Source of the DNA: a virus
Length of the DNA stretch: 64,000 nucleotides
Virus record (IMG/VR): IMGVR_UViG_3300049491_000465
Span: 13,885 to 77,884 of that record
Direction: 5' to 3' (one strand)
Shown here: in pieces, positions 1 through 64,000 of the stretch
Layout: each line of letters begins with the position of its first letter
Position numbering within the stretch: the first letter of the stretch is position 1
Notes under the pieces: model-generated
What the model was told of the DNA's origin: nothing
The model's input: only the letters and a program-made list of their open reading frames with translations
Databases searched by the model: none
Made by a program: the position numbers and the translations under genes

Positions 1-771
1 ACTGAGCAAAGTATCCGGAATTCGGCATTGGTAACTGAGATTATCTTCTATGATCATGAACAGACCAAACGAAGAGTTTGTAACAGACTAATCAATCTTT
101 GCCGAAGAGCATGGAAAGATGGAAAACATGGATCCTATGTTTTAGGAGATTTCGCACAAGAACTCTTTAACATACCAGCTAATGCATTGGAAAGAGCTGA
201 CTACCTTGTATTCGCAAGTGATAGCGGTCAGGAGGAAAGAGCTTTAAATGATCTTAAACAATTGTCAATGGCACAATACCAAAAAGGTATGTTGTCATTC
301 TCAAATATTGTTAAACTGTACAACACAGATAATCTTCGGGAAATGGAGGCTAAAGTTGAGCAGTATGAAGAGATAGCTTTAAAGAGAGCTGAAGCAGTAG
401 GTGAAACACAGAGACAGCATGATATTCAATTAAAGCAAATGGACCAGGAGTTTAAAGCTATGATTGATAAGCAAGCTGATGATGCTAAAATGATCATGGC
501 TGAACTTGAAAAAGCTAAGTTCGAATGGGAAATGCAGAAATTTGGAATGGATCAACAACTTAAAAAATACGAAGTTGATGCTAAAAATAATATTGACAAT
601 AAAAACATCGATACAGAGAGAGATGTTGAGTTGGCATATCTTGAACAGCAGAAAAAAGAAGCTAATCAAGAAGTTCAAATAGCAAGAGCAGATTTAGCAA
701 TGAGAGGCGTTGAGGCTACTGAGTCTCAACTCGATCAATCTCGAAAACAAAAAGAGAGTATAAAAGATTGA
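1..771 (+). CDS. Portal protein, C-terminal part (5' truncated by window edge)
   Basis: Frame 1 is open from base 1 (TEQSIRNSALVTEIIFYDHE...), followed by a long coiled-coil tail; lies directly before the scaffold and MCP genes as in crAss-like phages. Confidence 0.75.
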   Translation, partial: TEQSIRNSALVTEIIFYDHEQTKRRVCNRLINLCRRAWKDGKHGSYVLGDFAQELFNIPANALERADYLVFASDSGQEERALNDLKQLSMAQYQKGMLSFSNIVKLYNTDNLREMEAKVEQYEEIALKRAEAVGETQRQHDIQLKQMDQEFKAMIDKQADDAKMIMAELEKAKFEWEMQKFGMDQQLKKYEVDAKNNIDNKNIDTERDVELAYLEQQKKEANQEVQIARADLAMRGVEATESQLDQSRKQKESIKD

Positions 772-799
772 AAATTATACACTTAATTCTCTATATTTG
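768..799 (+). promoter_or_regulatory. Putative Bacteroidota primary-sigma promoter
   Basis: TTG at 768-770 and TATATTTG at 792-799 (fits -33 TTTG / -7 TAnnTTTG) upstream of the 844 ORF. Confidence 0.5.
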
Positions 800-843
800 C
801 TTGAAAGATTTAAGAATAAAAGAAACAAGAAAAACCAAATGTT

Positions 844-1995
844 ATGAGTGATAATATGAACAACGGTCAAGGCCAAAATACAGATCCATCATTAGAGGTT
901 AACTTTGATGCTTTATCTGCTCCGGAAGGACAGTATAATCCATTTATTCATGGCGATGGTAATGGAAACGTAAATAATTCTGGTTCTAACGAACCGGGTG
1001 AACCGAGCATTCCAGGAAGTACTGAAGATCTTATTAATGGACTTCCTAACTTAGATAAGGAATTCAATCAACAGCAATTAGATCAACAGAATCAACAGCA
1101 AAGCCAAGATCAGCAACAGAATCAGAATCAAGATCCTAATGCTGGGCAAAACAATAATCAACAGCAAACTTCCGGTGATTACTGGATGAAGCCGTTTGAG
1201 CAAATAAAAGCAGCTAATCCTGAATGGGAAATCCCCCAAGGATTGAACGAAGAGAACTACCTTCAAACTCTTCAGGAAATATTTACGCCAGAACTTCATC
1301 CTGAAGTCGTGAAAATACAAGAGGCAATTGATAAAGGAGTTACTTTTGATCAAGTTGTTGAGGCGTATAAAGGAGGTAACGATATGTCGAAAATGACAGA
1401 TCGTGAAATGATGGATCAGCATTTCAAAAATTCTTACAAGGATTGGGACGATGCTAAAATCAAAGAAGTTCTTGATAAGATGGAGAATTCCGGTTATCTT
1501 GAAATTGAAGCCGGTAGGCTTAGAAAAGAGATCAACGAGCAACAGTCAAGTGCTCTTGACAATATGACGAAAACTTTTGAGCAACAACGCTCTCAAGAAG
1601 TCGCAAGGATCAATGATGAGCGTTCAAAGCAAATCAATGAATCACTCAATATAATCAACAAAGCAAATGATGTTTATGGTCTACCACTAAGTCAATCTGA
1701 AAAGGTAGAGTTCAGTGAATATTTCGCTAAGTTGGTTACTCCAGACGAAACTGGTATGGCCCCTATGTTCCGGGAATTGCAAAGCAATGAAACATTGGTG
1801 AAAGTAGCAGCTATGTTATGGAAAGGTGATTCAAAAATCCGTGCAGCTTTAACGAGTGCTAAAGAATCTGGTAAAGCATCAGTTCTTGATAAGCTTGATA
1901 AAACTCCGAATAATGTTCAGAGAGGTGGCGGTAATCAAGATCCAACCCAAGTAGATTTCGATGCATTGTCAGCTCCAGAGCGATTGATGCATTGA
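844..1995 (+). CDS. Putative capsid scaffolding protein (acidic, Q/N-rich N-terminal half, coiled coil)
   Basis: Between portal and MCP; low-complexity acidic N-terminus, helical C-terminus; FDALSAPE motif at both termini. Confidence 0.6.
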   Translation: MSDNMNNGQGQNTDPSLEVNFDALSAPEGQYNPFIHGDGNGNVNNSGSNEPGEPSIPGSTEDLINGLPNLDKEFNQQQLDQQNQQQSQDQQQNQNQDPNAGQNNNQQQTSGDYWMKPFEQIKAANPEWEIPQGLNEENYLQTLQEIFTPELHPEVVKIQEAIDKGVTFDQVVEAYKGGNDMSKMTDREMMDQHFKNSYKDWDDAKIKEVLDKMENSGYLEIEAGRLRKEINEQQSSALDNMTKTFEQQRSQEVARINDERSKQINESLNIINKANDVYGLPLSQSEKVEFSEYFAKLVTPDETGMAPMFRELQSNETLVKVAAMLWKGDSKIRAALTSAKESGKASVLDKLDKTPNNVQRGGGNQDPTQVDFDALSAPERLMH

Positions 1996-2033
1996 TGAAT
2001 TAAATTATTGTTGAATTTAAAAAAAGGTACGAG

Positions 2034-3488
2034 ATGAAAATTATCGGTACTGGCACATACGATGCCAACAGGACCACAATGACAAACTCCCTTGCGGCAG
2101 CTCTTTTGACTCGCCCGGAGATTTCGTCAAACGTGGTGAATTTATTTGAGGACAATTTTACAGCGTTCTCATCTTACCTCGCACGAAGAGGTTTTATGAA
2201 AAAAGGTCTGACTCCCGGATTAGAAACATCTGATTTCAAAGTGATTGGAAACCGAAAGTTCATGTGGGCTTTGAAAGGTTATCCTTTCCGAAAAGGAAGA
2301 ATCGTTGTTGATGCTACCGATGCAAATGGTGGTGCAACAGCACAACCGGGTGTTAATCAATCAGTGTTCATCATTACTTTGGATACTAATTTCTTTTCAC
2401 CAAATGATACTTTGGAATTGGGAGATCGTAGAACGATCGTTCAAGTCATGGATGAGTATCCGGTGGAAGTGGGTTCAGGAAACTGGAAATACAAAGTGAA
2501 GTTAGTTACCAATGTTCAAGGTGCATGGGTTGATCCTACTCTTGTCTCTGCTGACAGAGAAGTTGGTTTCAGTTACACTGCGTTCCCGGAACTTTCTGAA
2601 ACTGGTTACGAGAAAAACACATTCCCTGAGTGGCATACAAACTACATGACTATCCAACGTATGCAATTCTCAATTTCTGGTTCTGCACAGAACACAGTAT
2701 TGTGGGTTGAGCACAATGGTCAAAAATTGTGGTTTAAGCAACAAGAGATGGACATGCTTCGTCGTTGGGCTTATGCTCGTGAGAATCAATTGATTTTCGG
2801 TAAAGCATCTATTGATGCAAACGAAAATGTATTGCTTCGTGACTTGAAAGGTCGTGAGATCATCCAGGGAGATGGTATCGTTGCACAAGGAGATTCTTCA
2901 TTGAAATTCCAGTACAACAACTTGAATGTAAAAACTCTTGAGAACATCATGCAGAACTTACAATTGTTGTCTAACAACGATGGTATGACTGAGGTGTTTG
3001 TAATGGGTGGTCAAGCATTCGTTTGGAACTTCCAACGATTGATGCGTGATGTATTCAAGTACAATCCTACTCCATTATTTGTTTCTGAAGGAGACAAAGA
3101 AAAAGGAGTTAAAGTGGCTTTCAACAGCTACGAGATGGGTGGTGTTAAGTTGGTTGTTGCTTGGAATAAAGCAATGGACGCAGCTTGGAGACCGCAAGAG
3201 AAAGATATCTATGGTGTAAACCTTGAGTCTTATCGTGGATTCTTCGTGAGTCTTGGTAACACTATCGGAGGTGATGCAAACGTAGATCTTGTTGCTCTTG
3301 GTAACGGATCTGATGATCGTCGATATGTGAAAAAGATTATCGACGGTATGTCCACTCCACAAGGATCTGGTCGTCGTGAATTCGCTTCAAATTCAGTTGA
3401 TGGATACCAAGTACAGATCTTGTCTGAGACAGGTCTTTGCTTGAAAAATCCATTCGGATTTGCTGAGATCTACAAACCAAGAGGATAA
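2034..3488 (+). CDS. Major capsid protein (crAss-like)
   Basis: 484 aa, synteny after portal and scaffold, strongly biased codon usage, crAss-MCP-like segments (FMWALKG, ELSETG, NSVDGYQVQILSETGLCLKNP). Confidence 0.85.
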   Translation: MKIIGTGTYDANRTTMTNSLAAALLTRPEISSNVVNLFEDNFTAFSSYLARRGFMKKGLTPGLETSDFKVIGNRKFMWALKGYPFRKGRIVVDATDANGGATAQPGVNQSVFIITLDTNFFSPNDTLELGDRRTIVQVMDEYPVEVGSGNWKYKVKLVTNVQGAWVDPTLVSADREVGFSYTAFPELSETGYEKNTFPEWHTNYMTIQRMQFSISGSAQNTVLWVEHNGQKLWFKQQEMDMLRRWAYARENQLIFGKASIDANENVLLRDLKGREIIQGDGIVAQGDSSLKFQYNNLNVKTLENIMQNLQLLSNNDGMTEVFVMGGQAFVWNFQRLMRDVFKYNPTPLFVSEGDKEKGVKVAFNSYEMGGVKLVVAWNKAMDAAWRPQEKDIYGVNLESYRGFFVSLGNTIGGDANVDLVALGNGSDDRRYVKKIIDGMSTPQGSGRREFASNSVDGYQVQILSETGLCLKNPFGFAEIYKPRG

Positions 3489-3535
3489 TCTCAAAAGAAA
3501 AAAGAATTAAGGACCCAGATAAAAGACTTTAAGAA

Positions 3536-4393
3536 ATGGAAGCTTTAACATCAAATATTAAAAGACTGGTGGCAACTGATAAAAAGTATCATGAGGCCCC
3601 AGTCTTCATTGCTCCGAAGGAGGATTCGAAGACAAGAAAACCAATTGATTACGCTGCTCGATTGAGTGATGCTCAAAGAGAGAAGCTGACAATTACTCTT
3701 GCTCCGAAAGAAGATCGTGATGGAAACATCGTTGACGAAATGGTTATCAGAATTGGTCATCTTCATGTCTTTGACTTGAGTATGCCAAATGATGCCTTAC
3801 TTTTCGAAGTAGTCAAAGATGACGAAATGATCGCCGCTTCTAAGGCTCATGTGAACCCCACGGTTCATCGTTTCTACATTGAGGATAAAGAGAAAGAAGC
3901 TGTTGCTACTATCAGTAAGTCCAAATTGAAGAAACAAGCGTTTGCTGTCATCGATGGTTTATCCATTGATCAAATGGCAAATTACGCTAAGATCCTTGGG
4001 AAGTTTGTACAATCACTTTCTGCAACTCAGATTGAATCTGCTTTGTATGAGATTGCTGAAGACAAACCACAATTGATCCTTGATGTGAATAATGATAAGG
4101 ATCTCAAATACAAGATCTTCTTGAAGAAATGTATTGAGAAAAATTATCTTCACATGGACAATGGGAAGTACATGAATGGTAAAGATCTTGTTGGAGTAAA
4201 TGAAGATTACGCTATCCAATGGCTAAAAGATCCACAGAACGCTACTATTGTAAGCCAGTGGGGATCTATGTTTGAAGGTAGAAACGTCAGCAATTACGAC
4301 CCAATTAAAGATCAGAATTTTGATGATGCTCCCAAGAAGGTAGGTGCCAAAGGTGCAACTACCAAAGCGAATGAAAGCAAAACTGACGAGTAA
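3536..4393 (+). CDS. Conserved crAss-like protein downstream of MCP
   Basis: 285-aa ORF in the conserved post-MCP position; function not assignable. Confidence 0.55.
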   Translation: MEALTSNIKRLVATDKKYHEAPVFIAPKEDSKTRKPIDYAARLSDAQREKLTITLAPKEDRDGNIVDEMVIRIGHLHVFDLSMPNDALLFEVVKDDEMIAASKAHVNPTVHRFYIEDKEKEAVATISKSKLKKQAFAVIDGLSIDQMANYAKILGKFVQSLSATQIESALYEIAEDKPQLILDVNNDKDLKYKIFLKKCIEKNYLHMDNGKYMNGKDLVGVNEDYAIQWLKDPQNATIVSQWGSMFEGRNVSNYDPIKDQNFDDAPKKVGAKGATTKANESKTDE

Positions 4394-4406
4394 AAACTGA
4401 TACACC

Positions 4407-5129
4407 ATGTTGATCACTGCTCAAAATATGTTCACGTTGTTTCTTGATCTCCTCAATAAAGAGGAGACAGGAACCGTGACACCTGCTGAATTCAATAGAT
4501 TGATAAACAATTCCCAAGAGGAATTGGTAAAGAATAAATATCATGAAGTTGAGTTGACTCAGAAAAGAGTAGATGATCTAAGAATTTTAGAAGTTAGAGA
4601 TGTTCTTCCTAATGTAGGAGTGAATGTTCCTGGTGGTGAAATTTTTGAATTGCCTTATAGCGAAACAGGAATGGTAACAACCCCAGGAAATCCTAATGGA
4701 GATAATCATGGTTATATGTTTTTATTGAATGTAGCATTCAGGATTCAATATGTAAACAATAAATGTAAGCATACTGGAATCTCAAAACCCTTAAAGACAA
4801 AGCGAATGACTGCTGATAAGGAATATGAGATAGATAGTGATCCATACAACAAACCAACTGATGAACGGTTGTATCACAAAATGATTGGTAATACAATCAG
4901 ATGCATTACAGGAACAGAATCGTTTGGTGTTGAAGCTTATATTGATTACTTGAGATATCCGAGACAAATCAATGTTCCGGTTCCAAATGCAAATCAGGAT
5001 ATTCCATGTGAACTTCCATTGCATTTGAGAGAGGAGATTGTAAGAATTGCTGTCAGAAAGAAACTTGGTATCTACGAATCACCGAGATACCAACAATCAA
5101 TTGCTGAAGATGCTCAGTCAATAACGTAA
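4407..5129 (+). CDS. Putative head-tail ring (connector) protein
   Basis: Motifs EFNRLIN, YIDYLRYP, CELPLHLREEIVRIAV resemble crAss ring proteins; synteny. Confidence 0.6.
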   Translation: MLITAQNMFTLFLDLLNKEETGTVTPAEFNRLINNSQEELVKNKYHEVELTQKRVDDLRILEVRDVLPNVGVNVPGGEIFELPYSETGMVTTPGNPNGDNHGYMFLLNVAFRIQYVNNKCKHTGISKPLKTKRMTADKEYEIDSDPYNKPTDERLYHKMIGNTIRCITGTESFGVEAYIDYLRYPRQINVPVPNANQDIPCELPLHLREEIVRIAVRKKLGIYESPRYQQSIAEDAQSIT

Positions 5130-5153
5130 AAATAATTTTTAAATCTAAAAGAA

Positions 5154-5924
5154 ATGTTAAGAAGACATGCCGATAGGATTTTGATTAACTCAATCAATCC
5201 TGCACTAATCACAAACGTAGTTCCTGGTGTATCGTTGACGATCGAAGGATACGGAACTTTGACTGTTGCTGGTCAAGTAGAGTCTCATAAAGAGTGCACA
5301 ACTCCGGAAATCGCTAAAGTTGTTGGTGTTACAGTTGTAATTCCAGTATCATGCGAATGTCCTTACGAGTGGTGTATGACTGTTGAGTGCTTGCCAAACC
5401 TTAAAAATTATGAGGTTCAAACAACATTCCCTGCTATTCGTACTTATTGTTACGAAGATCCTGCTGGTGGAACTCCGACTGCTGCTGCTACTGCTGCTGC
5501 TATCACTGCTTCCATCAACAACGATCCTTTCTCTTGTGTTACTGCTTCTGTTGTTGGAACTGTAATCACATTGACAGGGAAACCTGGTGTGAATTTCAAT
5601 GCTTACACAGCTTCAGGGGCCGTTGCGGAGGTAACTCCTTACACTCCTGCTTTGATTGATTCAGAGTATATGGCTCGTTTGTTCCCAATTCGTCATGGTT
5701 CTTTTGGTTCTCAACCAAATTTACCTCTTCCTGGAAGCGACTATTGTGAGTATCACTTCACAATTCGTAAGCAATCTGATGTTCAGGATGTTGACGGTGC
5801 GAATCATTGGAATGATTACGAAAAAGAAGTTTACTTCTATGTTCGTCCTGATGATGCGAACTACGCAGCATTCGATACTCCTGTTGCAGGATTAATTCCA
5901 ATTGCTAACGGTGGTACTCTATAA
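5154..5924 (+). CDS. Putative auxiliary capsid/structural protein, Cys-containing, beta-rich
   Basis: Codon usage as biased as the MCP gene; TAAATAAAITASIN...VITLTG segment typical of structural proteins. Confidence 0.45.
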   Translation: MLRRHADRILINSINPALITNVVPGVSLTIEGYGTLTVAGQVESHKECTTPEIAKVVGVTVVIPVSCECPYEWCMTVECLPNLKNYEVQTTFPAIRTYCYEDPAGGTPTAAATAAAITASINNDPFSCVTASVVGTVITLTGKPGVNFNAYTASGAVAEVTPYTPALIDSEYMARLFPIRHGSFGSQPNLPLPGSDYCEYHFTIRKQSDVQDVDGANHWNDYEKEVYFYVRPDDANYAAFDTPVAGLIPIANGGTL

Positions 5925-6271
5925 TGAGTTTCACTGAATTAATAGTGGCAATATCCCTATTCTGTCTTGGTCTTCGTGAGGTAACTGACGAAATAGATCA
6001 AGGCAGGATAGGGTATCCTATTAGACGGTGGTTCATAGATCAAGAATGGATTCCATTATTTATCGCAAAGCCTATCATTCTTTGTGTGGCTTGTATGGCA
6101 AGTTTCTGGGGATCCATTATTTACTGGTCTATTGTTTATTATCAATCCAACAACTTCGATTTTATTTCTGATCCAATGACGTATATCAAGTGGATTTTTT
6201 GCTGTACATCAGCTTCATTTGTAAACACATTATTCTGGACAATAAGAAATAGATTCATCGGGGTTTCTTGA
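5924..6271 (+). CDS. Small membrane protein with CxxC (DUF1360-like)
   Basis: About three hydrophobic segments; KPIILCVACMASFWG motif. Confidence 0.5.
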   Translation: MSFTELIVAISLFCLGLREVTDEIDQGRIGYPIRRWFIDQEWIPLFIAKPIILCVACMASFWGSIIYWSIVYYQSNNFDFISDPMTYIKWIFCCTSASFVNTLFWTIRNRFIGVS

Positions 6272-6281
6272 TTAATTAGTT

Positions 6282-6947
6282 ATGTCAAAGACTCTTGCTG
6301 AAGTAGGATATAGCATCCGAAATCAAATTAAAGGTTACTTCTCAACTGATGATGAGCGAATTGATATTCAACTTATCTATGACAAGTGTTGGGATGTAAG
6401 ATCTATTTTACTGAAAGAAGAGTATCGTCAATTCAAGAAGATAAATGATCAAGATTTTACTACTGAGTGCTGCCTTGAGGTTCAATGTAGCAGTATCGTA
6501 TGCAACGGAATTGATTCCGGAGTAAAAGAATTTTTCGTTCAGATACCAAAAATTGAAGCTTCCATTGGTTACGATGGAATTAAATATTTTGGTACAGTTG
6601 ATAAGAAGACTCCATTCAGAAGAGTTAATTATCAAGGACACATGTTTTCCGGCCATGAGAAATATACCGGTAGAGCACCAATGTTCACTCTGGTTGATGA
6701 TAAAGCAATATTGTCAAACATGCCAACGTCAGGTATGAAGTTCGTCTGCCTCATTGCTATTTTCGAAGATCCAAGAGGTATATGTAATGAAAATGATCCA
6801 TTCCCATTAGCAAGACATTTAGTTCACAAACTTGAATTGATTGTTATTCAACAATTGATGAGCACAATTCAAATAGGACCAGATGAAACTAATAATGGAA
6901 GAGACAATTCTCCGGATCAATTACAGAAACAAAGCCGTGTAGAGTAA
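6282..6947 (+). CDS. Putative tail ring protein
   Basis: crAss ring-like pattern (STDDERID...RSILLK, AIFEDP, DETNNGRD); synteny. Confidence 0.55.
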   Translation: MSKTLAEVGYSIRNQIKGYFSTDDERIDIQLIYDKCWDVRSILLKEEYRQFKKINDQDFTTECCLEVQCSSIVCNGIDSGVKEFFVQIPKIEASIGYDGIKYFGTVDKKTPFRRVNYQGHMFSGHEKYTGRAPMFTLVDDKAILSNMPTSGMKFVCLIAIFEDPRGICNENDPFPLARHLVHKLELIVIQQLMSTIQIGPDETNNGRDNSPDQLQKQSRVE

Positions 6948-7342
6948 TGGAAAATACAAACATAATAAAGCAGGTAAATCACAAAGGACATGTGACATTC
7001 CAGAATCGTGTTTACATGGCTGGTGTTCTTTTTAAGATCAACAGTCAATGGCCTTTTGATATGGTTGTATGGCTTCGTGTTGGTTGTGGTTGTAGCGGTT
7101 CTACATTCCAAGATATAAAACATTATCGTGTATTAGCAAGTGGACATGCAATACTTATAGATGCAAGGTACGTTGTTGAAACTACCGTTCCTATACCTAT
7201 TGAAAGTCAAGACTTTGATGAGGCACGAAGAGAACAGCATTTGAATCCAGGAACAGATTTCACAGACATTGTGGCTCATCCGGATCCAGATGCAATAAGA
7301 GCATTAGCAAATGGTCAAGCTATTGATCGTTTCAAACATTAG
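6947..7342 (+). CDS. Hypothetical protein
   Basis: 131-aa ORF translationally coupled (TAATG) to the previous gene; contains GCGC. Confidence 0.6.
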   Translation: MENTNIIKQVNHKGHVTFQNRVYMAGVLFKINSQWPFDMVVWLRVGCGCSGSTFQDIKHYRVLASGHAILIDARYVVETTVPIPIESQDFDEARREQHLNPGTDFTDIVAHPDPDAIRALANGQAIDRFKH

Positions 7343-7351
7343 ATAAACAGA

Positions 7352-7804
7352 ATGAAGTACAAAAGATGGTACTGTTTAGATCATGCTTATACGCATAAAG
7401 TCAATTACATTGACGATGTGTTTGATTTAAAGAGGTTTAAAAAGCGTTCTTTTACAGATTTCAAAGAGTTACTTAATATGCCAAAGGAAAGAGAGGCAAA
7501 GCAAAAAGCAAAAAATGTTTTAACTTCTTTTCTAAAAACTCTTGCTCAAGATATCATTGTTAAAAATGAAATATTTGTTCTTCCGTGTGTGAATTTTGGT
7601 TACATAAAAATAACCAATACAGCAGATCCGAGAAGAAAAGATTATTTCTACGACATAGAATCTGAAGGTAAGATTTTTACACCTAAATTGACTCTTGATA
7701 ATCGTGTAGTTAAAATGAACAAAAAACATTACAAGTTAAGGTTTAATCAAAACCTCAGAATTCAAATGATGAATTTGATTAAGTCAGGACATAAATACAT
7801 GTGA
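7352..7804 (+). CDS. IHF/HU-like basic DNA-binding protein (crAss structural-module type)
   Basis: Basic; helix followed by FVLPCVNFGYIKI (HU/IHF-like F-G-x-hydrophobic strand); conserved position before the tail ring gene. Confidence 0.55.
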   Translation: MKYKRWYCLDHAYTHKVNYIDDVFDLKRFKKRSFTDFKELLNMPKEREAKQKAKNVLTSFLKTLAQDIIVKNEIFVLPCVNFGYIKITNTADPRRKDYFYDIESEGKIFTPKLTLDNRVVKMNKKHYKLRFNQNLRIQMMNLIKSGHKYM

Positions 7805-7805
7805 T

Positions 7806-8558
7806 ATGAGCGACAATTTCAATAATCCGGCATATACTGTCAACATTAGTGTTGATCCGAGCTTGAGAGCCCTTAATGATAACTCTGTCAATCTCACATG
7901 TAACGATGGTAGTTCAATAAATTTCCAGGCAAGTTCAGTTGAAGAAGTTGGTTCTGGAAAATATTCTTCGGTAAAAAATGTTGCCGCAAGAATAGCAAGA
8001 AATGTTAAAGGAAAAGAGTTTGACATTTACGATATCGCAGAATGGTGTGGTGAATGTGAGACTGATGAAATTGGCATGTATGAAGGTTTTGCTAAGTATC
8101 GCAATGTACCAATACAGGTCAAAAATAATAAAGGGTATGTCCCTTGCAATGTGTACCGGTTATTAAGTGTTCACAGAAATAAATGTTCTGTTGCTAAATA
8201 CGACTGGGATGGTGCATTTCTTCGATTCAACTTTGATGATCCAGGAACGATGAATAGTGAATACACTGTTTACATCGATTACCTTGGTGTGAAAGTTGAC
8301 AGTGAAGGATTGCCAATGATCTTAGATGGACATCAAGAAGCTTGCTTCTGGTACTGCATGACTAAGATCTATTTCGAAGATTATATGAATGGCCTTACTC
8401 CGGAAAATAGATTCATGTTTCTCCAGGATCGTCTTGGTCATTATGTAAGTAAAGCAAAAACTTCATTCAGATATGTCACAAGAGATGATATGAATGAGAT
8501 CCAGAGAATCATGCATAATCTGGTTCCTAAAGTGAAAATGTCAAGAAATGTAGGGTAA
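7806..8558 (+). CDS. Tail tubular/ring protein (P22 gp4-like position)
   Basis: KYSSVKNV..., DIAEW, VYIDYLG...DSEGLPMI...EACFWYC pattern; synteny after the IHF-like gene. Confidence 0.6.
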   Translation: MSDNFNNPAYTVNISVDPSLRALNDNSVNLTCNDGSSINFQASSVEEVGSGKYSSVKNVAARIARNVKGKEFDIYDIAEWCGECETDEIGMYEGFAKYRNVPIQVKNNKGYVPCNVYRLLSVHRNKCSVAKYDWDGAFLRFNFDDPGTMNSEYTVYIDYLGVKVDSEGLPMILDGHQEACFWYCMTKIYFEDYMNGLTPENRFMFLQDRLGHYVSKAKTSFRYVTRDDMNEIQRIMHNLVPKVKMSRNVG

Positions 8559-10684
8559 TGAAACTGAAGACTAAAATAGGGAAATCTGAAATCCATGGTA
8601 AAGGTCTTATGGCTGGAAAGGATTTGAAGCCAGGTGAAAACCTTGGAGTTTCTCATGTTGACAATTGGCCCACAAAAGATATTGGTGAAAACTATAATCA
8701 TTCAGATAATCCAAATGCCATGAGTAAAAATGTAGGTAATAAAAAGATTGTCGTTCCGATAAAGAAGTTAAAGAAAGGCGATGAGATTACTGTTGATTAT
8801 AGAACTAATCCTGAACTGGAACAGCCTGAAGGTTTTAAATCTGGAGGTAGTCTTTATAAGATGATGGATTATCAAAATGGAGGACCCGAAAATTCATCTT
8901 CAACACCAGTCAGACCTGTATCAAACAAACCAAAACCATTAGAGATAGCTGATCCTAAAGAATACAAGTATAGAAAATCTATGTATGATGATAGTTTAAG
9001 TCTTTTTAATGCATATCAATTTCAGAAAAAGAATATTAATCCCACACCAATATTAAGGGAATATGTAGAGGATTACAATACCACTACTAAAAAATATTTT
9101 AATGGAAAAAGACCCACCCTAACAGTAGATCAAATAAAAAAAACACGAGATACTAACTTCAACAAAAACTTACCTAAGTTTAGTCACAATGAATACTTAA
9201 AAACTAAAAAAGATCCATCAGGAGGATTTGATCCAATGGATAAAGCAAGTGGAGATTATAAGATTTATGACCATAATAAAAAGTTAAATTTTAATTATCC
9301 AGTATCGTTAGGAAAACACAGTTCTCCTGATCTTTGGCATTCAAAAATAAACCCATCAGGTTCTTATTTTGATGGTGTTGCTTATTCTCCAAAGTATAAA
9401 AAACCAATTCAACCTGTTCAGTTTGTTGAAAAACAAACGGAAACATCCGAGAACACAATTAAAGAAGGGTTAAATACAGAAGTAAAAACAATATCTCCTG
9501 AAGAACAAGCACCAGTATCAAATACGACACCAGAATCTAAAACAACAACTAAATATCCAATTCAACAAGCTTACAGAGCTCAAACAATAATGGAGCCTGA
9601 TACTGCAATGCCTGGTAAATACAAAGTAAAAGAAATAAGACAAGTGCCTTATCAAGCTACATCAGGAGATAGTGAATCAGACTGGAAAGATGTTCATGCA
9701 CCAATTATGCTGTGGGTTAATGATAAAGGAGAAGAAGTTGAATATGATCCAAGAAAAGGACAAGATTCAGTTAATCATACACAAAACAACGCATCTCAAA
9801 CAGAGGTTCAGAACGAAAAAGCTAAAGCAGAAAGAAGATCTCAATTCTTTGATCCAAGTGATCCCAACAGACCTTCGTTCAATAAGGGCGGAAGTATCTA
9901 TGGTATGATGGAGTATCCCGATGGTGGACCAGGTTCAATGACTCCTCCGGCAATGAGTTTAGGAATGACTGATTCAGCCGCAGGGAAAACCATGTTGAAT
10001 CCATTTTACAGAGAACAGCTTAAAATTTATAACGACTGGCCCACATCGTCAAATTTTGGATCAACCACAGCTAAGGTTTTAGAAGGAAGAGAACTTGATA
10101 ATTGGTATTCAGAAGCGGTAAAAAATCAACCTGATTTAATTAAAGAAGGAGGGTTGTATGCCGGTAATTTTAAGCCATCAAGAGTTTATTTAGATGAAAC
10201 AGGAATTTCAGCTTACCCAATGTTTAATAAACCTTCAAGATATATACCGGCACCAGAACCAACCCCTCCTCCAGCTCCAGTACCAGTTAAAAGACCTGGT
10301 ATGTATTTGAGTGCGAATACCGCACAGCCAATGCCTGATAGAGGATCTCCTGGACAAGTTGATAGACAGTACAGTCAATACTTAGAAGAGTTCGCAAATT
10401 CTCCAGAACAAGTTGCAGCAAGACAATCTACTCAAGCTAACATGAGTAGTAACACAGAGTTGCTTCAAACCATGACTGAAGAACAGAAGGCTGAAGCCAG
10501 AAAAAAGAAAATGACCCCTACTGAATTTCTTTCTACACAAAATAAAAGTGATTCTGTACAGTCGTCAGGATCGATTGCCAATCCAGTTTCAACAGAAAAT
10601 ACATCTCCGTTCTTTGATCCAAACGATCCTAAAAGACCGTCTTTTAATAAGGGTGGTAGTCTGTATAGAATGATGAAATATTAA
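8558..10684 (+). CDS. SET-domain (lysine methyltransferase-like) modular protein, putative virion cargo
   Basis: N-terminal ~85 aa carry SET motifs: SEIHGKGLMAGKDLKPGE, YNHSDNPN, KKGDEITVDY; remainder split by three GGS(L/I)YxMMxY repeats. Confidence 0.75.
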   Translation: MKLKTKIGKSEIHGKGLMAGKDLKPGENLGVSHVDNWPTKDIGENYNHSDNPNAMSKNVGNKKIVVPIKKLKKGDEITVDYRTNPELEQPEGFKSGGSLYKMMDYQNGGPENSSSTPVRPVSNKPKPLEIADPKEYKYRKSMYDDSLSLFNAYQFQKKNINPTPILREYVEDYNTTTKKYFNGKRPTLTVDQIKKTRDTNFNKNLPKFSHNEYLKTKKDPSGGFDPMDKASGDYKIYDHNKKLNFNYPVSLGKHSSPDLWHSKINPSGSYFDGVAYSPKYKKPIQPVQFVEKQTETSENTIKEGLNTEVKTISPEEQAPVSNTTPESKTTTKYPIQQAYRAQTIMEPDTAMPGKYKVKEIRQVPYQATSGDSESDWKDVHAPIMLWVNDKGEEVEYDPRKGQDSVNHTQNNASQTEVQNEKAKAERRSQFFDPSDPNRPSFNKGGSIYGMMEYPDGGPGSMTPPAMSLGMTDSAAGKTMLNPFYREQLKIYNDWPTSSNFGSTTAKVLEGRELDNWYSEAVKNQPDLIKEGGLYAGNFKPSRVYLDETGISAYPMFNKPSRYIPAPEPTPPPAPVPVKRPGMYLSANTAQPMPDRGSPGQVDRQYSQYLEEFANSPEQVAARQSTQANMSSNTELLQTMTEEQKAEARKKKMTPTEFLSTQNKSDSVQSSGSIANPVSTENTSPFFDPNDPKRPSFNKGGSLYRMMKY
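9845..10684 (+). repeat. Internal direct repeat FFDPxDPxRPSFNKGGSxYxMMxY (9845-9916 and 10610-10681; partial copy 8831-8887)
   Basis: Visible in both protein and DNA (ttctttgatcca...gacc.tc.tt.aataaggg.gg.agt). Confidence 0.9.
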
Positions 10685-10696
10685 AATTTACACACG

Positions 10697-13600
10697 ATGC
10701 CAGTACAAAATAATGAATTTTTCAAAGGAGACAACAGGGATCTTGATGTTCTGAGAATGCCGAATGATACAGCTCGGAGACTTCAGAACATGCGTATTAT
10801 TGATGTCGATGGAAAAGGTCTTGTTTGTACTAATATTGGTGGTAATGAATTCAGATTCTCTTTGACTCATGGATTCATTCCAATTGGAAGATGTGAATAC
10901 AATGGTATAGGATATATCGCTTCAGTTAATCCTGATACAGGGGAAGGTGAAATAGGATGTTATCCTGCACCAACAGCATTAGCGGATCAGAATCCTTCTG
11001 CCGTAGGATTTGGTGCAAAGGTATATGCTCCGTTATTCAATTTTACCGGTGGAAATATTTCGAGAGATCCAAATTCAATTGCTCAAGCATTTAGAACTCC
11101 ATTGTTCAATTTTGATTGTCACAATCAGATCGACATGTTTGCCAGAGAAGATTATGATGGATCTGTAAATCTTTATCTTGCGGAAAAAGGAAATCCATTA
11201 AGGGTTATTAACTCTGGATTTGATAAATCAGGTGCTCTTACATCGATCGGAAGAAGATATTGGAATGGATCGTTCCCAAATGCAATCAGCTTGATTAATG
11301 AGTCTGAAAATCATATTGACGTTCAATTCACTGGTCTTGGAAAAGCAGGATCATTAAGAGGTGGTAACTGGATATTCTTTGTTCGTTATGCTACTGAGAA
11401 TTTTGACAAGACATCTTTCTTTACAGAAACGAATGCAATAATGATTACATCCGGTGAATATGCAAACGAAGGCATAAGACATCATGGTGTTAAGGGTGGT
11501 GAAGTAACAGACAAAAGTGTTAATCTTTCGTTTTCCGATATCGATCCAACATACTCTTATCTTGAGATAGGATACATGTATTCATTCAATGAATCACAAG
11601 AGTTTGGAATCATTGATAAATTGTATGCACTCGATCCAAATTCCTCAACAATAAACATTGAGATAACCGGATACGAAGGTAGATTTGAAACAGGATTCGA
11701 AGAGGTTATCAGATCGAAAGTAAGATTTGACGGAGCCACAACTCATACCCAATTAGAGAACAGATACTTTGCTGCTGATCTTTTTGACAATACTGATTTT
11801 GATGATGATGCATCTCAAGATATTCTTGATTTTGCTCAGAAAATAAAACCAAAGTATGATGATTCAAAACTTATAGCACACATTTCTGGATCCGGATCTC
11901 CAATTGGTATCTACAACAATGTTGATAACACATACAATTTCACTGGTCATTTTAGAGGAGAGTCGTATGCTTACGGTATAGTTTGTGTTTTGAACAATGG
12001 AAGAGAAACTCAAGCTTATCCAATAGAAGGTGTTGATGATTACAATGGAGTTGGGGGTACTACAAATCAAAATGGTATTTATAGATTTCCGAATATAAAC
12101 CTATCTCAAACTGTTGCCGGTAACAATATTCGTGTTATGGGTATCAAGTTCGATATATCGTCTGCAATCGCTTCAATCCCTCAATACATCCTTGATAACG
12201 TATCAGGGTTTTACTTTGTGAGATCTAAAAGAAATGAAACATTACTGTACCAAGGACTTACACTTCCTTGTTACAATGCTGCTGAAGGGAAGGACATTAG
12301 AGGATTATGGTTTGCTTTTCCAGATTTCCCACAGATTCTTAAAAGAAACGAGAATCTGGTTCCTATGTTTGAGTTGAATGGAGATGATGAGAATGGTGCT
12401 GAGTTTCCGTACATACACAGATTTGATCCAGACGATCTTCTTGACAGGGAGTTTACCTTTGTGTTCTGGCATAACAATCTGAATAAAAGAATTGCCAATA
12501 AATTTGGATTCTATTCTCCAGATCACTTCTTTAACAAAAGTGTTGGTGTTAATAAAGCTTTTGTTTCAACATTCGCTGATGTTACATTCAATATCTCTCA
12601 AGAAGATAAGTTGAGTAAGCCGGATTATTTTTACGGTGATAATACATACACCTATATTCTTGGACCAAAATCCATGTATGACATTGCTAATATCAAAGAG
12701 TGGGAACCGGCTAATAATAATGGATATGCTTCCTATTTCAATGAAGGTGCAAAAAGTGATTTCAATGGTAACTTCTATTTCTTTGCGAAAAACTTACTTG
12801 GAACAAAGTATATTGAGGTAAGAAATCATGAGATGGCTTGGAATTCATACATTGGAATCAATTCATCTAATGCTTTAAGATATAGATTGTCAAACATTTA
12901 CAGAACAAATGTTGATCCTTCTATTTTTGATATAAATGATCTTTATGACATCAAGGCAACTGAGTATTACAAGATTAGTAAGTTCTACAAAATATCAGAT
13001 GTCGTAGCTGATCCATCGATTGTAAACGGTAACATCTTTTATCGTGGAGATTGTTTCCTTCAGAGAACTTGGTTGAAGCAGTTATTCAATCCTAAGTACG
13101 GTGTAGGTGTGAAAGATGATGGAGGAGGCGTGTTCGGATGGACAGCAGCACTTCCGGGACCAATAAAGGAACGGTTATTCACATTTGGTACATCATTCAG
13201 TATTATCACTGAAAACAAGATTAATACCGAGATGCGTTTGGATAATGCAATTAATAAATATTACCCCGGATCTGTTGCTCTCATATACGATCATGCTGCA
13301 AAAAACATTGAGAAGGAATCTCAGGATTTGAATCGTGGATACAATGAATTGTTGTCTGTAAAATCTTATCGTGGAATTGATAGAGAGATACCGTTTATTC
13401 CAGAAAAGAAACACGCTGCAATCATGGTGAGTAACAAGCATGTTCTCGGATCTTTCCTTGATGGATACCGTGTTATTGATCAGAATGCGATTCGTGATTA
13501 CGATTACAGAATGGGTAAAATTGTTCGTATAGGAGTATTGAATAACATACTTTTGAGCGTTCAAGAATTTGGTGTGAATAGACATTTTGTAAATGAAAAA

Positions 13601-14611
13601 GCTGTACTTAATGGGGGTCAATCCTCTGGTGAATTACTTCTGGGAACTGGTGACGTTCTTGATCCTAAACATTTGAATCTTTCTGATTTTGTCGGATCAC
13701 AACATGCTTGGTCGGTAGTATTTACTGATCGTGCTATGTATGGTGTGGATTACAATAAGAGAAAAGTCTGGAGAGCACTCCAGCAAGAAGGTGGACTTTC
13801 TGTTGAACCAACAAGTGATATATATGGATACCGAACAACTATACATCAGCTTTGTGAGAAGAATACTGGGGACTCTGATATTACTGAACTTCTTGATGAT
13901 AACCCTGTATGTAATGCAGGTATTGTGGCACATTATGACAGAAAACATAATGACATTATCTTCTCTTGGATATATGGAAATCCAACCACTCCAAATGATT
14001 GTGACATTAATAAAAACGGTTCTACAATTGTTTTCAATGAATGGATGAATGCATTCCATGGAGAGAGAACTGTTGCTTCACCAATGTCTCTTTCTGTGAA
14101 TGAGGATTTCTTTTATTTCAATCCAAACATATTCCCAAGTATGAATCCAATTCCTGTTCCAAATGGAGACGCTTGGATTCAGGATATTAAGATTTCAGGT
14201 GGAATTGAAAATGCTACATTGTTCTTTGGGATTGCAGATCCTCATATCTCTTTTGTTGAATTCATTGTTAAAGAACCTGCTGATATTGCAAAAGTGTTTG
14301 ATAATCTTCACATCAACTCTTCTCCGGAAGATTTGTATAAAGCTTTCTATGAAACTCAACATCAAACAGGAGAACATTTTCCATGGATCGTTGGAGATGA
14401 AATAAACTACTGGAGAGATCCTATATACCAAGAAAATCTCTGGAGACTTCCGATTATTAGAACTCAGCAAATACAGGAACCTGAAAACAATATCTATGAT
14501 GTAGATAGCAGATTCAGAGGGCGTTGGTTGAAAATAAGATTGGAATATAAGACAGGAAGCAATATCTTTATAAAATCAGTTTTGACTGCATTTAGAGAGT
14601 CTAAACACTAA
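10697..14611 (+). CDS. Tail stabilisation / muzzle protein (P22 gp10-like)
   Basis: 1304 aa; NEFFKGDNRDLD N-terminus, FRGESYAYGIV, RGDCFL, GSQHAWSV, RFRGRWLKIRL C-terminus as in crAss muzzle proteins. Confidence 0.8.
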   Translation: MPVQNNEFFKGDNRDLDVLRMPNDTARRLQNMRIIDVDGKGLVCTNIGGNEFRFSLTHGFIPIGRCEYNGIGYIASVNPDTGEGEIGCYPAPTALADQNPSAVGFGAKVYAPLFNFTGGNISRDPNSIAQAFRTPLFNFDCHNQIDMFAREDYDGSVNLYLAEKGNPLRVINSGFDKSGALTSIGRRYWNGSFPNAISLINESENHIDVQFTGLGKAGSLRGGNWIFFVRYATENFDKTSFFTETNAIMITSGEYANEGIRHHGVKGGEVTDKSVNLSFSDIDPTYSYLEIGYMYSFNESQEFGIIDKLYALDPNSSTINIEITGYEGRFETGFEEVIRSKVRFDGATTHTQLENRYFAADLFDNTDFDDDASQDILDFAQKIKPKYDDSKLIAHISGSGSPIGIYNNVDNTYNFTGHFRGESYAYGIVCVLNNGRETQAYPIEGVDDYNGVGGTTNQNGIYRFPNINLSQTVAGNNIRVMGIKFDISSAIASIPQYILDNVSGFYFVRSKRNETLLYQGLTLPCYNAAEGKDIRGLWFAFPDFPQILKRNENLVPMFELNGDDENGAEFPYIHRFDPDDLLDREFTFVFWHNNLNKRIANKFGFYSPDHFFNKSVGVNKAFVSTFADVTFNISQEDKLSKPDYFYGDNTYTYILGPKSMYDIANIKEWEPANNNGYASYFNEGAKSDFNGNFYFFAKNLLGTKYIEVRNHEMAWNSYIGINSSNALRYRLSNIYRTNVDPSIFDINDLYDIKATEYYKISKFYKISDVVADPSIVNGNIFYRGDCFLQRTWLKQLFNPKYGVGVKDDGGGVFGWTAALPGPIKERLFTFGTSFSIITENKINTEMRLDNAINKYYPGSVALIYDHAAKNIEKESQDLNRGYNELLSVKSYRGIDREIPFIPEKKHAAIMVSNKHVLGSFLDGYRVIDQNAIRDYDYRMGKIVRIGVLNNILLSVQEFGVNRHFVNEKAVLNGGQSSGELLLGTGDVLDPKHLNLSDFVGSQHAWSVVFTDRAMYGVDYNKRKVWRALQQEGGLSVEPTSDIYGYRTTIHQLCEKNTGDSDITELLDDNPVCNAGIVAHYDRKHNDIIFSWIYGNPTTPNDCDINKNGSTIVFNEWMNAFHGERTVASPMSLSVNEDFFYFNPNIFPSMNPIPVPNGDAWIQDIKISGGIENATLFFGIADPHISFVEFIVKEPADIAKVFDNLHINSSPEDLYKAFYETQHQTGEHFPWIVGDEINYWRDPIYQENLWRLPIIRTQQIQEPENNIYDVDSRFRGRWLKIRLEYKTGSNIFIKSVLTAFRESKH

Positions 14612-14623
14612 AAAACGTAAGTT

Positions 14624-15625
14624 ATGCCATGGCCAGCAATTGCCGCAATAGCGGGTAAAGTATTAGGAGGATTAGCTGCATCTGGAGCAGGTGCAGGAGC
14701 GGCCGGTGCTGCCGGAGCAGGAGGAGCTGGTGCAAGTGGTATTGGTGGAATGCTTGGCGGAGGCGGAGGCGGTATGATGGGCGGAAAAGGTATCATGGGA
14801 ATGATGGGTGGCCAAGGTGGAGGCGGAGGTCAAGCCGGTGGAATGATGCAAAATATAGCTGGTAAAATAGGATCGACTGGTGCTGCTGTACAAGGTGGAC
14901 TTGTTAATATGCTTGAAGCACAAGATGGTTTATTGATTGATCCTAAATTGTTTGATTATTTATCAAAGATGCAAGGAACCGAAGGACAAGCTCCAGCAAT
15001 GGGAAATCCTCCAGTAGCAGACAATACTGCTATGGCATCTGGATTAGAAGCTCAAACACCTCAAGTTCAAGGACAAGATGTTCCTGATGCAGCAGGTTCA
15101 GCACCTCCAGTAAATCCAATGACTCAAGTTCCAGATCCAAATCAACAAGTGGCGGATCCGGCAAGGCAACCTGCTCAACAGCAAACTATCACACCTGGAA
15201 ATCCAAGTGATTTAAAAACTAATTTACCTGGTGCAAATCAGGGCCCTCCAGGAAAAGGAGCAGCCGGACAGATTAGCTCTTTAATGGGAATGATGGGTAA
15301 AGGAAATTATACAACCGATCAAAGAGGTGTTACACAAGTTTCTGAAACAAGTGATGTTTTAGGTAATTCTGTTAAGAAATTCGACCCTAAAAAGCCTGGC
15401 TCAGCCATTACTGCTACTGCTGCTTTTGTTACCGGGATAGCTAAACAGCAATCAGAACAGAGAAGAGCTCGTCGTGAAGAAGCACAATTAGCTTCTGATT
15501 TCTCAAGAGCACAACAAGCCTCAAGTGTTTATGCAGATCCAAACAGTGTTTACTATTCTGCAAAAGATGGTGCACCTGTTAGTTTATCAAAGATGATGGT
15601 TGGAGGTAGAACTAAAAACTGTTAA
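14624..15625 (+). CDS. Putative ejected cargo/pilot protein (Gly/Ala/Met-rich N-terminus)
   Basis: Hydrophobic Gly-rich N-terminus, Pro/Gln-rich middle; first gene after the muzzle. Confidence 0.55.
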   Translation: MPWPAIAAIAGKVLGGLAASGAGAGAAGAAGAGGAGASGIGGMLGGGGGGMMGGKGIMGMMGGQGGGGGQAGGMMQNIAGKIGSTGAAVQGGLVNMLEAQDGLLIDPKLFDYLSKMQGTEGQAPAMGNPPVADNTAMASGLEAQTPQVQGQDVPDAAGSAPPVNPMTQVPDPNQQVADPARQPAQQQTITPGNPSDLKTNLPGANQGPPGKGAAGQISSLMGMMGKGNYTTDQRGVTQVSETSDVLGNSVKKFDPKKPGSAITATAAFVTGIAKQQSEQRRARREEAQLASDFSRAQQASSVYADPNSVYYSAKDGAPVSLSKMMVGGRTKNC

Positions 15626-15628
15626 GAG

Positions 15629-17104
15629 ATGAGTATCTTGAAAATGTCATACGGAACAATACCTGGTAATGGTCATCATAAGTCTGATGATAAGGTTATG
15701 AATGCAGGTCCCGGACATGTTGTTCCAGGGGAAAATCTTCATGTGGCTAAAAGACTTGTTTCTGATATGGGATATGATCCTGATGCAAGTGTTGATCTTA
15801 ATCAAGGTAGAGGGAATGGTCAGAACATAAAGATCAGTTCCGGTGAATTCTTCATGAATGAACAACAAGTTGAGGAGTTGAGAAATAAAGGGGTTAATCC
15901 TGAATCTCTGTCTCCGAACTCAAAGTATAATCAAAGCGGAAACAATATGAACGGTGGTCCAAACGCTTATGCTTCAGGGGGTATGACTCTCTATGAGCTA
16001 ATGATGAATAACAATAATCAGTATCCATCATATCAAGATGCTGGGTCTACCGATCCATTAAAAGATCCTTGGGAACAAAGGCCGGCTAATGAAATTCTAA
16101 TGCCTCCAGGAGCTACTGCTGATCAAGGTTCAGAACTTCCATCTGCACCAAGAGATATGAAAGAAAACTTTCCTATCAGTACAGAGATGCAGGTTCTTGA
16201 TCCTAACTCATGGAGTCCAAACATTCCAGATTATGATCCTTTAAGAGAACCATGGGAACAATTACCTGCTGGAGAAATATTATCACCTGGAAATCCAGAT
16301 CAAGGATCTGATTTACCAATAACTCCAGGTAATTTAAGAGAACCATACAATCTTGGACCAAAACCTTTTGAAGCAGAAAAACCTGCTGGAAAAAGTCCTG
16401 AAGATATTTACTTACAAGATTTGCTTCATAAGAACAAGAAGTCAGCAGACAAGGAGGTTCTTGCAAATATGGCTATGTTTGGCTGGAATGCTTCAAGAGG
16501 TAGAATGCCTGGTGAACAGCCAAAAATGGTTCATATGAGAGAGGCTGTTCGTGATTACCAAGGTATGAAGAATCTTGCTGCTGGAGATCTTGAGAGAGCT
16601 GAAAGACGAAACGCTTACACATTGAAACAACTTGGTGCTCCAGAAAAGATTGTTGGTCTTCATGCGAATACCATCCAAGGTGCAAACAAGATCAATGAGT
16701 CTATCTGGGATATGCAAGGACAGGATTCTATGCAGAATGCCGGTGTAGCAAATCAGGTTCGTATGGATTACGAGAATGCTATGCGTCAATACCGAGCTAA
16801 TGAATCTGCTGCAACACAGAATTTCAGAGATATGAAAGGTAAAAACATGGCTGAAAATGTTGCTCAAACATTCGATGTTCGTGATAATGAACTCTCAAAT
16901 GAAACTACTCTTCGTGGATACAAGAAGAATCAAGAGATGGATGAGCTGGATCGTCAGTACAACACATTGAGCAAAAATGCATTTCAAGGTAAATATTTTA
17001 GTAGACAAGATTGGTACAAAATGACTCCTGATCAGAGATCTAAATATATAAAGACATCTGATGAGCATACAGCAAAAATGAAAGGCTCAACTAATCAGGG
17101 CTAA
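15629..17104 (+). CDS. Putative ejected cargo protein
   Basis: N-terminal PGNGxxKSDD...ISSGEFFM domain, internal ~40-aa duplication, helical C-terminal half; between muzzle and RNAP. Confidence 0.55.
   Translation: MSILKMSYGTIPGNGHHKSDDKVMNAGPGHVVPGENLHVAKRLVSDMGYDPDASVDLNQGRGNGQNIKISSGEFFMNEQQVEELRNKGVNPESLSPNSKYNQSGNNMNGGPNAYASGGMTLYELMMNNNNQYPSYQDAGSTDPLKDPWEQRPANEILMPPGATADQGSELPSAPRDMKENFPISTEMQVLDPNSWSPNIPDYDPLREPWEQLPAGEILSPGNPDQGSDLPITPGNLREPYNLGPKPFEAEKPAGKSPEDIYLQDLLHKNKKSADKEVLANMAMFGWNASRGRMPGEQPKMVHMREAVRDYQGMKNLAAGDLERAERRNAYTLKQLGAPEKIVGLHANTIQGANKINESIWDMQGQDSMQNAGVANQVRMDYENAMRQYRANESAATQNFRDMKGKNMAENVAQTFDVRDNELSNETTLRGYKKNQEMDELDRQYNTLSKNAFQGKYFSRQDWYKMTPDQRSKYIKTSDEHTAKMKGSTNQG
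16052..16348 (+). repeat. Internal duplication DPL(K/R)(D/E)PWEQxPAxEIL...DQGS(E/D)LP
   Basis: Copies begin at 16052 and 16235. Confidence 0.85.
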
Positions 17105-17111
17105 AATAATG

Positions 17112-17142
17112 TTGCTAAATAATTCGTTTTTAAGTAGATTTG
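17112..17142 (+). promoter_or_regulatory. Putative Bacteroidota primary-sigma promoter
   Basis: TTG at 17112-17114 and TAGATTTG at 17135-17142, intergenic, upstream of the 17160 and RNAP genes. Confidence 0.5.
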
Positions 17143-17159
17143 ACAAAAAGAAATAGGTT

Positions 17160-19106
17160 ATGGCGTTAGTGGATTACATGGGTGATGCTCCTGGTTTTAT
17201 GTCTTATAGAAGACAGCCTACTAAGAACATGACCGCTATACCACAGCGTCAAGTTCCTGCACAAAAGGAATTCAAACAAGAAGACTACGATATAAAAGCT
17301 GAAGGTCTCCCTGGTGATAAACAAGTTGTTTATAATCAACAAAAATCATTTAATGATGGTCTTAAATCTTTATACAATCAGTATGGAGGTGAAATGGATT
17401 GGGTTACATCTGATCCAAGATACAAGGAACTTGTTAAATCCCAGGCTTACGCTGTTTATTCTGCTGATGCCGCTGTTCATAACGAAGAGAATGTTAAGGC
17501 AAGAAAAACAAAACTAAACGACGAGAATAGCGGTCATCATGGTAGTGATTTAGAGCTTGTCAGAAATCAAGATGGAACAATGTCTCCTAAAATAGGAGGC
17601 TTAGAGTCCGGTTACTTGAATAAAGAACAATTCGTTCAGCATGTAAGTGAAAATCCTAATTACAAAGAAATGCCTGATGGAAGTCTTGGTATTGGATATG
17701 TTGATTTCGATGAATCGGTTGGTTCAGGAAAAGCTTTTCACGAGATGCTTGATGGTGTTTATAAAGGAGGTGCATTAGGTGTAACAAGAAATGCAAGAAG
17801 TCTATCTGAGACTGAGAACACGAAAGTTACTGAAGGAATGAATTTTGCTGTGAATCATTTTGTGAAACATGGTAGGGATTATTCAGCAAATTTTGATCAA
17901 TTACAAGATGCAACAGACTATTTATTAAGATATGGAATGAATGAAAGTCAAGAGACTTTTCTTTGGCAATCATTTTTTAAAGACGCTCAAAAGGGACGAG
18001 AATTCAATATGCCTAAATTGGATGAGAATGGTAAAGTCGTAACTAAAGATGGTCAAATGGTTATGGATAAAATCTATCCTACTGATGCAGATCTAAATGA
18101 TCCTGCAAAGAAAAAGGTTTTATTCAACGTATATGTTCAAGATAGAATAATAGATTATTCTAAAAAATTCAAAACATCAAGTTCGGAAAGAGATGATCAA
18201 GAGCGTTTTGGTTATCAAAATTTTGATCCAGGAACAGGTCAGCCAATAGTTAATCAACAACTTCCTTGGTGGGCTAATGTTCAGTCAGGTCAAGGACCTG
18301 CCGGTGAAGGATTTAAAAAGAAAGAAACATACCCAACCTCTTCAACAAGTGCATATAGTCCAAGTTTATCTGGAAATCCAGAGAAACTCGAAGGAGATGT
18401 AATTGTTTATAATAGATCAAATACTTCAAGTCAGTATATGGATCAAGCGGAAAAATCACTAATAGGAAATACTCTTGGGGAGATATCCGATGGAGGTCAT
18501 TTTTTTGTAGGTAAACACCGCCAACCATTAGGAGGATTAAAAGATGTTACTATTTCTAAAGTAAAAGATATCCGACAAGTTCCAAGCGGAAAAATGGTAA
18601 AAGATCCTAAGACAGGAAAAATGGTTCCTGGAACAACTTGGGCTGCAAGAGTATTTATTGCTGCTGATGATGATTCTGATCTATTTGACAACTTAGAATA
18701 TTGGGATGGAGCTGATGGTTCTATAAAACCAATTGCTACCGAAGGATTTTTCGGAACGGATTACAATGATGAGCAAGCTCAACATATGGGTTATATTGTG
18801 GAAATGGATCGTTCTATTGCTGAAAGTGATAAACTAATCATTAATGGTGACGAAGGTTCTTCATTGGGTGGTGGATCTCTTCTTGGAGGTGGAAGTGGAA
18901 AAGTTAAAGGTATTTGGGCTGATATTCCTGTTTCAGGTTATACAATGGCTGGATTCGATCAAGCTGGTAGACCTGAGAGTCAAAAATGGAGATCAGAAAA
19001 AATACAAGTTGGTGCTAGTCAAAAAGCTCACGCTATTCATAACGCTCAAAACCAGAGAAGTCAATATGGACAATCTTCAGGTGCGGTTTGGGTTCCGAAA
19101 AAATAA
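17160..19106 (+). CDS. Putative ejected cargo protein
   Basis: 648-aa ORF directly upstream of the virion RNAP; GLPGD motif near the N-terminus. Confidence 0.55.
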   Translation: MALVDYMGDAPGFMSYRRQPTKNMTAIPQRQVPAQKEFKQEDYDIKAEGLPGDKQVVYNQQKSFNDGLKSLYNQYGGEMDWVTSDPRYKELVKSQAYAVYSADAAVHNEENVKARKTKLNDENSGHHGSDLELVRNQDGTMSPKIGGLESGYLNKEQFVQHVSENPNYKEMPDGSLGIGYVDFDESVGSGKAFHEMLDGVYKGGALGVTRNARSLSETENTKVTEGMNFAVNHFVKHGRDYSANFDQLQDATDYLLRYGMNESQETFLWQSFFKDAQKGREFNMPKLDENGKVVTKDGQMVMDKIYPTDADLNDPAKKKVLFNVYVQDRIIDYSKKFKTSSSERDDQERFGYQNFDPGTGQPIVNQQLPWWANVQSGQGPAGEGFKKKETYPTSSTSAYSPSLSGNPEKLEGDVIVYNRSNTSSQYMDQAEKSLIGNTLGEISDGGHFFVGKHRQPLGGLKDVTISKVKDIRQVPSGKMVKDPKTGKMVPGTTWAARVFIAADDDSDLFDNLEYWDGADGSIKPIATEGFFGTDYNDEQAQHMGYIVEMDRSIAESDKLIINGDEGSSLGGGSLLGGGSGKVKGIWADIPVSGYTMAGFDQAGRPESQKWRSEKIQVGASQKAHAIHNAQNQRSQYGQSSGAVWVPKK

Positions 19107-19136
19107 TGTTTGTTTTGAATTTTAGAATAATTAAAT

Positions 19137-22100
19137 ATGGCAGAAGATCAATTATCGAATGAAGCTCAAGACTTAGAGCTTCCTCAAGATCCTATTCAGG
19201 AAACATCTGTTCCGGAATCATCTATTCCAGAGGCAGATCCTCCAGTTAAAAAATCATATTCAGTTCCAAAAGAGCATGTTGACTTTTATGGATTAACATC
19301 CATATATGGAAATTCTGATGCTGATGTTTTTGAAATGCAAAAAACAAAACCTCAGAAGATATTATCCATGATGCCGAAGGAAGAGGCTTTCAAACATTAT
19401 TCTGAAGAGGCTAAACGAATGGGTCTTGATTGGACTCCAGAGAAATTCGAACAAGATTATTCTTTTCGTGAAAAACAATATGCTAATTATAAAAAAGGCG
19501 TGTTTGATCATGGTACTGGATTTGACCATACATTCAATAGAAGTTGGTCGAATCTTTTCGCAGACATGATATCTCCATACGAATTCAATCCATCAAGTGC
19601 ATGGGTAAAAGTCAATCCTCTTGATACTCAATTTATACATGAAGACGGAGAGCTTAAACGTGTAAAAACAAAAGATGAATCCATGTATGATCTTGGGTTT
19701 GTTTTGACTGATATTCAAGGTGATAAAGTAAAAAACGTATATGGTGATTACGTTAAAAACGAAAGGAAATATAAAGAAATAGAGATCGGTGGAAGAAAAA
19801 TGAGAGTTCTCGATCTTGAAGCTCATAAAGATGATTTCTTTAATACTTCAAGAAACAACCCTGGTCCTGAAGGGAATACTGTTCTTGTTGCTTCTGAACT
19901 TCCAGACGGAACTCCAGCTTGGAAAGAAGAGACCATCGGTAAAATATCCGGTAAAGTTCATAGTGATGAAGTTGCCAGTGTTTACGGGCCAAGATCAATG
20001 AGACAATCATGGCATGAAAATCTATGGATGGCTTCACTTCCAAATGCAGCAGCTTCTATTCAAACATCTATTGTCGGTTTTGCTGATTATATTAAAGATG
20101 CTTTTGGATATGGAAATGTTTATCTAAAAAATATGACTGGCGGTATTGGATCGACAGAATCCATTAGTGCGTTATATCAGGCTGGAACACCAGACTGGTT
20201 AGATAAAGCAGATAAAGAGTATAGGGATCATGCTGCTTGGATGAAGCCTAAAGCACCAGAGAATGTTCGTGGTGCTGGTGCTTTTGATAGTGCTCAATCT
20301 TTCGCTTGGAGCGGAGGGGCTGTTGCTGGTGAATTAATTAAAATGATAGCAGCAAGAAACTTCTCTTCATGGGCTGGAAAAACAGTTGGCATGACTCAGA
20401 TGGGTGCTGCTAAACTTGGAGGATACATGGGTTCTGGAACCATGGCTATTTCTGCTGCTGATCAATTTAAGCAATCAATGATTGATAATGGTATATCTGA
20501 GGATAATCAATTCCTTCTGTATGGTCCAGCATTAGTTTCTTCATTTTTTGTTGAACGACTTGGCGGTAACATCCTTGATGATGGACTCAAATCATTCTAT
20601 GCTAAACAGAATGTTAAAAAATATGTTGATGAAGGGATTCAGGAACAAGTTAAATTGTTCGGATTAAAATCTGCTTCTGAAATGTCAAAAGAACAAGTTA
20701 GATCAACTGGTAAAGTTGTATGGAATAAGATTTTCGATGCAAGTAAGTCGATGGGTGCTTTAGGTGTTAAGGCCGCTGGTGTTGCTGAGAAATATGCCCC
20801 TATATCTATTAAAGCTGCATGGGAGGAAGGAATGGAAGAAGCTGTTGAAGGAAGGATTTATACTGCTTTAGAAACTATTCACGATATGCATCAGGCTCAT
20901 GATGCAAGAATGGGTAAAGATCTTGATCGATACACATATTCTTCATCTCCAGATGAAAAGAATTTTTATGAGGTAGACCGTCTTACTGGAATCAAAAGAA
21001 AGATTAGTTCTGAAACATACGAAAAGATGTCTTCAGCTCAAAAGATTAAGCCTGGAAACGGAATGTTCGGAGAGTATAATCCTGAGCTTGGTCTTATTTC
21101 TAACTGGACAAATAGAGCTACCGAAGGTCTTGTTGAAGACTTTGTTCTTGGTGCTTTTGCTGGTGGATTAATGACTGGTGCTGGAAAGCTTACTAATGGA
21201 AAAGATGCTCAAAAAGAAAAAACTCTTCAAGATTATGTTGTCCGTGGAAATGGCGATATAATGAGAAGTAAGTTTGCAGAGATGCATGAGAAGGGTCTTT
21301 TTGGACCAACAGACATAAACACTCAAGATAAAGTTCATAACCCTCAAGATGAGAATTCTTTAAGTCTTAATGACATGGGTTATCAAACTGCTTTGAAAGA
21401 ACTTGAAGAAGCTGAATTAACTTTTAAGTTAACTGGACTTGAAGGAGATGCTCTTAAAGAAATGATGGAGTCTGAATACGGACATTCTCTTCTGAAGGAG
21501 GCTTATAACAATGTGGGCAAACAAAGAGATCTTCAGTCTGAAATAGATGATATTAATAAAGAGATGTCTGAAACAACAGACCCTCAATTAATCAAGAATC
21601 TTCAAGAAAAAATTACTGATAAAACAAGGTTAAAGGAAGACTTGAATATTCAGTTGGGAGAGATCAGATCTGGAGATCGTATGATTCAAAGTGTTTCTGA
21701 TTACGCTATAAAAGATTGGAGCTCACAAAACAATACTGGTATCATCGATCCTAATGGAAATAAAGTAACTCCTGGTATAGCAGAATTGAAAAACGTAAGT
21801 GATCGTTACGATTCTAAGAAAGCTGCTGAGATTGAAAAAATAAATGAAGCGAAATCAAAAAGAGTACAGCTTGAAAATGAGGTCGGTTCTTTTTCTAAAT
21901 CAAAAATAGATCCATTAAGTGCTGAATCAAATGTTTTTGAAAAGATCTCTGATATTCAGATAAAAGCTTCTGAAGTTGGTTTATCTGAATCCGGAACTAA
22001 ATCAATGATGGATAAACTTCAAGGTATTCGAAAAGATATTTTGAGAGGTATCGATCAATTTTTTACAGCGGAACAAATAACTGAAGCAGAAACGTCTCCT

Positions 22101-25100
22101 GATGAAGAAGCATTAATGACTATGGCTAAATCTGGAATAGCTGGTTCTGATGCTGAAAAGATTGCTAAAACTTATGATGATCTTGATAGATCAATTAAGT
22201 CATTCAATGTTGATAAGAAGCCGGAAATAAAAAAAGATGACTTTGTTCAATGGACTCAATCTGGTCAATCACAATTTGATCAACCCAGAAAAGTTACGAA
22301 GATTTCTGATGACGGTGAATTTGGATTTGTAGAAGGATCTGATACTGGAATTCCTATTTCTCAATTACATGATCCAAATTACACAGGGGGTCGTGTTCGT
22401 GGATCTATTCCTGAATCTTTTGATGAATCTACATTTAAAAGAAACTTCTACGACACTTATATTGATACTCAAGGAAATGAGGTTAGTATCAATCAAACAA
22501 TGTCAGATCTCGCAAGTAGAAAAATGAATAGTGAAGATGAGAAGACTATTGAACTTTTGAATCAAGCTATTTCAAATAATGATTACCTGGCAAATGTTAA
22601 TCACAATGTTTTAAAGGATCTTTCAAGCAGTAAAGATATTAATCTTGGTAAATACAAGCCTTCAGATGAGTCTATCTTAAATGATGATGAGTATAAAGCT
22701 GTAATAAATGATCTTGCAGATAAAAAGAATAGACTTAGAGATCTTTCTGAAGTTCAAAAAAAGGATGCTAATAACAAAAAGAATAGAGAGGGAAAGCTTC
22801 GTTATAACGATTACAAAATGCGTAATGACATTCTTGTTCTCGCATCTAATGTTGAGCATATTTCTCTTGATTCAAGAAACGAAATAGCAAGATTAAAAGC
22901 TCAGATATCAGAAGCTTTAGATTTGATTAAAGATAGTTATAGTAGTGAAAAGCAATACAAAAGAGAATATCTTGATCAAGTCGATCCGTTACTTGTAAAG
23001 GCTGAAACTATTCTTCATTATGAATTTAATGGAGATAATAGAATTGAAATAATTGAAGGTATAACTGCTCAGTTTAAGCAGTATAAAGGATATGGTCCTT
23101 ACAAGTCTCAAATCTATCACAACGCAAGTGAGTTTGTAATGCATGATTTTGAAAATGTTTTTGATTACAGTTCTTTTAGTGAACAGGTGGTTAACAACGG
23201 AAAATCTAAAGGGGCTGCTTTTATGGCTAACATTCAGTTTGCCAATACATATTTCACAAATCATCTTCAAACTATTGATCGATTGGATCCTAAAAGATTC
23301 TTTGATTTTTATGCGAATTCTGTTGCTGGATTAGATTTAGAATCAGGTCAAGTTCCTTCTTATGAACAGATTAAATCGATCTATCATACTACTGCATTCA
23401 TGTCAAATCAGAAGACTGATCTTCTTTGGAAGGTTCAGGATATTCTCACTGGTGCAAAGAATGAGAAGTCAAAGGAGATGCATTTCAATAGAGCATTATT
23501 TCTTCGTGGATTTGCTGGAACCGGAAAGACATCTTTAGTAATTAAATATGCTTCGAACATATTCTCTGATATGAACCAGAGAGATTTGGTTATAGATGTT
23601 GTTGCACCAAGTACAGAGCTTCAAAAATCATTGAGTTCAAATCTTGTTTCCTTTAGATCAAATTCTACTAATCCGAGTATGGATTATTATTCATTAGTTG
23701 ATCACATCTTAAACCCTAAGTCAACTATTGACAAAACAGATTTGATTATAATTGATGAGGCATCTAATTTAAGCAAGAGTCAATTGAAAGATCTTAGAAC
23801 TGCATTGAGCAAGTCTCGTGCAAGCAAAAGACTTTCTGTAATATTCCTTGGTGATCAGTCTCAAATGACATCTGTAAACAGTACAGTGAATGAGCTTGTT
23901 GCTGTTGAGAGAATCATGGAAAGAACAATGCCTACAACTGAGGTATTTCGTTCTGGTGCTGCTGACATTAGTAATCTTCAGAACTCATTCCGTAGCTCAA
24001 CATTCCAGAGAAAAGAAGCGATTCTTCCGAAAGGAACTTACGATAAGGAAAAGAACAATGGTCTTCATTATTTTGGAGGTACAAAAAAAGAAATGTACGA
24101 TCAATTCATTTCTGACTTAAACGACGGTGGTGACTTTAAAAAGAACAACACAGCATTGATTGTTTACAAGAAATCTGATCGTGAAGCTGCTATGAATTAT
24201 GTTCGTAAAGCTTTAAAGGATGGATCTTTTGATCTTGATTCAAAAATCAAAACAATTGAAGAGGGTGAATTCTCTGCTCAAGGTCTTGGGTATGGAAGAA
24301 TTTATGTAGCAATTGATCAAGCTGATGCTGCTCATTTGTATAACCCAGCAATGCTCACTGCTATTTCCAGAGCAAAAAGAATTGATGATGAACATAATGG
24401 TTTTGCTTCAGTTCTTTCCACAAGAGGATTTAGCCAGGAAGGATCTCCTCTTATTGTTGAAACAAAAACTGCTTCTGCTGAAGATATTGAACGTCACAAA
24501 TCTTGGGTATCATCTATCATAGGTATGCCTGTTGAGTCTTCTGACAAAGCACAAAAAGAAGCTTCATCTACAATTTCTGATGTTACCAGTGCAAACTTCA
24601 ATTCATTAAAATCGAACCTTAGTTCCATTTTAGGAAAAGGAAAAATTGAATTTACTGAAGGAGGCTTTATTGCTGATGGATTAAGATTCAGATACAAAAT
24701 AAAAAACAAACCGGTTCAATCTGTAACTCAAAAATTATCTTCAGCAACATCTCAATCTGAGACAGATAGAACATTGGATCCTCATGCTAAAAGAGGAAAT
24801 GCTGTTCATAGAATTGTTGAAGCACATTTGTTAAAGCAACAAAAGAAAGGTGGTAAACTGTTTACCAAACAAGATATTGATGCCATCAAAGGGTATGTGA
24901 AGAGTTATAACGATCAGGTAGCTAAATGGAATGAATTGGCTAAACCTGAATCAAGACTTCAAACTATCGATCTTAATAACGATGAGGCTACATTTGAGAC
25001 TAATAAGTTTATCCAGGATGTGATAAGTAATGTTGCAATTCCTATTGCAAACAAACTTAATCAAGGAGGTAAGTATTCTATTCCGGAATCTGTTATTGGT

Positions 25101-28100
25101 ATTTATTACAATGACATTGCTGGAACCATTGATATTATCGATCATGTTGGAATGGATGGTGACATCCCTGTCGTTGACATTCTCGACATCAAAACACTCA
25201 CTCCTTCAGCATACAAGTTTTTTGGTGATGGAAATGTTGAATCAAAATTAAAGCTTCCAATAATCACTTCTCCGACTGGTGAAACTTATGCGGCAAGCGG
25301 ATTGAATAAGGCTCTTTCTCAATTAGCAACATACAAAGCTATGCTTGAGAATGGAGATACTGAGACTGGTTTTAAACCAATGAAAGTTCGTAACGTAACA
25401 ATCATTAAATCAAGTTTGACCGGTGCAAATGAAGTGTCTTCAATTGTGAATGATGATTTTGTAACATACGATACTGAATCTTCTGACTTCAAGAAGTTTA
25501 AGGATTACGGTGATATGACTGTAAGTAATGGTGTTATTCTTCAAAACAAGAATACTCGTAACTATGATCCAAGTGATGAAGCATTAGGTTCTTTGATAAC
25601 GACTCCTGAAGGAAGTTCCGTTGAAGTTACTGGAAGCTTTAAAGATGTTGATGGAAATCAGTCTTATGAATTAAACAACGACATCAACAATCCTGTGTCT
25701 TCTGATAAGTTTTCCGAATTGGAGTTAAATAACATTTCTAAGGAAATATCCGAAGATCCAACAATGATGAATAGCGAGAGAGTTTACAAACGATCTGCTG
25801 TAAGTCATTCAAATGGAAACACTTTCTCTTTCTCTACCGCTTCAACTTCTGTTGATAATGGTAAGCCTGGATATGCAAATGATCACTTTAAATTCAAATC
25901 TGAATTCATGAAGGTCATTGCTCCAAAGATGAATTTCGGTTCTCCAAATGCACCGAAAGTAAATATGGTATTCCATCCGGAGCTTCAGTTATTAAATGAC
26001 AAAGGTGAACTACAAATGTTCAAGAATGTTGTTGCTTCATACATATCTGAAGATTCTATTTCTGATATAGTTAAAGCCGCTAAGACTTTGCCTTGGGCTA
26101 CTGGAATGACAGATGCTCAGATCATGAAGGAAATAAAAGATCGTAACTATTTGTTGCTTTCAACTCTTCCTCATCCTGATTCTAATTTCGGTAAAACAGA
26201 GCGTGATATCGATTATACCGATCAGGCACAAGTTCAGAAATTGATTGAAAGAATCAAGAATGGATTTACTACCGATGGTGTTGCTGATAAGTTCAAACCA
26301 CAATTAGTTCAATACCATACAGATCTTGTTTCATACAGATCTTTAGGTGCTAAGAATCCAGGTGAAGTATTTGCTACTGTTAAGCTCAAAGGTCTTTCTA
26401 ATCCATCTGTAATCTATGATGGAAAGCAAAGATCAATGGACTCTCTTCTTACAGGTTTAAGTGCTAAAGGATTCAAAATTGGAAAACCATACTTTGGATC
26501 AAAACTTTACCAAAAGGTAGATGCTAATGGTAAGGTTTCGAATATTGCATCTTGGGCCGTTGATGTATGGAGAGTTTCTCCTTCAGTTGATTCTTCAAGA
26601 ATAATTTTAAGAACCGGTGAATTTGATGATAATCATTACAGTGAGTTAAAGAAAAATATTAGTGATTTAAGATCTAATAAAGCATTGACTCATGGTGAGA
26701 TAAATCAATCATTGGCAATGGGCTTTATTCTTCAGAATAGATCATTCTTGATTGATCCAACAACCGGAAAATTAACAGAAGAGATTCCTGGATTATCAAA
26801 CTTTATAAAAGTTGATGGCCATACAATTGATCTTAATGTTGATGGTAAAAAAACAATTCCAGCATTAATCGATTCTTTATCAAAAGCTATTGACTTGTTG
26901 AATGGTTCAAGAAAATCAAACAATAAAGTAGCCAAGAATTTACGTCAGTCAGTTCCTTTTGTGATTGGAGATAATAACATGCGTGTTATCCCTTCCGGAA
27001 TGGAATCTAAGCTGTTCACATCTGCATCTGATGTTCATTCCTTTGGAATTGAATTAGGAATGTCTGTCGTTAAAACAGAATCAGAAACAGGTGTTTATGG
27101 AGGTATGACATCTCCATCTAAAAGCGATGAGGATTTATTGAAAAACATGGGTATTATTGATCCTAATCCTAATAAGGGTGGTATAGCATTCATGGAAGAT
27201 ATTGAGGAAGAACCAGGCATTCCATTGAGCGGCCATGAGTCTTCTTCAGATCCGGATTCCACACCAGTAAATGAGAAGGATCGTACATTCTACGATTTTG
27301 CTACAAGATACTTTGGTGACATTCGTATTATGAATGAAATCAAAAAAGATGTTTCAAGAATACTGATCCAGAATTCAAATTACAATCGTGATTTGAATAC
27401 TCCTACAATGTCTAATACTGACATGCTCGCAAAAGCTTGGGACCATTATTCAAGATTGTCTGCGTTGATCGCAAAAGATTACAGTTCTATTGATGTGAAG
27501 AGTGGTAACAATCATTACACTAATCTTTCAGAAATCTCTGGAGATACGGCACATCTTTTATATGAGGATAAATCGGCATTTTCAAGATACTTCAATTATG
27601 CAGTAGGATCTGATCAAGAGTTATTTTTTGCTATTGTTGATCGTGCACTACCAAACTTGAATATCAAGAAAATGAATAAGCTTGATATTGGAGAAGCTCT
27701 TGCTTTAAGAATGAACTCTTTCCTTGATCGTGATGCTGAAGGTGTTACAGAAGAAGAAAAGGATATCATGTCTGCCAATGAAAACAGTCAGACGAGTGTA
27801 ATGGATAGTATTAATTCCAGAGCATTCACTGATACTCTTTCCGGGTTTGTTCATCTAATGAAAAACCATGTTAAGCTAAAGGAATACTCAATTGATCCTA
27901 AAACAGGTGATCTTGTTGGTTCTGAAACTGGAGGATATATTAATCCTAAAACTATCGAAAAATCACTTGTTGATTCAGCTCAAACATCTTCTCCATTAAA
28001 AGGAGACTTGATGGAACAATGGGTTAATAATTTCTTAGAAATTGCTAATCGATCTGGAGTTGGTTCTCCGACGTACAATCACTTAATGAGTTTTCATGAC

Positions 28101-31100
28101 GATTTCTTTGGAGATCAAATGTCCCATAAATATCTTCGTGACAATGCTATTAGAACCGGAGGAGAAAGTTCTTTGATAGAAATTAAGACTGGTGCTAATC
28201 CTGAGATTATTAAAGCAAAAGCAAAAGCTTCAAGCGACCTGCTTAGTGCATTATACTCTCATATGGTATCTGTTTCCAGTAAGAAGTACATAAAGATGAA
28301 TTTGAATTCTTCTGGTGATAAAATTTCCAGAAAGATAAAAACTCAGTCTCTTGCTGTTGGGGTTCAGGTTGTTCAGGATATTAAATCAAGAATGAACAAT
28401 GCGTTATTCTCAATGTCAGAGAATGGTATTGAAATTAATCCAAAGGTTTCTGAGCTTATCACTGAGGGTCAAAACCAAAGATACAGGATCAATTCAAGTG
28501 GTGTATTCGATTTGGCTGGAGGTAAAGCTACTAAGCTGATCGGTTTCACAACTCAAAATGGAAAAATAGTAGACTTTGTTATTCCAGATGGAATTGCCAG
28601 TCAGGACATTAAAGATTTGCTGAATATAATCAACCTTAAAGGTGATGTTGTCTACACAACAACAATCAAAACCTATATGGGTAATGAATCAGACAGTAAT
28701 CCGGATCCTGAAAAAAGAAGAGATCGAAGCAAGATTGCTGAGATTGTCGGTATGTTCATGTTGACAACTAAGAATGCTGTTAATCCATCTCCTTCAGAAA
28801 CATCTCTTTTAGATGCTTATTACAAGGAAAACGGATATACAAAAGACTCTCTTGATGATTTGAATGATGACGGAACAGTTGACATGGAGAAAACTGGAAC
28901 AGACATCTACAAGCCAACAGATCTTTATCGATTGATTGAGAATCTTGCAAAAGTTCAATCTGAAATCGGATTGAATAATCATGCTGATTTCTTCTACAAT
29001 GTAAATGGAGATAAGGTTTACAAGCATACTAATGGGAATACATTCTTGAGATTATTCAGTAATGCTGATGTTGGTGATAAACTTCCTACATCAAACATTA
29101 AAGAATACTATAAGGAATTCGTTCTTTCTGATCAGAACATTGAAAACATCATCTACAATCCAAATGTCGCAAGAGCAAATGATGGTAAGATTAAAGTTCT
29201 TAACACATTAATGGATCCGAATTCAGATCATCATATCATGGATGCTTATGTTGTTGACGGTACGGAGGGTAACTTCAAGTCTGTTCAACAGGGTAAATCA
29301 ATGACCGATATGGATTATGTAGATTTCTCCATAAACGGAATGTTTGTTGACGATATTTTGAGTGGTAAAAAGATTCAGAATATTAGACTTCCTTATCATC
29401 AGATATCAAACAAGTCAGCTTATGTTGCAGAACATAATTTCGGAAGCAATAAATTTACCCATACAGAAAATGGTATAATTGCTGATCGTGCATGGATAAA
29501 TGAAAATATTAGTAAGATATTTTTCTACCATAATAGTGCCAGAAGAGTCTCTTATCTAAGATGGAGAAACGCATTGGTATCCATGGGTTTTAATGTTGAC
29601 AGAACAACATTTGAAGGATGGATGACTGATCCTCAATCTTTTAAAAACACTTTATCCATGGCTTCTCAAAGTCTTGGAAAAGTTAATAAAGGTGCGAGCT
29701 TTAACGATTTCATTACAGGTAGTACTGAACTTGTTGAAAATCGTGACTACAAAATAGGTAGAGATGGATCTGTTCTTCCGGGTAACGCTCCAATGATGAC
29801 TATTGACAGTGTTTACAATTGGAAAAACTTCAATAAATTAAAAGAGGCCAGTGCTGGTGTTTCAGGACTTACTGTTGATGAATTGATCGATTCTTTATTC
29901 TACAAAAGACATATTGATACAGCTTCACATTTCTCAAGAAATGGATTCAAACTTGATCAAAGATTAAATAATAACAACTGGTTGTTAAAGCAATCTGATA
30001 AGAAGAATGCAAAAGGATTCAGTATTTGGAAAGTCAATCCTACTCTTGAATCTTATTTGTACGCTTGGCATATTGCTGATCACAACTTGAGTCAGCTCAC
30101 AATGGGAGACGCTTCTCAGTACAAAGATATTTCTGATGTAATTAAAAGAAGCTCTGGTCCATTCGCTCAATCATGGAGACCAGATACAAGTTCACCTAAT
30201 GGAATTGGTAAGTTCTCCAATGCTGTTATAATTGAGGATATTCAAGGTGAAACATACGAACAACTTGAAACGATATTTGGTCAACCAGGAAATCATGTTG
30301 AAACAGATGGTCTTGGTATAATCAATCCTATTTCTTTGACGATAATGAAAAATTCTTACGGTGGTGAGGAGCTTGGAGTTATTGGAAAAGGAATGCTTAA
30401 ACCGGTTTACTTTAAACCAGACATGAATACCAATGATGCTGTTTATTTTAAATATGCATTATTACCATTAACACAACAAGTTCTTGAGAACTCTTCAATT
30501 GCAAGAGAGACCTTCAGAAAGATGGTTACTCCAGAAATGTTCGAGATGTGGCAATCTGGTAAGACATTCGATGAAATAGCTGATTACGTCGTTGAAAATG
30601 GATTACAGCAAGACATGTTAATGCAAGCTGTTTTCAAGTCTGGTAACAAAACCGGTAATCGTGGTGTTCAAAAGTTCGATTCTCCGGAGTGGACTACATC
30701 TGTTGAGGTTGATAATGACTTCTTTGGTATTCAGTTGAATCCTTCTCAAGATGTTGAGAGTACTGAGAATATGGCTGGTCCATCTCAGCTTAATGCAACT
30801 CTTGGAATAGGAAGTCAAAACACTGAAAGAGTTAGTGCTTTAAATGAATTGAAAGCCGGGATTGCTGTCGATGCTTTAGCTAAAATGAAAGGCGACTTTT
30901 CTACCGATGGTAATTTTGACCCTAAAAAGTTTGAAGATTATCTTCGTAAGATTGGCCAGAAATCATCTGAGAAAACTGGTGAGATAACTAAGTTCGCTGA
31001 GATGTTGTACGATGATAAGGTTGATTTGAACATACCTACTCAACGAACAAAACTTATTCAAATGTATATGAACCGAATTACATCAGACGTAATTAGTCCA

Positions 31101-34100
31101 AGATGGAATGGTGTTCGTATGTCTCAGGCTCCAGGATTTATGTTTCCTATTTACATGGATGTTGATGGTAATCCATACATGGAGAATGAATACAAAAAAT
31201 ACTTTGGAGAACCGGGTCCTGAATCAATGTCAAGATCACTTCAACCAATGAAGTTCTATAAGGATGAGAAGTTCATAAATGAAATAACAAGTCAGGAAGA
31301 ATTCGCTTCACTAATGGAGACCGGAGAGGTCTTTGTTAAACCAGGAGATGTTATTGTTCCATTTAGTTATTTCGAGAAATTTGGATTGAAAGAATACATT
31401 GATGCTGATCCTTCTTTCAGTTTGAATGATGTATTTATGGTTCAGCTTGAAGATGGTAATCTTGCTAATGTAAGATCCATGAACGAAGATGAAACATCAA
31501 TTCTAATTGATCGTGCTTTTGATTCTGCTAAAGACAAAAAAGAAGAAGGACTTGATCAAGATGCTATTACTTTCCTTCAAAAGAAATTCAGTTCAGCCAG
31601 TGCAGCGAAAGCATTCATAAAAGAATTCAGAGAGGCATTACAGGTTATACCGGATCGTATCCCAACATCATCTACTTCTTTTGGGTGGATAGGTGAGATT
31701 ACCGGTTGGATAAATGACAATGGAAACACTGTTTTCACATCAGCTCAAAAGAATATCCTTGATGGTGGTGACTACGATATTGACCAATTGAATATCTACT
31801 TCAAGTTCCTTGATTCAAATGGTAAAATTGTAAAAGGAGACTCAAAACAAGGTAAGATCAATCAAATGTTTGATTTAATTACTGAGTACTACAACGATCC
31901 TAAAAACGCTGAGATATTCATGAAGCGTTTGAGTATGGAAAAACTTGAAAGCCAGGTTGAAGAGATAAAAAGAACTCAAACTAAATTCAAAGGACATCAT
32001 AATGACTTTGGTACAAACATTTACTATTACGATAACATCAAGCAAGGAGATTCATTAATTGGTATTTTCGCTAACATCGTAAAAACATTCTCGTATTTAT
32101 CTCATGTTTCAACAAAAGCAGATGGTCTGTCTTCTAAAGTTGAAATCAATTCTAATTCATTGAACTCATCAGGTGAATACATCTCAAATGTTCTTGAGAG
32201 ATTCTTGAATGCTGCAATGGATAATGTGAAAGAGTCTATACTTGGATACCTTGGGGCCACAGAAGATGCAGGAAATCTTATTGGTGCTGCTGCAATCAAA
32301 GGGATGGATGAGATTGAAATTGCAAACTTGTTGAAAAACGATGTTGTTGTTGATGTCTTCAGAAAGATGAAAAACAGCAAGCGTGTAACAAGTGCAAAAA
32401 AATCAAACATACTTGATGTTATTGATTCTAAAATTGAAGACATAACAAAAAGAAATTCTATTGATTTAAGAGAAGATCTCGAAAAGCAACTCAAAGAATT
32501 AAAAGGTAAGATTGGTGCTCCAAGTGAGGATGAAGGAATTGATGATGCCTATGTTGCTGAATTCGATAGACTTCAGGAAATGATTAATGACGCTGATAAT
32601 TTTGAGGTTGTAAAACAAGACCAGCTTGACGTTCTTTATCGATTAAAAGATCTCGCTTATTTTGGTGAATCAATCTCAAGACTAAATTCAATCATTCGAA
32701 TTGATAGTGTAGGAGCTCCTGTATTTGATTATCACATTGAGAAACAAATCAGAGATGTAGAATACAATCTTGGAATGCCTTTAGATGATTTCCTTGCCGG
32801 AAAAACCGGATCAAGTGATTGGTATAAATCAAGAAAAACATACTTAACTTTTGATGATTCACAAAAACTTGAAGAGAGAGAACCGGCAATAAGAAGCTAC
32901 CTTGATCTACAAAAAATAACAAAAGAGTTACCTCACATCATGGCTTATCTTGAAGCTTTGAATGAGGGTCGTAACAATATGAAAAATACATTCATCAGAA
33001 ATAGTAAGTTGATTCAGGATTTATCTGACAGCTTCCTTGGTAAGATGAAAATGGATTGGTTCAGATCTGAGAGATCTTATTATTCATTCCATAATGAAGT
33101 TGATAATTTCTTTATCGCTACATTCTTTGGAACTCATTTCAAAGGAAAGATGTTCCAGTCTCAATTTGGATTAACAAAAGGATCCGAGAGTGTAAACATT
33201 TCAACGAGAGAGGGTCGTTATCAATTTGGAATTGAATTCCCTACTTCTGTAATTGAAGAGGCGGATAGAATAAGAAGAAAACCAAAAGAAGAGCTTACAC
33301 CAAGAGAATTAGATCTTGTTGAAAACACTTTCTTGAATTCATTAACTGTAAACTCAACTCCAAGTGGAGACTTTCTGGAGTTCAAGAACAGTTGGAAATT
33401 AACTGAGGATGATTTCCGTGATCTTCGTGCTTCATTTAAGAAGTTACCTGCTGCTTGGAAAGAGAAGTTCTATGTTTATCAATTAGCAAAGGATGGGTTC
33501 AACTTTACAAAAGGAGGTCTTTATGAGGCTATGGACAATGAATTGTTCAGAATGTATTCTACGTTCCTGGATAAAGTAAAAGGAGCTGTTGACACATACG
33601 GAACCGACAAGGAAACTCCATTTGATTTCATTGACTCCAATGGTGTTCTTGTTCAGAAAACTCTTTCTGAGATATTTGATTCCAATTTCCTTGAAGATGT
33701 TGGTGCTATGTCTGATGAGATGAATCTACTTCCTTTTGAACCAAGAGAAGGTGGTTTTGAACCTCATCTACAACCCGATCAACATAAGGTCCGTGAAAAG
33801 AATGGAAGCTTTACTGTTTCAAAGGTTAAGAAGAAAGGTCTTGATTCTACGTTCCAACCATCTTCTAAGAAGACCTTTAATGGATATGATCCTTTGAATT
33901 CTGTTCTTACTACAATGGATGTTATCCGTAAGATATCAAAGGATACTTACAAGAAATTGAAAAGTGGAGCTGAAGCAACGATCAGGTTTAATGGAAAGGT
34001 TCAATACAAATTGAAAGACGCTTACATTCCGGATGGAACTCTTGTTAGAATAAAAAGTGCTACTTCAAATTCAATAACTGTTCTTCCTATTGTAAGTACA

Positions 34101-37100
34101 AATCCAATGAATGTTTACCAATCAAAAACTGGTAAGGAGGATTTGTTGAATTCAATTGTTGAAAACTCTAAAAATGATTTGAATTCTAAATTGGCAAAAT
34201 CAATTTTGGAAATGACTGATCCTAAATTCTTACAAAGAGGTTTGGTTAATTTCACCAATGAAGATGCTGATGCTACATTCAATGATCAAAGAGAGAAAGG
34301 AAATAAAACTCCTGGATACTGGGATCAGGCAAGCCGCACAATAGGTATGAATATGTCTCAAATCAGAGATATAAACAAACTTGAACATGTGTTCCTTCAT
34401 GAGATGATCCATGACATTACATTTAATGCAATGGAAATCACAGATCAGGAAGCTGATTCTTTAGGTGAAAAAGGTCAACGAATCAAAGAATTCAAGGAAA
34501 ACATCGAGAAGATCTACCAGAAAGCTAAGTTGGCTTATACTGACAGCGGTGAGAAACACTACGGAATGAAAGATGCTACGGAATTCCTTTCTGAGGCTAT
34601 CTCAAACCCTGAATTCCAAAGATTCTTGTCTAATCAAGAGATTGAAGAATCTGTTGGAACAAGTTTTATCGACAAGGTAAAAGATCTTTACAGAGCTGTT
34701 ATTGGATCAATAAGAAACTTACTTGGTATATCTGAGAAAGATGCTCCATACACCATGCTTGATCAGGTTGTTGGTCTTGTTATTCGTCATGCTAAAGCTG
34801 GTGATTACGATTTCAAAACTTCATCAAATACATCTGAAGGAAAGGTATTCTTCTCTGAAGATTCTAAACCGGAAACCGAAGTGAATGAAACGAAAGACAT
34901 TATCAATAGTCTTCAACCGGACGGATTCTCTAAGACTTATACTCAATATCAAGAAGAGCAGTTAGTTACTGACATCTACAATAGTATCGATCCAAAAACC
35001 GGTATCTACTACTACAATGGTGATAAGTTCTACTTCAAGAGTAAGGAAGGTGAAATGATGGATGAGCTTTCAGCTAAGAATAAGATCAAAAATGAAGTTG
35101 TTCCAAAATTCACTGAGTTCGAAACCAACTATAAGAATAGTGTTATTGGATGGTTGAACAATGGTGCTCAAGTTGACGGTTCATTGCCAGCTACATTCTT
35201 CCCTAAGAAAGGTGGCACTTCACGTTACAGCCAGGGAACTCTTGGTGAGATGAGAAGACTTATCGATCATGATGTTAACGATTTCTATGTTCGATATAGT
35301 GAATTGAAAAACAATGAGGAATTCAAGGATATACCTTACATAGCTGAGTTTGAAGGATTTGATCCTATTGTTTCGATTCACAAATCAATCGACGGATCAA
35401 ACATGTCAATCTCTATTTTCGATGCAACATCGTTGAGGCTGAACAAAAAAGGTATCCTTGAAGGCAATATCTTCAAGAAGCATATTGCTGATGATTACGA
35501 AGCCAGAAACAAAGGTGTTACCCTTGGTAATAACGAAGGTGATGTTCGTAGATTACTTCTTGGTCTTCAGGTAATGGCTATGAAAAAAGCTAATCCAGAT
35601 CTTAAAATCAAACACGTTGGAGTTCTTGGTGTAAGTAATAAATCAATTGATTCTACATGGGTATTCATGGAAGATTTCGTATCCAATGTAAAGGCTATGA
35701 ATGGAATTGAGGCAATCATGAAAACCCTTCCAGAGTCAATCAAGGATATTGTAAGTGATGATTCATTGCACAAACAGGATTATGATCAGCCATGGATATT
35801 TATGCTTCGTAGAAAGTTCCAGCAACGAGTACAAGATCTTGATGGAATTGAAAACCAAGAATTCAATATCAAGAAAATCAATGATTCAGTGAGTCAAATT
35901 GATGCTTATTTGAATGGTCAAGGAAGTAAAGATGAGGTTCTTAATATGATGATTCATCGAATGGAAGAGATCCAGAATACTTATCACAAAGACGAAGAAT
36001 TATTGAATGATAAAGAATACATCTACCTGTCGAATACTATTCGAGAGATGTCTGCTGTTGCTTCATTTGATAAAAATGGAACCAAGGATCTTGATACTAT
36101 AAAATCATTCTTAACTCCAACTCCAGATATCAGTCATGATATTGTCAACTGGGCACAAGAACAGATATTCAAATCAATGAGAATTGTTCAGGATAAAGTT
36201 CGTGATTTCCAGAATGATAAGTTCGTTCCTATTTTAAAAGACTTCAACAATAGATACTTCAAGAAATATCCGGAACAAAGAGCTATGGATTATTTACAGG
36301 ATCTTTCCGGTAAAAAGTTTATGCCTTTATTCAAAACCAGAAAGGTTAAAGATCAATCTGGAAATGATATCGAAGTTAACTCAATGGAGATTCATTGGGA
36401 CATGAATGATGCCGAAACAAAAGAAGCAATCAGAACAAATAAAATATCTACTAAAGATGTTGAGTTTGGTAAGTTCATTGTTGATACTCTTGAAGAGCAA
36501 ATGATCGAGAATATTCTCCACTCTAAACGTCATGATAAAGGTTTCAAAAAAGAAGATGCCAAGAAAGATCTTGATCGTAAATGGAGAAGAGGAATGATTC
36601 CAGTGATGAGTTCTTCTGTCAATGAAATGTTAATGAAGAAGGATGCTAAAAGTGCCAAGGCTGCTTATGATAAATTCTTCAGACAATTGACTAATCTTGA
36701 CGATATCTACGATGAGGTTGACAAGCAAAAATTAAAAGATACCAAACGTCAAAAGATCCTCAAAGAAATGACTGATTTCTTCATGAATCAAATTGGTCTT
36801 GACTCTGATATTTATGGTTCTGATGCCAGAATGAAAATGATGGGATTAAGAAATGACATTACCGGTCCTATCTTGATGGATTCAAACACTAATGAGAACT
36901 TGAGCACAAACCTTGAGTTGATCACGATGTATATGGTGTCATCAAGTGAGCGTAAACGAGTATTTGACAAGAAGGTTCTTCCTTACGTTAATGCTGCACA
37001 AACAATGCTTCATAACCCTCAATTATCAGGTCTTGATGGTGATCAGCAGGTAACTAAATCTTATTTCCAGAATTATATCAATTCAGTATTGAAAGGAATG

Positions 37101-38381
37101 CCTGAGACTACTGATTCTAAGATTCTTGGAGTTAATGTTGATGCTGCTATTTCTTCTGTTGTTCAACTTGCTTCATTCAATGGTCTTGCATTAAATGTTC
37201 CGGTAGCAGCTTCGTCTGCATTAATGAATGCCGGTCAATTAATGAACAGTGCAATAGCAAATGATATGGCTACAAATGGTCTTTACGGAAAGGCTGAAGC
37301 TATGAAGGCTATTAAAATGTTCGGAACTGTTGAGGGTAGAAAGTTCATTGAATCAATTATGGATATGTACAAGGTTGCTGATCGTACAGAAAGAGACATG
37401 ATGCATAATCCAAGAATGAAAGTGACAAACAAGAATATCTTCACTTCCCATCATGCTTACTGGATGAACTGGTACACGGATTATAATGTTCGTGGTATTG
37501 TGGCTGCTGCTCAAATGATTAAAGACGGTTCTATCGCTGCTTATACTTTAAATAAAAAGACAGGCAAACTTGAGTATGATGAATCAAAAGACCCTAACTT
37601 TAAGGGAGAAACTGGTGAACATTTCAAAAACCACATCAAACAAAGGTTAATCGAAGAGGGTGTTATGAATTCCATGGACGAAAAAATGCCAAGAGGATAC
37701 GATCACAAGATGGCTTCTCAATTGAAGCATCTTGCTGACAAACATGTTGTTGGTAACTTGGATGATGCAACAAAAGGTCGATTTGGCCGTACTGTTGCAG
37801 CTAAACCATTCATGCAGTTCATCTCCTGGCTACCTACTAAAATGGTGAATTATTTTGGTAGCACTAAAGCCTCTGCTGTTGGTGGGAAATATGTCACCAA
37901 CAAGAATGAGCATGGTGAGGCTGAAACTGTATGGGAACAAACTGTTCAAGAAGGCATCTTTACTACTTTGAAAAACATCCATAGTGAGTTAAGAGAGAAT
38001 AAATACAAATCAATGCGTTCTTGGAGTGAAATGAAACCTCATGAAAGATACAATGTCACAAAACTTGGTATCGATTTGATTTCATTCACTGTACTTTACG
38101 GATTGTATGCTGGGCTTACCGGTGACTGGGATGATGAAGAAGGTGATCAAGCAATGGTAGAGGATTCAAGATTAATGAAAGTATTCAAGTATTCAGCAAT
38201 GGATTATCTTGCTTTCAATCCATTGAAGATTACAGAGAGTTTATTAACTGTTCCAGTACTTGAACAAGCAGAAAGATTATCAGGAATTTTCATTGGAGAT
38301 TTTAGTGGAGTAGAAAGATCACTACCTTTGAGTTCAACAGTAAGATCTTTCTCTGAAGTTTTAAGTGACGAAGAAAAATAA
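19137..38381 (+). CDS. Giant virion RNA polymerase polyprotein (SF1 helicase + PD-(D/E)xK nuclease + two-barrel RNAP + zincin)
   Basis: Catalytic GGDYDID at 31764-31784 with upstream RIP and downstream DNVKE; GFAGTGKT 23508-23531, IIIDEAS, GDQSQ, TAISRAK; GTID...DIKT...QLATY; HEMIH 34398-34412. Confidence 0.85.
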   Translation: MAEDQLSNEAQDLELPQDPIQETSVPESSIPEADPPVKKSYSVPKEHVDFYGLTSIYGNSDADVFEMQKTKPQKILSMMPKEEAFKHYSEEAKRMGLDWTPEKFEQDYSFREKQYANYKKGVFDHGTGFDHTFNRSWSNLFADMISPYEFNPSSAWVKVNPLDTQFIHEDGELKRVKTKDESMYDLGFVLTDIQGDKVKNVYGDYVKNERKYKEIEIGGRKMRVLDLEAHKDDFFNTSRNNPGPEGNTVLVASELPDGTPAWKEETIGKISGKVHSDEVASVYGPRSMRQSWHENLWMASLPNAAASIQTSIVGFADYIKDAFGYGNVYLKNMTGGIGSTESISALYQAGTPDWLDKADKEYRDHAAWMKPKAPENVRGAGAFDSAQSFAWSGGAVAGELIKMIAARNFSSWAGKTVGMTQMGAAKLGGYMGSGTMAISAADQFKQSMIDNGISEDNQFLLYGPALVSSFFVERLGGNILDDGLKSFYAKQNVKKYVDEGIQEQVKLFGLKSASEMSKEQVRSTGKVVWNKIFDASKSMGALGVKAAGVAEKYAPISIKAAWEEGMEEAVEGRIYTALETIHDMHQAHDARMGKDLDRYTYSSSPDEKNFYEVDRLTGIKRKISSETYEKMSSAQKIKPGNGMFGEYNPELGLISNWTNRATEGLVEDFVLGAFAGGLMTGAGKLTNGKDAQKEKTLQDYVVRGNGDIMRSKFAEMHEKGLFGPTDINTQDKVHNPQDENSLSLNDMGYQTALKELEEAELTFKLTGLEGDALKEMMESEYGHSLLKEAYNNVGKQRDLQSEIDDINKEMSETTDPQLIKNLQEKITDKTRLKEDLNIQLGEIRSGDRMIQSVSDYAIKDWSSQNNTGIIDPNGNKVTPGIAELKNVSDRYDSKKAAEIEKINEAKSKRVQLENEVGSFSKSKIDPLSAESNVFEKISDIQIKASEVGLSESGTKSMMDKLQGIRKDILRGIDQFFTAEQITEAETSPDEEALMTMAKSGIAGSDAEKIAKTYDDLDRSIKSFNVDKKPEIKKDDFVQWTQSGQSQFDQPRKVTKISDDGEFGFVEGSDTGIPISQLHDPNYTGGRVRGSIPESFDESTFKRNFYDTYIDTQGNEVSINQTMSDLASRKMNSEDEKTIELLNQAISNNDYLANVNHNVLKDLSSSKDINLGKYKPSDESILNDDEYKAVINDLADKKNRLRDLSEVQKKDANNKKNREGKLRYNDYKMRNDILVLASNVEHISLDSRNEIARLKAQISEALDLIKDSYSSEKQYKREYLDQVDPLLVKAETILHYEFNGDNRIEIIEGITAQFKQYKGYGPYKSQIYHNASEFVMHDFENVFDYSSFSEQVVNNGKSKGAAFMANIQFANTYFTNHLQTIDRLDPKRFFDFYANSVAGLDLESGQVPSYEQIKSIYHTTAFMSNQKTDLLWKVQDILTGAKNEKSKEMHFNRALFLRGFAGTGKTSLVIKYASNIFSDMNQRDLVIDVVAPSTELQKSLSSNLVSFRSNSTNPSMDYYSLVDHILNPKSTIDKTDLIIIDEASNLSKSQLKDLRTALSKSRASKRLSVIFLGDQSQMTSVNSTVNELVAVERIMERTMPTTEVFRSGAADISNLQNSFRSSTFQRKEAILPKGTYDKEKNNGLHYFGGTKKEMYDQFISDLNDGGDFKKNNTALIVYKKSDREAAMNYVRKALKDGSFDLDSKIKTIEEGEFSAQGLGYGRIYVAIDQADAAHLYNPAMLTAISRAKRIDDEHNGFASVLSTRGFSQEGSPLIVETKTASAEDIERHKSWVSSIIGMPVESSDKAQKEASSTISDVTSANFNSLKSNLSSILGKGKIEFTEGGFIADGLRFRYKIKNKPVQSVTQKLSSATSQSETDRTLDPHAKRGNAVHRIVEAHLLKQQKKGGKLFTKQDIDAIKGYVKSYNDQVAKWNELAKPESRLQTIDLNNDEATFETNKFIQDVISNVAIPIANKLNQGGKYSIPESVIGIYYNDIAGTIDIIDHVGMDGDIPVVDILDIKTLTPSAYKFFGDGNVESKLKLPIITSPTGETYAASGLNKALSQLATYKAMLENGDTETGFKPMKVRNVTIIKSSLTGANEVSSIVNDDFVTYDTESSDFKKFKDYGDMTVSNGVILQNKNTRNYDPSDEALGSLITTPEGSSVEVTGSFKDVDGNQSYELNNDINNPVSSDKFSELELNNISKEISEDPTMMNSERVYKRSAVSHSNGNTFSFSTASTSVDNGKPGYANDHFKFKSEFMKVIAPKMNFGSPNAPKVNMVFHPELQLLNDKGELQMFKNVVASYISEDSISDIVKAAKTLPWATGMTDAQIMKEIKDRNYLLLSTLPHPDSNFGKTERDIDYTDQAQVQKLIERIKNGFTTDGVADKFKPQLVQYHTDLVSYRSLGAKNPGEVFATVKLKGLSNPSVIYDGKQRSMDSLLTGLSAKGFKIGKPYFGSKLYQKVDANGKVSNIASWAVDVWRVSPSVDSSRIILRTGEFDDNHYSELKKNISDLRSNKALTHGEINQSLAMGFILQNRSFLIDPTTGKLTEEIPGLSNFIKVDGHTIDLNVDGKKTIPALIDSLSKAIDLLNGSRKSNNKVAKNLRQSVPFVIGDNNMRVIPSGMESKLFTSASDVHSFGIELGMSVVKTESETGVYGGMTSPSKSDEDLLKNMGIIDPNPNKGGIAFMEDIEEEPGIPLSGHESSSDPDSTPVNEKDRTFYDFATRYFGDIRIMNEIKKDVSRILIQNSNYNRDLNTPTMSNTDMLAKAWDHYSRLSALIAKDYSSIDVKSGNNHYTNLSEISGDTAHLLYEDKSAFSRYFNYAVGSDQELFFAIVDRALPNLNIKKMNKLDIGEALALRMNSFLDRDAEGVTEEEKDIMSANENSQTSVMDSINSRAFTDTLSGFVHLMKNHVKLKEYSIDPKTGDLVGSETGGYINPKTIEKSLVDSAQTSSPLKGDLMEQWVNNFLEIANRSGVGSPTYNHLMSFHDDFFGDQMSHKYLRDNAIRTGGESSLIEIKTGANPEIIKAKAKASSDLLSALYSHMVSVSSKKYIKMNLNSSGDKISRKIKTQSLAVGVQVVQDIKSRMNNALFSMSENGIEINPKVSELITEGQNQRYRINSSGVFDLAGGKATKLIGFTTQNGKIVDFVIPDGIASQDIKDLLNIINLKGDVVYTTTIKTYMGNESDSNPDPEKRRDRSKIAEIVGMFMLTTKNAVNPSPSETSLLDAYYKENGYTKDSLDDLNDDGTVDMEKTGTDIYKPTDLYRLIENLAKVQSEIGLNNHADFFYNVNGDKVYKHTNGNTFLRLFSNADVGDKLPTSNIKEYYKEFVLSDQNIENIIYNPNVARANDGKIKVLNTLMDPNSDHHIMDAYVVDGTEGNFKSVQQGKSMTDMDYVDFSINGMFVDDILSGKKIQNIRLPYHQISNKSAYVAEHNFGSNKFTHTENGIIADRAWINENISKIFFYHNSARRVSYLRWRNALVSMGFNVDRTTFEGWMTDPQSFKNTLSMASQSLGKVNKGASFNDFITGSTELVENRDYKIGRDGSVLPGNAPMMTIDSVYNWKNFNKLKEASAGVSGLTVDELIDSLFYKRHIDTASHFSRNGFKLDQRLNNNNWLLKQSDKKNAKGFSIWKVNPTLESYLYAWHIADHNLSQLTMGDASQYKDISDVIKRSSGPFAQSWRPDTSSPNGIGKFSNAVIIEDIQGETYEQLETIFGQPGNHVETDGLGIINPISLTIMKNSYGGEELGVIGKGMLKPVYFKPDMNTNDAVYFKYALLPLTQQVLENSSIARETFRKMVTPEMFEMWQSGKTFDEIADYVVENGLQQDMLMQAVFKSGNKTGNRGVQKFDSPEWTTSVEVDNDFFGIQLNPSQDVESTENMAGPSQLNATLGIGSQNTERVSALNELKAGIAVDALAKMKGDFSTDGNFDPKKFEDYLRKIGQKSSEKTGEITKFAEMLYDDKVDLNIPTQRTKLIQMYMNRITSDVISPRWNGVRMSQAPGFMFPIYMDVDGNPYMENEYKKYFGEPGPESMSRSLQPMKFYKDEKFINEITSQEEFASLMETGEVFVKPGDVIVPFSYFEKFGLKEYIDADPSFSLNDVFMVQLEDGNLANVRSMNEDETSILIDRAFDSAKDKKEEGLDQDAITFLQKKFSSASAAKAFIKEFREALQVIPDRIPTSSTSFGWIGEITGWINDNGNTVFTSAQKNILDGGDYDIDQLNIYFKFLDSNGKIVKGDSKQGKINQMFDLITEYYNDPKNAEIFMKRLSMEKLESQVEEIKRTQTKFKGHHNDFGTNIYYYDNIKQGDSLIGIFANIVKTFSYLSHVSTKADGLSSKVEINSNSLNSSGEYISNVLERFLNAAMDNVKESILGYLGATEDAGNLIGAAAIKGMDEIEIANLLKNDVVVDVFRKMKNSKRVTSAKKSNILDVIDSKIEDITKRNSIDLREDLEKQLKELKGKIGAPSEDEGIDDAYVAEFDRLQEMINDADNFEVVKQDQLDVLYRLKDLAYFGESISRLNSIIRIDSVGAPVFDYHIEKQIRDVEYNLGMPLDDFLAGKTGSSDWYKSRKTYLTFDDSQKLEEREPAIRSYLDLQKITKELPHIMAYLEALNEGRNNMKNTFIRNSKLIQDLSDSFLGKMKMDWFRSERSYYSFHNEVDNFFIATFFGTHFKGKMFQSQFGLTKGSESVNISTREGRYQFGIEFPTSVIEEADRIRRKPKEELTPRELDLVENTFLNSLTVNSTPSGDFLEFKNSWKLTEDDFRDLRASFKKLPAAWKEKFYVYQLAKDGFNFTKGGLYEAMDNELFRMYSTFLDKVKGAVDTYGTDKETPFDFIDSNGVLVQKTLSEIFDSNFLEDVGAMSDEMNLLPFEPREGGFEPHLQPDQHKVREKNGSFTVSKVKKKGLDSTFQPSSKKTFNGYDPLNSVLTTMDVIRKISKDTYKKLKSGAEATIRFNGKVQYKLKDAYIPDGTLVRIKSATSNSITVLPIVSTNPMNVYQSKTGKEDLLNSIVENSKNDLNSKLAKSILEMTDPKFLQRGLVNFTNEDADATFNDQREKGNKTPGYWDQASRTIGMNMSQIRDINKLEHVFLHEMIHDITFNAMEITDQEADSLGEKGQRIKEFKENIEKIYQKAKLAYTDSGEKHYGMKDATEFLSEAISNPEFQRFLSNQEIEESVGTSFIDKVKDLYRAVIGSIRNLLGISEKDAPYTMLDQVVGLVIRHAKAGDYDFKTSSNTSEGKVFFSEDSKPETEVNETKDIINSLQPDGFSKTYTQYQEEQLVTDIYNSIDPKTGIYYYNGDKFYFKSKEGEMMDELSAKNKIKNEVVPKFTEFETNYKNSVIGWLNNGAQVDGSLPATFFPKKGGTSRYSQGTLGEMRRLIDHDVNDFYVRYSELKNNEEFKDIPYIAEFEGFDPIVSIHKSIDGSNMSISIFDATSLRLNKKGILEGNIFKKHIADDYEARNKGVTLGNNEGDVRRLLLGLQVMAMKKANPDLKIKHVGVLGVSNKSIDSTWVFMEDFVSNVKAMNGIEAIMKTLPESIKDIVSDDSLHKQDYDQPWIFMLRRKFQQRVQDLDGIENQEFNIKKINDSVSQIDAYLNGQGSKDEVLNMMIHRMEEIQNTYHKDEELLNDKEYIYLSNTIREMSAVASFDKNGTKDLDTIKSFLTPTPDISHDIVNWAQEQIFKSMRIVQDKVRDFQNDKFVPILKDFNNRYFKKYPEQRAMDYLQDLSGKKFMPLFKTRKVKDQSGNDIEVNSMEIHWDMNDAETKEAIRTNKISTKDVEFGKFIVDTLEEQMIENILHSKRHDKGFKKEDAKKDLDRKWRRGMIPVMSSSVNEMLMKKDAKSAKAAYDKFFRQLTNLDDIYDEVDKQKLKDTKRQKILKEMTDFFMNQIGLDSDIYGSDARMKMMGLRNDITGPILMDSNTNENLSTNLELITMYMVSSSERKRVFDKKVLPYVNAAQTMLHNPQLSGLDGDQQVTKSYFQNYINSVLKGMPETTDSKILGVNVDAAISSVVQLASFNGLALNVPVAASSALMNAGQLMNSAIANDMATNGLYGKAEAMKAIKMFGTVEGRKFIESIMDMYKVADRTERDMMHNPRMKVTNKNIFTSHHAYWMNWYTDYNVRGIVAAAQMIKDGSIAAYTLNKKTGKLEYDESKDPNFKGETGEHFKNHIKQRLIEEGVMNSMDEKMPRGYDHKMASQLKHLADKHVVGNLDDATKGRFGRTVAAKPFMQFISWLPTKMVNYFGSTKASAVGGKYVTNKNEHGEAETVWEQTVQEGIFTTLKNIHSELRENKYKSMRSWSEMKPHERYNVTKLGIDLISFTVLYGLYAGLTGDWDDEEGDQAMVEDSRLMKVFKYSAMDYLAFNPLKITESLLTVPVLEQAERLSGIFIGDFSGVERSLPLSSTVRSFSEVLSDEEK

Positions 38382-38387
38382 TAAGAT

Positions 38388-38744
38388 ATGAACTATTACG
38401 AATTACGAGATTGTTCTAATATTCTGCCCGACATCTGGACGGATGCTGATTTGAGTGATATTAACTTGAATCAGCTCCTCCAGACTGTCGAATATCCTGG
38501 TGTATGCTGGGAGATTATACAGATTGTCGATTTAGATCCTCAAATGGATCCTATACCGCCATTGACGGTAATAACTCCAGTTGGACCTGTATTCAATACT
38601 TGCATCGATTGTACAAGCAATATTATTCAAGGTTGTACAGATCCAAGAGCTTGTAATTTCAATCCTTGTGCAACTATTGATAATGGTAGCTGCACCTACA
38701 ATGATATTACAATAAGGATTCTGTGTAATGATGATAACAACTAA
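38388..38744 (+). CDS. Small Cys-rich protein with GCTD-x-x-ACNFNPxATxDNGSCxY motif
   Basis: 9 Cys in 118 aa; the motif resembles a repeat seen in Bacteroidota surface proteins. Confidence 0.6.
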   Translation: MNYYELRDCSNILPDIWTDADLSDINLNQLLQTVEYPGVCWEIIQIVDLDPQMDPIPPLTVITPVGPVFNTCIDCTSNIIQGCTDPRACNFNPCATIDNGSCTYNDITIRILCNDDNN

Positions 38745-38758
38745 AAATTAAAACGATT

Positions 38759-40633
38759 ATGGCTACTAAATCTTATTATGTATCTAATTTTTACACAGGA
38801 TATGTTAGGAAGTCAACTGACTTATTTGCCACGCTTGGAACAGATATTCCTATACCTTCATCTGATTCCAATCTTGAGGCTATCATGTGTGTTCCTGGCT
38901 TTTCTGACAGAGTTATAACATGTGGATCTAATAAACGAATCTATTTATCAAATGACGCTGGTGTAAATTGGGTATTAGCTCTTGGTGATTATTCCACAAC
39001 ATCAAACAATCATCCAATAAGAGATCTTTGGATTTTGGATCAAAACATTTCTTATGCTGTTGGTCCTGATGGTGCTTGTATGAAATCGATAAATGGAGGT
39101 GCTACATTCAATTTAACCCCAACACATCCAACTGATACTGGTTCTTTAAGTGTAGATCATCATTGTTCAACACTACATTTCACCAATTTATTATCTGGAG
39201 TTGTTGCTACAATTAAAGATGGTGAAGGTGTTTTTGTTTATAAAACAATTGACGGAGGAGATACCTGGACTGTATTGAATGCTGGTTTACCAATAACAAA
39301 TGACATTGATGCTGGTGGTATTCACATGACAGCAGATCAAACAAAAATCATTGTCGTTTGTGCTTCAGGAATTTACACATCAATAGACGGAGGTGTTTCT
39401 TTCGGTTTAACTCAGCAGTTACTTGTTAACAGTACCCCGATAGGTAGGCATTTGACAAGAACTTCTGATGACAACATGTATGTTACATGTCTTTACACAG
39501 GGTTTTACCGATCTATTGATCAGGGTCTCACATGGATTGAGATAATTACACCGGTTGAATTTGATCCGGATTTCGTGTCATCTTTCTTTTACACGCCAAC
39601 ACAAGGTTTAATTTCTACTGGTGGAGAACTTTGGGATTGTAGTGATACTGGTGTTGATTTTAATCAGGCTTTAGAGACTGCTGGCCCAGCAACATCGATA
39701 TGGATTGAAACAGATCTGAACATCCCTATTCTTGATTGTCCACATTTCAATATTGACATTACAGGACCTTCATGTGCTCCGGATTGTATTCAACCAGGAT
39801 CCATTGTTCAGTTTGATCTTGGAGGAAGCATCAGTTCAATTGTATATCCTACAACTATAAGTTTCAAGGTTTACAATAAAGCCACAGATCAAGAGGTTTT
39901 TAATGCTGAATATCCGGTTGCTGATGATGATAAGTTAAATGCTATCATTATTAACTTCATAGCTCCTGAACCAGGGAGTTATTGCTCTTATGTAAGTTTC
40001 CCTGGATGTAATACAATCAAGGCTTTGTGTTTTGATGTTTGTGAACCGTTTGACATTTACAAAGATGAATGTAATAAATGGCATGTTCATCGTCCAGAAC
40101 AATCTTCAAGAACAGAGTTTCTTGTTGATTTAAGAGAACTTGAGGGTGAATACTTGATTACAGATCAATTATGGGATACTGATCAAGATAACACTTTTGA
40201 GTTTGAACTTACTGGAGATGGTATTTATATCTTCGAAATGAAAGATGTGGATACTGGTGAAGTTATTTACAGTTTTAGTTCATTTGAAACATGCTCTCTT
40301 CAGGAATGCTATATGATTATGATGGATAAAATCATGTGTAGCTGTTCTGATCCTTGCTGTAAAAAATGTACTGGTGTTCCTGATCAGCATAGAGAGTTTG
40401 CTCGAATGACATTGAACAAATTGGTTCCATTGTATTTAACATACCTTGGTATGGCAAGAAGAAACGAGCTATACACCACTGGAATGAAATTAATTAGTGA
40501 TGAGCAAATATGTTTTTTACATGATGCCAACCAGGTTCTTGGAAAGATTTTAGAAATAATTGAGGATTGCGGATGTCTTTGTCCAGAGCAGAAAAATACT
40601 GCTTCAAATAGAGGCGGATGCACAAGTTGTTAA
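38759..40633 (+). CDS. BNR/Asp-box beta-propeller protein with Cys-rich C-terminus (putative fibre/receptor-binding component)
   Basis: Asp-boxes SNDAGVNW, SINGGATF, TIDGGDTW, SIDGGVSF, SIDQGLTW; C-terminal CSCSDPCCKKC, CGCLC, GCTSC. Confidence 0.7.
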   Translation: MATKSYYVSNFYTGYVRKSTDLFATLGTDIPIPSSDSNLEAIMCVPGFSDRVITCGSNKRIYLSNDAGVNWVLALGDYSTTSNNHPIRDLWILDQNISYAVGPDGACMKSINGGATFNLTPTHPTDTGSLSVDHHCSTLHFTNLLSGVVATIKDGEGVFVYKTIDGGDTWTVLNAGLPITNDIDAGGIHMTADQTKIIVVCASGIYTSIDGGVSFGLTQQLLVNSTPIGRHLTRTSDDNMYVTCLYTGFYRSIDQGLTWIEIITPVEFDPDFVSSFFYTPTQGLISTGGELWDCSDTGVDFNQALETAGPATSIWIETDLNIPILDCPHFNIDITGPSCAPDCIQPGSIVQFDLGGSISSIVYPTTISFKVYNKATDQEVFNAEYPVADDDKLNAIIINFIAPEPGSYCSYVSFPGCNTIKALCFDVCEPFDIYKDECNKWHVHRPEQSSRTEFLVDLRELEGEYLITDQLWDTDQDNTFEFELTGDGIYIFEMKDVDTGEVIYSFSSFETCSLQECYMIMMDKIMCSCSDPCCKKCTGVPDQHREFARMTLNKLVPLYLTYLGMARRNELYTTGMKLISDEQICFLHDANQVLGKILEIIEDCGCLCPEQKNTASNRGGCTSC

Positions 40634-40636
40634 GCT

Positions 40637-41092
40637 ATGGCGTGTTGCGAAGATAAAATAACAATGAATGATATCTTGTTCCGGGATTACTGGGACAAGA
40701 TGTTTCCATATTTATCAGACAGAATATGTGATGTTCATAATTTTGAAGTATTCGGTAATTCAAAAGGGGCTTTAGAGCAATATGATCTAATGAACGAGAT
40801 CTATTACATGTTTTTGTATGGATATATCGCTTATTACGAACAGGAAATGATGCTAAAGAAACTTTATCCATCAGCACCAGGTCAATGCCCGGATAAAACA
40901 CCGGTAATGAAAGACGTATGGGATAAATTTGGCTTTGAATGTAAAGCTGATTACTTCCGTTGTAAGCATGGTATTGATCTAAAAGATGTATTAATTCGAG
41001 TTTTTGGTCTCGGTACAGGTATTGGGAAAGGAATTGACTATATGCGTATCGAAAATGATGACGATTGTATTCCACCATTTAAAATAAAGTAA
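40637..41092 (+). CDS. Cys-rich structural protein (putative tail hub/fibre attachment)
   Basis: Starts MACC; C-terminal GIGKGIDYMRIE...FKIK resembles crAss tail-associated C-termini. Confidence 0.45.
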   Translation: MACCEDKITMNDILFRDYWDKMFPYLSDRICDVHNFEVFGNSKGALEQYDLMNEIYYMFLYGYIAYYEQEMMLKKLYPSAPGQCPDKTPVMKDVWDKFGFECKADYFRCKHGIDLKDVLIRVFGLGTGIGKGIDYMRIENDDDCIPPFKIK

Positions 41093-41094
41093 TC

Positions 41095-42081
41095 ATGATT
41101 GTAGGAAGAGCGTATTTTTTTACACCGACAGTTAACACGGAGCGTTTCTTGTCGAAAGATGAACCGACAGAACAAGTAATGAGAAATTTCTTGGATTCTA
41201 TTGCGTTTAAAAAGGAGGCTTCTGATACAGCCTCCGAAACACAACAAGGTCTTGTTGAAACAGCTACACAAGCTGAGTTTATTGCCGGAACTGATAACAA
41301 TGCAAATGGATATGCATTGTATGTTCGTCCTTCAATGATTAAGTCAACCCTTGATTCTATTGTTTCGAATTTCAACTCACAGATCTCAACGATCACTAAT
41401 GATATAACGAATCTTCAGAATTCAGTAACGAATCTTGAGAACAATGTAACAAACCTTACCAATACGGTAACTCTTGGTTTCCAGGAACAAATGCCGATTG
41501 GTTCAATGATTGAATATCCTGTTGCTACACCTCCAAATTCAAAATGGTTGTTGTGTGAGGGTCAGACATTAAACACTGGATCGTATCCTGACTTATTTGC
41601 ATTGATAGGATATAATTTTGGTGGAGCTGGTGTTAACTTCAATCTTCCTGATAAAAGAGGTAAGTTTACTGCTGGATTTGATTCTGCCGGTTCTGCTGAA
41701 TATCAAACTATTGGACAAGGTGGCGGTTCAAATGATGTAACATTGACAAATGCACAAATACCAAAACATAATCACGTTTTAGATACTGGTGTCGATGGTG
41801 CAAGTCAATCTGATCCAGGGGATCATAATCACCGTGGAGGTTATACATTTAATTCAATATTAGAAGGAGGAGATGTACCGCCTGATCAAACATGGGATAT
41901 TGATGAAGGAGGTGCTGCTGGTCCAAACTTTAAGCGTGTTGGTGCTGTTCCATTTTCTGATGGTGCACACACCCATACTGGTAATACTGGTGATGGAACT
42001 ACCGATGGTCTCAATAATCAACCTCACGAGAACCGTCCGGAATTCGTAGTATTCCCTACAATGATTAAAGTATTAAATTAA
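41095..42081 (+). CDS. Tail fibre protein with phage tail-collar domain
   Basis: Coiled coil, then MPIGSMIEY...WLLCEGQ...YPDLFALIG...FNLPDKRGKF, HxH motifs and HENRP C-terminus. Confidence 0.85.
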   Translation: MIVGRAYFFTPTVNTERFLSKDEPTEQVMRNFLDSIAFKKEASDTASETQQGLVETATQAEFIAGTDNNANGYALYVRPSMIKSTLDSIVSNFNSQISTITNDITNLQNSVTNLENNVTNLTNTVTLGFQEQMPIGSMIEYPVATPPNSKWLLCEGQTLNTGSYPDLFALIGYNFGGAGVNFNLPDKRGKFTAGFDSAGSAEYQTIGQGGGSNDVTLTNAQIPKHNHVLDTGVDGASQSDPGDHNHRGGYTFNSILEGGDVPPDQTWDIDEGGAAGPNFKRVGAVPFSDGAHTHTGNTGDGTTDGLNNQPHENRPEFVVFPTMIKVLN

Positions 42082-42093
42082 AAATTGAATAAG

Positions 42094-43143
42094 ATGTCTG
42101 GATGTGGATCTTGCGGAAGCAAAAAGAAATGTAATTGCCCGGAACAAATTCCTGGGCCAATTGGACTTACCGGCCCTCAAGGCCCACAAGGTCCTACCGG
42201 TGATCAGCCGGCTTACGAATGGAATGGAACTCAAATCAGATTTGAGAATCCTGATGGATCATGGGGTCCATGGGTGAATCTTCAAGGACCTCCGGGACCA
42301 TGTTCTTCTGGTACACAAGGATTGCAAGGACCACAGGGTCCTGCTGGGCCTGCTGGTCCAAGCGGACCTGCTGGTGTGTCTGGTCCTCAAGGTATAGAAG
42401 GTCCTATCGGTCCTCAAGGTCCAGCCGGTCCATCTGTTATACTACCTGATTCAGGTTGGCAAGACTTACTTGGTTTTGAGTTTTACACATCTCAAATAAA
42501 GCCTCAAGCCAGAAGAATTGGAAATATAGTTTATTTCAGAGGTACTGCAATTATTCCTTTAAGTTCAACGGCAGATGGATTGACCCTTGAAGATCCAGCA
42601 GGATATATTTCAGAAGCTTCTCCCTATTCTTATATTGGAGTTGGAGGTGTTGATGTTAATACTAATGGAAGTTTGATCTTCAACGATAACAACCCTATAA
42701 TCCCTCCTACATTGGGAATAGTTCCTACGGCAGGTAATTATTTTGATAGTATTCGTATTAATCCACAAATAGCAATTAGGATTGTTGATACTTCAAGTGC
42801 TTCAGATTCAATAGCTTTGAGTGCCTGGTTGAATGTTCAGATTTTAGCAAATGGTAAGTTGCAAGTTGTAACTCTTAAAGATCCGGAAATAGCTTCTGGT
42901 AATTCAGGTTTACTTGGATCTTCTCATTTGCGATATATAACATCAAATATTAGATCTGGAGAGAATGTTCCTGATTACAATAATGCAGGATCAGATATAC
43001 ACAACTTTAGTGCCTCCGGTTTACAGCCTGTTATTGTTGATGCAAGTGTAAATACATATACATTTTCTTGTGATGCATCTTTAGCAGAACAAGTTGGTGG
43101 TTTTGCTTTTACTTTAGATGGATTGACATCTTTTATAGTATAA
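42094..43143 (+). CDS. Collagen-like (Gly-X-Y) fibre protein with Cys-rich N-terminus
   Basis: [15 protein letters not shown], then GPx repeats (about 42154-42201 and 42286-42432); ATG at 42094 preferred over TTG at 42085. Confidence 0.8.
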
Positions 43144-43204
43144 TTTATTATATTAGTACTCTATTAGTATTGTTCCAATACTTGCACAGCTAAAAACCCA
43201 ACCT

Positions 43205-43248
43205 AAAAAAAAGACCCCCACTCTGTAATAGAATGGGGGTCTTTTTTT
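43205..43248. terminator. Bidirectional intrinsic terminator between convergent modules
   Basis: A8-GACCCCCA-13nt-TGGGGGTC-T7 at the strand switch. Confidence 0.9.
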
Positions 43249-43498
43249 ATTTAGAGTACTTCTTTGCGAATTTTAATATGAATGCATTTTCAAGACATGC
43301 TCTGTTCAATCCGTCTGCTTTTGTTAAAGCCCAATAATAATCTCCTGCAAGAACAGCTTTCATAAATGAACCTGCTCCTCTTTCGTATCTTTCAACATCA
43401 ATTTGTTTATTGATTATTTTGGTGCAAACTTCAGCTACATTTTCATTACCAGATTTGGTTAATGCTTTAAGCATTTCATCTCTTGTTAAATTATTCAT
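43247..43498 (-). CDS. Hypothetical protein
   Basis: Last gene of the - strand array; GSFMKAVLAGD...ALTKADxxN pattern seen in small phage proteins. Confidence 0.6.
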   Translation of the reverse strand: MNNLTRDEMLKALTKSGNENVAEVCTKIINKQIDVERYERGAGSFMKAVLAGDYYWALTKADGLNRACLENAFILKFAKKYSK

Positions 43499-43883
43499 CG
43501 CTCATCATGTTTTTGATGGTTGAAGGAATTAGTCTATCTGGAATTTCCATTCCATTGGCTATCATAAAAGCCAGCTCTATTGAGTCCCGGTATTCCTGAT
43601 TAGTAAATCCTTTAAGAAATCTTATAGTACAATTTTCGAATCCGAATTCACGCTTAATATCTTCAGTTGTAGGAAGAATACATGGTTTTCCATCTGATGA
43701 TTCTAATGAAAAATCAACAAACTTATATTGATCTTTTATATAGATGTTTCTGCTTAAAAAGCTGATAAACTCTCTATTGTTTTTACAAAAGATTAAATAA
43801 TGTTTTTTGCTTGATCTTAAACCTCTTAAAGGCTGAACATTCTGACGAATCTTTTTACTGTCGTCACTACTTTTCTGGTTCAT
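43491..43883 (-). CDS. Hypothetical protein
   Basis: Overlapping tandem ORF in the - strand array. Confidence 0.55.
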   Translation of the reverse strand: MNQKSSDDSKKIRQNVQPLRGLRSSKKHYLIFCKNNREFISFLSRNIYIKDQYKFVDFSLESSDGKPCILPTTEDIKREFGFENCTIRFLKGFTNQEYRDSIELAFMIANGMEIPDRLIPSTIKNMMSDE

Positions 43884-44247
43884 ACTTCACATCATTAAAT
43901 GATCCGTCATCCAATATTGTTGACGTTCCCAGAACTCCCTGGGTAATAAACAACTGTTCCAATGAACTGATTACATCCCTCAAATGCTTTGCACTGTCAA
44001 TTAAGCCCATTTGATGAGCGTAATGAATGTTTGCTGCTAAAGAGGTTACGAGAACTTCTTTTATGGCATTACAGCCATCTAAAGTAGGTTTTCCCTCAGA
44101 GTCTTTGTAGGCTTCTTCTCTTAGATTATCAGAAACCTCTAAAGAATACCTTGATGTTCTATGTTGTTTTGCATCAGTTCTATCCCTGTCAAAATTTTGT
44201 ACTTCTATTTCAAGAAAGCTTACGACTTCAAATACTATTTTACTCAT
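43867..44247 (-). CDS. Hypothetical protein
   Basis: Tandem ORF with short overlaps. Confidence 0.65.
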   Translation of the reverse strand: MSKIVFEVVSFLEIEVQNFDRDRTDAKQHRTSRYSLEVSDNLREEAYKDSEGKPTLDGCNAIKEVLVTSLAANIHYAHQMGLIDSAKHLRDVISSLEQLFITQGVLGTSTILDDGSFNDVKYEPEK

Positions 44248-44554
44248 TTTCTTCCGGTCTTTTAATTTCTATTTCTTTTCTGCTTGTTACTTTATCAAGT
44301 AGTTCTGGTAGTACTTCCCATCCATCGCATTTTGCAACGTCATAAAATGGTTTTCCTTCATTGTTGTAATTTACTGATGGAAAAAATGCTTTCTTCAAAC
44401 AATACATGTGAGGTCTTTCTCTGGTTCCGTTGAGAACCTCTTCATTAGACATCGGTATTTTTCCTGACGGCATGTGGATACATGATTCGCAAAGAGATGT
44501 CATTTTGAATTCACCAACTGCTATTGCACGATGCTTAAACTTTTTGTCATTCAT
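44240..44554 (-). CDS. Hypothetical protein (CxxC plus two further Cys)
   Basis: Tandem ORF; LCESCIH...YC...KCDGW. Confidence 0.6.
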   Translation of the reverse strand: MNDKKFKHRAIAVGEFKMTSLCESCIHMPSGKIPMSNEEVLNGTRERPHMYCLKKAFFPSVNYNNEGKPFYDVAKCDGWEVLPELLDKVTSRKEIEIKRPEENE

Positions 44555-44566
44555 TTCAAATCGTTT

Positions 44567-44860
44567 TTAAGGTTTCTTTTTTGATTTTATTTTGTTCTTC
44601 AGATAATCTAATCTTCTTTTTATCTGATCGATTTTAGTGATCTTTTCAGAGTCTTTTCGTTTAGCTTTGAAATAATGTTTAAATTGATTCATTGACGAAA
44701 CGTGATACTTATCACAATGTTCGCACAAATATATCCCTTTAATCGTTTTTCCTTCTCCTGTTTCTGAAACATCCCTATTTATGTAAAACCTAACTCTTCT
44801 TGCTTGTTTTTTTGTTAGCATTCTTTTCCCAGTAAACCAACATAATTCCCAATCGGTCAT
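44567..44860 (-). CDS. Hypothetical Zn-ribbon-like protein
   Basis: C...GKR and YLCEHCDKYHVSS motif common in small phage proteins. Confidence 0.6.
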   Translation of the reverse strand: MTDWELCWFTGKRMLTKKQARRVRFYINRDVSETGEGKTIKGIYLCEHCDKYHVSSMNQFKHYFKAKRKDSEKITKIDQIKRRLDYLKNKIKSKKKP

Positions 44861-44862
44861 CT

Positions 44863-45051
44863 TTAATTTGATCGATTTTTTGAATCGTATTCAATAAGTT
44901 CTTTTAGAAAAAACAATTCCATTGAGAACATCCTGTTTCTCTCGATAAGGATCTCTTTTTCTGTATCATTTTTTTCTCTTAGGAAGTTTCTCATTAACTC
45001 CTCTTTTTGCATTTCAATCTTTGAAATTCTGTTTTTGATTTTCTCAATCAT
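44863..45051 (-). CDS. Hypothetical coiled-coil protein
   Basis: 62-aa ORF in the array. Confidence 0.5.
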   Translation of the reverse strand: MIEKIKNRISKIEMQKEELMRNFLREKNDTEKEILIERNRMFSMELFFLKELIEYDSKNRSN

Positions 45052-45086
45052 GATTCAATTATTTAGTTTGACAAAAGGTTAAATTG

Positions 45087-45113
45087 AAAAGCCCCCTAAT
45101 AAAAGGAGGCTTT
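45087..45113 (-). terminator. Intrinsic terminator (- strand)
   Basis: - strand AAGCCTCCT-TTTATT-AGGGGGCTT-TT downstream of 45177-45581. Confidence 0.55.
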
Positions 45114-45176
45114 AACCTAAACCACTATTCACTGAACTTGAATGTACATAAATATACAAATTTCTCTTATTAAATC

Positions 45177-45581
45177 CTAATTGTAAGATGTTAATTCCGA
45201 GTAGTTTGACGTTTTTGTACCTGAAGTATATTTAATACCATTTAAGTTGTAAGCCCTACCTATTCTGAGGCTTCCAGACCCTTCAATTATCGCATAAGAA
45301 TAAACTGTTCCTGTAAGACTTGATACACAAGTGAATGTCAGCATGTTTTCTTCTTCGATATATTCATGGAGGTTTATGTAATAACATTGACTGGCTGTAA
45401 CATTGCCATTTGCATCCATGACTATATGTGTCATATATTCATCAGCTACGTTTACTATGTAAATGTCATTAACACGCTCAATTACGACTCCATCTTTCGA
45501 CCATTGAGACACCCTGAATGTTAATTGGGAATAAGATATCCCTGATAAAGCTATGAAGATAGCTAAGATTAAATTTTTCAT
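45177..45581 (-). CDS. Secreted protein with Sec signal peptide
   Basis: MKNLILAIFIALSGISYS|Q: signal peptide followed by Gln; beta-rich mature part. Confidence 0.7.
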   Translation of the reverse strand: MKNLILAIFIALSGISYSQLTFRVSQWSKDGVVIERVNDIYIVNVADEYMTHIVMDANGNVTASQCYYINLHEYIEEENMLTFTCVSSLTGTVYSYAIIEGSGSLRIGRAYNLNGIKYTSGTKTSNYSELTSYN

Positions 45582-45587
45582 AAATCT

Positions 45588-45779
45588 TTAAAAATTGGTT
45601 TTTCGATATGTGTCATTCAAATCATCCTCAATCAACTCCTGGGTTAATTTTTTGGCAAGATAAACAGAGCACTTGAATCTTTTCCGAATGTAAGCCTCAA
45701 TTTCTTTTGGATCTTCTGGAAAATCTCTTCTGTCTCTATTTATTATCAGTTTTATTGATCTTCTCTTTGTACTCTTCAT
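45588..45779 (-). CDS. Hypothetical protein (start uncertain)
   Basis: Fills the gap between neighbours; the longer ORF-track start overlaps the upstream gene heavily. Confidence 0.4.
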   Translation of the reverse strand: MKSTKRRSIKLIINRDRRDFPEDPKEIEAYIRKRFKCSVYLAKKLTQELIEDDLNDTYRKTNF

Positions 45780-46044
45780 ACACTTGTTTGTGAAATTTAG
45801 AATTGATTTTACTGTTTTGATCTTTCTCTGCATGAAACCACACTGGCACTTTCTTCCATTCTTCCCATTCAAGAGATTCATACCTTACAGAGATCACGTC
45901 ATGATCTCTTTTAATGATGAAAATAGCAGCTTTGATTTGTTCTTCTGTATGAACTCCTTTTAAAGGGAACAACCAGAATCTTGCACCTCCAACACCTAAA
46001 GCGTAATCGTACTTTATGGTTGTATTTTCTACAAGTTCAGTCAT
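45736..46044 (-). CDS. Hypothetical protein
   Basis: Coupled to the upstream gene (TAATG). Confidence 0.6.
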   Translation of the reverse strand: MTELVENTTIKYDYALGVGGARFWLFPLKGVHTEEQIKAAIFIIKRDHDVISVRYESLEWEEWKKVPVWFHAEKDQNSKINSKFHKQVYEEYKEKINKTDNK

Positions 46045-46406
46045 TAGTTGAACAGTTCTTGATCATTGGTGTGATCACCTTTTTGAGCATCTATCTCAAG
46101 TGTTTGTTTCACAGATTTCATTACCTGAAGACAAACATCTTGATGATACGATATCAAGTCATCAATTATAATGATTGTGTTTACAGTATCTTCAATTTTT
46201 TGCAACTCTTCTTTCTTTGCTTTAATCTTGAACTGTAATCCTTGAGGAGAAGGTTCGATTTTAGCACAGGAGTATGAAGCATCAACTTTCATGAAGTGTT
46301 CTCCAAATCCAGGAGAATGAAGTACGATTGATCCATTGATGTCGTACTTGTCAAGAATAGCCTTGATATCTTTCATGGCATTCTTTAGTTTAGGGTCAAA
46401 TTTCAT
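46044..46406 (-). CDS. Hypothetical protein
   Basis: Tandem ORF. Confidence 0.65.
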   Translation of the reverse strand: MKFDPKLKNAMKDIKAILDKYDINGSIVLHSPGFGEHFMKVDASYSCAKIEPSPQGLQFKIKAKKEELQKIEDTVNTIIIIDDLISYHQDVCLQVMKSVKQTLEIDAQKGDHTNDQELFN

Positions 46407-46839
46407 TCAAATAATCGTAATTACCGCCAAAAAGATCTGGTTGTTTTGTGTATCCTCTCTTTCGACATTCGTTAATAAACACTTGTGGAGTCTTCACTCC
46501 ATACTTTTGATCTTCATGGATCAGGTACTCTATATCTAAGTAATCCCAACATTCATACACCCTTTTACAGCATCCGAAATTCTCTATTTGCTCTTCATAT
46601 TCAAGATCAGAAATCTCTCTTGTTACGATAACTTCAATTGCTTTATCCATTGCTGGAGGACGTATTTTCCCAGGAAAATGATCAATTAAAAATAAAATAT
46701 ATCTGTTGTTTCTTCTTTCTTGTTTCCAGATGCAATACTTTATTTTCCATTTTGATTTAGGAAGCTTTTTTCTTAAGAATGCTTTTTCCTTATCTGTAAA
46801 CTTTCTTCCTTTTACGTTGTAAAGATCATCAAGTTTCAT
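46396..46839 (-). CDS. Hypothetical protein
   Basis: Tandem ORF; ends with QPDLF (possible beta-clamp-binding-like motif). Confidence 0.6.
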   Translation of the reverse strand: MKLDDLYNVKGRKFTDKEKAFLRKKLPKSKWKIKYCIWKQERRNNRYILFLIDHFPGKIRPPAMDKAIEVIVTREISDLEYEEQIENFGCCKRVYECWDYLDIEYLIHEDQKYGVKTPQVFINECRKRGYTKQPDLFGGNYDYLNEI

Positions 46840-46864
46840 CAGTCTTTTTTTTTAATTTTTAGAA

Positions 46865-47164
46865 CTACACCAATTCATTTAAATGACGTAAACTGAACTC
46901 GATTTTTGAATTACATCTCTCTAACTTCTCAATTAGACGAAGAACTTCGTCCGCAAAGCTTTCTGATTCATTAATTGATCTTTCATCTTCCACTTCTGGT
47001 TCAGAATATCTTTTGATAATCTGTAATTTTGAATCCAAATCAAAAGTAAGACATTCAAAATGATTTACAGCGTTAGTTAGTCTTTCTGTTAATTCAACTA
47101 ATTCAGGTCTTCTATCTCTCATTGGACGAGCGACCTCTTCACATTGTTTGTTTTTACTTACCAT
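46865..47164 (-). CDS. Hypothetical coiled-coil protein
   Basis: Tandem ORF. Confidence 0.6.
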   Translation of the reverse strand: MVSKNKQCEEVARPMRDRRPELVELTERLTNAVNHFECLTFDLDSKLQIIKRYSEPEVEDERSINESESFADEVLRLIEKLERCNSKIEFSLRHLNELV

Positions 47165-47297
47165 TTTGTTTTTCTAATTGTTTAATAATAATGTATCCCG
47201 TAAGGAATATAGCACCCAGTATAGCGTAGGTGTCGCTTTTGAATAAAAGACAGAAAAATGTTGATATTATTCCTGATGCGTAAAGAACTTTTTTCAT
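47154..47297 (-). CDS. Small membrane protein (47 aa, not in ORF track)
   Basis: MKKVLYASGIISTFFCLLFKSDTYAILGAIFLTGYIIIKQLEKQNGK; two hydrophobic segments; overlaps the next start. Confidence 0.55.
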   Translation of the reverse strand: MKKVLYASGIISTFFCLLFKSDTYAILGAIFLTGYIIIKQLEKQNGK

Positions 47298-47317
47298 TTG
47301 TTAATTTTTAAAATTTA

Positions 47318-47371
47318 ACATAACAAAGCGTAAGCGAGACTTCGCCATCGCCTACTTGCCTTCCGTTATGA
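47318..47371. other. attC-like imperfect palindrome
   Basis: CATAAC...GTTATG termini, internal arms GTAAGCGA/TCGCCTAC with bulges; the stop codon of 47366-47806 lies in the TAAC box. Confidence 0.5.
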
Positions 47372-47806
47372 ACCATATTTCTCTAAAAATGATACTACAT
47401 CACTTATGTCTCGAATTTTTGTTTTTAAATTCCTCATGTCAAATAATCCATAATTCGATGCAAGATCATGTTCAACATCTGCACTTTCTATTTTTTGTTC
47501 AATTATACTTTCTTCAGGAGGAGAATTATGAGAAATTTCAAACCCCCAATCACCATCGTGATCAAGATAAAATATAAGGGTTCTCATATTGGTATCTCTT
47601 GAAACTAAAACTTCTTTCATATTATCTAAAGAATAATCGAAAGTGAAATCTGGACTGTCGAAAGCGAATTGTAATGCTTCTGAAATAATTATTACTTCTT
47701 CATCTGAAATAATCCCTTCATTTACATGAAAAAACATTGCATCAATTCCAACTCTAACATTAATTAAAAGTTCTAATGAATCTTCTGTAAAAGAAATTGT
47801 TGTCAT
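47366..47806 (-). CDS. Hypothetical acidic protein
   Basis: 146-aa ORF ending inside the attC-like element. Confidence 0.6.
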   Translation of the reverse strand: MTTISFTEDSLELLINVRVGIDAMFFHVNEGIISDEEVIIISEALQFAFDSPDFTFDYSLDNMKEVLVSRDTNMRTLIFYLDHDGDWGFEISHNSPPEESIIEQKIESADVEHDLASNYGLFDMRNLKTKIRDISDVVSFLEKYGS

Positions 47807-48057
47807 ACTATTCCAAGTTTTTTAAAGCTCCATTGATACTTACATTTAGGACATGTTACATATAGCCATTTACGATTCCTGAATCCTTTGACTTTATATC
47901 CGGCTTCATGATCGTAATGCTCTATTTTTAGCCCTTTAAGAAAAACAAAAGAGGATTCTTTCGAATCTGTTCTTCTACACCATTTACAATCTTTTTGATC
48001 CAACTCTTGTTGGTGTTCCTCAATTGATTTTATCATTTTTAACAGTTGAAGGGTCAA
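47803..48057 (-). CDS. Hypothetical zinc-finger protein
   Basis: CKWC...CPKC. Confidence 0.55.
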   Translation of the reverse strand: MTLQLLKMIKSIEEHQQELDQKDCKWCRRTDSKESSFVFLKGLKIEHYDHEAGYKVKGFRNRKWLYVTCPKCKYQWSFKKLGIV

Positions 48058-48268
48058 TGAAACTTTTGTTTTTAATTAAATAATCCCAATGCTTCTCGAA
48101 TCTTTCTACTTTTCGATACCTTGGAACAATAAAGAATATGGTTTTTGGTATTTTGATTAATCCCCAAAATATTAATCTTACAAGCTTCAATTCATAAACA
48201 GTTCCGACATCTCTATCGGAACTTTGTATGCTTGAAACTTTATAAGATACTAATTGAATTTTACTCAT
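48020..48268 (-). CDS. Hypothetical protein
   Basis: Tandem ORF. Confidence 0.55.
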   Translation of the reverse strand: MSKIQLVSYKVSSIQSSDRDVGTVYELKLVRLIFWGLIKIPKTIFFIVPRYRKVERFEKHWDYLIKNKSFIDPSTVKNDKIN

Positions 48269-49044
48269 ACAGTAACGATTTTCTTTGCTTTTGTAGCATC
48301 AACACAAAGACTTTCAGCTAATGGACAATTCTTGCAATTGGATTCCATTGGCCGGGTGTAATAACCTTTGCTTTCATGCCGGTTAATTTTTTCGATTGTA
48401 GATCTAATTGCTTCTTGTAGTTCGTACTTCTCCAACGTACCCATCAATTTCTTAATGATTTTGTATTCTGGAGTCGGTTTGTAATCAAACACAAGGTAGT
48501 AGAATGGCACATCCTTTCCATACAGTATCTCATACAGAGTTTTATACATATAAACCTGCGTATGATCCATATTATGAGGAAAATGCCAACAGTAGGGTCC
48601 AAATTGAGAATAAATATTCTCTGTCAGTTTAAGATCAAATATCACATCCGGAAGAGGTCCATCTGTATCATCCCATACTGATCCAGTAAAATCAATTTCA
48701 CCACACATGAAAAGATCCTTCTCAAACTCATGTTCTAAATACAATTGAGTTTTATCAATTTTAATTCTGTGAGCATTAAGGACGTTTGGAAACTCCATTG
48801 CTTGCATATCAATACGCAATTGAGCAGTAGATTTGTTTCCGTTTTTCAATCTCTTCAGATCGGTTATTTTCTTCCCTTTTGCTCCAGAGCCTAAACAGAG
48901 AGTCTCAAAGTAAGCCCCTCTGTTCATAGCTTCTGACGGAATTAAATCGTGAGTCTTATCAATGTAAACTTTTTTGAGCTTCATCGGACAATAATCATCC
49001 GTGTTGAACGCTTTGATTAATGATTGACTGATTTTTAGTACCAT
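48265..49044 (-). CDS. PD-(D/E)xK exonuclease, Cas4/RecE-like, with probable Fe-S Cys ligands
   Basis: ISQS...CP, RG, GEIDF, DLK, QxxxY, and C-terminal CKNCPLAESLC. Confidence 0.75.
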   Translation of the reverse strand: MVLKISQSLIKAFNTDDYCPMKLKKVYIDKTHDLIPSEAMNRGAYFETLCLGSGAKGKKITDLKRLKNGNKSTAQLRIDMQAMEFPNVLNAHRIKIDKTQLYLEHEFEKDLFMCGEIDFTGSVWDDTDGPLPDVIFDLKLTENIYSQFGPYCWHFPHNMDHTQVYMYKTLYEILYGKDVPFYYLVFDYKPTPEYKIIKKLMGTLEKYELQEAIRSTIEKINRHESKGYYTRPMESNCKNCPLAESLCVDATKAKKIVTV

Positions 49045-49567
49045 ATAGATTTGTTTTAGTAGTGTTACAGAATATTGAATTTATTCTCTCAGAAACTTCA
49101 TCTCTCAAATCGTCTCCTCTTAAATAGGAGTCAAGTAGGTTCTGTTTTATCTTGATTACCAATTCTTCAAGCTTATCCATTTCCTGTATCAATTCGTAGA
49201 ATGATTGGTCTTGAAGTTTTTGAAATTGTTCATCACTTTTCTTTGATCGAAACAGAAATTCTCTTCTGATTGGATCGAATAGATTCTTGTAGTTTTTGTA
49301 GTTCTGACTGTACAATTCAATATGCTCAACAAGACCATGTGTAATTGATGAATGGTCTTTATTAACCAAAGTAGCTACATCTATATTGCTTTCTTCGATT
49401 TCATCCATTAACGCATACATCATGTATCTTGAGAATACTACTTCTTGTTTTCTGTTTTTTGAATAGATATCATTCCTGTTTAAGCCTAAATAGCTTGATA
49501 TAATCTCCAAGGCAAGACAGAAATTTAATTTGGTACTATTCTTTATTAAATTTGAATTCTTTCTCAT
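48995..49567 (-). CDS. DnaA domain-IV-like (C-terminal HTH) DNA-binding protein
   Basis: IYSKNRKQEVVFSRYMMYAL...VATLVNKDHSSITHG matches the DnaA C-terminal domain signature (R...DH(S/T)(T/S)(V/I)xH). Confidence 0.75.
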   Translation of the reverse strand: MRKNSNLIKNSTKLNFCLALEIISSYLGLNRNDIYSKNRKQEVVFSRYMMYALMDEIEESNIDVATLVNKDHSSITHGLVEHIELYSQNYKNYKNLFDPIRREFLFRSKKSDEQFQKLQDQSFYELIQEMDKLEELVIKIKQNLLDSYLRGDDLRDEVSERINSIFCNTTKTNLYGTKNQSIINQSVQHG

Positions 49568-49570
49568 AAT

Positions 49571-49858
49571 CTAATCGATGTCGTAATTTGTTTTACCTAG
49601 ATCTTTCAGTATTTCAACTGAGTTAATGTTTGGGTCTGATAATTTATCATAGTTGAGATGAAGCTGTAAACACACCTTTTTTATCACCCTTTCTTTGAAT
49701 TTAACAACCCTTTTCTCTTCGTTGATGATAAGTATTACCTCAACTGCTTTGGTTACAACTGGAACAGGAAACTCAACTTTTCTTCCATTTGGATTTATCT
49801 TGTAAGTTTTCTCGTTGTACTTGATTGATACTTTTGCGAGTTTAATTGATCCTCTCAT
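49571..49858 (-). CDS. Hypothetical protein
   Basis: Tandem basic ORF. Confidence 0.55.
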   Translation of the reverse strand: MRGSIKLAKVSIKYNEKTYKINPNGRKVEFPVPVVTKAVEVILIINEEKRVVKFKERVIKKVCLQLHLNYDKLSDPNINSVEILKDLGKTNYDID

Positions 49859-50087
49859 CGACGTTCTTTACTGAATTCCACAAAATTGATAGTTTTTCAT
49901 AAGGGATTTTGACCACAAGATCTCTTCCACCAAGGAAAATGATGGTACTGGACTCCGGGTTTTCTCCAGGCATTATTCCAGACACATGTTTTAAATCAAA
50001 TTGTATTTCCTCCTCTTGATCGATGCTCTTCCCAAGTAACTCGGTATGGTATTCATCTGTAAAGATTATTGTTGATTTTATTATCAT
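49842..50087 (-). CDS. Hypothetical protein
   Basis: Tandem ORF. Confidence 0.55.
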   Translation of the reverse strand: MIIKSTIIFTDEYHTELLGKSIDQEEEIQFDLKHVSGIMPGENPESSTIIFLGGRDLVVKIPYEKLSILWNSVKNVDERIN

Positions 50088-51109
50088 AATATTTTCTCGT
50101 AAATAAGATTCATGAATTTTTCCTTTTTAAAACCTTTACTGAAGTAGTCGTAGATATCGTTTACAACATCAGGAGATGAAATGTCACCAAGAGAAATATT
50201 ATTGATACCAATCTCTTCTTTGATTTTAGCTGCATTCTTTATTCCGGTAGCATCATTGTCATAACACACTAAAATATTCTTTGCATACTGTAATAGTTCG
50301 ATAAGTAATTCTTTTGAAACACTTGCTGATTCCGAGTTTAATGCGACACCTCTAATACCTGTTGACCCATATAAAGATAAGCAATCTTTCTGCCCTGCAC
50401 AAATGATTACAACATCAACTATACCTACTTTTTTGACATAATTCTTGAGTTGTTTCAATCCGAAAATATCACCTGTTCGTAAGTTTGAAATGAACTTGTA
50501 TTTCTTGTCTTTGACATTAGGACGGTAAAACTTCTTCACACCATTTTCATAATCAAAACAGTAAATTGGATCTTCCGGTGATGACTCCAAAACGAACCAC
50601 TCATCAGAGTCTCTTTTTTTGATCTTCATCTTGAATACTGGCCATACATTGTATTCCAAAAGAATTTTCTCTGTAACATTTCCTTTAGGCCACAATGATT
50701 TGGTGTATGTAGAGAATCCCCAGACTAATCTTGAATAAGGAAATTCTTTTCTTGGATTGATGAATATTTGAGGTATTCTAACATTGAATGTTTTCTCCCA
50801 GATTTTCTTGTCAATTTTTTGACCTGATTCAATACCAAAATCTTGACATACAATTTGTAAAGCTTCCGGAAATGTACATCCAAATAATTCCATGACAAAT
50901 TTAAAGCAGTCCCCTCGTTCATCCCCGAAATCCTTATAATAGATTTTTCCATTAGTAGGACTTTGATATAGGTTGAACGAAGGGTGCTTTTCTTGCCTCA
51001 GAGGTGACACAATTGGTCTTCCAAGTTTAACTTCTTTACCAAGATAATGACTGAAGATCTCAAGCTCTGATACTTGAGATAAGATACTTTCCCTGAGATC
51101 TTTTTTCAT
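50084..51109 (-). CDS. DNA primase (crAss-type: degenerate Zn-binding domain + TOPRIM)
   Basis: SPLRQEKHPSF...YKDFG...GDCF; IICAGQKDCL; VCYDNDATG; DIYDY. Confidence 0.85.
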   Translation of the reverse strand: MKKDLRESILSQVSELEIFSHYLGKEVKLGRPIVSPLRQEKHPSFNLYQSPTNGKIYYKDFGDERGDCFKFVMELFGCTFPEALQIVCQDFGIESGQKIDKKIWEKTFNVRIPQIFINPRKEFPYSRLVWGFSTYTKSLWPKGNVTEKILLEYNVWPVFKMKIKKRDSDEWFVLESSPEDPIYCFDYENGVKKFYRPNVKDKKYKFISNLRTGDIFGLKQLKNYVKKVGIVDVVIICAGQKDCLSLYGSTGIRGVALNSESASVSKELLIELLQYAKNILVCYDNDATGIKNAAKIKEEIGINNISLGDISSPDVVNDIYDYFSKGFKKEKFMNLIYEKIL

Positions 51110-52323
51110 TATTTAAGTTTTGGTGTTATTAAGTTTTTACCATTATACTGAATGTATTTTCTGCCTTTCACCATTTTAGCACATGCTGGTTGTTTAAAAT
51201 AACCATTGCCAGAACTCGGTGAAATACTCATTATAAAAGCATTCTCAGTATAAGTTTCAAATCCATCTTCTCCATCAGTTAAGATGACAGAAGGTCTCCC
51301 ATTCTTTTTGATCTGCTTCATACATCTTTCAATGTCAGTTCCTCCACTTGGTCTTAATTTCCAAATATTCTCAACATCTTTTAAGTGTTGAATACCTCTG
51401 TTGAAAGTGTATAATTCACCAAGACATCCCATATTGTTCATTCTTGATGTTAGAGCAATAGCCATATTCATACGACTTACATTTTTACCATAGATATTCA
51501 TACTACTTGACATAGATCCTGATATATCAATGTATAGATCAAATGCAACCATTTGGCTTTTGTGATCACGAACATTAACATCCATAGCCAGAATTTCATC
51601 GAAAAGATAATGTTGATCGATTAAATCATCTACCACATCAGCCTCGAATAAACTTTCTTCAGTAACGATATGTCTGGTTCCAAACCCACTCTTGAATCCT
51701 TTTATTGAGCGTTTGATTAATCTTCCGACTTCATTCTTATTCAGAATTACATCTTTGATCATATCCATTTTCTCTTCAAGCATTTCAATGTCTGTTGGTC
51801 CTTTTCCAGCAAGATCTCCTCCACCCATGGCTTCTTGGGCATCTTCCTTCTGTTGAATCTCATCAGAGGCTTGTTTTGATGCTTGTTCCATTTTGTCTTG
51901 GATGTTCTGATTGATCTTGTTCATGTCTGGTTGTCCATCGCCATTTCCTTGATCCGGATCACCTTGTCCATTTGGATCATTCGCTTTATCCTTAAAGTTC
52001 TCATCTTTCTCAATCTCTTCTCTTAAAAGATTGATGATGTGCTTTGTAGCGATGAAGCTGTAACCTGGTTTATTGATAGTTACAGATTTCAACAAGTAAT
52101 TGTTAGTATTCTGTAACATCTCATGCCACCAGTACATCATTTCATTGCATTCATACTTGATACCTTCTTGAGGATTGTAATAAGTTTTGAAAACATCCCG
52201 GATCATAAAGTCCGGGACGTTCTTAAAACCATCATCTTTTCTGAAGAAATCAACTATGTCATCTGCCATCCATTTTTCAAGATCTGGTCTTACGATGTCA
52301 ATGTTTGAATTCAGATTATCCAT
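51109..52323 (-). CDS. vWA (MIDAS) domain protein, ViaA-like partner of MoxR ATPase
   Basis: DISGSM, GGTD, LTDG MIDAS residues; adjacent to the MoxR gene. Confidence 0.8.
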   Translation of the reverse strand: MDNLNSNIDIVRPDLEKWMADDIVDFFRKDDGFKNVPDFMIRDVFKTYYNPQEGIKYECNEMMYWWHEMLQNTNNYLLKSVTINKPGYSFIATKHIINLLREEIEKDENFKDKANDPNGQGDPDQGNGDGQPDMNKINQNIQDKMEQASKQASDEIQQKEDAQEAMGGGDLAGKGPTDIEMLEEKMDMIKDVILNKNEVGRLIKRSIKGFKSGFGTRHIVTEESLFEADVVDDLIDQHYLFDEILAMDVNVRDHKSQMVAFDLYIDISGSMSSSMNIYGKNVSRMNMAIALTSRMNNMGCLGELYTFNRGIQHLKDVENIWKLRPSGGTDIERCMKQIKKNGRPSVILTDGEDGFETYTENAFIMSISPSSGNGYFKQPACAKMVKGRKYIQYNGKNLITPKLK

Positions 52324-52325
52324 GA

Positions 52326-53402
52326 TTACACAGTAACAGGTTTGTTAATACCTCCTTGAAGACCTGCGAAGGCTGCTGCTTTTGCTTGAAGATCAGCGAT
52401 CAATGTCTGACAGTTATCAGATTTTGACATTGTATCTTTTAGCATTTCAGTAAGCTCTTTTGCTTTTGATGAATACTGAGGATTTTGACTAAGTTGAGAT
52501 ATTTCATTCTCAATTTTACTCACTGTTTGCAACAACAAATCTCCCTCTGAAATTGAAGGAACATCTTTGATCTTTGTTTTGATCGATACGATTGCCGGAT
52601 CTTCCAATTTAGCTGATAATGCTTGAGCTTTTGAAGGGCAAACAAGTTCGCAAGTCTTCATGATTGCTTCAGCATCTCCTACTCCCCAAATGAATTTCAC
52701 CGCTTTTGCCAAGCGAGGAACAGCAACCATTGTACGATCGGATACATCTTTGTAGATCTCCTTCGCAAAGATTGTCATCATTTGAGAATCAAGTGTTGCA
52801 GCATCAAGATCTGCTGCTTCCGGAATTGTGATTTCAAGTTCGTATGATTTATTCATCCAAACTTTGTTGTACATATCAGAAACTTTCACTCTCTCAACTT
52901 TGTACTTCACAAGGAAACGATCCCAGAATGGAGCATCTTCCTCATCACCATTGATGATGTTACATGATCCAGCAAACAAATCCCATTTACATTGACGGAT
53001 TTCATTACCAAGGAACAAAGCTCTTTCTCTCATTACTGAAAGCATTGTGTTTCTAACTGCTGATGAACCTTTGTCCACCTCATTGATCAATACATACTTT
53101 GCTTCTGCTATTGGAGCGTCGATGGTGTACTTCTTGTGAACCAATAGATTCTCCATGTTTACACGGCCTTTGATCTCTGAAGACTTAGTGCCTTCATCAA
53201 GTTCCAATACGAAGCATTGTTTACGAGCGGTTTCACGGTCATAATTTGACATTGCGGCTGCATAGTCCATTAATGTTTGAGTCTTGGCAACGCCAGGTTC
53301 TCCAACAAATAAAATAGGTGTTTTTGTAGCTTCACCTAAAGCGATTACTCTGAAAAGTTCTTCTTTTCCAACAAGTCTTGTTTTAATTGTTCTTTGAAAC
53401 AT
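52326..53402 (-). CDS. MoxR/RavA-like AAA+ ATPase
   Basis: LVGKEE, GEPGVAKT (Walker A), LINEVDK (Walker B variant), N..L, DRF, SDRT. Confidence 0.85.
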   Translation of the reverse strand: MFQRTIKTRLVGKEELFRVIALGEATKTPILFVGEPGVAKTQTLMDYAAAMSNYDRETARKQCFVLELDEGTKSSEIKGRVNMENLLVHKKYTIDAPIAEAKYVLINEVDKGSSAVRNTMLSVMRERALFLGNEIRQCKWDLFAGSCNIINGDEEDAPFWDRFLVKYKVERVKVSDMYNKVWMNKSYELEITIPEAADLDAATLDSQMMTIFAKEIYKDVSDRTMVAVPRLAKAVKFIWGVGDAEAIMKTCELVCPSKAQALSAKLEDPAIVSIKTKIKDVPSISEGDLLLQTVSKIENEISQLSQNPQYSSKAKELTEMLKDTMSKSDNCQTLIADLQAKAAAFAGLQGGINKPVTV

Positions 53403-53450
53403 AATTCTAAAAATTAAAAGATTGATAATTGTGTGTTAAACTGAGGCAAT

Positions 53451-53498
53451 AAAAAATCGGGTCACAAATACAGAGCATTTCCGTATCTGCAACCCAAT
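53451..53498 (-). terminator. Long G-U-rich RNA hairpin followed by a U-tract
   Basis: - strand ATTGGGTTGCAGATACGGA-AATGC-TCTGTATTTGTGACCCGAT-TTTTT: 19-bp stem with 5 G-U pairs. Confidence 0.7.
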
Positions 53499-53539
53499 AA
53501 AAAACACTTACTCTTGTGTTTTTATGTTCTTAATTCAAA

Positions 53540-54691
53540 TTAAAAAGGAAAATCGTCGTCCGGTGCTGCTTGTGTTGGAGCAGATTCCTGAACTGGTTGT
53601 GGAGCTTCAGCTTCATCCATTGGAATTCCTTGTTGATCTTCTTGGCTCCAATCAAAAGAAGCAGCAGATTCCATTTCAGGTTCCGGTTGAGCTTTAACCT
53701 CCTCAATTTTCTTTGGAGCTGTTGCGGCTTTAGCTGGTGATGGAGGCGGAGCAACTGCTCCTGCATTACCCTGAGTTTCCATGATCGGATTGATCTTTGG
53801 CGTGTCCTGAACCACTCTCTCTTTTGGAATGTAAGGACCACCATTGATTTCAGCAAATCGAATCAATTTCTCCTTGTCTTCTTGTGAAAGATCTGTGATT
53901 GCTTTCTCCATGTCCATATAGAATTCATCGAATTCAGACATCATTCCGGCATACCAGAAATCAGGACGGATTACTTCCATCACGATATCTTTACCGTCTT
54001 TCTCAAAGGCATAAGCTTGTTTTCTACCTTTCACTGCAACTGTAAGCTGCTTACCTTTGAATTTCAACAACTGATCAATAAGATCCTTTTCTGTGTTGCA
54101 TGGTTGAATTGCATACCCAAATCCACGGTGAAATAATTTCACCAATTGCTCTCTTGAAATGTCGGTATTAGGACCGGCAATTTTCATGTAGCCTTTGATT
54201 GATCGATGCTCATCATCTTTTGTGAATTCAACTACCACCATTGGGTTTCCATCACTTTTCGCATGCTCCAGTTTGACATCACTTAATATCATGATGTACT
54301 TCCCTGGTTCAAGGAATTTCTTGTTTTCGAAGTTTCCTCCATTTGCCTTGGCATCTTCAGATTCTTTGATAATCTTGCCTAACTCTTGAGATCCAAATAA
54401 CATATTTGTTTGGTTTTGATTGTTACTAAATAAAGTTGTTTTGGTCAAATCTTTGATCGGAACATAATGAACTCTGATTCCGGGACCTACTTTTCCTTGT
54501 GGATATGTTCTTATTTTATCCACATTCATAAAGTATTCTCCAGGGAAAACTTGTTCACCAGTTGCCTTTCGCTTGTAAGATATGGTGACTTTGACATTTT
54601 GACCAGGTGGAACGTCATCCACTGCCAAGCCTACTGATCGATCTTTCCAGATTGGTTCTGCTATGTCGATTTCTTTAGCAAATAGATCCAT
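53540..54691 (-). CDS. SSB-like (DUF669-type OB fold) protein with acidic DDDFPF tail; probable internal start at 54403
   Basis: LEPGKY...V..V....SDGNPMVVVEF pattern, C-terminal PDDDFPF, next to a Sak4-like ATPase. Confidence 0.7.
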   Translation of the reverse strand: MDLFAKEIDIAEPIWKDRSVGLAVDDVPPGQNVKVTISYKRKATGEQVFPGEYFMNVDKIRTYPQGKVGPGIRVHYVPIKDLTKTTLFSNNQNQTNMLFGSQELGKIIKESEDAKANGGNFENKKFLEPGKYIMILSDVKLEHAKSDGNPMVVVEFTKDDEHRSIKGYMKIAGPNTDISREQLVKLFHRGFGYAIQPCNTEKDLIDQLLKFKGKQLTVAVKGRKQAYAFEKDGKDIVMEVIRPDFWYAGMMSEFDEFYMDMEKAITDLSQEDKEKLIRFAEINGGPYIPKERVVQDTPKINPIMETQGNAGAVAPPPSPAKAATAPKKIEEVKAQPEPEMESAASFDWSQEDQQGIPMDEAEAPQPVQESAPTQAAPDDDFPF

Positions 54692-54833
54692 CTTTTTTTT
54701 TCTTACGTTTTTCGAATTCGCTCTTACTAATACTTAAAAGTTTTGAACCATATCGGAGAACGAAATACTTTCCGTCCTCCTCATAATGGTATTCGCCTCG
54801 ATAACGAAATGAATTTGAATGACTCTTACCCAT
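54675..54833 (-). CDS. Small hypothetical protein (52 aa, not in ORF track)
   Basis: MGKSHSNSFRYRGEYHYEEDGKYFVLRYGSKLLSISKSEFEKRKKKKDGSIC; overlaps both neighbours. Confidence 0.45.
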   Translation of the reverse strand: MGKSHSNSFRYRGEYHYEEDGKYFVLRYGSKLLSISKSEFEKRKKKKDGSIC

Positions 54834-55476
54834 CGTACTCTTTGATTTTCTTTAGAATATCAGCAAGATCATTATCGATCAAATCGTTCTCAAACATTCC
54901 GAAAGGAGCTTTAGCCGGAACAACACCATCAGTTTGGGTTCTGAACATATAATGAGGTTTTTTATTCTCATCAATGATTAATTCAGCATGGAAAACAATG
55001 TCGAATTCTTTTTCAACAGCACCTTTCCATTCATTACCTTTTACTTTGGCTGTAACAAATACATCACCTGTAAGTTCATTTGTGGTAATGTCATCGTGAC
55101 TGATAACGATAATGTATTTACCTGCGTCGTTGAACTTTCTCACTCTTTCGAATAGCATGTAAAGCTTTTCGTTGTAGTAAGTGAATACGTCCCAACCTTT
55201 CTTTAATACTCGTGCCTCCGCAAGTAGCATATCCAGGAATGCACTCAGAGATTCTATTACGATGATTTGAGTGTTTGGATCCACCAATGCATCGTCTAAA
55301 TGCTTGAATGTTGCCTGCAAACTCGTTGGTCTGAATTCCCTGAAAGCATTTGCTCCTTTGAATGGAAGCTTCTTTCTTTCGTGATTCATAATCAGTGTGT
55401 ACTTCACTGGTAGATTCCTGAGCGAATAGCTCTTTCCACGCCCGGATGGGCCCTCGATCATGATAGTTCTTGCCAT
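54826..55476 (-). CDS. Sak4-like / AAA_24 P-loop ATPase (single-strand annealing recombinase)
   Basis: IMIEGPSGRGKS, IIVIES, ISH, VEKEFDIV, AKAPFGMF...IDNDL. Confidence 0.75.
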   Translation of the reverse strand: MARTIMIEGPSGRGKSYSLRNLPVKYTLIMNHERKKLPFKGANAFREFRPTSLQATFKHLDDALVDPNTQIIVIESLSAFLDMLLAEARVLKKGWDVFTYYNEKLYMLFERVRKFNDAGKYIIVISHDDITTNELTGDVFVTAKVKGNEWKGAVEKEFDIVFHAELIIDENKKPHYMFRTQTDGVVPAKAPFGMFENDLIDNDLADILKKIKEYDG

Positions 55477-55478
55477 CT

Positions 55479-55742
55479 TTACTCTTCGTTTTTATTTGTC
55501 CCTTCAGGACGGTTATTACTCTTTCCTTCACTTGTTTTTAATTTTCTCAGATAATTGGAATAAGATTTTTTATTGAAATAAATGCTTCCAAAATGCTGGA
55601 GCTGTATATCTTCTCCTTTACGGATCATTTGACATACATTCTTCATTGCATACATGATAATTTCCCTCGCTTGTTTCTTGGTTATACCATGTTCTTTAGC
55701 AATAGCTTTTGTATAATCATCTACTCTCTTCTTATTATACAT
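55479..55742 (-). CDS. HU/IHF-like DNA-binding protein
   Basis: IAKEHGITKKQAREII...GEDIQLQHFGSI. Confidence 0.75.
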   Translation of the reverse strand: MYNKKRVDDYTKAIAKEHGITKKQAREIIMYAMKNVCQMIRKGEDIQLQHFGSIYFNKKSYSNYLRKLKTSEGKSNNRPEGTNKNEE

Positions 55743-56148
55743 TTATCTGAATTGATTTAACAATGTGTCCTTCTAAATGCTGAATAACTTTGTTAGACAA
55801 TACCTTGTCTTGCAAACCTTCTTCAATCATATAGATTAGTCTGTTTTTTGATTCAACATTACCGTAATGAGCATTTCTGTAAACCATCATGAATAATCCA
55901 TTGTCTGATTCTCTTTTAAAGCCTTTCAGCCTGAAGATTATCACTATGTCTTTACATTCATAAGGGCAATCATAGAACATTGCTATACCGGTATTCTCAG
56001 GTGTTTCATCAAAAGATTTAAGAGCTTCCCTGCCTTTTGTATCAATTAAATAATCCAATATTACTTCATCGTTATTGACTCCATATATGTTTGGAAAATT
56101 ATCTTGAACCATGGCATGCTCATCAAGCAGTTTAGTCAAATTTACCAT
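55735..56148 (-). CDS. Hypothetical protein
   Basis: ATG at 56148 chosen to minimise overlap with the upstream gene. Confidence 0.55.
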   Translation of the reverse strand: MVNLTKLLDEHAMVQDNFPNIYGVNNDEVILDYLIDTKGREALKSFDETPENTGIAMFYDCPYECKDIVIIFRLKGFKRESDNGLFMMVYRNAHYGNVESKNRLIYMIEEGLQDKVLSNKVIQHLEGHIVKSIQINV

Positions 56149-56359
56149 AGATCTGTCCTTTATCAATTTTTGATACTCTTTGAAAAATGTCAAAAGCAAG
56201 ATTTGGATTTTCTGCTTTAACAGAATCAGCATAAGCTAAAGCTGCTATTCTTGCATGAGGGTCTGTATCCAGTCTTAATACAAAGTAATCAGCATCAGAA
56301 TCAGTTATGGAACCATCGTTCTTTACGACGGTGTATTTGTCATACAATCCTTTACTCAT
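56132..56359 (-). CDS. Conserved small phage protein
   Basis: GLYDKY...YFVLRLDTDPHARIAALAYA pattern. Confidence 0.65.
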   Translation of the reverse strand: MSKGLYDKYTVVKNDGSITDSDADYFVLRLDTDPHARIAALAYADSVKAENPNLAFDIFQRVSKIDKGQIYGKFD

Positions 56360-56675
56360 CAGATGGAAGAAATTCTATGCATTCATCAAGACTGACATCG
56401 ATTTTCATTCCGTAGTTTAAATCGAACATCATAACTGGATGATTTCTTAGTATTCCACGAACATTCTTTTCATCAATGATTTCTGTTACTTGTATCCACA
56501 TCGATTCTGTGTCACCACTTGGATCTATGAATCTATGCTTTACGAATACACCTGGTTTGATTTTGTGTTCAGACTTTCTGAACTTATCCTTCATTTCTTG
56601 AATGCAGCCGGAACATACCATGCCTACATTCCCTTTCTCTTGTTTAGGGTACATAACTTGCTGTGAAATCTTCAA
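56352..56675 (-). CDS. DUF2314/YegJ-like protein
   Basis: ESMWIQV...GILRNHP...I.V motif; start may be 56654. Confidence 0.55.
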   Translation of the reverse strand: MKISQQVMYPKQEKGNVGMVCSGCIQEMKDKFRKSEHKIKPGVFVKHRFIDPSGDTESMWIQVTEIIDEKNVRGILRNHPVMMFDLNYGMKIDVSLDECIEFLPSDE

Positions 56676-57990
56676 AATTACAATATTCTAAATGGTGTCG
56701 GAAATCAATTGTCCCTGTGTCACCGTTCCTGTTTAATGCACAATCCACTTCTAACAATCCACGAATGAGATGACCTTTGCCTTCTTTATCAAAATGCTTT
56801 ACTACATCCTTGTACATTTCAGGACGATGCATTAAGAGAACTTTATTGGCAAAATCAACTATTCTGGAAGAGCCTCGAATATGGGTTACTTTAGGACGGT
56901 ATAATTCAGTTACATTAAACTTTCCTTCGCTTTCTTTACTCAAATGGTGAAGAACAATGATTAAAGCATTTGTTTTGTCACGCAAGTCTTTCAACATACG
57001 AGCAATGTCATCATCATTCTGGTTATCATTCTTTGAGTGAGGTTTAATCAACCCAAGATTATCAATTACAAGTATTGGAATCTTTCCCTTTTTAGAACTC
57101 GCAAATCTTTCAAACTTAGAACATATCTTGAATATGTCTGCTGTTTCATCTACGAAGTCTATTGGGTATGAGTCAAACATGGAGGCTGCCGCATCCATTC
57201 GATTCATCTCATCCTCTGTGAGCTTGTAATTAATACTTAGTTGCTGCTTGTCATTTAATCCAAGTTTCTTCGAAATAAACAACCTGCACATCTCATCTGA
57301 TTGCATTTCAAAAGAATACCACTGGATCTCGATATCAGCTTTGTTGTGATTTACTAATCGATCCATAAGGTGAACAAGGAATCTTGTTTTACCTTGTTTC
57401 TTTTGTGCGGCAAGCATGATGATTTGCTTTGGTCCCAGAGAGATTATGTCATCAAATCTTTTATGGCCAGTACGCAATAAATAGGTTTGACTTCCTTTTG
57501 CTATACTTCTAATTGATTTGACTGCTTCTCTGTAAGATTGTTTAAATGACTTGGATGAAATGTCACTACTGTTTAATTCAATAATCATTGAATTTGTCTC
57601 GATAAGAATCTCTTCAGAAGATTTAGTCGCTATACTTTTTCGTATGTTTTCGCTTACCTCAAGAAGTGTTTCTTTTTTGTTTTGTTCTGACAAATAAGAT
57701 AAATGATACTCCCATTGGTCTTCATCGGTATATATCTCTGATACATAACTATCGAAAATAGGAATTAATTCATCGTTCTTAGTGTGCTTTAATACATCAT
57801 GAATTACTGATGAATGTATCTCAGCACCATCACGATAAATCATCATAAATATCTGCCAGAACAATCTTGACATACTGTCTTTAAACAGCTTTTCATTTGG
57901 TATCTTTTCAACACAATTCAAGAACACATCTTTGCTCTTGAAACATTGTTTGATTAGATTTTTCTCGTATTCTGTTCTCTCTGGTATCAT
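56644..57990 (-). CDS. dnaB: Replicative DnaB-like helicase
   Basis: Walker A AAQKKQGKT, SFEM, VIDNLGLI, HLSKE, RGSSRI...ANKVLLMHRPE, NRNGDTG. Confidence 0.85.
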   Translation of the reverse strand: MIPERTEYEKNLIKQCFKSKDVFLNCVEKIPNEKLFKDSMSRLFWQIFMMIYRDGAEIHSSVIHDVLKHTKNDELIPIFDSYVSEIYTDEDQWEYHLSYLSEQNKKETLLEVSENIRKSIATKSSEEILIETNSMIIELNSSDISSKSFKQSYREAVKSIRSIAKGSQTYLLRTGHKRFDDIISLGPKQIIMLAAQKKQGKTRFLVHLMDRLVNHNKADIEIQWYSFEMQSDEMCRLFISKKLGLNDKQQLSINYKLTEDEMNRMDAAASMFDSYPIDFVDETADIFKICSKFERFASSKKGKIPILVIDNLGLIKPHSKNDNQNDDDIARMLKDLRDKTNALIIVLHHLSKESEGKFNVTELYRPKVTHIRGSSRIVDFANKVLLMHRPEMYKDVVKHFDKEGKGHLIRGLLEVDCALNRNGDTGTIDFRHHLEYCNFEDFTASYVP

Positions 57991-58334
57991 TTAAAACCTA
58001 ATCTTTTTTCAAGTTCATCCATTGCTGAATCCATTCCAGTTTGGAACACATTTTTTTTCTCCATACTTGGTTCTTTATCAAAATCAATATTGTAGTCACC
58101 TGCATTGCAAAAGCTTTCAAGAGATTTGATATACATGTCCTGTACTCCTTCTTTCTTTCTTTTGTCAATGTAATCACTGTACGTTTTTGATATGAGCTCC
58201 CATGTAATTGGATCTCCTGCAAAAGTTTTCTTGGACAGCATAATATATTTCACATTAGTAAAAACCTTATCAGGATTACCTTTTGGAAATAAATTAAAAA
58301 TGTCGAAAAACTCCTCCTTTGTTGGAAAATTCAT
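57987..58334 (-). CDS. Putative replication initiator/helicase-loader-like protein
   Basis: FFDIFNLFPK...Y...YIKSLESFCN resembles C-terminal domains of phage replisome organisers; coupled to dnaB. Confidence 0.4.
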   Translation of the reverse strand: MNFPTKEEFFDIFNLFPKGNPDKVFTNVKYIMLSKKTFAGDPITWELISKTYSDYIDKRKKEGVQDMYIKSLESFCNAGDYNIDFDKEPSMEKKNVFQTGMDSAMDELEKRLGFK

Positions 58335-58353
58335 ATTGACATTAATTAATTGA

Positions 58354-58650
58354 TTAATTTGGAATAATTCCGTGTATTATCTTCAATTGAGATGCTGGGA
58401 CCCATCCTATATTTTCAATCTTGTAAACTTCTCTACCAAGATTTTTCATGTCCCAGCCTTTAGCTGTAAAAGCGTAAACGATTTTTGGCTTCAAACCATA
58501 ACCTAACTTTTTTTCATTAAGCAACATAACATATCCCGGACAAGAGACGTTGTTATGGCCCTGATTATCATCAAAAATGTTTACGCTAATCTTCATCTTA
58601 AAACCTCTAAAACCTGAAGTAAATATACGAAAACTACTCCAATTTAACAT
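58354..58650 (-). CDS. Hypothetical protein (start may be downstream)
   Basis: Tandem ORF. Confidence 0.5.
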   Translation of the reverse strand: MLNWSSFRIFTSGFRGFKMKISVNIFDDNQGHNNVSCPGYVMLLNEKKLGYGLKPKIVYAFTAKGWDMKNLGREVYKIENIGWVPASQLKIIHGIIPN

Positions 58651-59014
58651 GGATATTCAAACCATATTTAGCAGTTGTATCATGCTTTCTTATGGTTGGT
58701 TGTCCAGCCATTACGAATGAGTTTCCTCCAATTGGATATCCTCCTGTTATTTGCCATGAAAATATTCTTGTAACATTATTCATGATCAAATCTTCGTACT
58801 TAGCTTTAATGTCTCCAAGATAGAATTCTTTTCCATCTTCAAAAGAAACATAAACCTGTCTCTTTCTTAGGTATAGAATTGATACTGATTCAGGCTCTTC
58901 AACCATTCTCATTATCACAGCTTGACGGACACCCATTGTATCCTTGTCATCAATTTTAGATGCAATACCAATAACCTTGGTTTTAATCATCTTTTCTTCT
59001 TCTACAAACGGCAT
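58634..59014 (-). CDS. HIRAN-like domain protein
   Basis: TKVIGI...RQ..I...LGDI...ITGG...YGLNI pattern. Confidence 0.5.
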   Translation of the reverse strand: MPFVEEEKMIKTKVIGIASKIDDKDTMGVRQAVIMRMVEEPESVSILYLRKRQVYVSFEDGKEFYLGDIKAKYEDLIMNNVTRIFSWQITGGYPIGGNSFVMAGQPTIRKHDTTAKYGLNIHVKLE

Positions 59015-59451
59015 TATTCAAATTTGTTAAATAGGTTACTTAATTTTTCCAAGTTTTCTGAATATTCAAAAAGGATGTTCGTGATTTTACCACTGGAGAA
59101 CAATTCAATTCTTCTCATTGCTGTATGATTATCTTTTGCTGAATTTATTCTGTTCTTTAAATCAAAAAGAACATAGTTTGCTGCAATAGATTTCTCATTG
59201 GCATATTGCTTTGCTTTAGTATGTGAATTGAATATTGTTTTTAATGGATAATCATCAGCTTCCTGAATAATAGTCCTTATAAACTCAAAATCATGTACGT
59301 TCACAAAATCAGCCTGAAGAACTAATCGATGGATTACAATCTGAAATCCCTGATATAGTTTCTCAATAGTACAATAAGCAATTGTTCTTGTTGTTGCAGT
59401 AGTAAACTCCATTTGAATACCACTGATACATACCACATTTTCTTTAAGCAT
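59014..59451 (-). CDS. Hypothetical protein
   Basis: Coupled ORF. Confidence 0.55.
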   Translation of the reverse strand: MLKENVVCISGIQMEFTTATTRTIAYCTIEKLYQGFQIVIHRLVLQADFVNVHDFEFIRTIIQEADDYPLKTIFNSHTKAKQYANEKSIAANYVLFDLKNRINSAKDNHTAMRRIELFSSGKITNILFEYSENLEKLSNLFNKFE

Positions 59452-59788
59452 ATTTCAAAAGGAATTGAATGATTGTTTCTGGTGATGCTGTTACATTAAT
59501 CTCTTCTCTGTCGGAAAACTTCATGTATCCACGTCTAAGCTGTTTTCTTTTTAATTGAGATTCAGCTTTTCTAATACATTCACCAAGGAATTTTCCTACA
59601 TGAATAACATATCTCCTTACAGATCCAGGAATTATATTATTCCCAGATCTTGTGAAGAGTTGTGCATAAGAATTGACGGAATAATTACCGTCATCGTGTA
59701 ATACAATGTCTATCCAATAGAGCTTATGATCATTGTTATCTGATACAGCATTCGATTTGTAGAGAGGAAGCCTCTTAACTACCTTCAT
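59444..59788 (-). CDS. WGR-like domain protein
   Basis: NNDHKLYWIDI...A...L..K...RGY pattern (the W-G-R triad itself is not conserved). Confidence 0.4.
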   Translation of the reverse strand: MKVVKRLPLYKSNAVSDNNDHKLYWIDIVLHDDGNYSVNSYAQLFTRSGNNIIPGSVRRYVIHVGKFLGECIRKAESQLKRKQLRRGYMKFSDREEINVTASPETIIQFLLKYA

Positions 59789-60194
59789 TTAGATGTTCCA
59801 TTGAAAAACCCATCTGTTTAGCTGTTTCATCATCAATATAACATGCTCGATGCTTAATGATATCTTCAGCTTGTTCTTTGTCAACAGCTTTTTTAATAGC
59901 TGAATTCTTTACAAGAAATATACCTCCGGTTCTCCAGGGGTTATTCTTATCTTCAGATTTGCTTTCATCAACAGTAATGAAGAATGAGGCACTCTTTGAT
60001 GCTTTGAGACATTCATCACAAAATGAATAAGGATTTGAATCAATCCAACCAACAACTTTACCATGAGCTTCTTTAACCTTTTTTGCATTTGGTGCTGTTA
60101 GTTGAGTATTCATAATTATTTCTGCATCAACTATTACATGACACACCTTGCAAGCACGTTTAACAAGTGCTACTCCTAAATTATCTTTCTTCAT
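59775..60194 (-). CDS. Hypothetical zinc-binding protein
   Basis: CKVC...CDEC, NPWRTG. Confidence 0.65.
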   Translation of the reverse strand: MKKDNLGVALVKRACKVCHVIVDAEIIMNTQLTAPNAKKVKEAHGKVVGWIDSNPYSFCDECLKASKSASFFITVDESKSEDKNNPWRTGGIFLVKNSAIKKAVDKEQAEDIIKHRACYIDDETAKQMGFSMEHLNEGS

Positions 60195-60702
60195 CTGAAT
60201 TGATTTCTTTAACGATTGAACTAATACATTGTAAATCAGTACATGTTGTCTGAACCGGTGGAAGGAATACTGCTGCCTCTGGAAATAGATCCTGAACTTT
60301 CTTGTAAGTACGAAGAGAAACTAATGTTTCTGTTGTCTTTTGTAATAATTCAGAATTCTTTTTCTTGTTCTTTTTCCAGATCTCAAGTTTCTTAGAGATG
60401 TATAATGCTTTCTCATCACTTAAAAGAATGCTTGATGATCTGTTACAAGGAAGAGCTTTATTCAAAAGAATGTAGTCATGATTCAATCCTTGACCATTTA
60501 TATAAACGCTACTTCTTGAATCAATATAATTCTTTGATATCGGATCGTTGAAAACTTTCATTATATCTTTTGGTATTTTAGATTCAACAATAACCTCTAA
60601 CATTTCAGCTATTTCATTATAGCGTTTTTTGTTTGCTTCATATTTCTTTTCAAGAAGCTTTTGTGCCATTTCTTCTGCTATGGCTCTTGTTATTCTACTC
60701 AT
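60181..60702 (-). CDS. Nmad5-like protein
   Basis: RITRAIAEE N-terminus and LxSLRTYKKVQDLFPEAAxFLP C-terminal motif. Confidence 0.6.
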   Translation of the reverse strand: MSRITRAIAEEMAQKLLEKKYEANKKRYNEIAEMLEVIVESKIPKDIMKVFNDPISKNYIDSRSSVYINGQGLNHDYILLNKALPCNRSSSILLSDEKALYISKKLEIWKKNKKKNSELLQKTTETLVSLRTYKKVQDLFPEAAVFLPPVQTTCTDLQCISSIVKEINSDEER

Positions 60703-60703
60703 C

Positions 60704-61552
60704 TTAAACAGTTTTAGATTTATGTTCTTCTAATGCAATTTGCAATGCCATACGCACACTCTTTGGTGCTTTATGGTCATCAACTTGGTACAATGCAAAT
60801 CCATTTGATCCAGCCATTGCTACCCATCCTTTCCCAGGAATACCCATTATTTCCATTGCATTAAGTAATTCACCATCAGTATATTTCTGATTAGACTCAA
60901 TTGTTGTTGGGCCCATACTAATTGGATCTACTTTATGATCAGGAATTGTACCACCTGCATTAGCGATTTCAAGAGCTCTATTGGCTGCATTCATCATGAG
61001 TTTAGTCTTGATGCTCTCCATGTTAGCTACATTGTTATCGTATAATGCTGCTGTGATTTCAATTCCGGATATCTCAATTTGAATCTCTTGGATTTGTTCT
61101 TCAGTTCGAGCATTCATAATTTTCTCCGAAATAGACAATTGTATGCCGCTCATCCGGTTGAATATATCCCTCTCTCTTGAAACTGCTTGATTCTCAATAT
61201 TATTTATTGATTGATCAAGTTTATCATACAAATCAGTTAATCCCTGTGTGAGGGTTTGAAACTTTTGTAAATCGTACGCAACGAGTTCTCCTTGGAAGTC
61301 TTTAATGATCTTCTTGTTGGATGTATGAATTCGTTTGATCTCTGCAATCTTTGATTTAACAACTGTTCTTGCTTTCTTAGCTGATTTAATGTCTTGAGCT
61401 GGGTCGATACTATCATATTGGCTAATGATCGCACTAAGATCTTTGGGGTCGAATTCATACGACTTTAGTTTTACTGGTTTTGGTTCAGAAAGGGAGATTG
61501 TCTTCATCGTCGTCTCCTCCATTTCTTGACTCATCAATTCCGATGACTTCAT
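60704..61552 (-). CDS. Coiled-coil protein (DUF1351-like)
   Basis: AKKARTVVKSKIAEIKRIH motif, long helical region. Confidence 0.5.
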   Translation of the reverse strand: MKSSELMSQEMEETTMKTISLSEPKPVKLKSYEFDPKDLSAIISQYDSIDPAQDIKSAKKARTVVKSKIAEIKRIHTSNKKIIKDFQGELVAYDLQKFQTLTQGLTDLYDKLDQSINNIENQAVSRERDIFNRMSGIQLSISEKIMNARTEEQIQEIQIEISGIEITAALYDNNVANMESIKTKLMMNAANRALEIANAGGTIPDHKVDPISMGPTTIESNQKYTDGELLNAMEIMGIPGKGWVAMAGSNGFALYQVDDHKAPKSVRMALQIALEEHKSKTV

Positions 61553-61880
61553 ACTTTGAGAGTATTAAATTAAGTTTAAAAATTAAATCTTCTGGTGTTT
61601 TAGCATCTGTCGATGTTATTGCTTGAATAATCTCATTCACCATTTGAGATCTTGCACCTGGAGCAGCTAAATCAATATCCACAATCTTTTTAACTGATGG
61701 TGATATTGAATCATGTAGATGTCTCAATGGATTATAGAGTCTTGAAAAGAACTGATGGTCCTCTGTTGATTGAGATGACTCTGATAATCTACCATAGATA
61801 AATCCTGTTAATTGTCCTAATGCTTCAAATGAATCTTCAATTACTTTTGATTCACCATATAAAAAGTATTTCTTAGCCAT
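61485..61880 (-). CDS. Hypothetical protein with acidic DDDEDNLPF tail
   Basis: ORF after terminator; SSB-tail-like C-terminus. Confidence 0.55.
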   Translation of the reverse strand: MAKKYFLYGESKVIEDSFEALGQLTGFIYGRLSESSQSTEDHQFFSRLYNPLRHLHDSISPSVKKIVDIDLAAPGARSQMVNEIIQAITSTDAKTPEDLIFKLNLILSKYEVIGIDESRNGGDDDEDNLPF

Positions 61881-61898
61881 ATCTTGTTTGATTTAGAT

Positions 61899-61926
61899 AA
61901 AAGAGAGAGACACTGATGTCCCTCTC
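61899..61926 (-). terminator. Intrinsic terminator (- strand)
   Basis: - strand GAGAGGGACA-TCAG-TGTCTCTCTC-TTTT. Confidence 0.65.
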
Positions 61927-61939
61927 ATTTACTTTGTTG

Positions 61940-62161
61940 CTAACCCTCATCAACAACACACGAATAACCTTTTGGTACATTCAATCGTTTGGCATGATGC
62001 CAAATAACATTCTTGAGACCAAATTGTAATATACTTTTCCCTGAAAAATCAGTAGTGAGAGTTGATACTGATACCACATCACCTGCTGCATTAAACTTTG
62101 TTGGAAATGAATATTTAGCCGAATAAACACGACCTGCTGAGTATTTTCTTTTAGTTGCCAT
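61940..62161 (-). CDS. Hypothetical basic protein
   Basis: ATG at 62161 (MATKRKYS) follows an AT-rich initiation region. Confidence 0.55.
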   Translation of the reverse strand: MATKRKYSAGRVYSAKYSFPTKFNAAGDVVSVSTLTTDFSGKSILQFGLKNVIWHHAKRLNVPKGYSCVVDEG

Positions 62162-62180
62162 AATAATAAATATTACTTGG

Positions 62181-62888
62181 TTAATTAAAATTTGTATGAT
62201 TTCCTGAATGAAGAATACCAGAGAATAAACCTTCACTTGGTTGATTCATTTCTGGGAATTCCCTCATGTTGATTGCTTCTTGATATTCATCTGAACGAAG
62301 TATGTCAAATGTTATCAATTGAGATGATGTCAATGTTTCATACATCAATGTTATCACTTCTTTTGTTCCAGGCATTGAACGAACACCTCCATCAGGTATT
62401 AGGCTATCAATAGACTTTCTACCTAAAGCAATGTCTTGTGCTGTTTTATCATCAACAATGTGTTCAGCCATATATGCTTCAGTAACAAATAGAACAAACA
62501 TTACTGAATTGACATCAATCTTTCTGAAATCATTTACAGCCTCATCAACCATTCTACGAGCAATATTCTTGCTTGCTTTATTCATGATTTCGTTGCCATG
62601 ATCTTGAAACAATTTTCCTAATGGAAGACATAATGTATGAATCTTGTGTTCATCATGAATATTCTCCATTATTTGCTGCTTAACTACTGGAGGAAGAGAG
62701 TTAAGGAAATCAGCATGATTAGCAAGAGCATTTTGTTTTACACCAATGAATACTGCCGGTTCAATTATTTGATTACCATGTTCATTGAAATGCTCTTTAA
62801 TCATCTCTATTGTTCCTTCTTTGAAATGAACAAACAACTCTTGTGTTGTCATCTCACTTTGTTTCTTTGGAAGATTTTTACTTGCCAT
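62181..62888 (-). CDS. Hypothetical protein
   Basis: 235-aa ORF; FVTEAY...EVI..YET pattern. Confidence 0.7.
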   Translation of the reverse strand: MASKNLPKKQSEMTTQELFVHFKEGTIEMIKEHFNEHGNQIIEPAVFIGVKQNALANHADFLNSLPPVVKQQIMENIHDEHKIHTLCLPLGKLFQDHGNEIMNKASKNIARRMVDEAVNDFRKIDVNSVMFVLFVTEAYMAEHIVDDKTAQDIALGRKSIDSLIPDGGVRSMPGTKEVITLMYETLTSSQLITFDILRSDEYQEAINMREFPEMNQPSEGLFSGILHSGNHTNFN

Positions 62889-62917
62889 GTGTTTTGTTTT
62901 TAAGGGTTATTTACTAA

Positions 62918-63127
62918 TTATTTTCCTTGATTATTACCCAATATCTTTGACGATTGGATAATTAATGATCCTTCAGGTATTACCTGATCAATAACACTCA
63001 GCGTCTTATCTGTCAAGAGCTTTTGTGTTTCTTGTTTTGAGATCAATTCCAGATCAGCTCTCTCAGAGTCATTTTCAGGAATAAGGACCAATCTCTTGGT
63101 CCCATTTGAAATAGTTATCACTTTCAT
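62918..63127 (-). CDS. Hypothetical protein
   Basis: NGTKRLVLIPEN pattern; tandem ORF. Confidence 0.6.
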   Translation of the reverse strand: MKVITISNGTKRLVLIPENDSERADLELISKQETQKLLTDKTLSVIDQVIPEGSLIIQSSKILGNNQGK

Positions 63128-63153
63128 AAGCGTAATTATTTATTTGTTTACAA

Positions 63154-63330
63154 TTACTTGAATATCATGTTTACAGCACTGTAATTAGCTACATCAGCTT
63201 GAACATGACTAAACTTAGCATACACTAATTGTATTGCATGCCATTTAGTTGCTGCCATAACTTTAACATAAAGCATAGCATTGTCTTTAGGGATATTTAC
63301 ATCCACTAAGAATTTAGAATAAGTTTCCAT
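63154..63330 (-). CDS. Small hypothetical protein (58 aa, not in ORF track)
   Basis: METYSKFLVDVNIPKDNAMLYVKVMAATKWHAIQLVYAKFSHVQADVANYSAVNMIFK fills the gap between neighbours. Confidence 0.5.
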   Translation of the reverse strand: METYSKFLVDVNIPKDNAMLYVKVMAATKWHAIQLVYAKFSHVQADVANYSAVNMIFK

Positions 63331-63332
63331 GA

Positions 63333-63545
63333 CTATTTGTTTTTGAGGGTTGTTTTATTCTTGTGATTTCTGTTGTATTTAATAATCTTATTTACTTCAG
63401 ATACAATTGTGAATATAAATACTGTAATGATTAAACCTACCTGAATGTAGAACACAATCAAGAATGTAGTGCTATGACTCATCAAAGCATAGATAGCAGT
63501 GAGTATCATTAATACTACTACAACGGAAAGTAAATTAGTCTTCAT
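63333..63545 (-). CDS. Small two-TM membrane protein
   Basis: Two hydrophobic helices and a basic C-terminal tail. Confidence 0.55.
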   Translation of the reverse strand: MKTNLLSVVVVLMILTAIYALMSHSTTFLIVFYIQVGLIITVFIFTIVSEVNKIIKYNRNHKNKTTLKNK

Positions 63546-63806
63546 GTGATTATTTAATTAAGAGGGTTTATATTGTTGTGTGTTAAATATTTACAAATTA
63601 AAATAAGAAGACTGGGATAATAAATACCCCAGTCTAATTTCCCTACTAACGTATTCTCTTAAACTTCGGGAAATAGAATAAAACTCTATCTGAATTTCAT
63701 GCAGTACCTTATGAGTAAACTCATTACAATCCATATCATTCAAGCAATATTCCAGTTCGATCAAGTTGCAGAAGTTGTTGTTTATCAATAATATAAATAC
63801 TATCAA

Positions 63807-64000
63807 TTAAACTGATTGATAAGATACAAATCAATCACATTAACATGCGAACTTATCTTTAATTAATTAAATCATTATAAATCAATATGTTATAGTAGTT
63901 TAATTAAACCTCTTGTTTAAATACTACTGAATAGTATATACTTAAAGAATAACTTTAAATAAACATGGTTAAATCAATGTAAATTTCCTTATATATACAT
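63807..64000. other. Very AT-rich non-coding region upstream of the - strand array
   Basis: No ORF; TTAATTAATTAA palindrome near 63860. Confidence 0.4.

Follow-up and report, generated by a model that had tools for sequence, protein, structure and literature searches.

Gene content of the locus

The window analysed here is a 64,000-nucleotide stretch (positions 13,885 to 77,884) of the IMG/VR record IMGVR_UViG_3300049491_000465. Its source is an uncultured, environmental crAss-like phage. The Crassvirales hallmarks Crass_capsid (1.8e-39), CrAss_Ring_2 (1.7e-13), CrAss_Ring_1 and crAss_MUZ were retrieved with Pfam. A 6414-aa ORF downstream, a hallmark of the giant virion RNAP type, contained only an SF1 helicase domain in Pfam searches, which did not confirm an RNAP domain. 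The gene studied here lies within the conserved block of ring, muzzle, cargo and RNAP genes, the setting expected of a crassvirus cargo gene. It and its two neighbours are as follows (window coordinates):

7806..8558, + strand: gene for the tail ring protein R1 (Pfam CrAss_Ring_1, 3.6e-23)
8558..10684, + strand: whole SET-headed gene (P0001), encoding a 708-aa mosaic protein (ORF list, translation, internal repeats and homologue mapping)
10697..14611, + strand: gene for the muzzle protein, 3' of the SET gene (Pfam crAss_MUZ, 7.6e-42)

The R1 stop codon and the SET start codon share one nucleotide (TAATG), and this overlap is kept in three syntenic relatives. This agrees with an initial annotation of the sequence, which had described a SET methyltransferase gene coupled to the tail ring gene and followed by the muzzle gene. 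That annotation delimited the SET gene as 8558-8830 and treated it on its own. A SET domain is indeed encoded there, but it is only the first module of the 708-aa protein, the fixed N-terminal part of a mosaic in which close relatives exchange the remaining modules.

The SET domain

The domain consists of a core and a short tail:

8558..8809, + strand: mini-SET core, aa 1-84, with G14, G16, N47-H48 and Y81 (Pfam, PDB profile, AF2, Foldseek, VIA and invariant columns)
8810..8836, + strand: PELEQPEGF tail, aa 85-93 (near-invariant in the family, consensus PELEQPEDF; aligned with the C-terminal segment of vSET)

Residues 1-93 are a SET domain, real but cut down. The motifs IHGKGL (aa 12-17), YNHSDNPN (aa 46-53) and EITVDY (aa 76-81) are present where the initial annotation had placed them, and both Pfam and the predicted fold bear out its assignment. 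The Pfam SET profile (PF00856, gathering cut-off 22.4 bits) scored 25.1 bits with the whole protein and 29.9 bits with aa 1-100, and it matched 41 of the 46 family members (best 2.8e-17). A profile built from 18 homologues retrieved the MLL1 SET domain (6e-11) and chlorovirus vSET (3.3e-9) from the PDB. The AF2 model of the domain (pLDDT 83.2, pTM 0.71) gave 121 Foldseek matches at E<=1e-3, with vSET (3kma) first (5e-6, 27% identity); all among the matches listed were SET enzymes. VIA comparisons with EZH2, MLL1, MLL3, vSET, SET7/9 and SMYD3 gave Z scores of 11-12.5 and rmsd values of 1.5-2.8 Å over 76-90 residues.

vSET (A612L) of chlorovirus PBCV-1 is a 119-aa histone H3K27 methyltransferase (PDB 1N3J, 3KMA). 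Like vSET, the phage domain is viral and minimal, lacking pre-SET and post-SET Zn clusters. The two superpose with a VIA Z of 11.6 and an rmsd of 1.8 Å over 79 residues, and they can be aligned at NHSxxPN and EEITxxY and on into the C-terminal tail. vSET, from a eukaryotic virus, stands alone as a protein and targets host histones, whereas the phage domain is a module of large proteins of the tail and cargo block, has about 22 residues fewer before the NHS motif and bears the PELEQPEDF tail.

In canonical SET enzymes, the GxG motif, the NH pair and the tyrosine of DY are the SAM-binding and catalytic residues. The corresponding set in the phage protein (G14-x-G16, N47-H48-S49..P52-N53 and E76-I-T-V-D-Y81) lines up with its counterparts in MLL1 and vSET. 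Across 42 homologues (alignments A1 and A2), no substitution occurs at G16, N47, H48 or Y81, and at least 90% of the sequences retain G14. The SET gene is under purifying selection (pN 0.11 versus pS 0.65 in comparison with the relative L001), as are the neighbouring ring and muzzle genes.

What has been cut down is the SET-I insert, a region that usually makes up one wall of the groove for the substrate. Approximately 35-40 of its residues are absent: the phage domain has 16 aa (residues 29-44) in place of about 50 in MLL1, and in the VIA alignment model residues 1-82 cover MLL1 3825-3945. In the canonical EYxG motif, Ser-His (S32, H33) takes the place of the tyrosine. Since SET-I is accessory and not catalytic, its absence speaks for an unusual member of the SET family rather than for a protein outside it. 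Considering both the missing SET-I and the replaced tyrosine, activity could be altered or lost.

Modular organization and terminal tags

The order of parts in the protein is SET, tag, module 2, tag, module 3, tag. Downstream of the SET domain, these are:

8831..8887, + strand: tag copy 1 (FKSGGSLYKMMDYQNGGP), aa 92-110 (internal repeats)
8888..9841, + strand: module 2, aa 111-428 (common to P0003-5, 7, 11, 12, 15, 16 and 23)
9842..9931, + strand: tag copy 2 (FFDPSDPNRPSFNKGGSIYGMMEYPDGGP), aa 429-458 (internal repeats)
9932..10606, + strand: module 3, aa 459-683, Pro-rich (homologue searches)
10607..10681, + strand: tag copy 3 (FFDPNDPKRPSFNKGGSLYRMMKY), the exact C-terminus (internal repeats)

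SET is the sole recognized enzyme domain of the protein, and the part outside it is predicted to be largely disordered (whole-protein ESM Atlas model, pLDDT 0.45). Module 2 is mostly of low confidence or disordered (AF2 pLDDT 48.5), with one conserved helix and one beta-hairpin. It had no Pfam or PHROGs match; in the ESM Atlas the feature search was empty and structure matches did not exceed a TM of 0.25. Module 3 had zero homologues across all the sequence sets searched. GC content is 0.29-0.33 in module 2 versus 0.39-0.41 in module 3, and the sign of the GC skew flips along the gene.

The tag has the consensus GGS[LI]YxMMxY in the source lineage, and its three copies are found at the module borders and the exact C-terminus. 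Copies 2 and 3 are identical at 22 of 25 residues and at only 78% of nucleotides. The TAA stop after copy 3 aligns with a CAA (Gln) codon after copy 1. Similar sequences are encoded by the two genes that follow the muzzle gene:

15581..15607, + strand: tag-like SLSKMMVGG near the C-terminus of a Gly-rich 333-aa protein (14624..15625), conserved in the relatives L001 and L003
15977..16039, + strand: tag-like GGMTLYELMMNNNNQYPSYQD in a 491-aa protein (15629..17104), conserved in L001 and L003

In the L003 version of the 333-aa protein, SLSKMMVGG is followed by an extra module and a second tag. In the 491-aa protein, the stretch LYxLMMNNNNQYPSYQ is kept in both relatives between variable flanks. 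A second lineage has a tag of its own, GG..ELT..EI..Y..GY.IEE, with which 14 SET proteins and two downstream proteins end exactly (1913 ORFs scanned). Module 2 is common to both lineages, yet in each it is followed by the lineage-specific tag.

The tags may serve to dock or load the protein, or possibly mark sites of processing. A complex prediction with R1, R2 and aa 88-165 (tag 1 plus the module 2 helix, a choice modelled on the PhicrAss001 C1 helix on R1/R2) scored 0.00, a result with no weight either way. In the search for a tag-processing protease, Pfam recognized none: the upstream 13.9 kb yielded no peptidase other than a cell-wall one of family M15, and the 6414-aa ORF only the SF1 helicase. 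The consensus site of the T4 prohead protease is L/I-x-E and that of adenain-type proteases is (M/L/I)xGG; the PELEQP tail is a poor fit to the former and the tags are a poor fit to the latter.

Relatives and distribution

In three syntenic IMG/VR relatives the R1-SET-muzzle arrangement is conserved, while the rest of the SET gene differs, the products being 109 aa (SET only), 621 aa and 1012 aa long. The SET gene is thereby found between R1 and MUZ in four related genomes. A further 32 crAss-like contigs encode a SET-headed protein, as long as 1824 aa, that begins at the muzzle stop codon, in the slot of the cargo protein C1 of PhicrAss001. Counting these 32, the SET gene adjoins the muzzle gene in 35 crAss-like contigs.

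The mini-SET family comprises 678 clusters at 50% identity, hardly occurs outside viruses and is widespread in environmental crAss-like phages. The domain was retrieved from at least 107 IMG/VR contigs by an alignment-based scan, unlike a single-sequence scan of the same database, which gave no match. On the cellular side, it was found in only two MAG contigs among 185,579 genomes. The whole region and protein had no match among deposited phages by megablast and tblastn (the latter against 50,697 phage records); only distant small SET ORFs were similar there, and PHROGs returned SET-related families only.

Among 151 proteins, the SET domain is N-terminal in 126 and C-terminal in 17. In most family members it is followed, right after the tail, by a K-rich xKKGG stretch. 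Some members also bear Phage_lysozyme or Phage_lysozyme2, Amidase_2, YkuD or, in one case, ART-PolyVal domains.

The initial annotation had considered SET not to be a standard crAss structural gene; searches of a paper library for SET in crAss-like phages or polyvalent proteins returned nothing relevant, with no report of SET in crassviruses among the papers covered. The single mention of a 'set domain' in a crassvirus paper refers to the immunoglobulin C2-set and not to the methyltransferase.

A candidate injected methyltransferase

We propose that the SET-headed protein is a polyvalent virion cargo or ejection protein with a catalytically competent mini-SET head, an exchangeable payload and module-end tags, a reading to which we assign a probability of about 0.5. 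The protein is probably carried in the particle and injected. The gene would be translated late, coupled to R1, and its product loaded into the particle via the tags. It would then exit via the tail, either before the DNA or along with it, and the SET head could use host SAM to methylate lysines on a host protein or on a co-injected phage protein. Packaging, which the initial annotation had also considered probable, gains circumstantial support because the gene is adjacent to the muzzle gene, occupies the C1 slot in other contigs, belongs to a family with hydrolase and ART-PolyVal domains and has tags that recur after the muzzle gene.

Polyvalent proteins of phages and conjugative elements are predicted to be packaged and injected, and lysozyme-, amidase-, YkuD- and ART-PolyVal-type domains are typical of them (Iyer, Burroughs, Anand, de Souza and Aravind 2017, PMC5512222). 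Like these proteins, the SET-headed family is large and multi-module, encoded by phages among virion genes, with modules shuffled in relatives; the protein of the window combines three unrelated modules, and one family member has the defining ART-PolyVal domain. Unlike them, the protein of the window has only one recognizable enzyme domain and no peptidase module was found; the tag grammar is absent from PMC5512222, the text of which does not mention a SET domain, lysine methyl or protein methyl.

In PhicrAss001, R1 (gp43) directly precedes MUZ (gp44), followed by the virion-proven cargo proteins C1 (gp45) and C2 (gp46) (Bayfield et al. 2023, PMC10172136). This cargo is largely unstructured, and short ordered segments dock on the portal, R1/R2 and the muzzle (PMC10172136). 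The SET gene likewise neighbours the muzzle gene within this conserved block, and its product is likewise mostly disordered outside SET. In contrast, it precedes the muzzle gene in the source lineage whereas C1 and C2 follow it, and C1 and C2 have no reported enzyme domain. Packaging of C1 and C2 is proven, whereas that of the SET protein is predicted.

T4 Alt, a host-modifying ADP-ribosyltransferase, travels in the capsid and is injected together with the DNA. Short terminal peptides direct loading into HK97-fold shells, as in the capsid-targeting sequence of Alt and the T4 internal proteins and the C-terminal cargo-loading peptides of encapsulins. The Alt signal is N-terminal and cleaved, unlike the tags of the SET protein, which are C-terminal or internal and have a putative role. 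To our knowledge, no phage injects a protein-lysine methyltransferase, the known injected modifiers being ADP-ribosyltransferases such as Alt, which is also summarized in PMC5512222. If the mini-SET domain is active, lysine methylation would join the phage means of host takeover. It would also be a SET enzyme more compact than vSET, showing which parts of the fold are dispensable.

More speculatively, the tags may be lineage-specific cargo-loading peptides that turn any preceding module into an injected effector, with the mini-SET as a near-universal first payload that methylates a host protein at entry. We regard this extension as doubtful as it stands. The tag grammar is nevertheless a testable idea for how crassviruses choose their capsid and tail cargo, a question left by the PhicrAss001 structure.

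Several observations count against the proposal as a whole. In the tblastn and PHROGs searches no sequence similarity to gp45 or gp46 of PhicrAss001 was found, SET-I and the EYxG tyrosine have been lost and there is one recognized enzyme domain only. Periplasmic action, as for lysin-bearing ejection proteins, would leave the SET domain without SAM.

Alternative roles

Alternatively, an active SET might methylate the phage's own structural or cargo proteins, late in the infected cell or in the assembling particle, and not be an injected anti-host effector. Such self-methylation could, for instance, protect from proteolysis or tune contacts with DNA or protein. In favour of this reading, the gene sits among late structural genes, its start overlapping R1, the producing cell supplies SAM, and the K-rich stretch after the SET tail together with the tag-sharing, cargo-like neighbours would place co-assembled substrates at hand. 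Nothing separates this reading from that of an injected effector. However, the lysin and ART-PolyVal fusions in relatives point to the next host, and a maturation enzyme would need no fusion to an exchangeable payload. Overall, we consider self-methylation unlikely.

It is quite improbable that the mini-SET is catalytically dead and serves as a structural or peptide-binding module, such as a plug or adaptor leading the cargo protein in the tail barrel. The loss of SET-I and of the EYxG tyrosine, a region before the NHS motif shorter than that of the 119-aa vSET chain, and the nearly always terminal position of the domain would all suit this role. However, conservation is highest at precisely the positions for cofactor binding and catalysis (G14, G16, N47, H48 and Y81), which is unexpected for a purely structural module. 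Moreover, the PDB entry titles of vSET describe an active enzyme, though the vSET sequence also lacks the EYxG tyrosine.

Least probable is that the gene is a non-packaged 'moron' in a recombination-prone gap between tail genes, its repeated motifs being flexible linkers or recombination joints: the hypervariable content after SET in otherwise syntenic relatives, the shifts in GC and GC skew and the complex prediction without a verdict on R1 and R2 are compatible with it, but two divergent crAss-like lineages share the muzzle-adjacent slot, the tags show protein-level conservation and occupy exact C-termini, also on other cargo-block genes, and fused lysin domains make sense only for virion-delivered proteins.

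Returning to the proposed injected methyltransferase, two HU/IHF-like proteins encoded here had been listed in the initial annotation as candidate substrates; Pfam detected a single such gene in the 77.9-kb record (E <= 0.001).

A SET domain among the tail genes

The initial annotation had reported a SET-domain lysine methyltransferase with three diagnostic motifs, all of which were found in the product of the following gene (the SET protein).

8558..10684, + strand: SET-headed ORF, 708 aa

IHGKGL occupies aa 12-17, YNHSDNPN aa 46-53 and EITVDY aa 76-81. The Pfam SET model (PF00856, gathering cut-off 22.4 bits) is passed both by the whole protein (25.1 bits) and by aa 1-100 alone (29.9 bits). 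A PDB search with a profile from 18 homologues retrieved the SET domain of MLL1 (6e-11) and chlorovirus vSET (3.3e-9). The AlphaFold2 model of aa 1-100 (mean pLDDT 83.2, pTM 0.71), calculated from an alignment of 42 sequences, is confident over aa 1-80. The structural matches listed for it were all SET methyltransferases, with vSET 3kma as the top Foldseek hit (5e-6), and VIA-align paired 76-90 residues with EZH2, MLL1, MLL3, vSET, SET7/9 and SMYD3 (Z 11-12.5, rmsd 1.5-2.8 Å). The presence of a SET domain among the tail genes is a confirmed observation.

By profile, fold and catalytic motifs the domain belongs to the SET superfamily, the SET-I feature not being found. In MLL1 alignments, query residues 7-28 align with chain residues 21-42 and residues 45-83 with 93-135, and therefore 16 query residues replace about 50 of MLL1; in structural alignment, model residues 1-82 cover MLL1 3825-3945. 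From this short stretch, in sequence and structure alike, we conclude that the SET-I insert is essentially absent. Even vSET (119-aa chain) has about 22 more residues ahead of the NHS motif than the phage domain, as query residue 42 pairs with vSET residue 64.

G16, G30, G43, N47, H48, P52, E76, Y81, Q89 and P90 are invariant in 42 homologues, and S10, I12, G14, H33, S49, T78, P85, L87, E88 and F93 are at least 90% conserved. SET enzymes bind SAM through the GxG and NH residues and use the Tyr of 'DY' as catalytic tyrosine; conservation is thus highest at the positions expected to carry the chemistry. Against the closest relative, SET codons show pN 0.11 and pS 0.65, a purifying selection comparable to that on the ring and muzzle genes. 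V79, two residues ahead of Y81, is non-aromatic; it lies at the Phe/Tyr-switch position of MLL1 and SET8, and may permit multiple methylation.

The SET core is followed by a PELEQPE(D/G)F tail, conserved to the same degree as the catalytic motifs, and then by xKGG. Across 151 retrieved signature proteins, the E, D and F after PELEQP occur in 125, 95 and 143, respectively. The C-terminal segment of vSET aligns with this tail, over which the AlphaFold2 model is uncertain (pLDDT 66, dropping to 44).

Genomic position and distribution

The neighbours of the SET gene are the crassvirus ring gene R1 (3.6e-23) and the muzzle gene (7.6e-42; both Pfam). In line with the coupling to the ring gene noted earlier, the R1 stop and the SET start overlap by one base, and the muzzle gene does lie downstream. 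SET genes next to the muzzle gene were recovered in three IMG/VR relatives (L001-L003) and in 32 loci of a second lineage. L001-L003 match the gene order of the window (neighbours at E 1e-40 to 0), with R1, R2, the major capsid protein and muzzle each at 1e-119 or better. Their R1-to-muzzle gene encodes 621, 109 or 1012 aa, the 109-aa relative being a SET domain plus a degenerate tag and nothing more. Among these relatives and the window, SET stays constant and the remainder is exchanged. In L001 (8995-10860; P0006), the module past SET and tags is Gly/Asn-rich, apparently β-strand-rich and common to the metagenomic protein P0002; it has no Pfam match and no C-terminal tag, and we wondered whether it might be a membrane β-barrel.

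The 32 further loci represent a second crAss-like lineage, in which the genes run R2, R1, muzzle, SET protein and two large ORFs and the SET protein begins on the muzzle stop codon. In PhicrAss001, muzzle (gp44) comes immediately after R1 (gp43) and ahead of the cargo proteins C1 and C2, detected in virions (PMC10172136). On this order, the second-lineage SET protein occupies the C1 slot and that of the window lineage lies one gene earlier. The PhicrAss001 cargo proteins share the locus with the SET protein; a tblastn search of 50,697 phage records with the whole protein gave no match, and PHROGs returned only SET-related families.

Used as query in an exhaustive HMMER search, aa 1-100 retrieved 678 cluster representatives at E <= 1e-3, 248 of them at E <= 1e-10. 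In the 151 signature proteins (median 888 aa, longest 2382 aa), SET lies at the N-terminus of 126, at the C-terminus of 17 and internally in 8. The distribution is near-exclusively viral: at least 107 IMG/VR loci carry the domain, compared with only two MAG contigs among 185,579 bacterial and archaeal genomes. The only hits in deposited phages were small, distant SET ORFs, from cyanophages, a pelagiphage and others; no crassvirus record was among them. SET-headed relatives also bear Phage_lysozyme, Phage_lysozyme2, Amidase_2, YkuD and ART-PolyVal, modules matching the domain repertoire of the 'polyvalent proteins' predicted to be packaged and injected by phages, in the description of which SET is nowhere mentioned (PMC5512222). 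The SET protein fits both this concept and the crassvirus cargo locus; no paper in the literature searched ties SET domains to crassviruses or polyvalent proteins.

A separate class of phage proteins (L050, L080 and similar loci), 690-750 aa long, combines an N-terminal DHH-like domain with a C-terminal SET domain and the same PELEQP tail as in SET-headed proteins. The L050 gene has a DNA N6/N4 methylase in its vicinity and no recognisable tail module around it.

Mosaic structure and tags

Self-comparison of the SET protein revealed one motif in three copies.

aa 92-110: tag copy 1, FKSGGSLYKMMDYQNGGP
aa 429-458: tag copy 2, FFDPSDPNRPSFNKGGSIYGMMEYPDGGP
aa 684-708: tag copy 3, the exact C-terminus, FFDPNDPKRPSFNKGGSLYRMMKY

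The resulting order is SET, tag, module 2, tag, module 3, tag. Between copies 2 and 3, 22/25 residues are identical as opposed to only 78% of nucleotides, and the tag is therefore maintained at the protein level. Nine other metagenomic proteins contain module 2 (aa 111-428), and homologue searches found no relative of module 3. Disorder is predicted for most of the non-SET part, apart from a few conserved elements (ESM Atlas pLDDT 0.45); the AlphaFold2 model of module 2 (pLDDT 48.5) shows a single helix and a single hairpin. The modules differ in GC content and GC skew. The SET-gene stop, TAA AAT (10682-10687), aligns with CAA AAT (Gln-Asn) past tag copy 1 (8873-8878), so that modules could be joined or separated when a stop is gained or lost at a tag boundary; this idea rests on only two codons, whose alignment may be due to chance.

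Related motifs were detected in two further proteins. In the product of a 491-aa gene past muzzle, LYxLMMNNNNQYPSYQ is kept in L001 and L003 and the flanks vary; a Gly-rich 333-aa protein bears another near its C-terminus. The L003 homologue of the latter has 499 aa because an extra module, closing with a second tag, is appended past the tag. The motif is absent from a 6414-aa ORF located after the cargo-like genes and from the other window proteins.

14624-15625, + strand: Gly-rich protein, 333 aa
19137-38381, + strand: 6414-aa ORF; SF1 helicase/AAA_30 at aa 1451-1634 is its only Pfam domain

With a hydrophobic N-terminus and then about 70 Gly/Ala/Met-rich residues, the 333-aa protein appears to be a candidate ejection protein of the membrane-inserting kind. 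Pfam identified no RNAP or peptidase family in the 6414-aa ORF at E <= 0.01.

The second lineage has a distinct tag, GG..ELT..EI..Y..GY.IEE..; in a scan of 1913 complete ORFs, 14 SET proteins and two proteins encoded just downstream end exactly with it, and it also lies at internal junctions. After module 2 comes the window-type tag in this protein and the second-lineage tag in homologues; payloads are therefore common to the lineages and tags lineage-specific. This would be expected of a loading or docking signal that must fit a component of the particle of its own phage. The tags are also compatible with cleavage sites of a lineage-specific protease; no tag-processing protease was recognised by Pfam in the upstream 13.9 kb or the 6414-aa ORF. 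New here are this tag grammar with its lineage-specific C-terminal tags on common payloads, the R1-to-muzzle position, the natural SET-only relative and the finding that syntenic relatives have exchanged the downstream modules completely.

Proposed role

We infer packaging and ejection of the SET protein, a predicted methyltransferase activity of its SET head and a putative role of the tags, and give the combined reading a probability of roughly one half. The protein would be produced late and loaded by its tags into the cargo space of the capsid or tail; at infection it would be expelled, and its SET head would then methylate lysines on a host protein or a co-injected phage protein. Two HU/IHF genes had been claimed as sources of candidate substrates. 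Only one is detectable in the record by Pfam, with no second at E <= 0.001.

about 55563-55709, - strand: HU/IHF-like gene (PF00216, 32 bits, 87-aa frame)

The same chemistry could be directed at virion proteins by a maturation enzyme, a reading that we hold to be unlikely though the best of the alternatives. An inert structural SET fold appears more doubtful still. Least probable of all is a non-packaged insert, given a slim chance beside the shared cargo locus and the maintained tags.

Other genes in and near the window

The contig upstream of the window (L082, contig 1-13900) and the region past the 6414-aa ORF contain the following genes.

L082 7268-7834: ferritin-like protein
L082 9385-9885: M15 D-Ala-D-Ala carboxypeptidase-type cell-wall peptidase
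contig 12133-14655, extending into window 1-771: P22-type portal
38759-43143, + strand: tail-fibre region, three proteins (624, 328 and 352 aa)

Within the tail-fibre region, the 624-aa protein contains BNR/Asp-box-like repeats, the 328-aa protein a phage tail collar domain and the 352-aa protein collagen repeats.

Follow-up and report, generated by a model that had tools for sequence, protein, structure and literature searches.

A conserved short peptide, which reads Gly-Gly, Ser, Leu or Ile, Tyr, any residue and Met-Met, is found at the ends of three neighboring proteins encoded in a crAss-like phage virion module and between the swappable modules of these proteins. As an observation the peptide is real; we regard it as a conserved short linear motif, the Met-rich local flavor of the junction tag, hydrophobic-x-x-Gly-Gly, with which crAss-like cargo proteins are marked at their ends and module joints. 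We found no published description of it. The phage is uncultured and known from a metagenome, and the window (the whole stretch of 64,000 nucleotides analyzed here) codes for the capsid, ring 2, ring 1, a SET-domain protein, the muzzle, two cargo-position proteins, a 648-aa protein, and a 6414-aa RNAP fusion. Directly 3' of the muzzle gene (10697-14611; Pfam PF25731) lie the genes at 14624-15625 and 15629-17104, which are the gene positions of the cargo proteins C1 (gp45) and C2 (gp46) of Bacteroides phage crAss001 (Bayfield et al. 2023, PMC10172136), whose genes are likewise directly 3' of the muzzle gene. Going by gene position alone, the SET protein (P0001) and the two cargo-position proteins (P0002 and P0003) are probably packed into the particle and injected.

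P0001 (708 aa; 8558-10684, plus strand, as are all features below) is modular, with a SET domain (aa 1-87; Pfam PF00856, AF2 pLDDT of ~90), a module 2 (aa ~118-410), and a module 3 (aa ~458-690), and its gene is inserted between those of ring 1 (PF24228) and the muzzle (PF25731). It contains three copies of the motif. The first, FKSGGSLYKMMDYQNGG (aa 93-109; 8834-8884), is immediately C-terminal to the SET domain, in a segment of pLDDT<50 (aa 88-122). The second, which forms part of a longer repeat, FFDPSDPNRPSFNKGGSIYGMMEYPDGG (aa 430-457; 9845-9928), separates modules 2 and 3; its core covers aa 441-457 (9878-9928), and aa 436-457 fall inside another pLDDT<50 segment (436-514). The third, again with the long repeat, FFDPNDPKRPSFNKGGSLYRMMKY (aa 685-708; 10610-10681), is the C-terminus of the protein, with its core at aa 696-708 (10643-10681) and a short helix predicted by AF2 at 702-707 (LYRMMK) within a disordered tail. 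The 24-aa repeat shared by copies 2 and 3, FFDPxDPxRPSFNKGGS[IL]YxMMxY, has 19 of 24 residues the same, 6 of these via synonymous codon changes, while at the DNA level 57 of 72 nt are the same (~79%), and this synonymous divergence points to selection on the peptide and not to a recent duplication. The sequence-only reading had placed the motif at the module boundaries of the SET protein, and homology agrees: in comparisons with 22 relatives, the BLASTP matches stop at aa 93-110 and the module 2 match covers 118-410, while the nearest relative, P0005, is 90% identical through residue 109, the Gly that closes copy 1, with an unrelated sequence from there on. Motif copies coincide with the points at which homology to relatives starts or stops, and the modules joined to the tag vary from phage to phage.

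At the C2 position, P0003 (491 aa; 15629-17104) consists of an N-domain (aa 21-101), the motif, a hypervariable disordered middle, and long helices at the C-terminus. Its C2-type motif is YASGGMTLYELMMNNNNQYPSYQDAG (aa 114-139; 15968-16045), which includes GGMTLYELMMNNNNQYPSYQDAG (aa 116-139), and in which L124, N127, N128, N130, Q131, Y132, Y135, Q136, and G139 are invariant among orthologues. It forms a conserved island in a disordered stretch (conservation of 0.80 versus 0.45 and 0.34 in the flanks, 11 orthologues), with L, Y, MM, NNNNQYP, and YQDAG near-invariant in an alignment of orthologues of 34-74% identity. AF2 gives it a pLDDT of <50 and a four-residue helix at 122-125, so that every strong copy scored (three in P0001 and this one) has a pLDDT below 50. 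At the N-terminus of the protein, MSILKMSYG (15629-15655), which had been listed as an instance, scores in the profile noise. Its orthologues read MGSLYRNMQSGGASYG or MGSLYGKMNQGGNSYG at this place and show an N-terminal M-G-S-L-Y-x-x-M-x-x-GG (that of L010 matches the profile with 6.9 bits), and MSILKMSYG is only a degenerate remnant of that form. Bridging forms are found in C2-like proteins, namely, GGGIYGMM (P0035 and L009) and GLYGMMNGGG (L010). A search of 1.84 billion representatives matched the long C2 form seven times, each time at the same place and only in C2 orthologues.

P0002 (333 aa; 14624-15625) is a Gly/Met-rich protein with a hydrophobic N-terminus, assigned to the C1 position by synteny with crAss001 gp44-gp45. 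The motif claimed near its C-terminus, YSAKDGAPVSLSKMMVGG (aa 311-328; 15554-15607), is a C1-type variant in a weaker form, S-L-S-K-MM, with YSAKDGA and M324/M325 invariant in six orthologues (seven sequences aligned). Additional modules follow C-terminal to the YSAKDGA/MM point in L002, L008, and L011. A possible additional copy, SSLMGMMGKG (aa 218-227; 15275-15304), matches S[LI]xxMM and is kept in L001 (SLMGMMGKG) and, more loosely, in L008. A weak instance is QGGLVNMLEAQDG (aa 90-102; 14891-14929), which has a profile score within the noise, no clear Met-Met motif copy, and the appearance of a generic Q-x-G-G-type junction, the aligned place in relatives being occupied by QNGLVDMLNAADG, KYQDGG, or SYQMGG.

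The similarity among these proteins is well above what composition predicts when residues are shuffled within each protein of the 84-ORF genome. GG-x0-2-[LIMV][YF]-x1-2-MM was observed 4 times versus 0.01 expected, MM-x1-6-Y-x0-4-[DN][GA]G 4 times versus 0.03, S[LI]xxMM 5 times versus 0.24 (every one in P0001 or P0002), and, within P0001, F-x-K-GG-S-[LI]-Y-x-MM-x-Y 3 times versus ~0.01. A profile made only from the motifs of C2-like proteins of other phages (orthologues of the 491-aa protein) places the P0001 copies at ranks 2, 3, and 5 in the proteome, while an ungapped profile from the three P0001 copies leaves P0002 and P0003 in the noise. In the proteome scan, strong matches occur only in P0001 and P0003 and weaker ones in P0002, as expected from the earlier claim of a motif shared by neighboring cargo-position proteins, and pattern and profile scans also agree with it that the capsid, ring, muzzle, and replication proteins lack the motif. 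One match to the C-part pattern lies outside the window, in a 623-aa protein. All positions given in the sequence-only reading proved correct, and its shared motif is mostly confirmed, with strong instances in the three P0001 copies and 15968-16045 of P0003 and weak ones in the two elements that fall in the noise.

The short core appears to be one version of a wider tag. Hydrophobic or aromatic-x-x-GG elements are found at ends and module borders (FKSGG, YQNGG, FNKGG twice, YPDGG, and YASGG), whereas [FYW]xxGG elsewhere in the proteome is close to background (16 observed versus 12 expected), and two orthologue alignments show these junctions kept while their flanks vary. In this phage, the Φ-x-x-GG junction is extended by a lineage-specific S-[LI]-Y-x-M-M core, to which C2-like proteins add NNNNQYPSYQDAG, while in other crAss-like lineages it continues as an LPKAQ-type or GY-x-VEEL-type sequence, the latter as a tail on consecutive post-muzzle proteins of L004 and L003. 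The flavor of the tag is uniform across several proteins within one phage and different between lineages. We saw the strong short form only in C2-like proteins, in the SET protein of this phage, and in its closest relative. In L001 and L002, the nearest of the genomes retrieved, the variable proteins lack it and have only loose forms, such as NIARMMQDGG and GGKVYMEDGG. Relatives present many module combinations linked through x-x-GG. The earlier idea of a plug-in tag holds insofar as different modules are attached in different phages, but the confinement of the long form to C2 orthologues and the narrow spread of the strong short form argue against a universal one.

The crAss001 virion offers the closest comparison. 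Its C1 protein also has a Gly-rich, hydrophobic N-terminus, and A[YF]GG is found 4 times in gp45 versus 0.10 expected, at sites that flank the two resolved virion-bound pieces; residues 330-341 of gp45 (AFGGSLFDSVVG) resemble GGSLYKMM. In contrast to the phage studied here, the ring 1 and muzzle genes of crAss001 are immediate neighbors, and the Met-Met core is lacking. Short helical pieces of C1 are bound to rings R1/R2 (12 copies), an unassigned 14-residue helix is bound to the muzzle (6 copies), and a shared motif is not among the features described (PMC10172136).

Our preferred reading, which we hold tentatively, is that the motif is a Gly-hinged mini-helix that serves as an uncut handle docking cargo modules inside the particle; we infer that it binds a partner and stays uncut, as well as the packaging of the proteins. 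The S-[LI]-Y-x-M-M core could form one or two helical turns that are amphipathic, Leu and both Met residues sharing one face, and Gly-Gly on both sides would act as hinges within otherwise disordered linkers. Inside the particle, each putative handle would attach to a site that recurs, whether on an inner capsid, scaffold, portal, ring, or muzzle surface, so that the flanked modules (the SET methyltransferase, module 2, module 3, the C1-like core, and the C2-like N-domain) would be recruited during assembly, kept in order, and then released at ejection. As copies are found at the extreme C-terminus, at the extreme N-terminus (in orthologues), and internally, a handle fits better than a scissile site, and a flavor common within a phage but differing between lineages fits a single shared phage-encoded partner. 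The helical pieces of C1 on the rings and the muzzle-bound helix of crAss001 provide a precedent. Several observations count against a docking handle: the stoichiometric reason for three handles per P0001 chain is not obvious, the long C2 form is not portable, the strong form is missing from the variable proteins of L001 and L002, and P0002 and P0003 have no sequence homology to gp45 and gp46 (BLASTP E>1, hhalign probability of 0.2%, no Pfam family). The zincin-like HExxH of the co-packaged giant protein likewise counts against an uncut handle.

Two known loading peptides help to place the motif. The capsid targeting sequence of T4 (IPI-III and Alt) is N-terminal, has ~10 residues, is cut off at [LI]-x-E by the prohead protease, and can load foreign proteins into the head. 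Both cases involve a short peptide common to unrelated head-internal, injected proteins, packaging being deduced here from gene position; the copies described here differ in being internal and C-terminal, with an N-terminal variant only in C2-like orthologues, and no prohead protease family was found among the proteins scanned. The encapsulin cargo-loading peptide, with a consensus of GSLxIGSL type and one copy per cargo of a tailless shell, has alternating hydrophobic residues after a Gly-rich linker, is often C-terminal, and docks unrelated cargo uncut inside an HK97-fold shell. Copy 3 of P0001 is C-terminal and the P0002 copy nearly so, while the remaining copies are internal.

It is conceivable, if doubtful, that docking handles constitute a modular addressing system across the Crassvirales, in which each cargo module would have a Gly-hinged handle with a flavor that co-evolves with a receptor surface on the ring, muzzle, portal, or capsid of the particle. 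This would allow any enzyme to be added to the injected payload, the SET methyltransferase being the example here, and the sequence in which handles are arranged would dictate that of ejection. The muzzle-bound helix of 14 residues in crAss001 would then count as one of these handles.

Cleavage appears possible but less probable than docking. Here the motifs would be protease recognition sites and the modular proteins polyproteins cut at the tags, during maturation or after injection, as in T4 internal proteins or MARTX toxins, with SET and the other modules freed as separate effectors by a protease of the phage, for instance the giant protein's zincin-like domain. The motif sits exactly on module borders, Gly-Gly is a frequent P2-P1 pair of viral and bacteriocin proteases, and the N-terminal copy of C2-like orthologues looks like a removable leader, although the copy in the last 13 residues of P0001 leaves nothing to release. 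The co-packaged 6414-aa ORF contains the only HExxH of the genome (HEMIH at aa 5088; 34398-34412), a candidate zincin protease site, in an ORF in which Pfam detects no peptidase family. For the same phage group, it has been proposed that the fused RNAP proteins are cleaved polyproteins, large virion proteins that are strings of units perhaps separated by a co-packaged protease, with the zincin-like domain reported in phi14:2 gp65 orthologues as the candidate (Drobysheva et al., 10.1101/2020.03.07.982082). Against this, the giant ORF is without a strong motif copy (the closest look-alike, at aa 4790, lacks conservation), Pfam and PHROGs detect no prohead protease family in the part of the ORFs scanned, and the crAss001 virion bands of 150, 270, and >300 kDa match uncut gp49, gp47, and gp50. 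Moreover, the modelled C1 domain of crAss001 (425-552) begins at A425 and passes through A-F-G-G-W, which means that no cut is made there after Gly-Gly (PMC10172136). The sequence-only interpretation, unrelated domains loaded into the head and/or cut apart by a modular tag, is supported in part, in that the peptide is common to cargo-position neighbors and placed at module borders.

An unlikely alternative is that the motif is a passive seam, a flexible Gly hinge, with some sticky residues, that closes off modules and gives recombination a conserved stretch in which to swap cassettes, without binding partner or cutting and conserved as tolerated linkers inherited with their modules. The homology breakpoints at the motif, above all the change of P0005 to an unrelated module straight after copy 1, agree with this, as do the x-x-GG module combinations of relatives and the predicted disorder of the strong copies scored. 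Yet a hinge has no need of the near-invariant residues of the P0003 motif or of the invariant MM of the C1-like family, copies at chain ends link nothing, and copies that are ~79% identical in DNA, with synonymous changes, are a poor substrate for homologous exchange.

Quite improbable is a role after ejection, either as a chaperone handle for refolding extruded modules in the host or as an amphipathic membrane or envelope element of the ejection conduit. The core is hydrophobic and Met-rich, the P0002 N-terminus is hydrophobic and Gly-rich, and it is believed that the cargo of crAss001 leaves the particle partly unfolded and regains its fold inside the cell, with C1 and C2 proposed to form a trans-envelope channel (PMC10172136), but a flavor that changes between lineages and is uniform within a phage speaks for a partner encoded by the phage and not for a conserved one in the host. 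That chance or composition explains the similarity between proteins, one of them having an internal repeat and its Gly/Met-rich neighbors having look-alikes, is hardly credible and largely refuted for the P0001 and P0003 copies by the shuffle tests, the cross-family profile, the bridging forms, and the residues invariant among P0003 and P0002 orthologues, even with the ungapped profile in the noise, Met-Met pairs expected in P0002, and two weak instances among those first proposed, for which (14891-14929 and 15629-15655) chance may still be the explanation.

The crAss-like phages are the most abundant human gut viruses, with relatives widespread in other environments, and the protein that they select, load, and deliver amounts to several megadaltons. 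A conserved peptide present at every joint of the injected proteins is a concrete sequence to seek in existing cryo-EM maps and proteomics data. As a loading handle, it would explain the acquisition of new effector domains such as SET enzymes and provide a route to load foreign proteins into crAss-like particles; as a cutting site, it would define the long-suspected polyprotein processing of crassvirus virion proteins.

Last, the giant protein contains an element that may be related to the tag, LKEMMESEYG (aa 773-782; 21453-21482), which is in a helical context and not Gly-hinged; the region, [LI]x[EK]MMxSxxGxxLLxEA[YF], is kept in five orthologues.

The window (positions 13885-77884 of a virus record of 77,884 bases) carries, according to Pfam, the genes for the crassvirus major capsid protein (2034-3488), ring protein 2 (6282-6947), ring protein 1 (7806-8558) and the muzzle protein (10697-14611). 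Between the ring 1 and muzzle genes lies the gene for P0001 (8558-10684), a protein of 708 aa with an N-terminal SET domain, and the muzzle gene is followed, in order, by P0002 (333 aa, 14624-15625), P0003 (491 aa, 15629-17104), a 648-aa protein and an ORF of 6414 aa. The last of these is a single reading frame (19137-38381, + strand), and the phage of the related locus L002 has an open frame of 6832 aa in the same place. In crAss001, the muzzle gene gp44 is directly followed by the cargo proteins C1 (gp45) and C2 (gp46) and then by RNAP-associated proteins (PMC10172136), so we can assign P0002 and P0003 to the C1 and C2 positions; sequence homology of either protein to gp45 or gp46 was not detected.

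The motif shared by P0001, P0002 and P0003 is a Met-rich peptide with a Gly-Gly hinge, and the instances cited in the sequence-only reading all translate at the positions it reported. The strict pattern GG[ST][LIVM]Y.MM.Y has three matches, all of them in P0001 (aa 96, 444 and 699). Copies 2 and 3 lie within a 24-aa repeat, FFDPxDPxRPSFNKGGS[IL]YxMMxY, in which 19 of the 24 residues are identical, 6 of these through different codons. As only 57 of the 72 nucleotides agree and these six shared residues differ in codon, the two copies are not a fresh duplication, and selection appears to act on the peptide itself. Chance expectations were calculated by shuffling within each protein of the 84-ORF genome. 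The looser form GG-x0-2-[LIMV][YF]-x1-2-MM was found four times (three in P0001, one in P0003) against 0.01 expected, the downstream half MM-x1-6-Y-x0-4-[DN][GA]G four times against 0.03, and S[LI]xxMM five times (three in P0001, two in P0002) against 0.24. The sole match to the C-part pattern beyond the cargo-position genes is AYDMMAYRNDYEEDGG, in a 623-aa protein without a Pfam match that is encoded outside the window (G000:C1:10256-12127), and it is probably due to chance. Seven instances had been proposed, five of which are real, while QGGLVNMLEAQDG and MSILKMSYG are weak: relatives show only a generic Q-x-G-G junction at the former, and the latter is a worn-down form of the N-terminal M-G-S-L-Y-x-x-M-x-x-G-G of the orthologues.

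A profile without gaps, built from the three P0001 copies, matched only itself in this proteome, with P0002 and P0003 in the noise, and the link among the three proteins was therefore tested through relatives and a gapped cross-family profile. P0001 or P0004 alone found no relatives in the phage GenBank collection or IMG/VR, and queries with alignments yielded loci L001-L012. Across 11 orthologues of P0003 (34-74% identity), the long C2 form of the motif, GG..[LM]Y.LMMNNNNQYP.YQ[DN][AG]G, is nearly invariant (strictly so at L124, N127, N128, N130, Q131, Y132, Y135, Q136 and G139), with a conservation of 0.80 versus 0.45 and 0.34 in its flanks. Some of these orthologues carry the P0001 form exactly (SGGGIYGMMNK in P0035 and at L009), and the one at L010 reads IGLYGMMNGGG...AYQDGGG. 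A profile built only from the C2-like motif cores of other phages ranked P0003 first in this genome and the P0001 copies second, third and fifth. Among seven aligned C1-position proteins, P0002 included, SVY, YSAKDGA and M324/M325 are invariant, with the consensus N-[LI]-[AST]-x-M-M; P0002 ends at this C-terminal motif, and the proteins of L002, L008 and L011 continue with further modules. From the invariance in orthologues, the bridging forms and the cross-family profile ranks, the instances in P0001, in P0003 and at the C terminus of P0002 are real and related. The long C2 form was also considered as a portable tag and rejected, as its seven matches in 1.84 billion representative proteins are all C2 orthologues with the motif at the same position. 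PDB sequence searches with two alignments of tag-protein orthologues (A1 and A5) gave nothing meaningful, and we found no description of the motif in the published literature.

The switch of homology at copy 1 and the borders of the matches support the proposed role of the motif as a boundary between swappable modules of the cargo-position proteins. In BLASTP comparisons of P0001 with 22 homologues, matches to the SET part stop at aa 93-110 and those to module 2 span aa 118-410, and module 3 had no match. P0005, the closest homologue, shares 90% identity with P0001 up to and including residue 109 (the final Gly of copy 1); beyond this point it has an unrelated module, which the L001 protein contains too. 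In these nearest relatives (P0005 and P0009, the latter at L001 3116-4981), the SET domain and the tag precede a Gly/aromatic-rich module, ...NTFAQ[VA]SPLS[LI]N...LTYG..G..E.QPFRFPLRL.... This module stands in for modules 2 and 3 of P0001, a clean exchange of cassettes at the tag. Module 2 had no usable match in the ESM Atlas (Atlas model pLDDT of 0.45), and Pfam recognised SET alone in the modular proteins of the relatives. AlphaFold2 predicts the SET domain (aa 1-87) with a pLDDT of about 90 and places all three motif copies in segments below 50, where residues 702-707 (LYRMMK) are modelled as a short helix; the motif of P0003 is likewise predicted within a low-confidence stretch of 150 residues, with a four-residue helix at 122-125. 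Given the low pLDDT, the match borders and the conservation, the motif can be described as a conserved island in disorder, found where modules join and at the ends of the chains. The middle of P0003 (aa 142-235, about 16052-16330) is hypervariable and contains an internal repeat (DPLKDPWEQRPANEILMPPG...GSELP and DPLREPWEQLPAGEILSPG...GSDLP) that is absent in its orthologues, which have unrelated inserts of very different length in its place.

Homologues of P0001 are strings of differing modules linked by hydrophobic-x-x-GG (FKKGG, YQEGG, MQDGG and others), and the post-muzzle proteins of the more distant crAss-like genomes L003 and L004 are rich in such sites. Two consecutive post-muzzle proteins of L004 (8942-12826 and 12887-15040) and one of L003 (12751-14952) end in a common tail, E-[LM]-[DT]-x-x-x-I-x-x-L-x-x-x-GY-x-VEE[LM], and the window's own phage group has Met-rich tags in all three protein families. 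With GY-x-VE tails there and Met-rich tags here, the flavour of the tag is common to several proteins of a phage and differs by lineage. Tails of the L003/L004 type also occur internally in the homologues P0006-P0010, P0018, P0019 and P0024.

We tentatively favour the motif as an uncut docking handle, because its copies sit at chain termini, the proteins of one phage share a flavour that changes from lineage to lineage, its core is a helix-prone L-x-x-M-M face flanked by Gly hinges, and in crAss001 short helices of cargo are seen docked to the ring and muzzle proteins. The cryo-EM pieces of crAss001 gp45 are residues 214-245, of which 12 copies bind rings R1/R2, and residues 425-552, which bind the portal, and an unassigned 14-residue helix is bound six-fold to the muzzle (PMC10172136). 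The gp45 protein (L014, MH675552, 11988-14516) contains A[YF]GG at 207-210, 330-333, 425-428 and 560-563, four sites against 0.10 expected and a maximum of 3 in 5000 shuffles, and both resolved pieces fall between such sites. Its residues 330-341 (AFGGSLFDSVVG; 331-344 read GGSLFDSVVGNNFN) resemble the window's GGSLYKMM and are a candidate for the muzzle-bound helix. Elsewhere in crAss001, hydrophobic-x-x-GG occurs five times in gp47 versus 1.6 expected and at background in gp49 and gp50, which is not decisive.

A role as a cleavage site seems doubtful. Fused crAss-like proteins of this kind have been suggested to be polyproteins, possibly cut by the zincin-like domain (Drobysheva et al., 10.1101/2020.03.07.982082), and the sole HExxH of this genome is found in the giant ORF, at aa 5088. 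However, the second resolved piece of gp45 starts at A425 and continues across A-F-G-G-W (PMC10172136), so the 425-428 site is uncut after Gly-Gly in the particle, and the crAss001 virion bands of 150, 270 and >300 kDa match uncut gp49, gp47 and gp50. The giant ORF itself has no strong motif copy, and its best look-alike, FNFTKGGLYEAMD at aa 4790, was rejected for lack of conservation: the phage of L002 has FNFKTNTLYQAMD at the aligned place, within a conserved domain. The same ORF codes for an SF1-type helicase P-loop domain at aa 1451-1634 (AAA_30 and AAA_19 in Pfam) and, around aa 776, for a conserved L-x-E-MM-x-S-x-x-G in a helical context, whose relation to the tag is uncertain. Rather unlikely is a passive recombination seam, the motif then being only the place where modules are exchanged, and a host-facing role is improbable. 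Similarity between the proteins by mere chance is very hard to credit beside the invariance in orthologues and the bridging forms.

A putative scaffold of 383 aa (844-1995, + strand), rich in Gln and Asn and encoded immediately before the capsid gene, contains FDALSAPE twice in translation, close to each end (aa 21-28 and 371-378). The virus record begins, outside the window (G000:C1:1-60), with a long poly-C run, ACCCCCCCCCCCCACCCC..., at the end of the contig, probably an artefact of assembly or of the library.
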